Virus genome (UHGV): UHGV-0140603
Length of the DNA stretch: 39,059 nt
Source: a virus
Direction: 5' to 3' (one strand)
How positions within the stretch are numbered: position 1 is the first letter of the stretch; every line of letters starts with the position of its first letter. A program made the position numbers and the translations under genes. Positions 1 to 39,059 of this stretch are shown piece after piece. The notes beneath the pieces were generated by a model, which worked only from the letters and a program-made list of their open reading frames with translations, did not search any database and was not told where the DNA came from.

Positions 1-721
1 ATATATCAAACAAAATAACCCTGATTAATGAATTATTACGTTTATCATGTTAACTCATCATTATTACATCATCATTGTAAATAATTAAATTAATTTCCAT
101 AACATTAAAATATGTATCCACTGACGCTTTTTTACATAACGAAGAATTGACCATTTTGTCCTGTTGTGCCTTAATGTAAGTACCGTCCACGGCGTGGGAC
201 ATACTTCAAGGAACCTTTTGTGAGTCAGGCAACCAGTATGCGAAAACGACACCGATTTAACAGTCGCATGACCCGTATCGTACTGCTCATCAGCTTTATC
301 TTCTTCTTTGGCCGTTTTATCTACTCGTCCGTCGGTGCCTGGCAGCACCATCAGAGCAAAAAAGAAGCTCAGCAATCCACACTCTCCGTCGAATCACCGG
401 TACAACGTTAGCGGTTACCTTCTCCACTCTCACAGAACATAACGGCACCTCGCTGTCGGATGCTTTTGCTCTTTGAGATTATCAAAGCGGCAGATATTCT
501 TTCATCTTAAATTTTACGTCTTTGTTCTGACTGAAGTTCATCCTGTTCGGCTGCGAAATAAATACATCATTAATACATATGTTGTGATGATGTATTTTTA
601 TAAATTATTTCCCGCATGAATTTTAATAAATTTAATCTATTCCTTTATACGCAATACATTTACTTTCCTCTTTTGATGATCTTAAATGTCTTATTTTTCG
701 TAATGTGTATAACAAGGAATA

Positions 722-1240
722 GTGATGAAATTTAAAAAATGTCTTCTGCCTGTGGCAATGTTAGCGTCATTCACTCTGGCAGGATGCCAGTCAAATGCTG
801 ATGATCATGCCGCCGATGTTTATCAAACCGATCAACTGAATACCAAACAAGAAACTAAAACCGTTAATATTATTTCCATTCTTCCCGCAAAAGTTGCCGT
901 AGACAACGCCCAAAATAAACGGAACGCACAAGCCTTCGGCGCGCTTATTGGCGCTGTCGCTGGCGGTGTTATCGGCCACAACGTCGGGTCTGGCAGCAAT
1001 TCCGGAACGACGGCAGGTGCAGTTGGCGGCGGAGCTGTAGGCGCGGCAGCGGGTTCTATGGTGAATGATAAAACCTTAGTGGAAGGTGTTTCTTTAACAT
1101 ATAAGGAAGGCACCAAAGTGTATACCTCCACCCAGGTGGGTAAAGAGTGCCAGTTTACGACAGGTTTAGCCGTTGTTATTACCACGACGTATAACGAAAC
1201 GCGTATTCAGCCAAATACCAAATGTCCTGAAAAGAGCTAA
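722..1240 (+). CDS. Host lipoprotein with glycine-zipper region
   Basis: Signal peptide ending in lipobox LAGC (MMKFKKCLLPVAMLASFTLAGC); Gly/Ala-rich stretch GALIGAVAGGVIGHNVGSG typical of glycine-zipper outer-membrane lipoproteins. Confidence 0.6.
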   Translation: MMKFKKCLLPVAMLASFTLAGCQSNADDHAADVYQTDQLNTKQETKTVNIISILPAKVAVDNAQNKRNAQAFGALIGAVAGGVIGHNVGSGSNSGTTAGAVGGGAVGAAAGSMVNDKTLVEGVSLTYKEGTKVYTSTQVGKECQFTTGLAVVITTTYNETRIQPNTKCPEKS

Positions 1241-1255
1241 TAATCAGGAGGAGTC

Positions 1256-1795
1256 ATGAAGAAAGTTTTTCTTTGCGCCATCTTAGCCTCCTTAAGCTAT
1301 CCGGCTATCGCCTCATCATTGCAGGATCAACTCTCGGCTGTCGCAGAAGCGGAACAGCAAGGTAAAAATGAAGAGCAAAGGCAGCATGACGAATGGGTCG
1401 CGGAGCGCAACAGGGAAATCCAGCAAGAGAAGCAACGTCGCGCAAACGCCCAGGCCGCGGCTAATAAAAGAGCGGCAACGGCAGCAGCGAATAAGAAAGC
1501 TCGTCAGGATAAACTGGACGCCGAAGCCACTGCGGACAAAAAACGCGATCAAAGTTATGAAGATGAGCTACGCAGCTTAGAGATTCAGAAACAAAAACTG
1601 GCGCTGGCGAAAGAAGAAGCCCGCGTTAAGCGCGAAAACGAATTTATCGATCAGGAACTGAAGCACAAAGCTGCGCAAACCGATGTGGTGCAATCTGAAG
1701 CTGACGCAAACAGAAATATGACTGAAGGCGGTCGCGATCTGATGAAAAGCGTGGGTAAAGCAGAAGAGAATAAATCAGATAGCTGGTTTAATTAA
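1256..1795 (+). CDS. Secreted charged/coiled-coil protein, probably co-transcribed with the upstream lipoprotein
   Basis: Cleavable signal peptide (MKKVFLCAILASLSYPAIASS); SD aggagg 6-8 nt upstream; K/E/A/Q-rich body; 16-nt gap to upstream gene. Confidence 0.5.
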   Translation: MKKVFLCAILASLSYPAIASSLQDQLSAVAEAEQQGKNEEQRQHDEWVAERNREIQQEKQRRANAQAAANKRAATAAANKKARQDKLDAEATADKKRDQSYEDELRSLEIQKQKLALAKEEARVKRENEFIDQELKHKAAQTDVVQSEADANRNMTEGGRDLMKSVGKAEENKSDSWFN

Positions 1796-1837
1796 TCGAT
1801 GTTAGTAACTTCAATCCTATGATTCGTGAGTATAAAA

Positions 1838-1867
1838 AACCCTCTGTAGTAACAGAGGGTTTTGTTC
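1838..1867 (+). terminator. Rho-independent terminator of the host operon
   Basis: Hairpin ccctctg-tagtaa-cagaggg followed by ttttgtt immediately after the stop at 1795. Confidence 0.6.
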
Positions 1868-2012
1868 ATTCATAGTGCAGAGTCAAATCATTCCCACTCA
1901 ATTATTTACGACAAGCATAACCAATTGAGTGACAACATTTTTCCAAAACTTAATTATTACCGTACCGTTTTATATACCGTCACCGAAAATCAGTACCATG
2001 AAAAATGCCATG

Positions 2013-2495
2013 CTATCTGGTCAAAGTGTCGTACTGTTTTTCGCAGACTCTTCCTGCTTCGGCTGCCCGGTCAGCATACTCTGCCAGTTGTCTGTTTCTC
2101 TCGAGAGATTTGCTGAACACGTCGGCAAGCAAAACTCCGGTGTCTGCGGCTGACGACCCAGCGCCGACAATGGCGTTATACTGCCTGAGCTGCTCACGGA
2201 TGGCAACGAGCTGTTGCTGCAACCGGCCAGCGCGAGCGGCAGCATCAAGAGCATCATTGCGCGCCTGGTCGATCCTCTGCTGAGCTTCACGTTCATTGGT
2301 CGCTTTCTCCTGTTCGTAGTGCTGACGAACTATCTCATCTTCAGCTTTGCGGTCTTCCTTCGCCTGCGCATACCCGGCGTCGTACTGACGACTGCCGTGT
2401 GCATTCCAGGCTACAACTCCTGATATGACCAGAACAGCAAGCATCGCCATGATAACCAACTGTTTCCAGTATGCTTTTGCGAATGCCAAGATCAT
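2013..2495 (-). CDS. Rz-like i-spanin
   Basis: N-terminal TM segment then coiled-coil periplasmic domain; directly downstream of endolysin; contains an embedded out-of-frame lipoprotein ORF. Confidence 0.7.
2021..2257 (-). CDS. Rz1-like o-spanin lipoprotein embedded in Rz in another frame
   Basis: Track ORF 2021..2296; internal start [17 protein letters not shown] gives signal peptide with lipobox LAGC and a Pro/Ser-rich short mature protein. Confidence 0.6.
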   Translation of the reverse strand: MMLLMLPLALAGCSNSSLPSVSSSGSITPLSALGRQPQTPEFCLPTCSANLSRETDNWQSMLTGQPKQEESAKNSTTL

Positions 2496-3121
2496 ACCGC
2501 CAGCACCTTACTGGCAGTGATGTACCGCGCGCGCCGGTCGTCGATGCCGTTCCGGCCACCATTGATAATCAGAGTTACACGTGCAATATCGCCGGTATAC
2601 TTCATGCATCCTTTGCTGGCGAAGAACCACGCCGCGCTACGAGCCGCATATTCGTCCTGCGCCAGCAGTTCAGGGCTCTCCAGCAGGTCAACCTTCAGAC
2701 CGTTTCCGCAATCACGATAGTTATTCAAACCGGTAATCTGGATAAGTCCGCGCCCTCGGTAATTCCAGCCATCACCAGGGGCATTGTTCCCCATGCGTTT
2801 GCTGTATACCAGATTTGCGATCGCGCGCTGGCGCTCAAGTGGCAATGGTGGTTCACCAGCACGGCGCCCCAGTGCATTAGCCTGTCCCTGGGTGAGGCGT
2901 CCAGTCCTGACAAAGCTCGCCAGTCCGGTAACGCTGTAGTTGAAACTCTCCTGCAACCTGGTGAAGCCACCAGACTCATGCCCGACTTGAGCAATAAACA
3001 TTGCCTGATCTTCGGGCTTGCTGATACCAAACTCTTTCATCGCAGAAGTGATATGCGAGAACCAGCGTGCGGCCAGCGCCTCGCTGATACTAGCAGCTCG
3101 CTGGAATTGTTTAATCTCCAT
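2492..3121 (-). CDS. Endolysin, glycoside hydrolase family 19 (chitinase-like)
   Basis: Motifs [22 protein letters not shown] typical of GH19 phage endolysins; ATG at 3121 with gagg RBS; the track ORF extends to 3184. Confidence 0.8.
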
Positions 3122-3419
3122 GTTTAGACCTCGATACTTTGAAAATTTGAACGACGTTACCGCGCGTTTTAATAACCGCAGCAAGCATGACAGCGTTGAT
3201 AATGACCTCAGATAAATCAGCTACCATTGGCGTACGAAACCAGATTGCATAGGCGACGCGAACAGGAATACTTGCCGCAGCAACAATCAGGAAATAAGCA
3301 AGCCACCCACCCCATCTTCGGTGTTGGGATCCGTTACGCCGGAATGTAACAACGCGAACTGCAATGCCAGTACAAATAACTGCATTGGTGATAAGCAAAA
3401 AAAGCTCATGAGTTACCAT
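3111..3419 (-). CDS. Holin or antiholin-like small membrane protein
   Basis: 102 aa, two to three hydrophobic helices, immediately upstream of and overlapping the endolysin start. Confidence 0.5.
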
Positions 3420-3810
3420 CGTCTTTTCTCCCCGGAATTAAGTCGCGTGGATTATCGGAGCGGTGATAGAGCCATATTCCAATACGCACTGCTACAATCG
3501 CTGACACGAATGCGCCAGCAGAGAAGACAACCCCTTTCTCGAAAGAATCCTGCGTAATGGTGGGGATTAGACTGGCTATGCCTATAAGAATTGATGCTGT
3601 TGGTTTGTAAAAGAGAAGACCACAAAGAAAGCTGAGTATCGACAAGAGTACACGACGACGAACAGGATACTCTACAGCAGAGGTAACAAAAATTACCGAA
3701 CCAGAGAGTGAACCCAATGCAACTTCAGGTGGAACACCAGCAAGTACCGATACAAGCGAACACGCACTAAGATATTGATTTAAAGAAAAACTTGTAAATT
3801 GCAATGACAT
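3406..3810 (-). CDS. Holin-like membrane protein, first gene of the lysis cassette
   Basis: Multiple TM segments; track ORF starts with TTG at 3831, ATG at 3810 has a GGTGA SD; overlaps the next lysis gene. Confidence 0.5.
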   Translation of the reverse strand: MSLQFTSFSLNQYLSACSLVSVLAGVPPEVALGSLSGSVIFVTSAVEYPVRRRVLLSILSFLCGLLFYKPTASILIGIASLIPTITQDSFEKGVVFSAGAFVSAIVAVRIGIWLYHRSDNPRDLIPGRKDDGNS

Positions 3811-3990
3811 AAAAGTCACCATTTTTATCAATCAAACACAAATTCAATTCATGAATTCACCGCCTCAATTAAACCATATTTGGTTTGCTCTTGCCTAGTG
3901 TCATTATTATTTATATAGTGACATACCAACTTTCAAATTATAATTTATATATTTTAGGATCAAACCCAATACATTTTAAAAGGTGTAACA

Positions 3991-4830
3991 ATGGAATCTA
4001 ATGCACTAAAAAAAGCACGACTATTTATAAATGACATAAAATATTGTGTTGAAAACTTTAATATCGATTCAACTTTATATACCGCTTTCAAGCCAAGTGA
4101 TATTGGTGTTAAAGGAGATGAAAGCAATACAATATATGTTGCTGACGGTAAGCTTCCGGAAAAACTGATAATTGCTTTTGGAGAAAAGGCAAAAGACAGT
4201 AAAATATTTATTGGAAAAAATGTAAAATGCAGGGGATCGAGAATTGTAATAACTCACGGTGAAAGCCTTTGTTACATCGGAAATAACTCACAACTAAATA
4301 ATGTAACTATGCATATATGGTGCAAATGGGATTTTGTAGTGGTTGGAGAAGGTGTATCAGTTACCTCAACAAGTAATTGGACTACTGGAATAAACCCTGG
4401 CAATCCTTGTAACGGCATTATTATTGGTGATCACTGCCTTATGAGCCAAGAAATATCTATTAGACCTGCAGATGGACACCAAATTATCGAACTCACCACG
4501 CGAAAAGTAGTCAACGCTGCAACATCACCTATTATAATCGAACCATATTGCTGGATCGGACAGCGCACAGCAATACTAAAAAATGTAAGAATTGGTGCAT
4601 GCTCCATCGTTTCACTTGGTGCTGTAGTTACAAAATCATGTAAAAAATTCAGTGCGCTAAGTGGCGTACCAGCCAAAGCAAGATGCATTGAAGGAAAAAT
4701 GTGGCTAAGAAACAATGGGGAAGAAGCCAAGAGAATAATGCTTATGTATGAAAAAAGATTTGCAGGCACAGCAGCACAGCAGCACAGCAGCACAGCAGCA
4801 CAGCAGCACAGCAGCACAGCAGCACAGTGA
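3991..4830 (+). CDS. Hexapeptide-repeat (left-handed beta-helix) acetyltransferase, candidate O-antigen/polysaccharide acetylase
   Basis: Hexapeptide-like repeats (IGDHCLMSQEISI, IGQRTAILKNVRIGACSIVSLGAVV); AT-rich; opposite strand to the late operon; own AT-rich upstream region with SD aaaaggtg. Confidence 0.65.
   Translation: MESNALKKARLFINDIKYCVENFNIDSTLYTAFKPSDIGVKGDESNTIYVADGKLPEKLIIAFGEKAKDSKIFIGKNVKCRGSRIVITHGESLCYIGNNSQLNNVTMHIWCKWDFVVVGEGVSVTSTSNWTTGINPGNPCNGIIIGDHCLMSQEISIRPADGHQIIELTTRKVVNAATSPIIIEPYCWIGQRTAILKNVRIGACSIVSLGAVVTKSCKKFSALSGVPAKARCIEGKMWLRNNGEEAKRIMLMYEKRFAGTAAQQHSSTAAQQHSSTAAQ
4767..4827 (+). repeat. Octanucleotide tandem repeat (cacagcag) ~7.6 copies at the 3' end of the acetyltransferase gene
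   Basis: Seven perfect 8-bp units 4767-4822 plus partial unit; encodes (AAQQHSST)n tail; stop TGA follows at 4828. Confidence 0.9.
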
Positions 4831-4843
4831 TATAATTATAATA

Positions 4844-4864
4844 ATGGCCGTAATGCGCGGCCAT
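4844..4864. terminator. Bidirectional terminator between convergent acetyltransferase and tailspike genes
   Basis: 7-bp stem atggccg/cggccat with 7-nt loop, flanked by A/T runs on both sides. Confidence 0.5.
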
Positions 4865-4885
4865 TACATATTATTTATTATAGCA

Positions 4886-7800
4886 TTAACTTATTAGATC
4901 CGCTATTTTCTTTTCTTGATATGCCATCCTTATTATTTCAAATTCATCCATACGCATCATGTAAATAGATCTTGTCAATACCAAATTTCCATGTTTATCT
5001 TCTTTAATTTCATCTGCACCTTCTATTAATTTAATAATCCCAAATTCATTAACTGGAATTGGACAAGACTCAATATCAATAGGATAAAAATCACCAGATC
5101 CGTTTTCTCTTACCAAAACACTGGTTTCTTCATACGTAATAAGACCATACTTCTTCCAATCAAGACCAGCTTTTGTAATTGCATCCTTAACTTGCTGCGC
5201 TACAACTCCAAAATGATATCTGGCATGTTCACTTCCTTTTCGTAATATTTCATCCTTCATCTTCCACATTTGAAATTTTACACTACCCACGGCTTCAATA
5301 AGTTCAGTCGGTATATCCGAGAATTCATCTTTGTAATTAACATCTGAAACAACAGTGACAGCATTCTTGCTATATATGTTATTCCAGTATGCTGTCGTTG
5401 TACCATTATTAACTGTTCCTATCTGCCCTGTGGGAGCAAAATAAGGATTATCATTAACTGGATTAGCTATCTCGACAAGAACTTGAGTACCGCCAAAGCT
5501 CCCGCCAGGGAACATACGAAACCTGTTTGGTAAGCGATAGTCATTAGAACCATAAGCATTCCAGCCAGCCCCATTTTCTACAGTACCACGACACCTAAAT
5601 TCAACAACTTCTTGTATCTGCGGTGTTACATCATATCCACCACGTATAGACCAGTACTTATTATTGTCAGATTCTCTGCGGGAATCATGAACACGAAAAG
5701 CACCATTACTAGCATACTGAATGGCTTTTTTATATTCTGAAGTATTTTCTGAATACCCCCCCAATATCCAGTTCTCTCCTAATTTAAAGGAAACATCAAA
5801 AGCAGAACTTATAGAAGAAAGTGGTGAGTTATTAACACGAGTTGTCAAGGCGGAATTCAATGGTAGTTCATTAGCAACCCCACGCGATTGTGAAATAAGA
5901 AATATCTGTTTTCCTCGTTTCGAATACACTCCATCGCTGTACTTTTTATCATTCGAGTATTCCCCACCACTAACTTTATTTGTTATCGCCCACATTCTAA
6001 ATCCATCGGGATCATCAGGAGCAATACCAGAAGCAGTAGAAAAAGCGGAATAATTCTTTCCTTTGTAAGTTATAATAGATGCTCCAGAATCCCAATTATC
6101 CATAGTTAGAATAATAAGGTCTCCTTCATACATATCTATACCTTCAGGTTCAAATGAATGGGGGGTCCCATACTTTGGATTATCCATAAGATTTTTGTAT
6201 CCATAAAGAGAACGAGCCCCCTCAAATGAAAATTCAGCAAGAATATTACCAGAATAATCAAACTTCTGAATAATATGCAACATGAACGGATGTGTATATC
6301 CCCTTAATATATAGATGTACTTACCATCACTGGCAACATCTTGAATAACATGAGTATCAGTTCCGCGCTGCGGATGTGGAATCCTGAAATAATACAATGG
6401 TCTTGCGTCCAAACTATTGTCAAGGGATTCTACGTGTATCCTGCTGTAAACAAATACATACCAGGCATCATCATCTGCTGTGCTATCAGTTGCAACAAGA
6501 ACAACATACCTTCCATCTGAAGATACACACGGGGTTGCTGAATTATAATTCTGATAAGGATGACCAGAACCAGAATATCCAAAAAGCTGATAAGTAATCA
6601 CATCAGATTCAGATGTGCTGCTCCCTTTCCAAATTAATTTTGAATAACCTTTTCCTCCATCATTTCCTCGATATGTAGGCTGGGTAACCATTTGGGTATA
6701 AATAAAAAGGTCATCATCAATAACTATCGTAGATATTCCCTGATGGTTATTTAATATTGGTGCAGTGTAAGTAGTATTTTGCACTACTGAACCATCATCA
6801 GAAAACGAGTATTCAACCAGCCTGCGCTTCTCTAAAGCAGCTGCTGTTCCTGTACCCCCCCCTGGACCATTCGCCGTAAATCGTACACCAATATTATTTT
6901 CAGCAGCCCCTATAGTTGTAAAATCAGTTGAACCTATACTTACTATTTCATATTCAATTCCGGTTATGAAGTCACCAGCTGATGTTACTTTAGAGTTGAA
7001 GTTTCCACTACCTTCAGCACTGCCAACAACCGTTTGTAAAATAAATAATTTTTTACCATTATAATTCGCATAAGCACACCCTTGACTTGTAGCCTCACCA
7101 TTTGGAAAAACTTGGGACTCACCAAAACCCATAAATGCTTCCATTAAATGGCGTTGCACCAATGTATTACTGATATTATTACGAAGAGAAAGTAGATGAC
7201 CAGTTTTGGAAAGAATCATCCCTTCCCCTGTCATTTTGCTTACATCTACTTTCAACGTATCAACAAGATATACTCCAGGTGGAACATAAGCATTTTCAGG
7301 AGCCAGAATAAAAGAATTCGTATCATCAGTTATACCATCTCCAACAGCAGCATAATCTTTCACACTTACTGTATCACGCATCTTATCCTGGAACGTTCTG
7401 TATACAGCTCCAGCACCATACTGGATAAACCATCCGAAACCACCGACAACACCAGCAATTGCAGCATCCACATACTTACGCATTGAACGATTATTTACAG
7501 CGTCCTGCTCAAGTGATGGATCTGCAAGGTTAGAAATTTTGTTTTGCTTTGCATCGTAATATTTTGCAAGCAGCGAGGGCTTCATCAATGCACGTCTGAA
7601 CCACCCAAAACATCGCTGGATCAGCATCGTCAGGTAGTCGAATGCATCCTCATGAACTTCGGGGAAAAATTTTCCCTGATTGCGAAGATCAGTCTCCTGC
7701 ACCACATCAAGCACACGCTCTATCGTAATTCGCCAGCCAGCAGCAAGCGGCGACGGAAGAACCACTTCACCGCCACTATAAGTGCCCGCTCCAGTTACCT

Positions 7801-7960
7801 TATAACCGGTATCAAGCACCAATTCTGTTACGTTCCCGTTCAGATCAGACACCTGAACAACCAGGTCGGATTTTTTGAAAATACGGAAGGTATACGGAAA
7901 TGATGTCGTAACTCCGTTACCGGTGTATTCGTTGTGGTCAACTTCGGTTGAGACCGTCAT
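4886..7960 (-). CDS. Tailspike protein with T7 gp17-like N-terminal particle-binding domain
   Basis: N-terminus YTGNGVTTSFPYTFRIF resembles the tail-fibre adaptor domain; 1024 aa; C-terminal two thirds AT-rich. Confidence 0.8.
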   Translation of the reverse strand: MTVSTEVDHNEYTGNGVTTSFPYTFRIFKKSDLVVQVSDLNGNVTELVLDTGYKVTGAGTYSGGEVVLPSPLAAGWRITIERVLDVVQETDLRNQGKFFPEVHEDAFDYLTMLIQRCFGWFRRALMKPSLLAKYYDAKQNKISNLADPSLEQDAVNNRSMRKYVDAAIAGVVGGFGWFIQYGAGAVYRTFQDKMRDTVSVKDYAAVGDGITDDTNSFILAPENAYVPPGVYLVDTLKVDVSKMTGEGMILSKTGHLLSLRNNISNTLVQRHLMEAFMGFGESQVFPNGEATSQGCAYANYNGKKLFILQTVVGSAEGSGNFNSKVTSAGDFITGIEYEIVSIGSTDFTTIGAAENNIGVRFTANGPGGGTGTAAALEKRRLVEYSFSDDGSVVQNTTYTAPILNNHQGISTIVIDDDLFIYTQMVTQPTYRGNDGGKGYSKLIWKGSSTSESDVITYQLFGYSGSGHPYQNYNSATPCVSSDGRYVVLVATDSTADDDAWYVFVYSRIHVESLDNSLDARPLYYFRIPHPQRGTDTHVIQDVASDGKYIYILRGYTHPFMLHIIQKFDYSGNILAEFSFEGARSLYGYKNLMDNPKYGTPHSFEPEGIDMYEGDLIILTMDNWDSGASIITYKGKNYSAFSTASGIAPDDPDGFRMWAITNKVSGGEYSNDKKYSDGVYSKRGKQIFLISQSRGVANELPLNSALTTRVNNSPLSSISSAFDVSFKLGENWILGGYSENTSEYKKAIQYASNGAFRVHDSRRESDNNKYWSIRGGYDVTPQIQEVVEFRCRGTVENGAGWNAYGSNDYRLPNRFRMFPGGSFGGTQVLVEIANPVNDNPYFAPTGQIGTVNNGTTTAYWNNIYSKNAVTVVSDVNYKDEFSDIPTELIEAVGSVKFQMWKMKDEILRKGSEHARYHFGVVAQQVKDAITKAGLDWKKYGLITYEETSVLVRENGSGDFYPIDIESCPIPVNEFGIIKLIEGADEIKEDKHGNLVLTRSIYMMRMDEFEIIRMAYQEKKIADLIS

Positions 7961-8064
7961 GTTAAATCTCCAGATAGTCGCAGCACCCGTTGCGCCGCAT
8001 ATCTGGTCATTCTATTACCTAAAAAACCACATATGGATAGACAACCCATAAATACGAACAGATA

Positions 8065-8079
8065 TTACCTTTCAGGTGA
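8065..8079. promoter_or_regulatory. Near-palindrome TTACC-TTTCA-GGTGA in the tailspike divergent promoter region
   Basis: One mismatch from the TTACC-N5-GGTAA consensus; followed by ttgcaa and tataaat promoter-like hexamers. Confidence 0.4.
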
Positions 8080-8155
8080 TTTGCAAAACGTGCTGGATAG
8101 CAAACAAATTATTTGTTACTGTATAAATATACAGTTATCGTATGGAGAAGATAAG

Positions 8156-8413
8156 ATGCAGCAGTATCACTATCCACTGGAAGACGGATTTACCGAAAGG
8201 ATTCACACGCCGGGAGGCGTCAGATCACTGGTGGAGGGATCGCACTTGATGAAATTACTCCGGGATCTCGATAAGGATGGATTTAATGTCGATGGCCCAC
8301 TTGCCGAACTGACTGCACTGATTAACTACGTCACCAGCTCACAGATGTCTATGCAGGATCTGCAAACACATCTCGACTATTGTGCCGAACAATTACGAAA
8401 ACAAACCACATAA
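8156..8413 (+). CDS. Hypothetical 85-aa protein, opposite-strand insert inside the late operon
   Basis: ATG at 8156 with SD ggagaag; promoter-like ttgcaa/tataaat upstream; terminator hairpin downstream; no recognisable family. Confidence 0.45.
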   Translation: MQQYHYPLEDGFTERIHTPGGVRSLVEGSHLMKLLRDLDKDGFNVDGPLAELTALINYVTSSQMSMQDLQTHLDYCAEQLRKQTT

Positions 8414-8436
8414 AGAAAAGGCCGCAAGAGCGGCCT
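8411..8436 (-). terminator. Rho-independent terminator ending the upstream late transcription unit
   Basis: Stem aggccgc/gcggcct with 4-nt loop; U-run on the minus-strand side. Confidence 0.55.
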
Positions 8437-8455
8437 GTGACATGTCACGCTCACG

Positions 8456-8596
8456 CTATGACAAGCCTATGTACCCTGCTACACCAGATAATATCAAAAC
8501 AACTGCAACAGCAAATTCACCATCGTCAATGATACATTTACGGTTCATAACGCCAAGTGCAACAAGCGCAAACACAACAAGAATAAAAGCAATCAT
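8456..8596 (-). CDS. Small (46 aa) two-helix membrane protein
   Basis: ATG 10 nt after the stop of the upstream gene, SD aaggatgag; MIAFILVVFALVALGVMNRKCIIDDGEFAVAVVLILSGVAGYIGLS; below the ORF-track size cutoff. Confidence 0.4.
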   Translation of the reverse strand: MIAFILVVFALVALGVMNRKCIIDDGEFAVAVVLILSGVAGYIGLS

Positions 8597-8605
8597 TTCT
8601 CATCC

Positions 8606-11080
8606 TTATTGCGGAGTGACATCCTGTGGTCGCCACCAGTATGTTTGGTTAAATTCTTTCTTCGAACGTTGCTCCATTTTACGCAAATAGCCTGGTGAAA
8701 AATACTCCTGCATCTGGTTAAAAATCATGTGATCGAGAGCCGCCTTCAAGTACCAGAGATTCGCACCTGGCATCAGACCTTTCCCCAGCTTCACCAGATC
8801 ACCACCAGTCTGCTCATTCTTTCCTTCCACAGCATTAAGCGGAATGCCCTGAGCTATCTTAACGACATCATCAACAAGGCCTGCCACCGGACCAAGCATT
8901 GACGCCAGGGCACCGCTGCCATATCTGGTGTGATCTGAAAGAAGAAAATCACCATACAGGCCAAGCCCACCACCTTTCAGTAGCGCACCAAGCCAGAATT
9001 TTGCGGCATCATCACCGGTCATATCACGCGGATTCCTGCCTGATGCCATATCGTTTAACTGCTGCGAAAGCGCGCCAAGGATGGTTGTACTGGCGATAAA
9101 CGTCGCAATGTATGCCGCACGCCCACCGGCAGACGGCATTCCCATGGCGCGTGACCAGTGACGCATGACAACGGAGATCGGAAACGACTTAAACAGGAAT
9201 ACGCTACGGGTTAGTTCTCCCTTCCATGTCCCACGCTGGATGCCTGAACCGGTAACCATCTGCTCACGCGCACCAGGAGTGATGACCGCCATATCCACTT
9301 CTTCGGTCACCGCCCCGAGCAACTTGCGCATCGCTTCAAACTTCACGCGCTCTGGTGCTCCGAGATGCTCTACAGCAGCATCAGGAATACGCATGATGCT
9401 TTCCGGCGTCAGCATCGTGTTGTTGCCTTTCCCCCAGTCCTCCTGTTGCGCCAGTTTCCACACGCTCCAGTCTGTGTCAGTAATCCCTTTGCTTTTCAGG
9501 ATACGAAAATCAGAATCATCGAGGCTACGAAGGTCTGGTGTCCGTGACACTACTTCTCCCAGGCTTCCCATCATGGTTACGCCATAGGCGCGCTTGTGCG
9601 CATCTGACCATGCTGTAAGCCCACTGGCACGCATTACCGCCGTTGCCGCCCAACGAGACACAGACGGCCCCATATTATCCATCGCCCAGCGGTTAACGCT
9701 ACCAAGTAGAGATTCCATCGCCAGACCAGTGCGGCGCGCCCGCGCAAGCTCAGTACGGTTCGTTGGGTCCATAGCTTCAAGCTGGTTACGGAATAACTGG
9801 TTCATTGGAAGGTTGGTCACCTTCGCAGACAGATACATGGTTCCAAGATCAGAGAACGATGACAGCAACGCGGAGCCGAGTCGGCTGGCAACCAGCCAGT
9901 TGCGGATATTGTCAGACCAGCGTGCGATGTGCGGATTCGCTACAGGCTGTGTCTTTCCGGAAATAAAGTTGTACAGATTCTCTGTGTTGTTCCCCAGGCG
10001 CTCGACGCTACCGGTTTTACTCGGGTTAGCTGTTGCCGTTTCTGCCTTCACCTGATCAAGAAGGGAACGGAAAACATGATCGGGGTTTGGACCATATGTT
10101 TCCACCAGAGCAATATCTTTACTAATCCCTTCCAAGTGGCCGACCATGATTTCCCATAGAGAGCGATCGCCATAAAGTTGCTGATATTGCAGATAGGAAT
10201 CTGCATCTTTGAAATGTATCTGTCGTGATGCATTACCACGGTTAGCACGTGCGCCGGAAATTCGCATTCCGGTATCAGTAAGTTTATTCAGCCCACCAGT
10301 AGCGATCGTGTTATAAGCCTCTCCAAGAAATGCAGACAACTCGGCATCGTTCATCAGTTGTCCATCGGCTCGGATATAATATTTGCGATCCAGCTTACCT
10401 ATAACATCGCTAACCCACTTATCCTTTGATACCGCCCCAACCTTTTCCATAGAATGATGTTGAGGGATCCCCCAGTTTTCGAGATAGCCAATGTCCCCAC
10501 CAGCATCATTAAACCGGCGGCGCAGTAGATCTGTCACTTCTCTCCACGCCTTAGCACCTTTTCTTGCTTTAGCATTGCCAGTATTTTGCCCTCGCATTTC
10601 ATATACCAGGTCACGCACGCCCGCTTCATCTTCAAACAGGCCAAAAAAGCGAGGATCAACTGCTTCAAATGCCTCCTGCAATTGACTCAATGCATAATCA
10701 CGAGTGGCTTTTGTTCTGGACTCAACAGAGAGGAAATTCGATTTACCGTCTGCATTAAAAGCAATAGTACGGTTAAGAGCGCCAAGTTTCCCATCAGCCC
10801 CTTGATAGCTATTGATAAATTTATCCAATCTCTGACGTGCGGCTATAGTGAGGGCCACACGACGTTTCTTTAATGCCGCTTCTCGCTGTAATTCTTCAGA
10901 TGCCAATTGTGCTGCACGATATAGCCGCTCTGATTCGGAAAGTTGTCTCCACGACATCGGGTCATCACGAGCAATGGAGCGCATATTTCGATAAATGCGG
11001 TCTTCAATGTTCTGTATTTCTCGCGCCGTTAACGTGCGCTGCGCCGCCTGCTGGACCGCTTGTATACATTCCTGTCTCAT
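8606..11080 (-). CDS. Internal virion/ejection protein (T7 gp16-like position)
   Basis: 824 aa, position between core proteins and tailspike in a T7-like gene order. Confidence 0.55.
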   Translation of the reverse strand: MRQECIQAVQQAAQRTLTAREIQNIEDRIYRNMRSIARDDPMSWRQLSESERLYRAAQLASEELQREAALKKRRVALTIAARQRLDKFINSYQGADGKLGALNRTIAFNADGKSNFLSVESRTKATRDYALSQLQEAFEAVDPRFFGLFEDEAGVRDLVYEMRGQNTGNAKARKGAKAWREVTDLLRRRFNDAGGDIGYLENWGIPQHHSMEKVGAVSKDKWVSDVIGKLDRKYYIRADGQLMNDAELSAFLGEAYNTIATGGLNKLTDTGMRISGARANRGNASRQIHFKDADSYLQYQQLYGDRSLWEIMVGHLEGISKDIALVETYGPNPDHVFRSLLDQVKAETATANPSKTGSVERLGNNTENLYNFISGKTQPVANPHIARWSDNIRNWLVASRLGSALLSSFSDLGTMYLSAKVTNLPMNQLFRNQLEAMDPTNRTELARARRTGLAMESLLGSVNRWAMDNMGPSVSRWAATAVMRASGLTAWSDAHKRAYGVTMMGSLGEVVSRTPDLRSLDDSDFRILKSKGITDTDWSVWKLAQQEDWGKGNNTMLTPESIMRIPDAAVEHLGAPERVKFEAMRKLLGAVTEEVDMAVITPGAREQMVTGSGIQRGTWKGELTRSVFLFKSFPISVVMRHWSRAMGMPSAGGRAAYIATFIASTTILGALSQQLNDMASGRNPRDMTGDDAAKFWLGALLKGGGLGLYGDFLLSDHTRYGSGALASMLGPVAGLVDDVVKIAQGIPLNAVEGKNEQTGGDLVKLGKGLMPGANLWYLKAALDHMIFNQMQEYFSPGYLRKMEQRSKKEFNQTYWWRPQDVTPQ

Positions 11081-11085
11081 TTAAT

Positions 11086-12888
11086 TTAACCTCTCAAGAA
11101 ACACGCCACAGCGACATCAAACAGGCTGGAATCCTGTATTGCCTGCTCACTTTCCTTGTTCGCTTCATCCAGTACTTCACGCGCTCTGCGCGATTGTGGA
11201 TTACCATCATCATCCAGCACGGTGATTATCATGTCAGGTGATTCAAGCAGCGAGTCTTCAGCTATACGCAGATCAATATCTCCTGCCGGATCTGCCATCA
11301 TTTTTTGTTCTGCCTGTTGCAATATCTTACCGGGCTCAAAAGGAGCTACTTCGTCTGGCGTCCTGACCTCTGCTGTTTTATAGAATGAAACAGCCTGAGC
11401 ATTAAGTTCACTTTCTGCCTGCTGTCGCCGTGCCAGTTCTGCTCGAGCTTCAAAAAACTGACCTCCAGGCTCGTGCGGTGCCAACGCGTTACGGGAAAAT
11501 TCCAGGCGTTCTTGTGCCTGCCGGATTCGTTGGTCAATATCCCGAAGTCTGGCCTGTTTATCTGATCGAGCACGAGACAAAGCTTTACCGCTACCGGTTG
11601 GCTCTTCTGCAAGAATTTGTGCGCGCTGTTCAGTGAGATTTTCAATAATTCGTTGGCTATTAGCGATTTCAGACTGGTAAACCTGTCTATCGCCACGCGG
11701 CAAAAGCTGCGCAGCCCGTTCTTCAAGCAACCGATTTTCGATAGCGCGCGCTGTTGCTCCATCATCTACAGATGACAGAGCCTCATTAACTGCCTGAGAC
11801 AGCAGATTCTTGCGCCCAGGAATTTCACTGAAAGATGCAGACTCAACAATGCTGGCAACGTCTACAGGTCTCCCCTGGCTAACATCAGACATAGCTTTTC
11901 GCAGAGCCTGAATGTGAGAATTGCGCGAAAGCACGTTGATCGGCACGCCGGGAGAAATATCAATTTCAGCATGATGAGCGGCATTCGCCGCCAGTGCAGC
12001 ATCGACATCAACTGGTGAAAAATTGGGGGTGCTTGTAGCCTCACCGCGAGAGTTAATAAATCTGCCGACACCACCAAACGCCACCCCAAGAACAGCATCA
12101 ATAGCAATTGCCTGTCGATCCAACACATCATACTGGTTAGCCATTTCGCTATAGCCACCATCACGAAGCGTTTTTGCAGTAAGCCCACGCTGTGCCATAC
12201 CGAACGCAATATTTGTACCTGCGGCATAGGCAATATCTGGCGTTGCACGTACTGCTGTTGCTGCGGCGCGTCGCACTGAACTTTCACCCGTCCGCGCAAG
12301 CTGAGCCGCCACACCTTCCGCCAGCGCACCACCAGCACGTAACCCGAGGCTCATAGGGATCAGTGTTCCGGCACCAGCAGTAATACCCTGCACTAATCCC
12401 GCTTCCTGCGCCGTCCTGAAATCAACCCCCTGTGCTGTCAGCCGTTCAAACTCAGAAAAACCCTGTAGCGAAGTTACCGCCGCAGCACCTCCGACCGGAC
12501 CACCGAGCGTTGTACCGATAACAGCCTGCCCGCCCATATCGAACAACCCATAAAGAACCTGCCCGGCGGTTCCGGTTGTCGCGGCATCAGGCGTCAGCCG
12601 CTTAACCTGCTGCTCTGCTAGTTTTCTCTGCTCGGCAATGTATGAAACTGAAGTGTCATTGAGCGAGGTGTTTTCGTTAACAAACTGAGCAATCGGGGAT
12701 ACGATTTTATCCATCCCTGCCCAGAGCAACTGATCTGGCTTTGCCACCAGCCCGGAGTACAAACCAGACAATGCCGCTCCTACAGCATTGTCGAAAAAAC
12801 CAACATCGCTGTTAAAGCCAGCTGGATTTGATGCTGCTTCGTCAAGCTGCTGATTCTGGTTTACTGGATTAAGGCCAAAGTAACTCAT
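11086..12888 (-). CDS. Internal virion protein
   Basis: 600 aa, Gly/Ala-rich N-terminal half, coiled-coil C-terminal half; synteny. Confidence 0.5.
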   Translation of the reverse strand: MSYFGLNPVNQNQQLDEAASNPAGFNSDVGFFDNAVGAALSGLYSGLVAKPDQLLWAGMDKIVSPIAQFVNENTSLNDTSVSYIAEQRKLAEQQVKRLTPDAATTGTAGQVLYGLFDMGGQAVIGTTLGGPVGGAAAVTSLQGFSEFERLTAQGVDFRTAQEAGLVQGITAGAGTLIPMSLGLRAGGALAEGVAAQLARTGESSVRRAAATAVRATPDIAYAAGTNIAFGMAQRGLTAKTLRDGGYSEMANQYDVLDRQAIAIDAVLGVAFGGVGRFINSRGEATSTPNFSPVDVDAALAANAAHHAEIDISPGVPINVLSRNSHIQALRKAMSDVSQGRPVDVASIVESASFSEIPGRKNLLSQAVNEALSSVDDGATARAIENRLLEERAAQLLPRGDRQVYQSEIANSQRIIENLTEQRAQILAEEPTGSGKALSRARSDKQARLRDIDQRIRQAQERLEFSRNALAPHEPGGQFFEARAELARRQQAESELNAQAVSFYKTAEVRTPDEVAPFEPGKILQQAEQKMMADPAGDIDLRIAEDSLLESPDMIITVLDDDGNPQSRRAREVLDEANKESEQAIQDSSLFDVAVACFLRG

Positions 12889-15398
12889 TGCGGAATATCT
12901 CCGGAGAATCTCTGACGCTTCTGTGTCAGATCAAGAACAACGGGAGAACCATCATCTTTTAGCAGATAACCAGTACCAAGTTTCACCAAGTACTGACTAT
13001 CGCCGTAACTTTGCAAACCATACTGACCAGGCGGTGTTTTTATCCCTGTGCCAACAACTTGTTCATTCCAAGCCTGATTAACCTGCTTATCGAATTGCTC
13101 TGCAGACATTCCCCACGGCAAAAGAACATTCCCCATTCCGTTATAGTCATGCACGCCACCTGTAGCTACGTTAACAGCCTGTTTCCAGATATCATTGTCA
13201 ATTTCGCCTGATACCACGCCTTTTTTCGCCATCACACCAGCGTAATAGTCCTTTGCGATCTCGTATGCCATTGATGCCCCCTGAGCATCACCAGCAAATG
13301 CATCCTTCACCATGTCAGAAAACTCAAGGCGAAGATCAGCATCTTTAGGCATCGGAATACCTTTCGCGTCATCAGTACCTTTACGAGCCGCCGCGCCAGC
13401 AAGAATTGTCTGCGCAGCGGTTTCAGGAGACACGGAAACATCCGGATTAAACCAGTTTTTTTCTGCCAAAATACCACCTGGCTTATCCATCAGTATCCCG
13501 GCAACGGCAGCAGATGGAGCGTTGGCACTGATCTGCTGTAGTGCTGACATATACACCTGCCCACCACCAGTGCTCTGCCTGATGGTATCGAGATATGCTG
13601 CCTGTTGGGAAACGGGCGCATCACGAAAGAAAACACCGATCTGATTGGCCTCGTCTTTGGAAAAGAACGTCAGTGGAGTGCCATATGACTTAGCAAGGTC
13701 ACTGACCTGAGCAGCACGCAAGGCAACGCTCTGTCCAAAGTTATCCTTATTGCTCATGTCGATAGGCTTTGCCTGTCCGGCGGCAAGAGAGAACTGTACA
13801 GGATCAGCCTGTCGCTGCTTTATCACCTGACTTGCAGCCGACACAACGTTGTCATAAAGAGCGGCTCGTGCCGCATAACCCTCCCCTGTCTCACCAGTAT
13901 CCGGGCGTAATTGCTCAACATATGCTGTAATGCTGCTTGTCGGCATGTTGCGGAAAGAGCCTATATACTGTCCGGCGATTTGCGTATTTCTGAACTCGGT
14001 ATATCGCAGATTTCCTTCTCTGACTCCATAAGCTGCAATAAAATCAGCCTCACCAGGTGGGTTAGGAAATTCAACGCCACGCATATACGCAGCTGTCGCA
14101 TCGCGAACCTGGCTGTCAATCATCGTTTTATATTCAGCCTGCTGCTGCCGACGCAGTTGATCCGCCTGTCGCATAAAACTTGCCTGCGCCTCAGGAGATG
14201 CCGCATCGAATGCTGCATTACCGGTATAGCGTTTGGTGTTGGTTGGAATTGTTGATAAACCAAGTGCTGCACTGACACCAGCAGTTAACTGCTGATCACT
14301 GTATGGCTGGCTACCGTTCTCATGATGGATAATGGCTGCACAAAGCGCCTTCAGGGTATCAGGATTAGATGCATCGAGAGGCTCATCAGCAGAAACGCCA
14401 AGTTGTTCGCACACTGCTTTGATATACGACATAGTGTCATTTTTATCAGTAGGCGGTGCCCAGCGATTAATTATCTCGCTGACGGTATCAATACCCTGCC
14501 TCTGATACGACATCAGGTTCCGCCCTAATGCACGAATCCCGTGTTCAGGTGTTTCGAATTTAGCAAATCGACCATCATCACCGGTCTGGCCTACCCACGG
14601 ATTAGTTTTGCTGTATTCGAGATTTCCTGGGTTATTGTTGCGTATGCCACGGGCACGCTCGGAAGAGTCACTATCTGCTACAGCACGGCGAGCTCCAGCA
14701 GCAGTATCACTTAACTCGCCATTACTTTGGATGAATGCGGTCGCATTGTTTGCCGACCACTGGGACAATGCAGCATCAGCAACCTTCTCTTTAAACTCGA
14801 TTTTCTTGGCCTGGATTTGCTCGTTGCTCCAGCCATGTGCAACACCGTACTCCTCAATTTGCTGGAAAGTTTGCTTGTTAGCCAATACGTATGCGGCGTT
14901 GTCGCCATACAATGCTGCGGCATTTTTACCATTGTTCAGCAGTGTCGCCTGAAACTGGCCTTCTTCGTAGGCATTAATTTGCCCTATCTCGTGTCGCCCG
15001 GCCTGCGTAGTGAACTGAATGCGCTGCTGCTGCGCCTGCTGCATGAAAGCATTACGAGCCTGTTCATCCGGCAGCGACATAGCCAGTTGTTCGACCTGAG
15101 CATCAAACTGCTGCGTATACTCCTGACCTTTTCCAATAGCATTTTTCCCTTTCAGGTTAAGCAAACCTGTTTCAGGGTTATTCAGCAGATCGCTGCCTGT
15201 CTGACTGAGTTTAAGGGATGCCTCCTGAACCAAGGCAATATTGGCACGCTGTTTTGCCTGACCCAGAACATCAATTGCCTCTGTCCCTGCCCGAACAAAA
15301 GCATCACTAATACCTGGCTGAGAAAACGTCTGCAAGCCTGCTGACTGAACTCCACGACTCTCAACCTGACGTCCGGATACTGTTGGTACGACTGGCAT
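12885..15398 (-). CDS. Internal virion protein (gp15/gp16-like), possible peptidoglycan-hydrolase motif
   Basis: Track ORF extends to 15473; ATG at 15398 overlaps the upstream stop (TAATG); motif RGIRNNNPGNLEY. Confidence 0.55.
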   Translation of the reverse strand: MPVVPTVSGRQVESRGVQSAGLQTFSQPGISDAFVRAGTEAIDVLGQAKQRANIALVQEASLKLSQTGSDLLNNPETGLLNLKGKNAIGKGQEYTQQFDAQVEQLAMSLPDEQARNAFMQQAQQQRIQFTTQAGRHEIGQINAYEEGQFQATLLNNGKNAAALYGDNAAYVLANKQTFQQIEEYGVAHGWSNEQIQAKKIEFKEKVADAALSQWSANNATAFIQSNGELSDTAAGARRAVADSDSSERARGIRNNNPGNLEYSKTNPWVGQTGDDGRFAKFETPEHGIRALGRNLMSYQRQGIDTVSEIINRWAPPTDKNDTMSYIKAVCEQLGVSADEPLDASNPDTLKALCAAIIHHENGSQPYSDQQLTAGVSAALGLSTIPTNTKRYTGNAAFDAASPEAQASFMRQADQLRRQQQAEYKTMIDSQVRDATAAYMRGVEFPNPPGEADFIAAYGVREGNLRYTEFRNTQIAGQYIGSFRNMPTSSITAYVEQLRPDTGETGEGYAARAALYDNVVSAASQVIKQRQADPVQFSLAAGQAKPIDMSNKDNFGQSVALRAAQVSDLAKSYGTPLTFFSKDEANQIGVFFRDAPVSQQAAYLDTIRQSTGGGQVYMSALQQISANAPSAAVAGILMDKPGGILAEKNWFNPDVSVSPETAAQTILAGAAARKGTDDAKGIPMPKDADLRLEFSDMVKDAFAGDAQGASMAYEIAKDYYAGVMAKKGVVSGEIDNDIWKQAVNVATGGVHDYNGMGNVLLPWGMSAEQFDKQVNQAWNEQVVGTGIKTPPGQYGLQSYGDSQYLVKLGTGYLLKDDGSPVVLDLTQKRQRFSGDIPQ

Positions 15399-15943
15399 TA
15401 TAATCCTCCGGGTAATCTGGTTCCTGCTGCTGCCCCGATTGGCGCAGGGGTGCTTTGAGTAAACGGACTCCACGTCCCACCAAACATCTGGTACGCACCG
15501 TATGCCTTCAGAGGCGCAGTGAGCAATGTTGTTGCTGCTCCCACATTCCCCTGTTTACGGGCTGAACTGGCTTCTGCTTTATAGTTGGCAGCCTGAACCT
15601 GATAACCGTAAGCCTCGCGTTGCGCGTTATTCACCGTCGTCAGCGAATCAAGAGCGCCAAACTGGGCAGTGTCGCCAAATATATCCAGCGCGTTACCGGT
15701 AGATAAATCGGCGCCGGTCGCCCCCATTGTCGCCGCCTGTGTACCAAGCCGCTGTCGGGTCTCTCTGCGCCGTTGCTCAGCTTCAGCGTTACCTCTGTTT
15801 ATTGCATCATTTGCCTGAGCTGTGGCTATATCTGCGTTCGCTTCTGCAACCTTCGAGACATACTTTCCCTGTTGGTACTGGGTGTATGCCTGAATGCCAC
15901 TCATGGCGAGCATTGCGCCACCAGCAATAACCGGATCGCACAT
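15398..15943 (-). CDS. Small internal virion protein (gp14-like position)
   Basis: 181 aa, Ala/Gln-rich, translationally coupled to neighbours. Confidence 0.45.
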   Translation of the reverse strand: MCDPVIAGGAMLAMSGIQAYTQYQQGKYVSKVAEANADIATAQANDAINRGNAEAEQRRRETRQRLGTQAATMGATGADLSTGNALDIFGDTAQFGALDSLTTVNNAQREAYGYQVQAANYKAEASSARKQGNVGAATTLLTAPLKAYGAYQMFGGTWSPFTQSTPAPIGAAAGTRLPGGL

Positions 15944-16407
15944 TATTTTCTCTCCATGTGAAATCTATGGAAATTAAGACCAAGAGCACCATAAGGCGCG
16001 GCTTCTTCAAGCCTGAATCCAAGCCAGTGCAGCCATGCTTTGGCAACATGGTTTCGCTCGTCGACGTAGTTTTCCAGGCGCGGATAAACTGCCAGCATCT
16101 GCTGCAATACAGGGCGGCAGTGGCGAAGAAATGTCTTCTGATATTTTTCAATACGGCTGGTTCCTACCAGCCAGGGCGTACCATTGCCACCGATCATTGA
16201 CGCCGGAGATACGCCAAACATGGTTACCAGTTCTCCGTTCGCAAATCCTGACCAGGCCATAGTCGCAGTGCGAAGACCAACACGCAGCGCATCTTCGGTA
16301 GTCATCAGCGATACCGCATACAGTTCGTCAATATCAGCCTGACGAACATCCGGCAAAATCATCTGAAGATGCTCTTCGGTAGCGGGAACAATTCGAACAT
16401 CGATCAT
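15943..16407 (-). CDS. Virion-associated protein (gp13-like position)
   Basis: 154 aa, directly downstream of tail tubular protein B, start/stop overlap. Confidence 0.4.
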   Translation of the reverse strand: MIDVRIVPATEEHLQMILPDVRQADIDELYAVSLMTTEDALRVGLRTATMAWSGFANGELVTMFGVSPASMIGGNGTPWLVGTSRIEKYQKTFLRHCRPVLQQMLAVYPRLENYVDERNHVAKAWLHWLGFRLEEAAPYGALGLNFHRFHMERK

Positions 16408-18878
16408 CAGAATCCCCCAACAGTAAGGCGAGGAATAACGGCAAGAACAGACAGCGGCAACGGATCAAGCTGACGGATTTTTACACGTCCGTTTTTGCCC
16501 CAGTTACTGTCCAGTTTCACTTCTACTTTTCCGGTAGCATCATCAACAGGATCATCGTAGAACTCGAATTCACGCTGTGGATATTCGTACCATTTACCGC
16601 CGGGCGTAGTCGCCCAGATGCCGCGACTGGCATTCACAACCAGAGTAACGGAGGGGATCACCTGTTTTTTGTCCAGCAGCGTTTCCTGTCCGTTAATGTT
16701 GATATCCAGTGTTTCGAATTCAGCAGTTATTGGCAGGCCGATGTGCACTACAGCCCCCGGAGATTCCAGCGTGACGGCACCTCCGGAAACCACTTTCTGT
16801 GGTTCCACGTTCGCATCAGAGAGAATGTTTACGGTCTGGCCTTCAAGATGAGACAGGCCTCCAAATGTCCGGCGCGCCATCTGCCAGTTCGTGGTGGCCA
16901 CATTCCTGAGGGATGGCGGGACGTTCCTGTTAGCACGAACCACTACAGCGGTATTGCTGGTTACAGAAATAATGTCGCAACGTAATTCTTTTGACACCTC
17001 ATCGCCAGTATCAGGATCAGTTCCGGTATAAGGGAACTGTAGTTGCGCGCCGACATCACTACTGGTGAAGTACGCACCACCAGAAACACTGATTGTATAT
17101 TCCGCACGGTAATCCCATTCACCAGAACCACCAGTGATGGTCATCGTTCTGTCAGACGTATTTCTTCCATCATAGCTAAGGCCAGAATCAACAAAGAAAG
17201 CATCTTCATCGCTGGTAAATAAACGGCTGGACAGCCGCTCGATGTATCTCACTGTTTGCCCGTTAACGGTTCGGTTAACGACGAAATACACCGCATCTTC
17301 ATTGCCTTCGCTGATACTGCATGTGCTTTCATATTTTCCGGTACTGGATTGTGGTGCCCATGCAAAAACCTGCTGATCACGCAAATAGGTCATCACCAGT
17401 AATTTACCGTCATCACGAATGCAGAAGGCGCTGGAGTAAGGGACAATAGAGAAGCACCAGTCAACAATGCTGTGCTTCTGAAAAAGATGATTGGCAAGGA
17501 TGGTCAGGTCGTTCCCCTGATAGCCGTCAACATCGAATGAGTAGGCCAGATCACGGACAACACTGCCTTTCTCCTGGACGAACAGAGCAATATTCGCCAC
17601 GGCAATTGGTGGGACATTGCTCGAGCCATTTGATCCCTGAGAGCTGAATGCAAATGATGATGGGGTTAATACTTTGTTCTGGTCGCCGGTGATGACGTAC
17701 TCACCTCCGGAAGTCAGCGCCACCAGCGAACCAACATCAATCAGGTGGCGGATCTCATTAACCTGACGTCCGGCATAGGTGTAGATAATTCTGTCGTCAT
17801 CCTGCGTAGGATTGCTTTTGCCAAAATCCTTATAATCCCCAGTACGGCTGGCCCAGATAGTCTGAGGGAACGCAGTCGATGCGGCGAAGTAAAGACGTTG
17901 TTGATAATAAACAACAGTGCCAGGATAACCGTTAATACTGTTCCAGGCATATTTAGCCCATTTATAGCTGGCATTATCCTCGCCAACTATCTGCGAAGGG
18001 ATATAGGAAATCACCTCGGCAGTTGCAGTAGTTCCATTTGCAGCAGTGATACGGGCAATGCCAAAACCACTGTGCAGATATTCCCACTCAATGCCGGTAT
18101 CATCATCACCGGATCCGCCCCAACCATCCCATGATGTGCCTTCTGTATGCGAAGGGCGCAAAGTGCCTGTTTTACCTGCTGTAACAGCGCGATAGTAGTT
18201 ACTGTCTGCACGGCGAACATCGTCAATCGACGTACTCTTACTGGTTTCCCATACCGGCACTGAATCCACTGCAGGCTGTTCCAGATAGAACAATTTGCCT
18301 ACCTGCTCCGAGCCAAAAATAGAGGCGCTTGCCGTTAACGTAATTGTCCCGGTGCTGGCGCTGGCATAAACCGTCACTGACTCGTCAATATTGATATCTT
18401 CAAATGGTCCGTTCTTCGTTACCACATCAACCAGTTGCCAGTTGTCATGCGCATAGCGACGCAACTCTTTCGGCGGGTATGCCGGATGAACCAGCGTAAG
18501 CACGTCTGCGCTTTGCGTGAATTTAATTCGGAACAGATCGGCTTCAGTATATGGCGTGGCAATTTCATAAATAACATTGCTGCTGTTCAGCACCAACGCA
18601 CCATCTTTGATAACGCGCATGTACTGGTGTCCGAACTCCAGAGCATAAGTCTGAACCGTCGAGAACTGGAACGGTATCAGGCGGCATTTCCGATTTGGGT
18701 ATTTGGCGGCACCGACAAAACGCGTACCAGGTCGATTCTCAACGCCGCCATACTGCCGCACGATAAAGTTATCGCACTTGCGCAATGCCACCTGGTACTT
18801 CGCCATGTCGATACGCCCGTACAACGACGGTCCAATCTCACCACCGGCAAAGCTGGGCTGGATCCAACTGATAGCCAT
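16407..18878 (-). CDS. Tail tubular protein B (T7 gp12-like)
   Basis: 823 aa, size and position after the gp11-like gene; loose similarity to T7 gp12. Confidence 0.6.
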   Translation of the reverse strand: MAISWIQPSFAGGEIGPSLYGRIDMAKYQVALRKCDNFIVRQYGGVENRPGTRFVGAAKYPNRKCRLIPFQFSTVQTYALEFGHQYMRVIKDGALVLNSSNVIYEIATPYTEADLFRIKFTQSADVLTLVHPAYPPKELRRYAHDNWQLVDVVTKNGPFEDINIDESVTVYASASTGTITLTASASIFGSEQVGKLFYLEQPAVDSVPVWETSKSTSIDDVRRADSNYYRAVTAGKTGTLRPSHTEGTSWDGWGGSGDDDTGIEWEYLHSGFGIARITAANGTTATAEVISYIPSQIVGEDNASYKWAKYAWNSINGYPGTVVYYQQRLYFAASTAFPQTIWASRTGDYKDFGKSNPTQDDDRIIYTYAGRQVNEIRHLIDVGSLVALTSGGEYVITGDQNKVLTPSSFAFSSQGSNGSSNVPPIAVANIALFVQEKGSVVRDLAYSFDVDGYQGNDLTILANHLFQKHSIVDWCFSIVPYSSAFCIRDDGKLLVMTYLRDQQVFAWAPQSSTGKYESTCSISEGNEDAVYFVVNRTVNGQTVRYIERLSSRLFTSDEDAFFVDSGLSYDGRNTSDRTMTITGGSGEWDYRAEYTISVSGGAYFTSSDVGAQLQFPYTGTDPDTGDEVSKELRCDIISVTSNTAVVVRANRNVPPSLRNVATTNWQMARRTFGGLSHLEGQTVNILSDANVEPQKVVSGGAVTLESPGAVVHIGLPITAEFETLDININGQETLLDKKQVIPSVTLVVNASRGIWATTPGGKWYEYPQREFEFYDDPVDDATGKVEVKLDSNWGKNGRVKIRQLDPLPLSVLAVIPRLTVGGF

Positions 18879-19483
18879 CAGGACAACCTCGCAATGGTAA
18901 ACTCGTCAACCGGTGGCTGTGGTTCCTGTGATTCATTCTGGCTATGCGAGCCAGCACTAAGAATCACGCGATTGTACATATTGAGGGCAAACGTACCGAG
19001 GTCTGCATTCCCAGTCAGCGCCATGTTAATAGCTGCCGCAAGACGCCAGGCCAACGCCTCCATAAAAATGGCATCAAACATGTTCACATCTGAAACGCGA
19101 GAGACATACTTGAGCCATGCCTGCGGCTGGTCTGTGTAGATCAACTTTCCTGTTCCGTTGGTGTCTGCACCAACTTCGTACTGAACGCGCATTGCTGCTG
19201 TTGGATTGCGTACACCAGGAAGCATAATTTCAGTAATGCGCAGACAATCGGACGGGTACTGATACGCATATTCCCAGTCAGGCGGTGGATTGCTCGTATC
19301 TGCAAGCGCCACGCGTTTGGTAGCAAAGTTCCAGTCAAAATCAGAAAGCACAGCATCACGGCAGGCCTCAAAGTGCAGCGAACATTCCCCCGCTTCCTTG
19401 CTGGCTTCCGTCAGGCTGTTAATGCTGCGGCTATTGCCAATATTGGACAGCGCACGATTGCAGATCTCTACTACAGAGGCCAT
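18878..19483 (-). CDS. Tail tubular protein A (T7 gp11-like)
   Basis: 201 aa; N-terminus MASVVEICNRALSNIG resembles T7 gp11; synteny. Confidence 0.6.
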   Translation of the reverse strand: MASVVEICNRALSNIGNSRSINSLTEASKEAGECSLHFEACRDAVLSDFDWNFATKRVALADTSNPPPDWEYAYQYPSDCLRITEIMLPGVRNPTAAMRVQYEVGADTNGTGKLIYTDQPQAWLKYVSRVSDVNMFDAIFMEALAWRLAAAINMALTGNADLGTFALNMYNRVILSAGSHSQNESQEPQPPVDEFTIARLS

Positions 19484-19812
19484 TACTCACCCCCATTGCC
19501 GTACAGGGTTTCAGCCGCTGATTTTTCTACATCCCCGGAAACAGGAGCGATCGCCATATCAGTGATCTGCAGATCGGCGCTGCGATTAACACCATCGTCA
19601 GTTTCTCTGGCAGACAGGCCTCGAATAACAGCCTTTGCAGTTATCATCACTTCTGTTCCGACGCCCTGAGGTTGCGCCTTCAGCTTATTCAATGTGTCGT
19701 TATTAAGAGTGATGCACAGCCCCCACGGGTATTCATCGCGAGTTCTGGTTTCTCCGCTCTCATCCTGGTAGCTGTCAGTGCCGGTTTTGAGGTTTACGAG
19801 TTCCATATACAC
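19483..19812 (-). CDS. Hypothetical structural protein
   Basis: 109 aa, within the structural operon. Confidence 0.35.
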   Translation of the reverse strand: MYMELVNLKTGTDSYQDESGETRTRDEYPWGLCITLNNDTLNKLKAQPQGVGTEVMITAKAVIRGLSARETDDGVNRSADLQITDMAIAPVSGDVEKSAAETLYGNGGE

Positions 19813-19817
19813 TCCTG

Positions 19818-19838
19818 CAATAAAGGGGCCGAAGCCCC
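19818..19838 (-). terminator. UUCG-tetraloop hairpin with U-rich tail inside the structural operon (partial terminator)
   Basis: Minus-strand RNA ggggc-uucg-gcccc followed by uuuauu between genes 19857..20201 and 19483..19812. Confidence 0.5.
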
Positions 19839-19856
19839 TTGTCTGATCCGCGAGGC

Positions 19857-20201
19857 TTACACGCCCAGTTCTTTACGCTTATCTGCGATCTTCTCGCGGA
19901 GCGTTTCGGCTTTGGCGTTATGGTGTGGCTTCTCGTTAAAGAGCAATTCGTACTCTTCACGGAGCTTATCCAGTTCACCATCATCTGACACATCGTTGAT
20001 GATTTTGGTGCTGGTTGCTGCCATTGACACCTTTCCTGCAACTTTTGCTTTTGCCTGTCTGGCTGCATCGTTAACAGGTTCCAGTGCGCTACCAGGCTCA
20101 CCTTCGTATTCGATTTCTGCCCCCTCCGGCCACAGAGTGTTATGGATATGAGAGAGGCGCAGAACGCGGTATCTTGGTTTCTCACCTGACATCGATATCA
20201 C
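19857..20201 (-). CDS. Hypothetical head-associated protein
   Basis: 114 aa, charged, downstream of capsid genes. Confidence 0.35.
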   Translation of the reverse strand: MISMSGEKPRYRVLRLSHIHNTLWPEGAEIEYEGEPGSALEPVNDAARQAKAKVAGKVSMAATSTKIINDVSDDGELDKLREEYELLFNEKPHHNAKAETLREKIADKRKELGV

Positions 20202-20202
20202 C

Positions 20203-20640
20203 TTAACCAGTTACTTTTGAGCGGATCGGATACGGCGTATTGGCATCAACATCAAGACTGATACCCGCAGTGAATTCGCCAGCCGTTAGTGGGCCAGTTG
20301 CGACGGAGTAGTTAACACGCAGATATCGCTGAACACCGACAGGCACCTTTGCAGAAACAACTCGTTTACCTGCTGTCAGGGCGGTCTTTGCCAGTGCACC
20401 ACTATCATAAATAGTGGTCCATGAGCTGTTATCCTCACTCGTCTGCAACTGGATGTTTACAGTTGCATCACCGCTTGCTGCGGCGGCTGTGTTAACCAGC
20501 GCCCAAAACTCAAGCGGGTAACCCACGCCGATATCACGACGTTTTCCGTCAATTGGACCGAGATCGATTACGTCAGTAGAAGCCGCGGTATTCGTAACCG
20601 CCTGAGCTTCGGAGAACATCAACAGTTTGTCGGTGATCAT
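20203..20640 (-). CDS. Putative capsid decoration/accessory protein
   Basis: 145 aa, directly downstream of the major capsid gene, separated from it by a stem-loop. Confidence 0.4.
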   Translation of the reverse strand: MITDKLLMFSEAQAVTNTAASTDVIDLGPIDGKRRDIGVGYPLEFWALVNTAAAASGDATVNIQLQTSEDNSSWTTIYDSGALAKTALTAGKRVVSAKVPVGVQRYLRVNYSVATGPLTAGEFTAGISLDVDANTPYPIRSKVTG

Positions 20641-20691
20641 CTTCTTTCTCCATTAGTGGGTCTGTTACGACCCACAGGTTAATAACAGGCG

Positions 20692-21678
20692 TTACACCAC
20701 GCGGGCTTCTGTTTCCAGAAGCGCATCAGTTTCACGGATTGGTACACCACGGAATGAAGTCCACCACTCGCCTTCTGTCTCTTTTACGCTGATCGCCAGA
20801 GATGTTTTCTCCAGAGATTGCAGATCAAGAGCCTGACCTACAGTGCGGTTCATGTAGAACACTGGGCGCCCCATGCCACGGTTTGGAATGCGATGCAGTG
20901 CTTTAACCATCAACTTCGCAATATTTGCGGCAGAGGAAGGTTCTGAAAGATTGCTGACATCGATGTTTGCAATGCGAACAACATAACGCCAGTCACGCAG
21001 AGCAAGTCCGTTGTCCCATTTGTAATGGGTACGGTAGCCTTCGTACTTGCCGCCATTAGCATCTTCCAGTGTCACCTGGCCTTTATCTTCCATCTGAATG
21101 CCAGCCTTCTGCCCTTTCGGGAAGATGCCATGCACGGTGTTTTCGCCCCACACCACTAACCAGATTGAGGTGTTATCTGTACCCGTGCCACCAGCATCAA
21201 TGATGTTCTGAGCATTACCCGCAGACAGGCTGGAATAGCGGGAGGACAGTCCCATAAACTGCTGAGGGTTAACGCTGGAATCACCATAAAACAGCGTCTG
21301 CGCCATCTGCTGATTCATCGCTTCAATAAATGCGCGGTCTTCAGACAGGCGGAATTCGGCGGTATTGCCGTTCAGATCAGCCAGTGACTTATCGACTTCA
21401 GCATAGGTTTCCAGCATGCCCACGGAATCGGTTACCTGCACTGTGGTTGATTTGCTTGGCTGTACGCCATAGTTCAGCAAACGCCAGGTAGCTGAAGGTA
21501 AACCAGAACGAATGGTGGTTTTGTGTCCGGTAGGAAGGTTCCCTTCGACAAAAGGCATATCCTGAAGGATCGGGTTAGTTTGACCGAGAAGCTCGATAAT
21601 CTTATCGACTTTCCCATCTGGATCGACGCGCTTACCCCAGTCAGCCAGCGTTAGCGCAGTTAAGCCTTTAACAGCCAT
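20692..21678 (-). CDS. Major capsid protein
   Basis: ~330 aa, downstream of scaffold; ATG at 21678 has better SD spacing than the track start 21684. Confidence 0.75.
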   Translation of the reverse strand: MAVKGLTALTLADWGKRVDPDGKVDKIIELLGQTNPILQDMPFVEGNLPTGHKTTIRSGLPSATWRLLNYGVQPSKSTTVQVTDSVGMLETYAEVDKSLADLNGNTAEFRLSEDRAFIEAMNQQMAQTLFYGDSSVNPQQFMGLSSRYSSLSAGNAQNIIDAGGTGTDNTSIWLVVWGENTVHGIFPKGQKAGIQMEDKGQVTLEDANGGKYEGYRTHYKWDNGLALRDWRYVVRIANIDVSNLSEPSSAANIAKLMVKALHRIPNRGMGRPVFYMNRTVGQALDLQSLEKTSLAISVKETEGEWWTSFRGVPIRETDALLETEARVV

Positions 21679-21692
21679 TGTCATTTCCTCTC

Positions 21693-22394
21693 TTATTTGC
21701 CATAGAGCACTTCGGCCGCACTACGCTGGCCTTCATTACCACCGGTGACCATGCCATCCTCAGACATCGCCTTTCCGATTTTCACGAACGTTTTGACCAG
21801 ATCAGGGTGATTACCCAGCCCGGTGGTGTTCAGATATTCTTTGAGTTCAGGTGTCCCGAACTGGTCAAGCGCACGCTGTGCGGCGCTAAGGTTAGAAATC
21901 AACTTGTCGCCACCGATTTCTTTGTCAGCTTTTACATCCGCAGCCCACTGCTCGGTTGTTTTCTGCCAGGCTTCTGCCTGGCGCTGCTGAACACCTGCCA
22001 GAATCTTCGGATAAGTATCAACCAGCTTTTGCGCTTGCTCGTTGGTCAGGTTAAGTTCTCGCGCCACCGGCTCGAATTCCTTCAACGCTTCTGTATCCAG
22101 CTCTACGCCTTCGGCTGCCTGAAACTCGTACTTCTCAGGCGCACCCTCTGGTTTATCGCCGTCCTTTTTTTCATCCTGCTTATCGTTTTCAGGCTTTTTG
22201 TCATCAGCAGGTTTATCGCCATCAGCAACAGGTTGTGGCTTATCACCTTCCTGTTGTGATGGATCACCAACTGGAGCAGGGTTATCACCTGCAGGCGCTG
22301 ACGGTTCTGACGCAGCCGGAGCTGCTCCACCATCGACTGGTTGCTCATTGCAAAGACGGCGATACAGCAAACGCTCAAATAAATTCATGATCAC
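21693..22394 (-). CDS. Scaffolding protein
   Basis: Acidic Pro/Asp/Lys-rich low-complexity N-terminal half and helical C-terminal half; between portal and capsid; in-frame ATG at 22388. Confidence 0.6.
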   Translation of the reverse strand: MIMNLFERLLYRRLCNEQPVDGGAAPAASEPSAPAGDNPAPVGDPSQQEGDKPQPVADGDKPADDKKPENDKQDEKKDGDKPEGAPEKYEFQAAEGVELDTEALKEFEPVARELNLTNEQAQKLVDTYPKILAGVQQRQAEAWQKTTEQWAADVKADKEIGGDKLISNLSAAQRALDQFGTPELKEYLNTTGLGNHPDLVKTFVKIGKAMSEDGMVTGGNEGQRSAAEVLYGK

Positions 22395-22687
22395 TCCTGT
22401 TCACTGGCCTCTTTGGCCATCTTCAAATACTGTTCAGGGCAATGCGCCATAACGCGCTGAAACAGTTCCAGCGCCAGATTGCGTTGCCCCTCATTAAATG
22501 CCATTGCCATAGCGTCCATCGGTGAGATAGCGGAAAACACACGGCCTTTCTCCAGCACCGACCAGACAACGCGACGCCCCTGTTCACTGCTCATGACAAA
22601 GCGAATGTCATCAATTTCACGCTGCGCCATGTCACGTTGCTTACGGGCGTTTTCTTCTTTCAGTTGATCGTCTTCGTAATCTGTCAT
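22391..22687 (-). CDS. Small head-assembly-associated protein
   Basis: 98 aa, start overlaps the portal stop. Confidence 0.4.
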   Translation of the reverse strand: MTDYEDDQLKEENARKQRDMAQREIDDIRFVMSSEQGRRVVWSVLEKGRVFSAISPMDAMAMAFNEGQRNLALELFQRVMAHCPEQYLKMAKEASEQE

Positions 22688-24363
22688 TGTGATTGCCCAC
22701 CCTGACCACTAACTGCATTCGCCATAGCTGACAACACACTCGGATCCGAAGTTTTAGCTTCGCTTAGCGTCTTGGCCCCCTGTGCCGCCGCCATCCCCAT
22801 CGCCATCATTTGTTGCTGCTGTTGTTGCTGTGCCCGTTGCTGGCGAGCCTGCTCAACCTGTTCCTGCGGAACAATGACGGTTGGAGACACTCCGGACATA
22901 TCAGCGAATGCATCGATCGCCTGATCAACGTTGAGTTTGTCGAGAGCTTCTGGTTTCGCTTGCGCAAGTTGACCAATGAAGTTGACCGTAGACGCCAGAC
23001 TGGACAGGCCGATAGACTTCTGCGCCTGAGCCATGACGGAAATGTATTCGACCTTCAGGGGCATACCTTCCATCGCGTCAGGCGGTGGCGGCAGCATGTT
23101 TTTACGCACCATCATCGAGAAAGCGCGGTCAATGAGAGGATTAAGACATTCGTCGTTCAGACGCTCCAGAACCGGCCCCAACATCAGAAGTTTTTCTTCT
23201 TTCATTTCGATCACTGCTTCAACAGGCATCGAGCGGGTATTGATGTTCTGCAACATCATGAACAGATCGACAAAGTAGGCGCTGTTAATGATTTGACGAG
23301 TGTCCTGAATGTCTGCTACCAGATCTGCTGTACTGGGGTTAACCAGATAAGCAGGCCTGAAGCCATCCTGACCAGTAATCTGATCGATATACGTGATGTC
23401 GCCAGGAAGAAGGGAGGCGCGCTGATTCTTGAGGGAAGTCGGAGCAACCATCGGCGGATTGGTGGCTTTATCAATCAACTGCGACTTGCGCTTCTGGAGA
23501 AGTTGCAATGCCTTAACAGGTCCAAGCGCCAGCATACCCGGGCATGATGATCCATAAACATCTTCGCCATTAACTTCCCAGCGCGGAGCCATAATTGGAA
23601 ACTCATCAAATCCGGACTCACGCAACAACTTGTCGTTATCGCCACCAACCTCGTAATAAACCGATTTGAATGGCTTGTTCTTGCTATCCAGCTTCGATGT
23701 ATCGCGGTCAATGTTCGGGTAAACCGAATGCATCACTTCAATCCACTTCTCGTAGGTGCCGCTTTCCCACATGCTTTTTACGGATTCGCTGACGTTATTT
23801 AGTCCGAACTCCTGAACAAGCTGACGAACAGTCATAGAGAACCTGCGAAAACAGGTGTCTACACTGCCACGAGGTGAGTTAGCCAGGTAGTAACTTCCTA
23901 TCGGGAATGGCATTGTACGAATGATGTCCTCGTCATCCTCCAGCACCGCCATTGCGCCAGTGCTGTATGTGCCGAGGCTTCCGTATAACTGCGGCAGCGA
24001 CTGATAGAGATTCGACTTATTGAACATATCGTTCATGCGGTTCTGCACCGCCTCAAGCCACAACTTAACAGGGCCATAATCCATCATTTCAGGATCTGGC
24101 GTAGCCAGGCGAAACCACGGACGCGCGGGGCTTGTGATGCCTGACATCATGCCGCTGGCGAGAGTGCGCGCCGCCATAGTCCCGGTCGAATCAATAATGC
24201 GTGTATTGCGTCGATCGTTACGGTTGACCTCAGAAGTCAGAAAGCGGGAACCACGCGGGTTGATGTAATCACTCAACTCGCGCCAGTGCGGCTCGAACGA
24301 CTGACGCTCGCTTTCAAGTTGTGCGAACTGTTTGTTCAATCGCTCTTTAGTTGTTTCCGCCAT
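22684..24363 (-). CDS. Portal protein (T7 gp8-like head-tail connector)
   Basis: 559 aa, Gln-rich C-terminal tail (QQRAQQQQQQQ), ATG at 24363 with ggag RBS. Confidence 0.8.
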   Translation of the reverse strand: MAETTKERLNKQFAQLESERQSFEPHWRELSDYINPRGSRFLTSEVNRNDRRNTRIIDSTGTMAARTLASGMMSGITSPARPWFRLATPDPEMMDYGPVKLWLEAVQNRMNDMFNKSNLYQSLPQLYGSLGTYSTGAMAVLEDDEDIIRTMPFPIGSYYLANSPRGSVDTCFRRFSMTVRQLVQEFGLNNVSESVKSMWESGTYEKWIEVMHSVYPNIDRDTSKLDSKNKPFKSVYYEVGGDNDKLLRESGFDEFPIMAPRWEVNGEDVYGSSCPGMLALGPVKALQLLQKRKSQLIDKATNPPMVAPTSLKNQRASLLPGDITYIDQITGQDGFRPAYLVNPSTADLVADIQDTRQIINSAYFVDLFMMLQNINTRSMPVEAVIEMKEEKLLMLGPVLERLNDECLNPLIDRAFSMMVRKNMLPPPPDAMEGMPLKVEYISVMAQAQKSIGLSSLASTVNFIGQLAQAKPEALDKLNVDQAIDAFADMSGVSPTVIVPQEQVEQARQQRAQQQQQQQMMAMGMAAAQGAKTLSEAKTSDPSVLSAMANAVSGQGGQSQ

Positions 24364-24377
24364 TTCAATGACTCCGG

Positions 24378-24584
24378 TTACTGACCAAGCAGCGTTTTAC
24401 CGCTGGTATTAGCGGTTGATGTGTCGCCCTGAGAACCGGTAAGCAGCGTAGAACTACGACCAGCAGCAGCGCGACGGCGACGAGTTTCTTCGTCGCGGGC
24501 ATCAACAACGGCGGCATCCTGCTCCTGTGGTGCTGCCTGAACTTCTGGTGTTGCAGGCACTGATGGTGAGCTACCCATGCACAT
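24378..24584 (-). CDS. Small hypothetical protein upstream of portal
   Basis: 68 aa; RBS context ggagtcattgatATG nearly identical to the portal RBS ggagtcattgaaATG. Confidence 0.45.
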   Translation of the reverse strand: MCMGSSPSVPATPEVQAAPQEQDAAVVDARDEETRRRRAAAGRSSTLLTGSQGDTSTANTSGKTLLGQ

Positions 24585-24674
24585 ATCAATGACTCCGTAC
24601 GCAATTAAATTATTACCAATTTAACCACATATGATTTATTTATCGTAGATAGTTGACATTTAACGCACAAATTA

Positions 24675-24689
24675 TTACCTTTAGGGTAA
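24675..24689. promoter_or_regulatory. Perfect palindrome TTACC-TTTAG-GGTAA
   Basis: Exact 5+5+5 inverted repeat upstream of the 68-aa ORF and portal transcription unit. Confidence 0.5.
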
Positions 24690-24719
24690 GTAAATGGTTC
24701 ATTCCGGTTATTAACCTGA

Positions 24720-25010
24720 CTGGCTTGTCGTTAAATTGAACAGGTGGAGTGAGCTTTTATTTTGAGCAGTACGGCGTATGGCACATGCGCCGATAGCGGT
24801 CTGGATACGTTTAAGGGGCACCCTCCCTTGCTCGGGCAAACGAACCAGGTAGCCGGAATGTGCAAGTCGAGCGGTTTTATTCCGCGCACGGGGATTCACC
24901 ATCCCGGCGATTCGGTGTGACACCTCGGAAGAGACGAGGGTGCAACGATGAGAGCATTTATGGAGCTGCGACAAAGTGTGGCGCCTTAACAGGCTAAGTG
25001 TTCTCAGCGT
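24720..25010 (+). ncRNA. Candidate structured non-coding RNA upstream of the tRNA (unclassified)
   Basis: ~290 nt GC-rich with no convincing ORF; nested complementarities (gcaccctc...gagggtgc, ttgctcgggcaa, ccggaat...attccg). Confidence 0.3.
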
Positions 25011-25011
25011 T

Positions 25012-25088
25012 GTGGCATTAGCTCAGCTGGACAGAGCAACCGCCTTCTAAGCGGTTGGTCGCAGGTTCGAATCCTGCATGCCACGCCA
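25012..25088 (+). tRNA. tRNA-Arg (anticodon UCU)
   Basis: Acceptor stem gtggcat/atgccac, D-arm gctc-agctggaca-gagc, anticodon stem accgc/gcggt with loop cuUCUaa, T-arm gcagg-ttcgaat-cctgc, discriminator G, encoded CCA. Confidence 0.9.
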
Positions 25089-25131
25089 GAATCACGCCTA
25101 AGGACCGTGATGCCAGAAGTTCCAGGTGCTT

Positions 25132-25173
25132 GGCGGTGATGGTTTCCCTTGAAGGACTATCACCGCCCTTTTT
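25132..25173 (+). terminator. Rho-independent terminator after the tRNA
   Basis: 9-bp stem ggcggtgat/atcaccgcc followed by cttttt. Confidence 0.6.
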
Positions 25174-25251
25174 ACAGCAGGACGCCATTGCGATGACTTC
25201 ATGCTGTAAACCCGTTCAGCCACGGAAGGCAGAACTCATTGCTTCCAGTTC

Positions 25252-25274
25252 GCCCACTTCAGTGGGCTTTTTTC
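25252..25274 (+). terminator. Second rho-independent terminator
   Basis: Stem gcccact/agtgggc followed by tttttt. Confidence 0.6.
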
Positions 25275-25287
25275 TAGTGACTACTGA

Positions 25288-25302
25288 TTACCTTATGGGT
25301 AA
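25288..25302. promoter_or_regulatory. Perfect palindrome TTACC-TTATG-GGTAA overlapping a -10-like taatat, 32 nt upstream of the 310-aa ORF
   Basis: Exact inverted repeat; -10-like hexamer 25300-25305. Confidence 0.5.
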
Positions 25303-25334
25303 TATGCTGCAAACAAATAACACAAGACCGTGAC

Positions 25335-26267
25335 ATGCTTGACTTCATCCGTGACATTTACGCTTCTTTCCGCCAGACATCTCTTGAAAGAGTGAAGAGT
25401 CCATTTCTTGGACCTTTCGTATTTTCGTGGTTGGGGTTTAACTGGCAGATGCTGGCCGTTATCTTTTTTAGCACAAAAAGTATCGAAGAAAGACTTAGTC
25501 TAATAAATAAAAGTTTCGATGTCGGTGATTATATATTTGCCCCTATATGTACTACTGCTTTGATAGTAATAATCCTCCCACGATTTAATAAATTTATCAC
25601 TTGGGTACAGGATAAACCTAACTCTGACACTGTAGAAATGAGTCTGGCATCTAAAATAAAAATCGCAGAATTACAACAGTCCTTAGCTGAAAATGAAGCA
25701 AGAAAAAAACTTGCCGATAAAAAAGAAGAAAGATTTATTGAGGATGGAATATATTCTCTAAAAGAAGAGTTCAAAAAAACAAAAAATGACCTAGAAAAAA
25801 GAAATGACGATGCAAAAATATTGCTAGAAGAAATACGACGTTTAGAAGGCCAACTAGCAAAGGCAGAGGGTCAATTAAATGTAGAACAAGAGTCAAAATC
25901 TCAGATACAAAAAGAGTTGATTATCGAAAGAGATAACAACCGCACATTAGGCGAACAAATAATAAAATCAACATCAGAATCAAATAAATTCAAAGCAGAA
26001 TTATCTTTATCTAAAGAGTCATATGAAAACACATTCAAAGCATACAATGAATTAAAGAAACGGAATGAAATCACTGAAAACTCAATTAGGCACAATCACA
26101 CTAGATACCCATCATTAATAAAACCAGTAAGTGTTAACGGAGCATATACACTAGAATTTAATAAAGGTGTAGAACTATATTTTGACGAAATCAACAAAAC
26201 ATTAACAACCCAAAAAAAGAGAGACTATAAAACCAATAAGGTTAATGCTCGCAATGATGAATTATAG
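25335..26267 (+). CDS. AT-rich hypothetical protein: hydrophobic N-terminal segments plus long coiled-coil; candidate accessory/defence gene
   Basis: 310 aa; opposite strand to flanking terminase and portal; low GC; several AGA codons; no family recognised. Confidence 0.6.
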   Translation: MLDFIRDIYASFRQTSLERVKSPFLGPFVFSWLGFNWQMLAVIFFSTKSIEERLSLINKSFDVGDYIFAPICTTALIVIILPRFNKFITWVQDKPNSDTVEMSLASKIKIAELQQSLAENEARKKLADKKEERFIEDGIYSLKEEFKKTKNDLEKRNDDAKILLEEIRRLEGQLAKAEGQLNVEQESKSQIQKELIIERDNNRTLGEQIIKSTSESNKFKAELSLSKESYENTFKAYNELKKRNEITENSIRHNHTRYPSLIKPVSVNGAYTLEFNKGVELYFDEINKTLTTQKKRDYKTNKVNARNDEL

Positions 26268-26272
26268 TCACT

Positions 26273-27748
26273 TTAAGCAAACGGGTCGTAATCCATGATT
26301 GCCCTGCCCTGCTGGTTCTGCAGCCCAGGAATTCGCAGGCGCTTCGACACAGGGAACGCAAACGTCAGCAGTAGCGCATCGCCTTTACCAGGAGAACGCC
26401 CAAGCCGCTCCTTGATATCTTCCTTCGGTTCGATAACGATTTTACCGTCCACTCGAACTTTGTACTCTGCCGCAGACAGGTCGTCCGCTGTTTCCTGGTC
26501 ATCCAGCATGCCGCCCAGCCTCAGCCATGTCTTGCATGAGTTGAACATCTCCCCACGCTTGTTGAGCATCTGCGGGTCAGTAGACGCGCCACCGAACGGA
26601 ACAAGTTGCCATGTACGACCCCAGCCATCACCGATTGACTTCAGACCAGTTCCGTAACCGAAGTCGATGAACACTGCGTCAGCCTGGTACTGGTCTTCAA
26701 AGTCAGCGATACGCTTCGCCATAATCAGATCGTCAGTGGTCTTGTTGCCAGTCCACAGCACCTTACTGTGCAGCCCCTGCCGCAGGTATATCACAGCGTC
26801 ATCAACGCCGGAGTATGCCGGGTCAACGCCGATTATCACCGGAGCATGTGCAACCTGCGCAGCGGTTACCACCCGTTTCATTGCCTCGTCAGTAAGGCCG
26901 GTAGGGATAAACTGCAATTCAGATGCATCCGGGAATATGCCGCGCACACGGATTTTAACGAAGTCGCTGTCTTCCCCGTAGTCATCAACCCATTTCTGCA
27001 ACTGCTGTTTGTTAGTGCCTTCCACCGTCCGGCTGTCAATCTGCGCAGTTTTCCAGCGGTGTTTATATTTGCGGAAACATTCGCGAAAACGCCCGGTGTT
27101 ACGTGTAGGGTTTCCGAACGCCACCCAGATAATCTCAGTGTCTTCGTCCGTAAGCGCACCCTCAGCAACTTCCCACACCAGATCCGCAATGTTCGACGCT
27201 TCATCGAATACCACGATGATGCGTTTGCGCTCGTTGTGTAGTCCGGCGAATGCCTCAGTGTTGTGCTCAGACCAGGGTATTGCGTCAGCCCGCCACCGCT
27301 TGTCGTGCCCAGGGTCATTGCTGTACATCGCGGTAGCGGTACAGGTAAACCAGTCTTTCGTGATAGCAAGGTTCGACCACTTGATAATTTCCGGCCAGGT
27401 CTTCGTTCGTAGCTGGTTGTCGGTGTTGGCGGTCACCACGACCTTACAATCCTCGCAAGTGGACATGCCCCAGTTGATCAGCATTGAGATGAATGCGGAT
27501 TTACCAATACCGTGACCAGAAGCGCGTGCCAACATAAGCGGCTGATAGCGCGTCTCTGGATTCTGCAGGTGATCACGTATCTCTCGGAACGCATCAGCCT
27601 GCCACTGACGTGGGCCGGTAGCATGTGCCAGTTCAGTCCCCTCTTCCCCCCACGGGAACGCATAGAGGGCATAGCCAAGCGGATCGTGAGTGAACCCTGC
27701 AATATCCTCGATTAACTGCTCTTCAGGAGATAACGCTGTATCTGTCAC
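26273..27748 (-). CDS. Terminase large subunit
   Basis: 491 aa; Walker A-like ASGHGIGKS; start overlaps the small-subunit stop. Confidence 0.8.
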   Translation of the reverse strand: MTDTALSPEEQLIEDIAGFTHDPLGYALYAFPWGEEGTELAHATGPRQWQADAFREIRDHLQNPETRYQPLMLARASGHGIGKSAFISMLINWGMSTCEDCKVVVTANTDNQLRTKTWPEIIKWSNLAITKDWFTCTATAMYSNDPGHDKRWRADAIPWSEHNTEAFAGLHNERKRIIVVFDEASNIADLVWEVAEGALTDEDTEIIWVAFGNPTRNTGRFRECFRKYKHRWKTAQIDSRTVEGTNKQQLQKWVDDYGEDSDFVKIRVRGIFPDASELQFIPTGLTDEAMKRVVTAAQVAHAPVIIGVDPAYSGVDDAVIYLRQGLHSKVLWTGNKTTDDLIMAKRIADFEDQYQADAVFIDFGYGTGLKSIGDGWGRTWQLVPFGGASTDPQMLNKRGEMFNSCKTWLRLGGMLDDQETADDLSAAEYKVRVDGKIVIEPKEDIKERLGRSPGKGDALLLTFAFPVSKRLRIPGLQNQQGRAIMDYDPFA

Positions 27749-28338
27749 TGATTACCATCCTGGCGTTCTTTGAGTCGCTTCCTGGCCGCTGCTATGCGAT
27801 CTGCAATTGTCACATTCACATTAACATCCAGGCGTTCTTTAAACGCGTTAACATCAACATGCTTACCAATCAGCTCAAGGTTCTTCACCTTGTCAGGCCA
27901 TTTAATTTTTTTGAGGATTGTCTCTATCGAATCCTCGTTCATGTTCATGATGGTCGATGACAGATCAAAGCCGCTAAGCGTAGTGCGCCATATTTTCGGC
28001 CACTCGCGGATTGGCTTAAGGCTCCCATCGTCGTTGAGGATGTCGATCACGTCCATCTGGTCGATCTCCACCAGGCGCATAAGAACGTAATCGGCACTGA
28101 CGCGCATTCGTTTGTTGCGTTCCTCCATCAGCTCGGCAATCCGTTTCTGAATGCGTTCATCGCGCATCATAACACTGGCTTTAACTGCCGCTGTATTTGG
28201 AGAGAATCCTGCGTTAATCGCTGCCTGAGTCTGGTTTTCAGGCGTTTTGATGTACGACTGACAATAAGCCTCCTGCATTGCTGTTAGTGGCTTAAATTGC
28301 GTTGATTTGCGTTTATAGGTTTTAGGTTCAGCTGGCAT
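27745..28338 (-). CDS. Terminase small subunit
   Basis: ATG at 28338 with SD aaggtgg; track ORF extends upstream to 28419; immediately precedes large terminase. Confidence 0.65.
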   Translation of the reverse strand: MPAEPKTYKRKSTQFKPLTAMQEAYCQSYIKTPENQTQAAINAGFSPNTAAVKASVMMRDERIQKRIAELMEERNKRMRVSADYVLMRLVEIDQMDVIDILNDDGSLKPIREWPKIWRTTLSGFDLSSTIMNMNEDSIETILKKIKWPDKVKNLELIGKHVDVNAFKERLDVNVNVTIADRIAAARKRLKERQDGNQ

Positions 28339-28358
28339 AATAACCACCTTGGTAATAG

Positions 28359-28373
28359 TTACCGTTTTGGTAA
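28359..28373. promoter_or_regulatory. Perfect palindrome TTACC-GTTTT-GGTAA upstream of the terminase small subunit
   Basis: Exact inverted repeat between an upstream terminator and the terminase RBS. Confidence 0.5.
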
Positions 28374-28383
28374 TAGTATCATG

Positions 28384-28410
28384 CAAAATAAAGCCGCCAT
28401 AGTTGGCGGC
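28384..28410 (-). terminator. Rho-independent terminator between the early/accessory region and the late operon
   Basis: Stem gccgcca/tggcggc, minus-strand U-run uuuauuuu. Confidence 0.6.
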
Positions 28411-28459
28411 AGTATTCAAAACCCATCAAATTCATCATGCATAATCCATTCGTGACATG

Positions 28460-28801
28460 TCACAATATTAATTTCGTTTCATGCCAGCCTTTAGTCACCC
28501 AGCATTGCGAGTCACCATTACACGGGCATGAATTTACAGGAACTCTCTCGCCGCACTTACCGCAACGTTTTCTGCTGATCGATTTTATACGCCCGCGCAC
28601 GCGTGCATCATCCTGGCGGATCAGTAACGCTATATACTCACCAAATTCGTAAGGCGCACGCCCGGGGCGACGCGTGGCACAGTTACGCTCCAGCATTTCA
28701 ATTTCCTGAGCATCAAGCACAATTTCCAGCTTACGCACACCAGATGCAGCTTGTCTGGCTCTCTGAGCGGCTTTGCGCTCTGCTGCTGATTTAGCCATCA
28801 A
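28460..28801 (-). CDS. Basic protein with C-terminal Cys cluster, candidate late-gene regulator
   Basis: 113 aa; Arg/Lys-rich N-terminus; CGKCGERVPVNSCPC; last gene before the terminator and late operon. Confidence 0.35.
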   Translation of the reverse strand: MMAKSAAERKAAQRARQAASGVRKLEIVLDAQEIEMLERNCATRRPGRAPYEFGEYIALLIRQDDARVRGRIKSISRKRCGKCGERVPVNSCPCNGDSQCWVTKGWHETKLIL

Positions 28802-28833
28802 TATTTACCTTTATCGCGAACACCTTTACCGGT

Positions 28834-29076
28834 TTATCTCCTTTGCATGGCACGTAATTTTTTCAGATGGTTCTCCTGTTCTGTTTCAGCCAGGATCTGG
28901 TGATATTCTCTGTGATCAATGTGTTCGAATAAATTATTGAATTTTCTGATGCACACCCTTCCAGGATAGCCATCCATCCTCTTGAAGAATACTGAGTGAT
29001 CAGTACTACGAATGATTTTTACTGGATAGCCGGCGCTATCGGTGTATATCTGACCACGTTGAATCAGAGAGAACAT
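28834..29076 (-). CDS. Hypothetical small phage protein
   Basis: 80 aa ORF in the accessory region. Confidence 0.35.
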   Translation of the reverse strand: MFSLIQRGQIYTDSAGYPVKIIRSTDHSVFFKRMDGYPGRVCIRKFNNLFEHIDHREYHQILAETEQENHLKKLRAMQRR

Positions 29077-29137
29077 TCGTTTATCCCCAGATAAAAATAT
29101 AGCAATACCAATTACATAAAATACTTCAGGCCAAGCA

Positions 29138-29770
29138 TCATTTCACCTCCTGCGGCGGTTCTGGTAGAGGCATCCAATTGATTACATCGCATTTAGGGAT
29201 GCTGATATCATCACCAAGCCACCCTTGACCTTCAGACCAGCATTGCACGTAATACCCGTATTCTGTGTTCACTACGCACCACTGCGCGTCGTTCGGCATT
29301 CGCTCACTACAGCTTATCCAACCATCCGGAATTACCGGAGAGTTGCCGGGTTCTTTAATGTGCAAGCGAGGCTCACCATCTTTTGGCTCAGGCCACTGGC
29401 GCTCCATGTTGATCTTCAATTTATCTTCCATAGCAGCGGTAATTTCAGCATCGCTGATGCCAGCACGGCGCTGTGCATCCCACAACAGGAACTGCATATC
29501 AGCCCACTCGCTGAGATCGTCAGGTTCGGCTGCGGCTTCCAGAGCCTCTTTTGAGAGGTGTTTCAGTGGACCAATGGGGCCAACGCAGCCAAATGTGGAG
29601 TCAGACCATTTGGCATGCTCGTGGCGAATCTGTTCGCGTTCCAGCGATGCCAGAGCAATTCGTGCCAGTTCTTCCGCTTCTTCTGCTGGCAGTACAACGT
29701 TGCTACCAGGTCCGTATGTTTCGCGCCACTGCTTGATTGTCAGCAGTCGCTCTTTGGTAATAGTTGTCAT
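29138..29770 (-). CDS. DUF550/DUF551-type phage protein (pyrophosphohydrolase-like N-domain)
   Basis: Two-domain architecture; C-terminal WISCSERMP...NWMPLPEPP matches DUF551-like signatures as recalled. Confidence 0.5.
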   Translation of the reverse strand: MTTITKERLLTIKQWRETYGPGSNVVLPAEEAEELARIALASLEREQIRHEHAKWSDSTFGCVGPIGPLKHLSKEALEAAAEPDDLSEWADMQFLLWDAQRRAGISDAEITAAMEDKLKINMERQWPEPKDGEPRLHIKEPGNSPVIPDGWISCSERMPNDAQWCVVNTEYGYYVQCWSEGQGWLGDDISIPKCDVINWMPLPEPPQEVK

Positions 29771-30282
29771 GCCGCGTTTCCTTCTTTCTTATTAACAATT
29801 ACACCGTCATATATTTCATTAAGGTGCCCTCTCAACTCCATGCGCCTTAATGCAGATAACATGTAATCGCATTCAACCTGCTTATTTCCAGTAAATGGCT
29901 TATCGTCAGGATTACCCCAACAGCAATTGCCCTTTGGCCACCCATGTACTTTCCGTACTCTTCCGTTAACAACGTGAAGTAATCCCCAGCCAGGTGGTAA
30001 ATCCTCAATTGAAATAATCCCCGGCTCACTAATAAAGAATCGCCAGTCGCCCATTCCAAGAGACGGATTTTTACGAAAACGCTTTTTTCTATCTGCCAAC
30101 AAGTCAGCACGAGAACACTTCGCCTCTATCAGGCATGATGCTGAATTTCTGAATCCCATAGCATCTGGCTGTTCTCCGGTACTGGTTACAGCTATAAAGC
30201 GGTCATGAAAACAAACCTTGAACCCGTTGCGCTTAAGGAACTTGTACGCAATCTGACAGAGTTCGCTGTGTGTTAACGCCAT
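29767..30282 (-). CDS. PD-(D/E)XK-family nuclease (MmcB-like)
   Basis: Motif PDAMGF...CLIEAKCS consistent with D...(D/E)xK. Confidence 0.45.
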   Translation of the reverse strand: MALTHSELCQIAYKFLKRNGFKVCFHDRFIAVTSTGEQPDAMGFRNSASCLIEAKCSRADLLADRKKRFRKNPSLGMGDWRFFISEPGIISIEDLPPGWGLLHVVNGRVRKVHGWPKGNCCWGNPDDKPFTGNKQVECDYMLSALRRMELRGHLNEIYDGVIVNKKEGNAA

Positions 30283-30283
30283 A

Positions 30284-31072
30284 TCACTCTCCTTTCCCCT
30301 GAAGCATGGCGTTGCTCCGCTCTATACCATCCAGCGCGATTCGCAGTGCCTGAATTGTGGTAATGCTATCGTTTGGGGCTATTCCATATCGCTCGAATAC
30401 AGCGATATGACCGCGCATAATCTCAGGCGTAAGCTCTTTGTAAGCATAAGCAAGCGACCCTGATGCATTATCCGGCACTACCGGCGATGGCTGTTTAGCT
30501 TCTAAATCAGCTATTCTGTCAACCACGGCATCGACAGCATCTGAAAAGCCGAACCAGTTGCTCCACTCCGGCCTGTTACCGGTTGCTGCAAAGTACATAT
30601 CATCTAAAGCAGACTCAGCATGGTCACGCTCATTGATGAGTTGCTCTTCGCTTTTCTCCAGTTCAGCAATACGCTTACTTCCATCCGAGATAACACCTTC
30701 GTAATACTCGCGCTGCTCGTTGAGTTTTGATTTTGTCTCCTCAAGCTCAACACGCAGCTTCCCTACCGTTAGCGCAATATCCTCGTTCTCCTGGTCGCGG
30801 CGTTTGATGTATTGCTGGTTTCTTTCCCGTTCATCCAGAAGCGCCAGCACTAATTTAGGGTTGAAAGCTGCGATAAATTCTGCGTTGTTCTCTGCATTTT
30901 TCTGGTCGTCAAAGCCAGGCCATTTGATAATGTCTCCGCAACGTTCATCCCCCGGCGTATGCACCGCATATGTACCAGTGTCCGGCGAGATGAATGCACG
31001 CCATTCGCCCTGTGTTGCCTGTTGCGCTATCTTACGTAAGGTAGCTAATTGTTCGCTGGTAAAAGTCATCAT
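30284..31072 (-). CDS. Ead/Ea22-like protein
   Basis: MMTFTSEQL...ATQGEW N-terminus and coiled-coil centre; shares NAEFIAAxNPxxVLALLDE with the adjacent gene; track ORF starts at 31111. Confidence 0.5.
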   Translation of the reverse strand: MMTFTSEQLATLRKIAQQATQGEWRAFISPDTGTYAVHTPGDERCGDIIKWPGFDDQKNAENNAEFIAAFNPKLVLALLDERERNQQYIKRRDQENEDIALTVGKLRVELEETKSKLNEQREYYEGVISDGSKRIAELEKSEEQLINERDHAESALDDMYFAATGNRPEWSNWFGFSDAVDAVVDRIADLEAKQPSPVVPDNASGSLAYAYKELTPEIMRGHIAVFERYGIAPNDSITTIQALRIALDGIERSNAMLQGKGE

Positions 31073-31455
31073 GGTTGCATCTCCCGTTCTTCTGCCCACT
31101 TCCGAAGCCATTCAATCTCACCATTACGAGCTATCAGCTCGCGACACAGTCTTTCGTTTTCATCCAGCAGCGCCAGCACGGTAGCTGGATTGGCTGCGGC
31201 GATGAATTCAGCATTGGCCTGCTGTTCCATTTGGAAATCTTCATAGAAACGGCTTTCTGGATGCGCTCCTTCAATTCTGCAAATAGGAATATATCCAGCA
31301 ACCTCGCGATGAATTAGTGCATCATCACCATCAAATCGTCCCTCTCCATATTCGAGCGACCACACACCACACGTTGCTTTCTCTGCCTTAGCACGCAATG
31401 CCTGATAGTCAATCTTGCTCACTGGTTGCCTCCTTTGCGAAGCTGCTCCGCACAA
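31069..31455 (-). CDS. Ead/Ea22-like N-terminal-domain protein (paralogous to downstream gene)
   Basis: Shared motif NAEFIAAANPATVLALLDENERL. Confidence 0.5.
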   Translation of the reverse strand: MCGAASQRRQPVSKIDYQALRAKAEKATCGVWSLEYGEGRFDGDDALIHREVAGYIPICRIEGAHPESRFYEDFQMEQQANAEFIAAANPATVLALLDENERLCRELIARNGEIEWLRKWAEEREMQP

Positions 31456-31898
31456 TGCAGCAGGGCGTCCGTCGCTTCTTTCACCGTAACGATGTCGCCA
31501 TCGTCCAGCCCGGCAACCGTCGCGTCCTTAACGAACACCGAGCAAAGGTCATTAAACGCCTGCGCCCGTACTTCAGACAGGAAAGAGTCGGTGGCTGTGG
31601 TTTCGATATCGTTAATTTCAGGAAGAATCTCTTCCCATGTAGCGATATCGCCATTCAAATGCCATCCGGCAATTCCACTGGAGTTATCCGCAACACTGCG
31701 AACAGCTTCAATAGTTTCATGCATTGCCGCATTCTCCGCCGCCAGCGCATTAGCACGCACCAGTTGCACTTCAAGTTGCGTTGCCAAATCGCTGATCAGC
31801 TTTGCCACACTGCGCATATCAACGGCACCACATTCTGCTTTCAGTTCCGAAGCCATCTCATGCCCGGCGGCAACTAACCATTTGATATTACTTTCCAT
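31419..31898 (-). CDS. Hypothetical phage protein
   Basis: 159 aa acidic ORF. Confidence 0.4.
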   Translation of the reverse strand: MESNIKWLVAAGHEMASELKAECGAVDMRSVAKLISDLATQLEVQLVRANALAAENAAMHETIEAVRSVADNSSGIAGWHLNGDIATWEEILPEINDIETTATDSFLSEVRAQAFNDLCSVFVKDATVAGLDDGDIVTVKEATDALLHCAEQLRKGGNQ

Positions 31899-31959
31899 CT
31901 TTACCCTCGCTTATCCACATAACTTATTGATTACATTGATAACTAAAAAGATCGTCGAT

Positions 31960-32304
31960 TCAGAACTCTTCGATGTTCCAGCCACCACCTGCTTTCTTTG
32001 GTTTAACCGTTACCCCGATGATTCGGAACGGATACTGATCTGCGGCGACTTTGGTTTTCACCCTGGCGTCGTCAGTCCAGAAACCTTTCACTTCGTGCAG
32101 TTCCATCTCGCCGGTGGCGAGCATCACAGCGAAATCTGGCGTATAGAACGTGTTATCAGCTAACCGCAGCTTGATACCCTCGAATCGATACCAGGCGATT
32201 TCCCCTGCACGTTTACGCAGCTCAAGGTGCTGGCAATACGCAGATTCTGTTTTGTTCATCTGGCCTGTTTTGAGTCGACCAAGAGCCTGTATCTGTTTTC
32301 TCAT
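31960..32304 (-). CDS. DUF1064-type phage protein (nuclease-like fold)
   Basis: 114 aa; MRKQIQALGRLK...YTPDF...EVKG...DDAR resembles DUF1064 as recalled. Confidence 0.5.
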   Translation of the reverse strand: MRKQIQALGRLKTGQMNKTESAYCQHLELRKRAGEIAWYRFEGIKLRLADNTFYTPDFAVMLATGEMELHEVKGFWTDDARVKTKVAADQYPFRIIGVTVKPKKAGGGWNIEEF

Positions 32305-32307
32305 GAT

Positions 32308-32322
32308 TTACCAATTAGGTAA
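32308..32322. promoter_or_regulatory. Perfect palindrome TTACC-AATTA-GGTAA, 4 nt upstream of the DUF1064 start codon
   Basis: Exact inverted repeat. Confidence 0.5.
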
Positions 32323-32369
32323 TTAAAAACCACATAAGACATGAAATCAATAGATGTTAGAACATTTTG

Positions 32370-32384
32370 TTACCCACCAGGTAA
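32370..32384. promoter_or_regulatory. Perfect palindrome TTACC-CACCA-GGTAA
   Basis: Exact inverted repeat, 48 bp from the previous site. Confidence 0.5.
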
Positions 32385-32421
32385 TCATGTGGGCGTAAAA
32401 AAATGCGCTATCGCGCTGGTA

Positions 32422-33222
32422 TTACTTGATAAATCCTGCCGCCTTTCCCCGCCTGTATTCCTCCATCAGCCACTGCGCCGGTGTTATTCCCCCAAGGGTG
32501 GCGGCGTTAGGCATACACCCGAAACTTCGCCCTGGTGGATGGTAAACGTCTCTCCCTGTGTCCGGAGGCGTACTCATGGGCTCTGGCTTTGCCTGTATGC
32601 TGATCACCGGATCGGGTATCTGCTGTCCGGAAGCCACCTTTTTCGCCCAATCATCGAGCAGCCTGCGCGCGTGTTTCTCAACCTCACTCTCGCTAAGCTG
32701 GCGCTGATACATTGCACGACGGGTATCACATACGACCCAGTACATAACCGGATGCCGCCACGGGAATCTTTCGGGACCACCAGGATATAAACTTTTTTCC
32801 TTGCTGTACCGGTGAAACTCCGCCATCACATCGTCAATGGTGACGCCAAGAACCATCTTGCTGTCTTTGCACCACTTGATGAATTGCCCTGGCGACGGCC
32901 AGAACGGAGATTCACTGGCGCGGGCGTGGCGCATACCAGCAGAAACCTGTTCACGGGTTCGGATCCCACCTTCGGCAAACGCAGCAATCCACTGCTGTTT
33001 TGCAGCGACTTCCTGCTCTGGCGTCTTCAGGTTGGTTACCACTGCCGCCGGAAACAGTTGTTTCAGCTGTTTGAAAAGGGCATCAACAAGCCTCTCTGCT
33101 GACATGTTCACCACGTTGTCATTGTTGGTGTACTGATGCTCATAACCTGACATGCGAGAAAGGGCTTCTCCGTCACGGTTTTGTATCGCGGTAAAAACGT
33201 TGTTCACAAGAAATCCTCCCAT
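32422..33222 (-). CDS. Replication protein P-like (helicase loader)
   Basis: EQVSAGMRHARASESPFWPSPGQFIKWCKD aligns with lambda P EQVNAGMRVARRQNRPFLPSPGQFVAWCRE. Confidence 0.75.
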   Translation of the reverse strand: MGGFLVNNVFTAIQNRDGEALSRMSGYEHQYTNNDNVVNMSAERLVDALFKQLKQLFPAAVVTNLKTPEQEVAAKQQWIAAFAEGGIRTREQVSAGMRHARASESPFWPSPGQFIKWCKDSKMVLGVTIDDVMAEFHRYSKEKSLYPGGPERFPWRHPVMYWVVCDTRRAMYQRQLSESEVEKHARRLLDDWAKKVASGQQIPDPVISIQAKPEPMSTPPDTGRDVYHPPGRSFGCMPNAATLGGITPAQWLMEEYRRGKAAGFIK

Positions 33223-34019
33223 GCTTCAGGGCTGTTCCAGTGCGGAACGTTGTTATCAGGTAATGTTGATTGCTTCTGTCTGCTAATCTGCAGCCGCCTT
33301 GCCAGCTTCTGCTCCCACTGTGCCTGATGGTATGCCTTACCCTCAGCCATCCAGTAAATTCTGAACTCTGCAAGTTCCTGTGCCGTTGGCAGACTGTCCA
33401 GGTAGATCCCCTGCAATGAGCTTTTCCGAAGAAAGTCATCTGATGGCTGCCATTGTTCATGCATGACAAATTTTCCTAATTGCCCTGGCCCACCAGGAGG
33501 AACAAAGTTATTCATCACGGCGTTGTTTGCTCCGGGGTCATGAGGCACAGAATCCCCGCTTTTTGTCCTGCTCTCCCTCTCTTGGTTAAATGACTGGTTA
33601 TATGACTGGTTCTGGATCCCGTTTTTGGGATCATTCAACATCCCGTTTTTGGGATCATTCAACATCCCGTTTTTGGGTATATTCCCGTTTTCGGGAACAT
33701 TACCGTTTTCGGGTTCATTACGTCCTTCTAGGTTGCCTTTAATGTTCCCTTTTTTGGTTATATTAAGAGAGAAAACCCGCACTCTTTTCGTCGCTCCCTT
33801 TCTCTCTCCGGTATCTGAAATAAGCCCCATTTTCATGAGCGATATAAGCCCGGCCTGCACGGTTTTTTTATTCAGGCAAGTGTCTTTAACGAGGCGTTCT
33901 ATGCTGGGGTAGCAGAGGTTATATTCATCGGCTCTGTCAGCCATCGAGAGCAGTATGAGCTTTAATGACGAGCTACCTGGATCTGTCTCCCAGGCCCAAT
34001 CTGTTGCATGTCTGCTCAT
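33204..34019 (-). CDS. Replication initiator (O-like) with internal iteron-encoded peptide repeats
   Basis: N-terminal HTH-like domain; central ENGNVPENGNIPKNGMLNDPKNGMLNDPKNG repeats; directly upstream of the P-like gene. Confidence 0.6.
   Translation of the reverse strand: MSRHATDWAWETDPGSSSLKLILLSMADRADEYNLCYPSIERLVKDTCLNKKTVQAGLISLMKMGLISDTGERKGATKRVRVFSLNITKKGNIKGNLEGRNEPENGNVPENGNIPKNGMLNDPKNGMLNDPKNGIQNQSYNQSFNQERESRTKSGDSVPHDPGANNAVMNNFVPPGGPGQLGKFVMHEQWQPSDDFLRKSSLQGIYLDSLPTAQELAEFRIYWMAEGKAYHQAQWEQKLARRLQISRQKQSTLPDNNVPHWNSPEAWEDFL
33614..33721. repeat. Origin-like iterons (about five direct repeats with core cccgttttYggg) followed by an AT-rich tract
   Basis: Repeats at ~33614, 33638, 33661, 33683, 33702; AT-rich 33730-33775; inside the initiator gene as in lambda ori. 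Confidence 0.6.
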
Positions 34020-34034
34020 GATTAATCTCCGCTA

Positions 34035-34235
34035 TCAGCTTGAATGTTGTGGGGAGGAATTAATCATGATCTGCTTAATCTCAGCCCTGATGCGACGGTT
34101 TGATTCCATGGTGCACTCAACACAGTGTCCGTTGTAAACCCAGCGTTCACTGTCATGTCCGTGCTTACATGGTTTTCCGGTGTAGTAGCGTTTAAGTCCG
34201 CGCTTTGCGGCATCAATACGTGTAATGATTTCCAT
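34035..34235 (-). CDS. Small Cys/His-rich protein
   Basis: MEIITRIDAAKRGLKRYYTGKPCKHGHDSERWVYNGHCVEC; between the Cro-like and O-like genes; track ORF extends to 34298. Confidence 0.4.
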   Translation of the reverse strand: MEIITRIDAAKRGLKRYYTGKPCKHGHDSERWVYNGHCVECTMESNRRIRAEIKQIMINSSPQHSS

Positions 34236-34315
34236 GGTAAGCCCTGTTATTAGTATTGGGATTACGGTCATTTTGTGCTGACACAAAAAAAAGATCAACC
34301 ATATTTGGTTTTTTA

Positions 34316-34330
34316 TTACCCTTAAGGTGC
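34316..34330. promoter_or_regulatory. Degenerate palindrome TTACC-CTTAA-GGTGC after the cro terminator
   Basis: Two mismatches in the right half-site, same spacing. Confidence 0.35.
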
Positions 34331-34337
34331 GAATAGA

Positions 34338-34363
34338 TATGAAAAGACCGCCGGATGGCGGTC
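34338..34363 (-). terminator. Rho-independent terminator after the Cro-like gene (tR1-like position)
   Basis: Stem gaccgcc/ggcggtc, loop ggat, minus-strand U-run. Confidence 0.55.
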
Positions 34364-34385
34364 TACAGAGGGTTGTGGCTGGATA

Positions 34386-34616
34386 TCATGAGTAGAAGAA
34401 GTATGCCAATTCTGCTTTTGAGCGCAGCCATTGTCTTGTTTTACAGGCTTTAAAAAGCCCATTCATCAATACCTTACCTGGCATTTTGCGCTTACCTGTT
34501 AAGTGAGTCTGGATATAGTGACTCGTCGTTCCGGCTTCCTGTGCGAAGGCTTCACGCTCATCCGGAGTAAGTGCAAGCCAGTGCTTTTTGAAATCGAAAT
34601 GTCCGTTATCGCTCAT
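34386..34616 (-). CDS. Cro-like HTH regulator
   Basis: 76 aa, HTH-like segment, divergent from the repressor gene across the operator region. Confidence 0.55.
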   Translation of the reverse strand: MSDNGHFDFKKHWLALTPDEREAFAQEAGTTSHYIQTHLTGKRKMPGKVLMNGLFKACKTRQWLRSKAELAYFFYS

Positions 34617-34652
34617 AGCTATTGCCTGATATTTATTTCAGATAATAAATAT

Positions 34653-34715
34653 TCACCCATAAGGTAACAAAAATCAAGGATAGTTACCCATGAGGTGCAT
34701 TTACCTGTTGGGTAA
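34653..34715. promoter_or_regulatory. Right operator region: three TTACC-N5-GGTAA-type sites between the cro-like and repressor genes
   Basis: Sites 34653-34667 (tcacc..ggtaa), 34684-34698 (ttacc..ggtgc), 34701-34715 (perfect). Confidence 0.65.
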
Positions 34716-34770
34716 TATTGCTTTAAATTGAATCATCTTCTGATTCATATATGAGGCGATTTTCCAGAAA

Positions 34771-35355
34771 ATGAAAAGTATCCAGGACGTCCGCAGGCAA
34801 AATCTCAACGACTTGATCGACCGTGAATTCAATGGTGTTCAGACGCGGATGGCTGAAAAACTTGGAACTCAGGCAAATCTGGTAAACCGCTGGGCTCTTG
34901 GCAAGAAGGTTATCGGCGACCAGGTTGCGCGAAAAATTGAAGCTGCCGCCAATAAACCACGTAACTGGCTTGATATCGATCGCTCGCTTTCTCAGGAGGG
35001 TTTTCAGCCTGTCGGACCAAGCGACATTGGTCAGCTGGCGGCTCACAACCTGGAACGCTGGATGAGCGAAAGCCGCGACCTTTCAACACAGGGAAAACTT
35101 CACCGCGCATCCGGCGTCGCCCAAGTGACAATCAGCCGCCTGTTAAACAATGAGGTCAGCGTTTCCATTTCCACCCTGGAGAATGTTGCATCTGCATTCG
35201 GGCGTCACGGATATGAACTACTGATTCACCCGCACGACCCTGCAACTATCAACTATGACCGCTCGCGCTACGCATTGTTACCTGAAACCGAGAAAGCAAA
35301 GATCGAAAGTTACATTGAATTTGTCATCAACCAGAACGAAAAAAACAAACAATAA
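34771..35355 (+). CDS. Repressor-like protein with two HTH regions and no peptidase S24 domain
   Basis: N-terminal XRE-type HTH, second HTH-like segment ~120-150; no Ala-Gly/Ser-Lys autocleavage motifs. Confidence 0.6.
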   Translation: MKSIQDVRRQNLNDLIDREFNGVQTRMAEKLGTQANLVNRWALGKKVIGDQVARKIEAAANKPRNWLDIDRSLSQEGFQPVGPSDIGQLAAHNLERWMSESRDLSTQGKLHRASGVAQVTISRLLNNEVSVSISTLENVASAFGRHGYELLIHPHDPATINYDRSRYALLPETEKAKIESYIEFVINQNEKNKQ

Positions 35356-35376
35356 AATCATATTTTTCAGTAAGTA

Positions 35377-35400
35377 AGCCGCCAAATGGCGGCTTTTTTA
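35377..35400 (+). terminator. Rho-independent terminator after the repressor gene
   Basis: Stem agccgcc/ggcggct, loop aaat, then ttttt. Confidence 0.65.
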
Positions 35401-35412
35401 TTGTCTATTTAA

Positions 35413-35489
35413 TTACCTTGCAGGTAATTTTTTCAACTCATATCTATTGACACCAAACCAAATACGCATAATTATTACCTCAACGGTAA
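35413..35489 (+). promoter_or_regulatory. Left operator/promoter: two perfect palindromes flanking a TTGACA -35
   Basis: Sites 35413-35427 and 35475-35489; ttgaca at 35447-35452; A/T-rich -10-like region ~35467-35475. Confidence 0.6.
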
Positions 35490-35508
35490 CAAGCTGAGGT
35501 AACAAGTT

Positions 35509-35661
35509 ATGCAGTGGAAAATCATCAACGGTTGGTACTGCGTTACTGCATGCGGATTCATGAGCTGGAAGTTCCGCACCTTACAGGAAGGCATTAAGTG
35601 GGCTTTCGTCAGCAAAGAAGCTCGCGATGTGGCCAACGATAACGAGATATGGGAGGGCTGA
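35509..35661 (+). CDS. Small 50-aa ORF, first gene of the leftward operon
   Basis: ATG with SD gaggtaa; MQWKIINGWYCVTACGFMSWKFRTLQEGIKWAFVSKEARDVANDNEIWEG; below ORF-track cutoff. Confidence 0.4.
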   Translation: MQWKIINGWYCVTACGFMSWKFRTLQEGIKWAFVSKEARDVANDNEIWEG

Positions 35662-35663
35662 TA

Positions 35664-35963
35664 ATGAACGTTAATCAGCAGCAAAATCTTCAAAAAATCA
35701 TGCTGGCATTCGACAAGGACTACCGCCTGTCAGAACAGCTATATGACCGACAAGTTGAACTGATCGAGAGCATCCGGCTTCATCAACTAGCCTCAACTTT
35801 CGACGCTGTAACAGGTAAAGGCGTTCGCCAGGAAGTACTGGAGGCCGCTAAAGACAGTCCAGAGTTCGAAGAACTGATGGATTCCTACCGGCGCGAGGCA
35901 ATGGCAATTATCGCCCGCTGGGATCTGGCTGATCAGCTTGATGGGCAGAGGGACGCGGCATGA
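35664..35963 (+). CDS. Hypothetical early protein
   Basis: ATG at 35664 with SD gggaggg; track ORF starts at 35649; overlaps next gene start. Confidence 0.5.
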   Translation: MNVNQQQNLQKIMLAFDKDYRLSEQLYDRQVELIESIRLHQLASTFDAVTGKGVRQEVLEAAKDSPEFEELMDSYRREAMAIIARWDLADQLDGQRDAA

Positions 35964-36781
35964 AGCCGGGAATTTATTTCGACATCAGCAACGAAGACTA
36001 CCACGCCGGGGACGGCGTGAGTAAGTCGCAACTGGACATGGTTGCCAAGAATCCGGCGCTTCTTAAATGGGTTCAGGCAGCACCAGAAGACGAAGAGAAA
36101 AAGTCTGCACTGGATATGGGAACCGCATTGCACTGTCTGCTTCTGGAGCCTGGAGAATTCAACAAACGCTTCATTGTTTCACCGAAATTCGATCGTCGGA
36201 CGAAACAAGGTAAAGCTGACGAAGAAGCATTTCTTCGTGATGTAGCGGATATGGGGATTACGGTACTTGATGCCGAGCAGTGGCGGAAACTGGAGCTGAT
36301 GCGTGATAGCGCAATGGCTCACCCGGCGGCACGCTGGATGCTGGAAGCACCTGGTTACTGCGAAGCATCAATGTACTGGAATGATGAAGAGACTGGTGAG
36401 TTGTGCCGCATTCGTCCAGACAAATGGCTGAACGAGCACAACGTGATCGTCGACGTGAAAAAGGTTGCAGATATGGACCGTTTTGCACGCCACATCGAGG
36501 AATTCCGCTACCACGTGCAGGACGCAATGTACCGCGAAGGAGCGATGAGGGTTACTGGTCAGTCGCATGGTTTTTTCTTTCTTGCCGTGAGCGAAAGCAT
36601 TGATTGTGGTCGGTATCCGGTACGCGTGTTCGAGCTGGATGCGCCGGATGTCGATGCCGGGCACGCTCTGTTCCGCCGGGATCTGAATACCTATCACGAA
36701 TGCCGCATCAATGATGAATGGGGCGGCGTGGAAATTATTAAACGCCCTGACTGGGCACGTAAACAGGATATGTACGTATGA
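35960..36781 (+). CDS. PD-(D/E)XK-type recombination exonuclease
   Basis: N-terminus MKPGIYFDISNEDYHAGDGVSKSQLDM typical of this family; directly upstream of and coupled to a Bet/RecT-like gene. Confidence 0.6.
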   Translation: MKPGIYFDISNEDYHAGDGVSKSQLDMVAKNPALLKWVQAAPEDEEKKSALDMGTALHCLLLEPGEFNKRFIVSPKFDRRTKQGKADEEAFLRDVADMGITVLDAEQWRKLELMRDSAMAHPAARWMLEAPGYCEASMYWNDEETGELCRIRPDKWLNEHNVIVDVKKVADMDRFARHIEEFRYHVQDAMYREGAMRVTGQSHGFFFLAVSESIDCGRYPVRVFELDAPDVDAGHALFRRDLNTYHECRINDEWGGVEIIKRPDWARKQDMYV

Positions 36782-37659
36782 GCAATGATATCGCAATCAC
36801 ATCACAACCAGGCGCAACTGTAGGTACTGCTGCGGCAATCTTCAGCCCGGAGGGCATGAATCAACTGGTGCGTTTCGCGGAGTTGATGTCACAAAGCAAA
36901 GCGACTGTACCGAAACATCTTGAAGGCAAACCTGCCGATTGTCTGGCGGTGACCATGCAGGCGGCACAGTGGGGAATGAACCCTTTCGCCGTGGCGCAGA
37001 AAACGCATGTGGTAAACGGAACGTTAGGCTACGAAGCACAGTTGGTAAACGCGGTCGTATCCTCTTCCAGCCTGCTAGCGACACGCCTGAATTATCGCTG
37101 GAGCGGTGACTGGTCGAATGTTAACGGCAAAACAGATAAATCACCGAATCTGACGGTAACTGTGTCAGCAGTTCTTAAAGGAGAAGCAGAACCCCGTGAG
37201 CTTACCATCAGTATGGCGCAAGCCGGAGTGCGTAACTCTCCATTGTGGGAACAGGATCCGCGCCAGCAGCTTGCCTATCTTTGCACGAAACGATGGGCTC
37301 GCCTGCACGCTCCTGATGTACTTCTCGGTGTTTACACCCCTGACGAATTACAGGAAACGGCACCGCGCGTTGAGCGAGACATTACTCCGCAAACGACTAC
37401 TGCTGCGGGAATGAACAGTCTGATCAACGCTAAACCAGTGAAAAAGCCTGATGAGCAAACGCGTAAAGCGGATAGCCGTGATCCAGAAGAAATGCTGATG
37501 GCCTTTACCAGCGCAGCGATGAATTACAGCACTGTCTCCGAACTGGATAAGGCTTACAAATACATTGCACAAAAACTTTCAGATGATGACGAACTGCTGG
37601 CAAAAGCCACCGACGTTTACAGCGTTCGTCGGGAAGAATTAAACGAAACATCTATGTAA
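36778..37659 (+). CDS. Bet/RecT-superfamily single-strand annealing protein
   Basis: AAQWGMNPF and PLWEQDPRQQLAYLCTKRWARL resemble lambda Bet AxQYGLNPW and PWQSHPKRMLRHKAMIQCARL. Confidence 0.6.
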   Translation: MSNDIAITSQPGATVGTAAAIFSPEGMNQLVRFAELMSQSKATVPKHLEGKPADCLAVTMQAAQWGMNPFAVAQKTHVVNGTLGYEAQLVNAVVSSSSLLATRLNYRWSGDWSNVNGKTDKSPNLTVTVSAVLKGEAEPRELTISMAQAGVRNSPLWEQDPRQQLAYLCTKRWARLHAPDVLLGVYTPDELQETAPRVERDITPQTTTAAGMNSLINAKPVKKPDEQTRKADSRDPEEMLMAFTSAAMNYSTVSELDKAYKYIAQKLSDDDELLAKATDVYSVRREELNETSM

Positions 37660-37708
37660 CCACCACCGCGGCGCCACGCGCGCCGCACTGCAACCAAGAG
37701 AGGTATTT

Positions 37709-37957
37709 ATGAAAGGTGCATTAGGTAAGAAGGAACTCCTGGCGGTGGTGCCACTGTCATGGAGCACTATCGACCGTATGGAGCGCGCAGGGGAATTTCC
37801 TAAACGCTGGTATATCACCGATAAACGCTGCGCATGGAACCGTGATGAAGTTGAGCGTTGGCTTGATGAACGTCAGGCAGCAAGCCCGGCAGAGTTCCAG
37901 GGTAAAAAACCTCCTGTTCAGCAACGTGTATATCGTCCTGTGAGCAACGCGGCATGA
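37709..37957 (+). CDS. AlpA-like DNA-binding protein (possible excision regulator)
   Basis: 82 aa; LSWSTIDRMERAGEFPKR HTH typical of AlpA/Xis-like regulators. Confidence 0.55.
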   Translation: MKGALGKKELLAVVPLSWSTIDRMERAGEFPKRWYITDKRCAWNRDEVERWLDERQAASPAEFQGKKPPVQQRVYRPVSNAA

Positions 37958-38066
37958 GTGTGCTGCTAAGGCACTGGAGCAAATGGTCAGGATGGTACTT
38001 ATTCCTGGCCTCTGTTTCAGCATGGCTTTATCTGCTGGCATTAATTTTCAGAGAGGGTTGGATTAA

Positions 38067-38366
38067 GTGAGAAAGTTAAGCCGACTTGAAAAATATCACA
38101 TGAACAAGGTTTCAATGCGCAGCCCTTCAAAGGTTGTTGCCGTTACTCCTGCGGCGATAGAGATCGAAAAACGCGCGATTGAAAGAGAGAAAAAAGGGCA
38201 GTTCCGCATTGCCGCCCACCTTTGGCTTCAGTGTATGGATGTTGCTTCTGGTGATGTTGAACGTGCAAGGATCGCGGTTCGCAGGGACCAATGTATCACA
38301 AAAGGTAACGGCCTTCGCCGTGGCGACTATAGCGGCATAGGATGTTGTGGGGTGGTTTATGACTAA
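38067..38366 (+). CDS. PerC-like small regulator (tentative)
   Basis: Motif IEREKKGQFRIAAHLWLQCMD resembles the PerC-family signature as recalled. Confidence 0.35.
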   Translation: MRKLSRLEKYHMNKVSMRSPSKVVAVTPAAIEIEKRAIEREKKGQFRIAAHLWLQCMDVASGDVERARIAVRRDQCITKGNGLRRGDYSGIGCCGVVYD

Positions 38367-39009
38367 GAAATACACACTAATCTATGCAGATCCACCCTGG
38401 GCATACCGGGACAAAGCCACAGATGGTAATCGCGGTGCCGGTTTTAAATATCCGGTTATGAGTGTGCTGGATATCTGCCGCCTTCCTGTGTGGGATTTGG
38501 CCGGTGAAAACTGTCTGTTGGCCATGTGGTGGGTGCCAACACAACCACTCGAAGCACTAAAAGTTGTTGAAGCCTGGGGATTCCGTCTGATGACCATGAA
38601 GGGCTTCACGTGGATAAAATGTGGTAGTCGACAACCAGATAAACTGGTTATGGGGATGGGACACATGACTCGCGCCAACAGTGAAGATTGCCTGTTTGCG
38701 GTAAAGGGAAAACTACCTCCGCGCATTAATGCAGGTATCGTTCAGTCATTTACCGCACCGCGGCTTGAGCATTCAAGAAAACCAGATGTCGTTCGTGAAA
38801 AACTTGTGCAATTGTTAGGCGATGTTTCTCGCATTGAACTGTTCGCCCGCCAGTCGTCTCATGGCTTCGATGTTTGGGGTAATCAGTGCGAAGACCCGGC
38901 AGTGCAACTACACCCAGGATACGCGTTGGATATTGCCGGATTAACAAATGCATTCAGCAATGCTCCGCTGTCACCAACAGACAACCAGGGGCGGGAGCGT
39001 GCAGCATGA
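38359..39009 (+). CDS. MT-A70-family N6-adenine DNA methyltransferase (orphan)
   Basis: Catalytic motif DPPW in YADPPWAY; no adjacent restriction gene; track ORF starts at GTG 38347. Confidence 0.75.
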   Translation: MTKKYTLIYADPPWAYRDKATDGNRGAGFKYPVMSVLDICRLPVWDLAGENCLLAMWWVPTQPLEALKVVEAWGFRLMTMKGFTWIKCGSRQPDKLVMGMGHMTRANSEDCLFAVKGKLPPRINAGIVQSFTAPRLEHSRKPDVVREKLVQLLGDVSRIELFARQSSHGFDVWGNQCEDPAVQLHPGYALDIAGLTNAFSNAPLSPTDNQGRERAA

Positions 39010-39059
39010 ACAGGGCATCACCAGCAGATTTAAGGAAATGCCTTGAAACTGCAAACATG

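What the first reader, a model, noticed from the sequence alone, without database searches (positions are those of the whole stretch)
33585..33780. Iteron origin inside the initiator gene, translated as PxNGx peptide repeats
About five direct repeats with core cccgttttYggg and an adjacent AT-rich tract lie within the O-like gene, as for lambda ori. The repeats are in frame and give a low-complexity Asn/Gly/Pro linker between the two initiator domains. Upstream there is also a short direct repeat atgactggtt twice.
Basis: partly seen in the sequence, partly recalled or inferred. Interest (0 to 1): 0.4.

Follow-up and report, generated by a model that had tools for sequence, protein, structure and literature searches.

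The report
Replication origin inside phage initiator gene
A phiV10-like E. coli phage carries five to six repeated protein-binding sites, very probably its replication origin, inside the gene for its own replication initiator, the arrangement known from phages lambda and P22, so this is a clear but ordinary example built on a different initiator protein.

Summary
Five exact copies of CCCRAAAACGG lie at 33616-33715 on the gene's (minus) strand. They are spaced 24, 24, 18 and 18 bp, and there is a degenerate sixth copy at 33745-33760. A 12-bp repeat (2.4 copies) lies at 33583-33611. All sit in the disordered linker of a 271-aa protein (33204-34019, minus strand), followed by a lambda-P-type helicase-loader gene.

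The protein is not a lambda-O family member. Its N-terminus is a winged-helix HTH_36 domain and its C-terminus is homologous to the ssDNA-binding domain of E. coli DnaT.

Comparative evidence shows the repeats are DNA elements, not merely peptide repeats:
- The same core follows the same N-domain in phages of Proteus, Salmonella, Vibrio, Edwardsiella and Acinetobacter, often in another reading frame.
- The repeat sequence drifts as the N-domain diverges.
- A same-genus phage with a different N-domain has no repeats.
- Copy number varies from 4 to 8 among near-identical relatives.

The 12-bp GAAYC-type repeats follow the last iteron across the family and in P22 ori, so they probably mark the unwinding region.

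Verdict: an iteron origin embedded in its initiator gene, a new member of a known kind. Origin function is inferred, not tested. Interest is modest.

The parts
33204..34019 (-). Initiator gene (271 aa). N-terminal winged-helix HTH_36 domain is aa 1-89 (34019-33753). Disordered linker is aa 90 to about 183 (33752-33471). DnaT-C-terminal-domain-like ssDNA-binding domain is aa 184-252 (33470-33264).
   Evidence: ORF list. Pfam HTH_36 E 1.8e-10 and DnaT E 1.2e-15. PDB DnaT chains 9zbt, 6aep and 4ou6 at E about 1e-20. PHROG 1032 'replication initiation protein' E 1e-107. AF2 pLDDT is 86-94 for aa 1-70, 69-80 for aa 71-89, and 30-39 for aa 90-190.
33616..33715 (-). Main iteron array: five 16-bp dyad-symmetric sites at 33700-33715, 33682-33697, 33664-33679, 33640-33655 and 33616-33631, listed 5'->3' in gene sense. 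Core is CCCRAAAACGG, spacing 18, 18, 24, 24 bp, read as PENG/PENG/PKNG/PKNG/PKNG.
   Evidence: The same core sits at the same position in distant relatives, in other reading frames. Copy number is polymorphic among near-identical relatives.
33745..33760 (-). Outlying, degenerate sixth iteron (AACCAAAAAAGGGAAC), 45 bp upstream of the array in gene sense. Most close relatives have the exact core CCAAAAACGGG here.
   Evidence: most of the 80 close relatives have a core hit 45 bp before the array.
33583..33611 (-). Second repeat class directly after the last iteron: CAGAACCAGTCATATAACCAGTCATTTAACC (12-bp unit, 2.4 copies; 3.4 in phiV10). Proposed DNA-unwinding or helicase-entry element. GC about 34%.
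   Evidence: Equivalent GAAYCnnyCA repeats of 11-13 bp follow the last iteron in 42 of the 47 arrays listed, in several frames, and GAATCAGTCA follows the last iteron of the annotated P22 ori. Function is inferred.
33737..33766 (.). Least stable 30-bp duplex segment of the gene (GC about 27-32%).
   Evidence: dG -32.1 kcal/mol, 98.7th percentile of the window.
32422..33222 (-). Lambda-P-type helicase loader gene. Its start overlaps the initiator's stop (GTGA overlap if the phiV10 start is used).
   Evidence: Pfam Phage_lambda_P E 4.5e-57. PHROG 109 'P-like helicase loader' E 1.6e-92. phiV10 annotation.

Best explanation
The segment at about 33580-33760 is the phage's replication origin, embedded in the gene of the initiator that recognises it.

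Proposed steps:
1. Dimers of the N-terminal winged-helix domain bind the five to six dyad-symmetric 16-bp iterons and build a nucleoprotein complex like the lambda 'O-some' (inferred from architecture and co-variation).
2. This complex strains and opens the adjoining lower-GC 12-bp-repeat region, on the downstream side in gene sense, as in lambda and P22 (inferred).
3. The several DnaT-like C-terminal domains, tethered next to it by the disordered linker, hold the single strand and/or dock the P-like loader carrying host DnaB. DnaB is then loaded (inferred from DnaT-CTD homology and from linkage of the C-domain with P).

The same DNA is translated as a tolerant Asn/Gly/Pro-rich linker. That tolerance is why repeat units of 18 and 24 bp can be gained and lost without breaking the protein.
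For: 1. Non-random clustering: 5 of 5 genome-wide matches to the core lie within 95 bp, each with dyad symmetry.

2. Selection acts on the DNA, not the peptide. Relatives with 55-63% identical N-domains (Proteus L005, Salmonella L006, L008) carry ACCCAAAAACGGG at the same place but read it as TQKR instead of PKNG. Among 57 intact, distinct ORFs from diverse genomes, 39 have at least 2 core copies, and in 26 of those the copies fall in more than one reading frame. Of the adjacent spacings, 32 of 83 are not multiples of 3. Bcep176 has a 22-bp period.

3. The repeats are specific to this location. A 10-mer recurs at least 3 times in the 360 bp after the N-domain in 55 of 62 loci, and at least 4 times in 47 of 62. 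In control segments the figures are 35 of 303 and 1 of 303.

4. Co-variation and co-inheritance. The repeat sequence drifts with N-domain divergence: CCCAAAAACGG, then CCAACAATGG, GTAGGGAAAA, ACCAGTCGGG and CGCCCCCGAA. Tyrion and a Klebsiella phage keep the C-domain and P gene at about 80% nucleotide identity but have another N-domain and no repeats. GF-2 joins this N-domain and its iterons to the lambda-O C-domain.

5. Context. A lambda-P-type loader gene follows immediately, in the early operon downstream of the cI/cro-like region.

6. Precedent. Lambda O, P22 gp18 and phage L gp18 each have their own iterons inside the gene (annotated).

7. The C-domain is about 50% identical to the DnaT CTD and keeps H136, W140, K143, R146 and R151/152. 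The DnaT CTD forms a filament on ssDNA.

8. The 12-bp repeats follow the last iteron across the family, with GC falling to 0.39 and 0.35 against a locus mean of 0.44.
Against: - No replication, binding or unwinding experiment exists for this element, and no paper mentioning this iteron sequence was found.
- In this phage the AT-rich element is weak (93rd to 98.7th percentile only).
- There are no DnaA boxes or IHF consensus sites.
- Within this window all copies are in one frame, so the DNA-versus-peptide argument rests on relatives.
- The role of the DnaT-like domain is extrapolated from E. coli DnaT. The family's 12-mers occur with several unrelated C-domains, so they are not specific to the DnaT-like domain.
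- Cumulative GC skew does not mark the site (minimum at 35484), although skew in a 39-kb phage mostly follows transcription direction.
Confidence: 0.8

Rival explanations
1. The repeats matter only at the protein level. They would be a slippage-prone, low-complexity flexible linker, with DNA repetition as a by-product of recent duplication, and the origin would lie elsewhere.
For: All copies in this window are in frame, with spacings of 18, 24 and 45 bp. The encoded segment is predicted to be disordered. Copy number changes by whole 18- or 24-bp units in close relatives.
Against: The same DNA core is kept in relatives in different reading frames, giving unrelated peptides (PKNG versus TQKR). 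It occurs in more than one frame within single intact ORFs in 26 of 39 cases, with periods of 17, 22 and 25 bp. Each unit is dyad-symmetric, which a peptide constraint does not require.
Confidence: 0.05
2. The repeats are genuine binding sites of the initiator's N-domain, but they serve mainly for autoregulation, copy-number control or exclusion of related phages (as with titration or handcuffing at plasmid iterons). Initiation would occur at another site.
For: In iteron plasmids and V. cholerae chromosome 2, initiator sites also have control functions (abstracts listed; review). The AT-rich element here is weak.
Against: No other copy of the core exists in the genome. The layout is iterons, then short repeats and a lower-GC tract, on the side where lambda and P22 open, and the last-iteron junction motif GAATCAGTCA is shared with the annotated P22 ori. 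The initiator, iterons and loader travel together as a module.
Confidence: 0.08
3. The repeats are targets of a different factor (host protein, repressor, or a recombination or packaging function), or simply a mosaic recombination joint between the N- and C-domain modules.
For: Module exchange happens around this region: Tyrion and GF-2 are chimeras. Three GATC sites cluster in the array.
Against: The repeat sequence tracks the N-domain, not the host or the C-domain. No DnaA or IHF consensus is present. The repeats are absent when the N-domain is replaced.
Confidence: 0.04

Closest known systems
ori-lambda with the lambda O / P replication module
   Same: Iterons of 16-19 bp with internal dyad symmetry and a central A-tract (lambda ATCCCTCAAAACGAGGGAT; here ATCCCAAAAACGGGAT). 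They lie inside the initiator gene, between its DNA-binding N-domain and its C-domain. The lower-GC region is on the downstream side. A P-family helicase-loader gene follows immediately.
   Different: The N-domain is Pfam HTH_36, not Phage_rep_O, and hhalign gave 3% probability. The half-sites are 3 bp closer together. The C-domain is DnaT-CTD-like instead of Phg_2220_C. The AT-rich tract is far weaker and consists of 12-bp repeats. There are 5-6 sites (4-8 in relatives) instead of 4.
Phage P22 ori inside gene 18 (gp18 initiator, gp12 DnaB-type helicase); also phage L gene 18
   Same: The annotated origin lies within the initiator gene, with its own family of about four iterons. GAATCAGTCA directly follows the last iteron, the same motif as the window's 12-bp unit.
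   Different: gp18 is in the Phage_rep_O family. The iteron sequence is TCGGTAAAAC. A lambda-like AT-rich tract follows. The partner is a helicase, not a P-type loader. Some relatives of the window's N-domain (L008, AB1) do pair with DnaB-type helicases.
DopC/DopE of Cellvibrionales and Oceanospirillales (Brezellec et al. 2017, PMC5509034)
   Same: The two-gene architecture is identical: HTH_36 plus DnaT-C-terminal motif protein, followed by a lambda-P-like protein.
   Different: DopCE are chromosomal, apparently domesticated genes. The authors found no iterons in dopC and concluded it is no longer an origin. The window's pair is phage-borne and retains the iterons.
E. coli DnaT (primosomal protein I)
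   Same: The C-terminal roughly 85 residues are about 50% identical to the DnaT CTD and keep the proposed ssDNA-binding residues H, W, K, R, R. Databases therefore name this protein 'primosomal protein I' or 'DnaT'.
   Different: The DnaT N-terminal domain and its PriB-binding linker are absent. In their place are an iteron-binding winged helix and a repeat-encoded linker. The phage protein is an origin-specific initiator, not a restart factor, so the database name misleads.
Iteron plasmids and V. cholerae chromosome 2 (RepE, TrfA, RctB), with DUE repeats bound as ssDNA
   Same: An array of initiator-binding direct repeats lies next to a set of short (about 12-13 bp) repeats in the unwinding element. 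The RctB ssDNA motif (G/A)ATCA resembles the ATCA/GTCA recurring every 12 nt here.
   Different: The initiator shows no Rep_3-type WH1-WH2 match. The origin is inside the coding sequence. There are no DnaA boxes. ssDNA binding to the 12-mers is untested.

Membership tests
Lambda-type 'origin inside the initiator gene' (ori-lambda, P22 ori) | Array of at least 3-4 direct repeats of about 16-20 bp with internal dyad symmetry | tested here: met
   Five exact cores plus one degenerate copy, forming 16-bp dyad sites.
Lambda-type 'origin inside the initiator gene' (ori-lambda, P22 ori) | Repeats lie within the initiator ORF, between the DNA-binding N-domain and the C-domain, and are translated as a linker | tested here: met
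   The cores fall at aa 88-134, between HTH_36 (aa 18-67) and the DnaT domain (aa 184-252). The linker has pLDDT 30-39.
Lambda-type 'origin inside the initiator gene' (ori-lambda, P22 ori) | AT-rich unwinding region flanking the iterons on the downstream side in gene sense | tested here: inconclusive
   The 12-mer region has about 34% GC and sits at the 93rd percentile of instability. The least stable segment is on the other side. The family average does dip downstream, to 0.39 and 0.35 against 0.44.
Lambda-type 'origin inside the initiator gene' (ori-lambda, P22 ori) | Helicase loader or helicase gene immediately downstream in the same operon | tested here: met
   Phage_lambda_P E 4.5e-57, with overlapping start and stop.
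Lambda-type 'origin inside the initiator gene' (ori-lambda, P22 ori) | Initiator binds the repeats, and the segment supports initiator-dependent replication | not testable with these tools
   Only comparative inference is available: co-variation, co-inheritance and frame independence.
Lambda O protein family (Pfam Phage_rep_O + Phg_2220_C) | N-terminal Phage_rep_O domain | tested here: not met
   Pfam gives HTH_36 only. Lambda O and P22 gp18 hit Phage_rep_O at E about 1e-36 to 1e-38. hhalign against lambda O gave 3% probability. HHpred-level relatedness is reported by others.
Lambda O protein family (Pfam Phage_rep_O + Phg_2220_C) | C-terminal lambda-O-type domain (Phg_2220_C) | tested here: not met
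   The C-domain is DnaT-like. Only 2 of 131 N-domain relatives carry Phg_2220_C.
DnaT / primosomal protein I | C-terminal three-helix ssDNA-binding domain | tested here: met
   Pfam DnaT E 1.2e-15. PDB 9zbt, 6aep and 4ou6 at E about 1e-20. Five of six proposed DNA-binding residues are kept.
DnaT / primosomal protein I | DnaT N-terminal oligomerisation domain and PriB-docking linker | tested here: not met
   PDB alignments cover only DnaT residues 85-170. The query's N-terminus is HTH_36.
DopC/DopE-type pair | HTH_36 + DnaT_C protein followed by a P-like protein | tested here: met
DopC/DopE-type pair | Chromosomal, domesticated, lacking iterons | tested here: not met
   The window is a phiV10-like phage genome and carries iterons.
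Iteron-plasmid Rep initiators (Rep_3 / RepE / TrfA type) | Tandem winged-helix (WH1-WH2) Rep fold | tested here: not met
   No Rep_3 hit in Pfam. There is a single wHTH domain of 89 aa, and Foldseek returned only generic wHTH matches with E at or above 0.004.

The most novel reading that the evidence does not exclude
The two-tier layout is iterons followed directly by 2-4 phased GAAYCnnTCA repeats of about 12 bp. It is conserved across hundreds of HTH_36-type phage initiator genes from Burkholderia to Vibrio, and its junction motif is shared with P22 ori, which uses an unrelated initiator family. This could define a previously undescribed sequence-specific unwinding or helicase-entry element of phage origins, read as single-stranded DNA in the way RctB or RepE read their DUE repeats. 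In the DnaT-CTD subfamily, the initiator would then be a compact DnaA-like 'bind duplex, then filament on ssDNA' machine, and the living phage ancestor of the bacterial DopC/DopE helicase-loading pair.
Probability: 0.2. Interest if true: 0.6.

Novelty: new member of a known kind. Interest (0 to 1): 0.33.

Why it matters
- It locates the probable origin of phiV10/Uetakevirus-type phages and of a prophage module present in 424 of 5426 complete E. coli genomes. There the gene is annotated only as 'DnaT-like' or 'primosomal protein' and no origin is marked.
- It corrects a misleading functional name.
- It explains why this gene is so often truncated or varies in length in assemblies.
- It offers a tractable system for asking what a DnaT C-terminal domain does when fused to an origin-binding domain.
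- It offers a possible phage counterpart to the bacterial DopC/DopE pair, one that still has its iterons.

None of this overturns current understanding. It extends the lambda/P22 paradigm to another initiator family.

Tried and rejected
- Homology of the N-domain to lambda O: hhalign of a 10-sequence profile against lambda O gave 3% probability, and BLASTP against P22 gp18 gave E 0.17. I therefore do not claim O-family membership.
- DnaA boxes and IHF consensus sites in 33300-34100: none found.
- Single-strand DNA folding of 33570-33770: z = -1.4, not significant. The 'terminator-like' hits at 33626 and 33650 are artefacts of neighbouring iteron arms.
- Cumulative GC skew: the minimum, at 35484, reflects the divergent immunity region rather than the origin.
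- Foldseek of the AF2 model against the PDB: only generic winged-helix regulators and plasmid Rep N-domains, with E at or above 0.004. The C-domain was poorly modelled because the alignment was shallow, so its fold assignment rests on sequence homology to solved DnaT structures.
- Literature: searches for the iteron sequence and for phiV10/epsilon15 origins found nothing relevant.
- Repeats in the Tyrion and Klebsiella-phage initiator genes (different N-domain): none found. This is used as a negative control, not as a lead.
- First protein search with the 99-aa N-domain: it returned mostly truncated proteins. These proved useful only because their tails revealed the alternative reading frames.

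Full report
**What is there**

The window is a phiV10/Uetakevirus-type temperate podophage genome. The replication region is 98-99% identical to vB_EcoP_PAS61 and phiV10.

The finding lies inside the minus-strand ORF 33204-34019 (271 aa). On the gene's sense strand, five copies of CCCRAAAACGG sit at 33700-33715, 33682-33697, 33664-33679, 33640-33655 and 33616-33631. They are spaced 18, 18, 24 and 24 bp. A degenerate sixth copy lies 45 bp upstream at 33745-33760.

Allowing one mismatch, the core occurs five times in the whole 39-kb window. All five are exact, on one strand, and within 95 bp, against about 1.3 scattered matches expected by chance.

Each site is a 16-bp dyad (ATCCC-AAAAAC-GGGAT or TTCCCG-AAAA-CGGGAA). 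This recalls the lambda iterons ATCCCTCAAAACGAGGGAT, with the arms 3 bp closer together.

Directly after the last iteron comes CAGAACCAGTCATATAACCAGTCATTTAACC, a 12-bp unit repeated 2.4 times (33583-33611).

All spacings are multiples of three, and the array is read as NEPENGNVPENGNIPKNGMLNDPKNGMLNDPKNGIQNQSYNQSFNQ. Only the 'AT-rich tract' is weak. The least stable 30-mer is 33737-33766 (98.7th percentile of the genome), and the 12-mer region is at the 93rd percentile.

**What the gene is**

- **N-terminus.** Pfam finds HTH_36 at aa 18-67. AlphaFold models aa 1-89 confidently as a winged helix (pLDDT 86-94 over aa 1-70, 69-80 over aa 71-89). It leaves aa 90-190 without structure (pLDDT 30-39), and that stretch is exactly the repeat-encoded region. 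Foldseek finds only generic winged-helix proteins.
- **C-terminus.** Pfam finds the DnaT DNA-binding domain at aa 184-252. This domain is about 50% identical to solved E. coli-type DnaT C-terminal domains (E about 1e-20). It keeps the residues H, W, K, R, R proposed to contact ssDNA, with one change, H137 to Q.
- **Family.** PHROGs calls the protein a replication initiation protein (phrog_1032, E 1e-107).
- **Downstream gene.** The next gene (32422-33222) is a lambda-P-type helicase loader (Pfam E 4.5e-57) whose start overlaps the initiator's stop.
- **Not an O-family member.** Lambda O and P22 gp18 are Pfam Phage_rep_O. This protein is not, and a profile comparison with lambda O gave 3% probability. 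'O-like' is therefore an analogy, not family membership.

**Are the repeats DNA elements or just peptide repeats?**

Within this window one cannot tell, because every copy is in frame. Relatives settle the question.

1. **Other reading frames.** N-domain relatives at 55-63% identity from Proteus, Salmonella and an unassigned contig carry ACCCAAAAACGGG at the same position with 24-bp spacing. They translate it as xTQKR rather than PKNG.
2. **Frames within single ORFs.** In 57 intact, distinct ORFs fetched from diverse genomes (41-87% N-domain identity), 39 have at least two core copies. In 26 of those 39 the copies occupy more than one reading frame. Of the adjacent spacings, 32 of 83 are not multiples of three (17, 22 and 25 bp are common). 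Burkholderia phage Bcep176 has a 22-bp period, and L118 has 11 copies in frames 1,0,1,0,2... within a 350-aa ORF.
3. **Specific to this location.** A 10-mer recurs at least four times in the 360 bp after the N-domain in 47 of 62 loci, against 1 of 303 control segments of the same loci.
4. **Co-variation with the N-domain.** The repeat sequence drifts as the N-domain diverges: CCCAAAAACGG, then CCAACAATGG in Acinetobacter, then GTAGGGAAAA, ACCAGTCGGG and CGCCCCCGAA in more distant lineages.
5. **Co-inheritance with the N-domain.** Enterobacter phage Tyrion (same genus) and a Klebsiella phage share the C-domain and the P gene at about 80% nucleotide identity. They have an unrelated N-domain and no direct repeats in the gene. 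Conversely, Edwardsiella phage GF-2 joins this N-domain and its iterons to the lambda-O C-terminal domain.
6. **C-domain diversity.** Of 131 cluster representatives with this N-domain, all are HTH_36. Eighteen carry a DnaT domain, two carry Phg_2220_C, and the rest have other C-domains.

This is the classical signature of an initiator with its cognate iterons, exchanged as a unit.

**Copy-number variation**

Among 80 IMG/VR contigs with a 99-100% identical N-domain, the main array has 4 copies (at least 10 loci), 5 (about 59), 6 (7) or 8 (1). Both the 18-bp and the 24-bp units vary. phiV10 itself has an extra 12-bp unit, and the BP9 record has one 24-bp unit fewer. Full-length database proteins fall into length classes of 279, 285, 287, 291, 292 and 311 aa, alongside this window's 271.

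**The second repeat class and the unwinding side**

In 42 of the 47 arrays listed, 2-4 copies of an 11-13-bp unit of the form (C/T)AGAAYCnnyCA follow the last iteron directly. Examples are GAACCAGTCAT, GAATCTACCAA and GAACCTATCAAT. The other five arrays (L100, L122, L124, L140, L152) are not followed directly by such a unit, although in three of them it appears further downstream. An A-rich run often follows these repeats. Mean GC falls to 0.39 and 0.35 in the first two 40-bp bins downstream, against 0.44 for the loci and 0.43-0.45 upstream.

The unit falls in different frames in GF-2 and Bcep176, so it too is a DNA feature. It persists where the iteron sequence has changed and with every kind of C-domain.

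The annotated P22 origin, inside gene 18 of a Phage_rep_O initiator, has GAATCAGTCA directly after its last iteron, followed by the lambda-like AT-rich tract. I therefore place the probable unwinding or helicase-entry region of this phage at 33583-33611 and just beyond. That is the same side as in lambda, not the AT-richer patch at 33737-33766. This step is inferred.

Reviews note that DUE repeats of RK2, F and V. cholerae chromosome 2 are bound sequence-specifically as ssDNA by their initiators. The RctB motif is (G/A)ATCA. The ATCA/GTCA recurring every 12 nt here is a lead, not a test.

**Proposed mechanism**

1. Dimers of the winged-helix N-domain occupy the five to six dyad iterons.
2. The complex strains and opens the adjacent 12-mer region.
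3. The flexible linker, encoded by the origin itself, tethers several DnaT-like C-domains beside the opened DNA.
4. The E. coli DnaT C-terminal domain forms a helical filament on ssDNA, binding two nucleotides per interface. Its authors stress the parallel with DnaA. The phage domain could therefore hold the opened strand and/or dock the P-DnaB complex.

Linkage of the C-domain with P is supported in three ways:
- They are co-inherited in Tyrion and the Klebsiella phage.
- The two genes overlap.
- A PHROG family of 482 aa matches both the DnaT-like and the P segments.

The sequence and its conservation are shown directly. Binding, opening, ssDNA capture and loader recruitment are all inferred.

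**Rivals**

- **Peptide-only explanation.** This is contradicted by the frame-independent conservation.
- **Binding sites for control, with the origin elsewhere.** This cannot be excluded without experiments, but three points weigh against it. There is no other copy of the core in the genome. The layout matches lambda and P22. The module is inherited as a unit.
- **Binding by another factor.** This is unlikely, because the repeats track the N-domain and disappear with it. No DnaA or IHF consensus is present.

**Comparison with what is known, and novelty**

Origins inside initiator genes are textbook for lambda. [quoted passage not shown]

The domain pair HTH_36 + DnaT_C followed by a P-like protein was described as DopC/DopE, a chromosomal pair thought to be domesticated from lambdoid phages, in which no iterons could be found. 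The window carries a phage-borne version of that architecture with its iterons intact.

I found no paper describing this iteron sequence or an origin for phiV10/epsilon15-type phages. Records annotate the gene as 'primosomal protein I', 'DnaT' or 'DnaT-like ssDNA-binding domain-containing protein', with no origin feature. The gene occurs in 424 of 5426 complete E. coli genomes. The N-domain family comprises 547 50%-identity clusters at E <= 1e-10.

This is a new member of a known kind. The family-wide post-iteron 12-mers and the DnaT-domain fusion are the parts that might repay experiments.

**Limits**

- No experiment backs origin function.
- The AF2 model of the C-domain is poor.
- The homology of HTH_36 and Phage_rep_O N-domains is reported by others but was not reproduced here.
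- The identity of the unwinding element in this particular phage is uncertain.

Noticed in passing
L163 (P22 NC_002371 32488-33303) nt 353-497, compared with window 33583-33611: The annotated P22 origin inside gene 18 has GAATCAGTCA directly after its last iteron. This is the same motif as the 12-bp unit that follows the iterons in the window and across the HTH_36 family, even though P22 gp18 belongs to a different initiator family (Phage_rep_O). It could be a shared unwinding or helicase-entry element, or a trace of recombination between origin types.
   Followed up: partly
P0001, P0002, P0010, P0022, P0026, P0030; L005 3001-3670; L008 3001-3763: Many database versions of this gene are truncated or frameshifted inside or just before the repeat tract. 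In L005 (Proteus) the N-domain and the rest are in different frames. In L008 (six contigs) the N-domain ORF stops in the first iteron, and a second ORF starting at TTG continues in the PKNG frame. It is unclear whether these are assembly or sequencing errors at repeats, pseudogenes, or a real two-protein or frameshifting arrangement.
   Followed up: no
L003 (Tyrion) 2779-3546; L004 (Klebsiella phage) 2805-3572; window 33204 to about 33500: Tyrion and Klebsiella phage ST512-KPC3phi13.3 share the DnaT-like C-domain, the C-terminal tail VPHWNSPEAWEDFL and the P gene with the window at about 80% nucleotide identity. They have an unrelated N-terminal domain (phrog_1408) and no iterons. The recombination joint lies just upstream of GKF(V/T)MHE(Q/N)WQPS. 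Where those phages initiate replication is unknown.
   Followed up: partly
L002 (PP488543.1 'Escherichia phage BP9', 134-138 kb of a 138-kb Vequintavirus record); also PP350014.1 'phage PH444' (115 kb): A phiV10-type repressor and replication module at 97-98% identity sits at the end of a record classified as a large virulent Vequintavirus, and in an unannotated 115-kb record. These look like chimeric assemblies or contamination with a Uetakevirus prophage rather than genuine gene content.
   Followed up: no
window 33615-33656: Three GATC (Dam) sites lie within 38 bp, two of them inside iterons (GGGATCATT). This is the second-densest GATC triplet in the genome. GF-2 and L008 iterons also contain GATC, whereas Proteus, Vibrio and Acinetobacter versions do not. 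Methylation or SeqA control of the origin is possible.
   Followed up: partly
C-terminal tails of N-domain relatives and lambda O: Initiators with quite different C-domains end in a similar acidic/aromatic tail: D(L/I)(D/E/T/N)(D/N)T(S/D/N)W (for example IDLDNTDWAGDL, DLDDTSWGDDF, and lambda LDLTNTDWIYGVDL). The window's tail, HWNSPEAWEDFL, is a variant shared with Tyrion and Proteus phages that also encode P-like loaders. This may be a short loader-docking peptide.
   Followed up: no
phrog_15931, matched by window 33264-33479 and 32600-32900: One PHROG family of 482 aa matches both the DnaT-like domain of the initiator (profile positions 200-268) and the P-like loader (profile positions 354-452). 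Natural fusions of the two therefore seem to exist, which supports a physical partnership.
   Followed up: no
window 34035-34298 (-): The small ORF between the cro-like gene's terminator and the initiator encodes a Cys/His-rich protein (CKHGH...CVEC; phrog_1081, function unknown, faint endonuclease VII-like hit). It is conserved in phiV10 and epsilon15 (p42/p40). Its role in the replication operon is unknown.
   Followed up: no

What the first reader, a model, noticed from the sequence alone, without database searches (positions are those of the whole stretch)
34386..35355. Two-HTH repressor without an autocleavage domain implies antirepressor-mediated induction
The repressor candidate has an XRE-type HTH and a second HTH-like region but no S24 peptidase motifs, so RecA-stimulated self-cleavage is unlikely. 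Induction would then need an antirepressor, which is not obvious in this window. The dimeric two-HTH arrangement fits the 5-bp half-site palindromes.
Basis: inference. Interest (0 to 1): 0.45.

Follow-up and report, generated by a model that had tools for sequence, protein, structure and literature searches.

The report
Known Rep–Ant phage switch, antirepressor found
The repressor is an ordinary member of an already solved phage switch, in which a small antirepressor made after DNA damage, rather than self-cleavage, switches the repressor off; that antirepressor gene is in this window, 26 kb from the repressor.

Summary
The window is a phiV10/epsilon15-type (Uetakevirus) prophage of E. coli.

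- **Repressor:** it is 100% identical to the annotated repressors of phiV10 and ZX5. It is a full-length homologue (42% identity, E 4e-42) of Rep of Salmonella phage SPC32H, whose structure is solved alone and bound to its antirepressor Ant (PDB 5D4Z, 5D50).
- **Antirepressor:** An 85-aa gene at 8156-8413 is 88% identical to SPC32H Ant (E 1e-47).
- **SOS control:** a near-consensus LexA box (CTGTATAAATATACAG, 8119-8134) and a Rep operator-like site (8065-8079) lie just upstream of ant. Both are conserved in phiV10 and SPC32H.
- **Two corrections:** the second HTH-like region corresponds to the published dimerization domain, not a second DNA reader, and a C-terminal tetramerization/Ant-binding module follows it. 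Rep is reported to bind DNA as a tetramer, not a dimer.
- **Operators:** the palindrome TTACC-N5-GGTAA is real, with 11 sites against 0.56 expected by chance. All 11 are intergenic, and the site clusters recur at equivalent positions in four related phages.

The central inference is correct, but the system is already known.

The parts
34771..35355 (+). rep: 194-aa prophage repressor. Layout: N-terminal Cro/YdaS-like DNA-binding domain (about 1-60), linker, middle XRE-HTH-like domain (about 86-151), C-terminal tail with a long helix (about 152-194).
   Evidence: Full-length match to PDB 5D50_A Rep of SPC32H (E 4e-42, 42% identity). 100% identical to phiV10 p40 and ZX5 ORF21. Domains; model and fold search.
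34386..34616 (-). Cro-like 76-aa gene, first gene of the rightward (replication) operon, divergent from rep.
   Evidence: phrog_35 'transcriptional repressor', E 5.6e-13. 76% identical to SPC32H_042 at the same position. Equivalent to phiV10 p41.
34653..34715 (.). OR operator cluster with three sites: 34653-34667 TCACCCATAAGGTAA, 34684-34698 TTACCCATGAGGTGC, 34701-34715 TTACCTGTTGGGTAA. A PR-like promoter on the minus strand (TTGTTA-17-TATTAT, 34670-34642) overlaps the first site.
   Evidence: Half-sites are invariant across five phages while the 5-bp spacers vary.
35413..35489 (.). OL/PL: operators at 35413-35427 and 35475-35489, 62 bp apart, flank a promoter-like site (TTGACA-17-AATTAT, 35447-35475) that faces the early-left genes starting at 35509.
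   Evidence: SPC32H has equivalent sites.
35376..35395 (+). Terminator-like hairpin after rep.
   Evidence: A terminator is annotated at the equivalent place in phiV10.
34345..34364 (-). Terminator-like hairpin after the Cro-like gene.
8156..8413 (+). ant: 85-aa antirepressor gene, with the ribosome-binding site GGAGAA 6 nt upstream of the ATG.
   Evidence: PDB 5D50_E 'Anti-repressor protein', E 1.3e-47. 88% identical to the annotated ant of SPC32H. phrog_450, plus the C-terminal part of phrog_1760 'anti-repressor'. Same position between the end of the structural operon and the tail spike as in SPC32H.
8119..8134 (.). LexA (SOS) box CTGTATAAATATACAG. The 20-mer TACTGTATAAATATACAGTT matches the consensus TACTGTATATATATACAGTA at 18 of 20 positions. 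It ends 22 bp before the ant start codon.
   Evidence: Conserved at the same place in phiV10 and SPC32H and Tyrion. BUCT711 has one mismatch.
8065..8079 (.). Rep operator-like site (TTACCTTTCAGGTGA, one mismatch) upstream of ant.
   Evidence: The aligned site in SPC32H is a perfect TTACCTTACAGGTAA.
32308..32384 (.). Two further exact operator sites, 62 bp apart, flanking a conserved promoter-like stretch (CTATTGAT) between the replication gene P and the DUF1064 gene.
   Evidence: Five-phage alignment.
28341..28373 (.). Two operator sites (one exact, one with one mismatch) just upstream of the probable terS start (ATG at 28338, minus strand).
   Evidence: Equivalent sites in phiV10, SPC32H and Tyrion.
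24675..24689 (.). Exact operator site about 90 bp upstream of the first head-operon gene (phiV10 p06 homologue).
   Evidence: Equivalent sites at phiV10 3252, SPC32H 3175, Tyrion 3969 and BUCT711 34570.
25288..25302 (.). Exact operator site 33 bp upstream of a window-specific 310-aa gene (25335-26267).

Best explanation
This is the immunity switch of a phiV10/epsilon15-type (Uetakevirus) prophage, and it works like the Rep-Ant switch characterised in Salmonella phage SPC32H.

- **Repression:** Rep uses its N-terminal HTH domain to bind 15-bp palindromes (TTACC-N5-GGTAA) at OR, OL and other promoters, and so keeps the prophage silent.
- **Rep architecture:** the middle HTH-like domain dimerizes the protein. 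The C-terminal strand-plus-helix module makes tetramers and is the docking site for Ant.
- **No self-cleavage:** Rep has no S24 peptidase and is not expected to be cleaved with RecA.
- **Control of ant:** the distant ant gene (8156-8413) is held off by host LexA at a near-consensus SOS box, and probably also by Rep at an adjacent operator.
- **Induction:** DNA damage leads to LexA self-cleavage, so Ant is made. Ant binds the Rep C-terminal module, disassembles the tetramer and releases the DNA, and the lytic promoters fire.

**Shown here:** homology of both proteins to the crystallised pair, absence of S24, the LexA box and operators with their conservation, and synteny.

**Inferred from the SPC32H literature:** tetramer binding, Ant-Rep contact and LexA control in vivo.
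For: - Rep matches 5D50_A over residues 1-190 (E 4e-42) and 5D4Z over 89-190. BLASTP gives 42% identity. The Foldseek top hits are 5D50 and 5D4Z, with target-normalised TM-score 0.78 for the C-terminal fragment.
- Ant matches 5D50_E with E 1.3e-47. It is 88% identical to the gene annotated 'ant: anti-repressor protein' in SPC32H.
- The LexA box and the Rep operator upstream of ant are conserved in the window, phiV10 and SPC32H.
- Gene order is the same as in SPC32H, phiV10 and a near-identical E. coli prophage.
- No S24 was found by any test.
- The operator motif is strongly enriched. It recurs at the same intergenic positions in five phages, with invariant half-sites and free spacers.
- PMC9638917 reports that Rep binds as a tetramer and that the Ant tetramer splits it.
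- PMC9986798 gives the DBD-MDD-CAD/TetDloop domain layout and Ant binding at the CAD.
- PMC7380047 reports that Ant is made after LexA self-cleavage.
- PMC9782041 reports that overexpressing the identical Rep (ZX5 ORF21) cut lysis-gene transcripts by more than 99.9%.
Against: - Nothing here tests binding or induction for this particular prophage.
- Rep is only 42% identical to the crystallised protein (39% in the C-terminal half), so the Ant interface is inferred.
- The operator at the ant promoter has one mismatch in the window.
- The ant promoter hexamers could not be placed with confidence.
- The two primary SPC32H papers (Kim & Ryu 2013; Kim et al. 2016) are not held. Statements about non-cleavage of Rep and about LexA binding at the ant promoter rest on my recollection of their abstracts and on secondary citations.
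Confidence: 0.9

Rival explanations
1. The antirepressor of this phage group is the Bro-N domain protein (phiV10 p23 'anti-immunity protein', ZX5 ORF4), not the 85-aa Ant.
For: phiV10 annotates p23 as an anti-immunity protein. The ZX5 paper found that overexpressing its Bro-N ORF4 lowered prophage numbers and cut repressor transcripts by 75%. The C-terminus of p23 has a short stretch resembling the N-terminus of Ant (45% identity over 31 residues, E 1e-6).
Against: The window lacks this gene entirely. phiV10 positions 19531-20542 have no counterpart, and the flanks join at window 8411-8413. SPC32H, where the switch was worked out, also lacks it. It therefore cannot be the inducer here and is at most an accessory in some relatives.
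Confidence: 0.03
2. Rep is inactivated by RecA-stimulated self-cleavage through a cryptic, divergent S24-like domain, as in lambda CI.
For: None was found. It is only the default paradigm for lambdoid-looking immunity regions.
Against: There is no S24 match at E<=10 and no Ala-Gly or Cys-Gly site. Every part of the protein is assigned to helical domains. No LexA or CI C-terminal-domain fold appears among the listed fold-search matches. None of the 86 homologues has PF00717.
Confidence: 0.02
3. Both HTH-like domains of one Rep chain read DNA, so a single chain or a simple dimer spans the palindrome.
For: The middle domain is the better Pfam HTH_3 match (25.8 bits against 16.1 bits for the N-terminal domain).
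Against: The operator is a perfect inverted repeat of identical half-sites. That calls for two copies of the same reading head, and the two domains show no similarity to each other. In SPC32H the middle domain is described as a dimerization domain and the N-terminal one as the DBD. Rep binds as a tetramer and the dimer binds DNA only weakly.
Confidence: 0.05

Closest known systems
Rep-Ant switch of Salmonella phage SPC32H (PDB 5D4Z, 5D50; Kim & Ryu 2013 J Virol; Kim et al. 2016 PNAS)
   Same: Both are Uetakeviruses with the same gene order. The Rep homologue is full-length and the Ant homologue is 88% identical. A LexA box plus a Rep operator lie upstream of ant. The operator half-sites (TTACC/GGTAA) are the same, and the operators sit in the same places.
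   Different: Rep is only 42% identical: 54% in the N-terminal domain, 25% in the linker and 39% in the C-terminal half. The host is E. coli, not Salmonella. OL has two sites here and three in SPC32H. The operator at the ant promoter has one mismatch here.
phiV10 p40 and p24, and ZX5 ORF21 (E. coli Uetakeviruses)
   Same: Rep is 100% identical and Ant is 97.6-100% identical. The immunity-region DNA is about 97% identical.
   Different: phiV10 and ZX5 carry an extra Bro-N 'anti-immunity/anti-repressor' gene downstream of ant, which this prophage lacks. Their records and the ZX5 paper leave the true Ant homologue as 'hypothetical protein'.
Coliphage 186 CI-Tum and Salmonella Gifsy repressor-antirepressor pairs (Lemire et al. 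2011, PMC3121763)
   Same: The logic is the same: a non-cleavable repressor is neutralised by a small antirepressor whose gene is repressed by LexA.
   Different: No sequence relationship appeared in the family searches of Ant, although it was not tested directly. These are different phage types, and the antirepressors bind their repressors differently.
Rco-Rap of Bacillus plasmid pLS20 and the p53 tetramerization domain (TetDloop; PMC9986798)
   Same: The repressor is built as an N-terminal DBD plus a C-terminal strand-helix tetramerization module, and it is relieved by a protein partner.
   Different: Rep has an additional middle dimerization domain. The replicon and the partner protein are unrelated.
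Lambda CI / LexA (S24 autocleaving repressors)
   Same: The immunity-region layout is the same: divergent rep and cro-like genes, OR with three sites, and OL beyond a terminator.
   Different: There is no S24 domain and no cleavage site. Oligomerization is by a different module, and induction is by sequestration instead of cleavage.

Membership tests
SPC32H-type Rep-Ant antirepression switch (Uetakevirus) | Repressor homologous to Rep over its full length (DBD, middle domain, C-terminal tetramerization/Ant-binding module) | tested here: met
   phmmer against 5D50_A covers residues 1-190 with E 4e-42. BLASTP gives 42% identity. The Foldseek top hits are 5D50 and 5D4Z.
SPC32H-type Rep-Ant antirepression switch (Uetakevirus) | Small Ant protein homologous to SPC32H Ant | tested here: met
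   8156-8413 against 5D50_E gives E 1.3e-47. It is 88% identical to the annotated ant of KC911856.
SPC32H-type Rep-Ant antirepression switch (Uetakevirus) | LexA box at the ant promoter | tested here: met
   CTGTATAAATATACAG at 8119-8134 ends 22 bp before the ATG. It aligns with the box in SPC32H and phiV10.
SPC32H-type Rep-Ant antirepression switch (Uetakevirus) | Repressor lacks an autocleavage (S24) domain | tested here: met
SPC32H-type Rep-Ant antirepression switch (Uetakevirus) | Same genomic placement: ant between the end of the structural operon and the tail-spike gene, rep divergent from a cro-like gene | tested here: met
SPC32H-type Rep-Ant antirepression switch (Uetakevirus) | Ant physically binds the Rep C-terminal module and releases Rep from DNA; Rep binds as a tetramer | not testable with these tools
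   Known only for SPC32H. The C-terminal residues Y162, L170 and F184 are invariant in 38 homologues, which fits a conserved interface but does not prove one.
SPC32H-type Rep-Ant antirepression switch (Uetakevirus) | Rep is not cleaved during the SOS response; induction needs ant | not testable with these tools
   This needs a Western blot and a delta-ant lysogen.
Lambda CI / LexA-type autocleaving repressors (Peptidase S24) | C-terminal S24 Ser-Lys peptidase domain and an Ala-Gly (or Cys-Gly) cleavage site | tested here: not met
   No PF00717 match at E<=10, no AG or CG dipeptide, and no such fold among the listed matches.
Bro-N / KilA-N type phage antirepressors (phiV10 p23, ZX5 ORF4) | Bro-N domain gene present in the prophage | tested here: not met
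   phiV10 positions 19531-20542, which carry p23, are absent from the window. No Bro-N match was found among the ORFs searched.
186 Tum / Gifsy GfoA-type antirepressors | Sequence homology of the antirepressor to Tum or GfoA | not tested
   No direct comparison was run. Pfam, PHROG and NCBIfam searches of Ant gave no annotated family apart from the C-terminal part of phrog_1760 'anti-repressor'. From memory, Kim & Ryu 2013 describe Ant as structurally distinct from those antirepressors.

The most novel reading that the evidence does not exclude
Rep may do more than guard the early promoters. Its operator sits in about eight conserved intergenic clusters in five Uetakeviruses. These lie in front of terS, the head operon, the lysis genes, int, ant, the post-replication (nin-like) operon and, in this window, a prophage-specific gene. 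At PL and at the nin-like promoter, two sites 62 bp apart bracket the promoter. One Rep tetramer with two DNA-binding pairs could clamp such a pair, which would make Rep a genome-wide silencer, like P1 C1 with its dispersed operators. Separately, Ant is far more conserved than Rep (88% against 42%), so one Ant might cross-induce heteroimmune relatives. I could not check whether the primary SPC32H papers already describe either point.
Probability: 0.4. Interest if true: 0.35.

Novelty: already known. Interest (0 to 1): 0.12.

Why it matters
It matters little for new biology. The mechanism is published, with crystal structures, for a close relative, and the identical repressor has been tested in phage ZX5.

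The practical value lies in annotation. About 10% of complete E. coli genomes carry this switch (540 of 5426 for the rep region, 531 for the ant region). RefSeq calls Ant a 'hypothetical protein' and Rep merely 'helix-turn-helix domain-containing protein', and NCBIfam has no model for either. At least one paper on this phage group named a different gene as the antirepressor.

Recognising the LexA-controlled ant predicts that these prophages are SOS-inducible. phiV10-type phages are used as E. coli O157 reporter phages, so this is of some practical interest.

Tried and rejected
- **Primary SPC32H papers and the epsilon15 genome paper:** I tried them by DOI and PMC id, and none is held. I relied on secondary descriptions and on my memory of the abstracts.
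- **Bro-N/KilA-N or P22-type antirepressor:** none is present, and the phiV10 Bro-N gene is deleted here.
- **Cryptic S24 domain:** none was found by Pfam at E<=10, by motif inspection, in the homologues' domain lists or by fold search.
- **Internal duplication between the two HTH-like domains:** no similarity was found.
- **NCBIfam and PADLOC:** neither was informative for Rep or Ant.
- **ant promoter:** the consensus scan did not place credible -35/-10 hexamers.
- **Second CTGT-N8-ACAG at 20662:** it lies inside the structural-gene region, has a GC-rich spacer, and two such matches are within chance expectation. I treated it as chance.
- **Script access to Tyrion and BUCT711:** these loci were not available to the Python sandbox, so I scanned them with the DNA search instead.

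Full report
**What the window is.** The 1.2 kb around the finding is 97% identical to E. coli phage phiV10 and its relatives. It occurs in 540 of 5426 complete E. coli genomes. The whole window aligns with phiV10 in reverse orientation and in prophage permutation. Bases 1 to about 1886 are host DNA carrying yfgH and yfgI. A related prophage in strain MLI121, with a 99.5% identical immunity region, lies between yfgI and guaA. There, only a DUF1382 gene and the integrase lie beyond the point where the window ends.

**The observation.** The coordinates cover two divergent genes: a 76-aa Cro-like gene (34386-34616, minus strand) and the 194-aa repressor (34771-35355, plus strand).
- Pfam finds two HTH-like regions and nothing else.
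- Residues 21-61 match YdaS/Cro-like at 20.6 bits and HTH_3 at 16 bits, both below the Pfam cut-offs.
- Residues 106-147 match HTH_3 at 25.8 bits, above the cut-off.
- The two halves show no detectable similarity to each other.
- No S24 peptidase was found. There is no match even at E<=10 and no Ala-Gly or Cys-Gly dipeptide. None of 86 homologues, almost all about 190-200 aa and all from Enterobacterales where a source names the organism, carries PF00717.
- An AlphaFold model (mean pLDDT 76) shows a four-helix N-terminal domain, a disordered linker, a five-helix middle domain and a tail ending in a long helix. No space is left for a beta-barrel peptidase.

It is also already on record: the phiV10 GenBank entry annotates the identical protein as 'putative transcriptional repressor; two helix-turn-helix motifs'.

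**What it is.**
- The repressor matches the 'Repressor' chains of PDB 5D50 over residues 1-190 (E 4e-42) and of 5D4Z over 89-190 (E 4e-20). These are Rep of Salmonella phage SPC32H, alone and in complex with its antirepressor.
- Foldseek returns the same entries first, followed only by ordinary XRE-HTH proteins.
- A perfect CTGT-N8-ACAG site lies at 8119-8134, immediately upstream of an 85-aa ORF at 8156-8413.
- That ORF matches chain E of 5D50, 'Anti-repressor protein', with E 1.3e-47. It is 88% identical to the gene annotated ant in SPC32H.
- SPC32H has the same gene order: ant sits between the end of the structural operon and the tail spike, and rep is divergent from a cro-like gene.
- An alignment of the ant upstream regions of the window, phiV10 and SPC32H shows the LexA box conserved. 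A Rep operator lies about 50 bp further upstream; it is perfect in SPC32H and has one mismatch in the window and in phiV10.
- Tyrion has the same LexA box, and the Klebsiella phage BUCT711 has it with one mismatch.

**Operators.**
- TTACC-N5-GGTAA occurs 11 times with at most one mismatch, against 0.56 expected.
- By my reading of the ORF maps, all 11 sites are intergenic. This assumes terS starts at the ATG at 28338, not at the upstream TTG that RefSeq and phiV10 use.
- OR has three sites, counting a two-mismatch site at 34684-34698 that is not among the 11. OL has two sites, 62 bp apart, bracketing a TTGACA-17-AATTAT promoter.
- Further sites lie upstream of ant, terS and the head operon, upstream of a window-specific gene, and as a 62-bp pair between the P and DUF1064 genes.
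- phiV10, SPC32H, Tyrion and BUCT711 have the motif at the equivalent places. phiV10, SPC32H and Tyrion also have it before the lysis genes and before int.
- In alignments the half-sites are invariant while the spacers vary.
- SPC32H uses the same half-sites although its Rep is only 42% identical. The putative recognition stretch NLVNRW is conserved between the two proteins.

**How it works.** The literature describes SPC32H Rep as an N-terminal DBD, a middle dimerization domain and a C-terminal 'CAD'. The CAD is a p53-like strand-helix tetramerization module that also binds Ant (PMC9986798).
- Rep binds DNA as a tetramer whose DNA-binding pairs come from different dimers, and the dimer binds only weakly.
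- Ant is produced after LexA self-cleavage (PMC7380047, citing Kim & Ryu 2013).
- The identical E. coli Rep (ZX5 ORF21) cut lysis-gene transcripts by more than 99.9% when overexpressed (PMC9782041).
- From memory of the Kim & Ryu 2013 abstract, which is not held here: Rep is not cleaved in the SOS response, and a single base change in the LexA box makes the sister phage SPC32N constitutively lytic.

I conclude, with about 0.9 confidence, that this prophage uses the same switch. The step from homology to function in this particular prophage is inferred.

1. The antirepressor is in the window.
2. The second HTH-like region corresponds to the dimerization domain, not to a second DNA reader. It is nevertheless the better Pfam HTH match, which is why it caught the eye.
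3. The functional unit is a tetramer, not a dimer.
4. The perfectly symmetric half-sites fit two copies of the same N-terminal domain, not two different HTH domains.

**The Bro-N gene.** phiV10 and ZX5 carry a Bro-N gene downstream of ant. It is annotated 'anti-immunity' in phiV10 and treated as the anti-repressor in the ZX5 paper. The window lacks that 1-kb segment, as does SPC32H, so it is dispensable for the switch. Its C-terminus has a short stretch resembling the N-terminus of Ant.

**Novelty.** The system is already known. NCBIfam has no model for either protein, and RefSeq labels Ant 'hypothetical protein' in the eight records listed out of the 531 E. coli genomes that carry the region. 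The finding therefore has annotation value only. Two points might be new but could not be checked against the primary papers: the dispersed, conserved operator network with its 62-bp promoter-bracketing pairs, and the much stronger conservation of Ant than of Rep.

Noticed in passing
window 8065, 24675, 25288, 28341, 28359, 32308, 32370, 34653, 34701, 35413, 35475; equivalent sites in L001-L004: The Rep operator motif is not confined to OR and OL. It sits in conserved intergenic positions across five Uetakeviruses, in front of terS, the head operon, ant and the post-replication operon, and in phiV10, SPC32H and Tyrion also in front of the lysis genes and int. At PL and at the P/DUF1064 intergenic promoter, two sites exactly 62 bp apart bracket the promoter.
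   Followed up: partly
window 8411-8413 (junction); L001 19531-20542: This prophage lacks about 1 kb that phiV10 has. The missing segment carries the Bro-N 'anti-immunity' gene p23, the small gene p22, their own operator site (phiV10 20497) and a terminator. SPC32H also lacks it.
   Followed up: partly
window 8156-8413; RefSeq WP_025651152.1 in L005: The true Ant homologue is labelled 'hypothetical protein' in RefSeq, phiV10 and ZX5. The ZX5 paper (PMC9782041) names the Bro-N ORF4 as the antirepressor and does not mention this gene. NCBIfam has no model for Rep or Ant.
   Followed up: partly
window 8156-8413 versus 34771-35355: Ant is 88% identical to SPC32H Ant, and the Cro-like protein is 76% identical to its SPC32H counterpart. 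Rep is only 42% identical (39% in its C-terminal half). The operator half-sites are nevertheless the same. This raises the question of cross-induction or partial cross-immunity between E. coli and Salmonella Uetakeviruses.
   Followed up: partly
window 27745-28419 (minus strand): The terS start is probably annotated too far upstream (TTG at 28419, as in phiV10 and RefSeq). A terminator-like hairpin and two operator sites lie inside the first 80 nt. An ATG at 28338 (MPAEPKTYK...) matches the shorter terS of SPC32H and Tyrion.
   Followed up: partly
window 25012-25088 and 25335-26267: A tRNA-Arg(TCT) lies here. Next to it is a window-specific 310-aa gene (N-terminal hydrophobic segment, then long coiled coil; phrog_13369, unknown function) with a Rep operator 33 bp upstream. 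It has no PADLOC match. It is absent from phiV10 at this position.
   Followed up: no
window 3991-4830 and 4886-7960: The tail-fibre and O-antigen-modification module differs from phiV10. It holds a 279-aa hexapeptide-repeat acetyltransferase-like gene ending in a thrice-repeated AAQQHSST motif and a 1024-aa tail fibre. This suggests a different receptor or serotype-conversion specificity.
   Followed up: no
window 35960-36781 and 36778-37659: The RecE-like exonuclease and RecT are separate overlapping genes here, as in SPC32H and Tyrion. phiV10 annotates a single fused 'recET' gene. The window-phiV10 alignment also breaks at 37055-37281.
   Followed up: no
window 1-1886: The host flank carries yfgH (722-1240) and yfgI (1256-1795). 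In a near-identical prophage the other junction is at the 3' end of guaA, the attachment site reported for ZX5, phiV10 and epsilon15.
   Followed up: yes
window 28841-31727: The late-early 'nin-like' region is mosaic relative to phiV10. It holds two Ead/Ea22-like genes, a dATP/dGTP pyrophosphohydrolase-DUF551 fusion, DUF4222 and a 171-aa gene of unknown function (phrog_9263).
   Followed up: no
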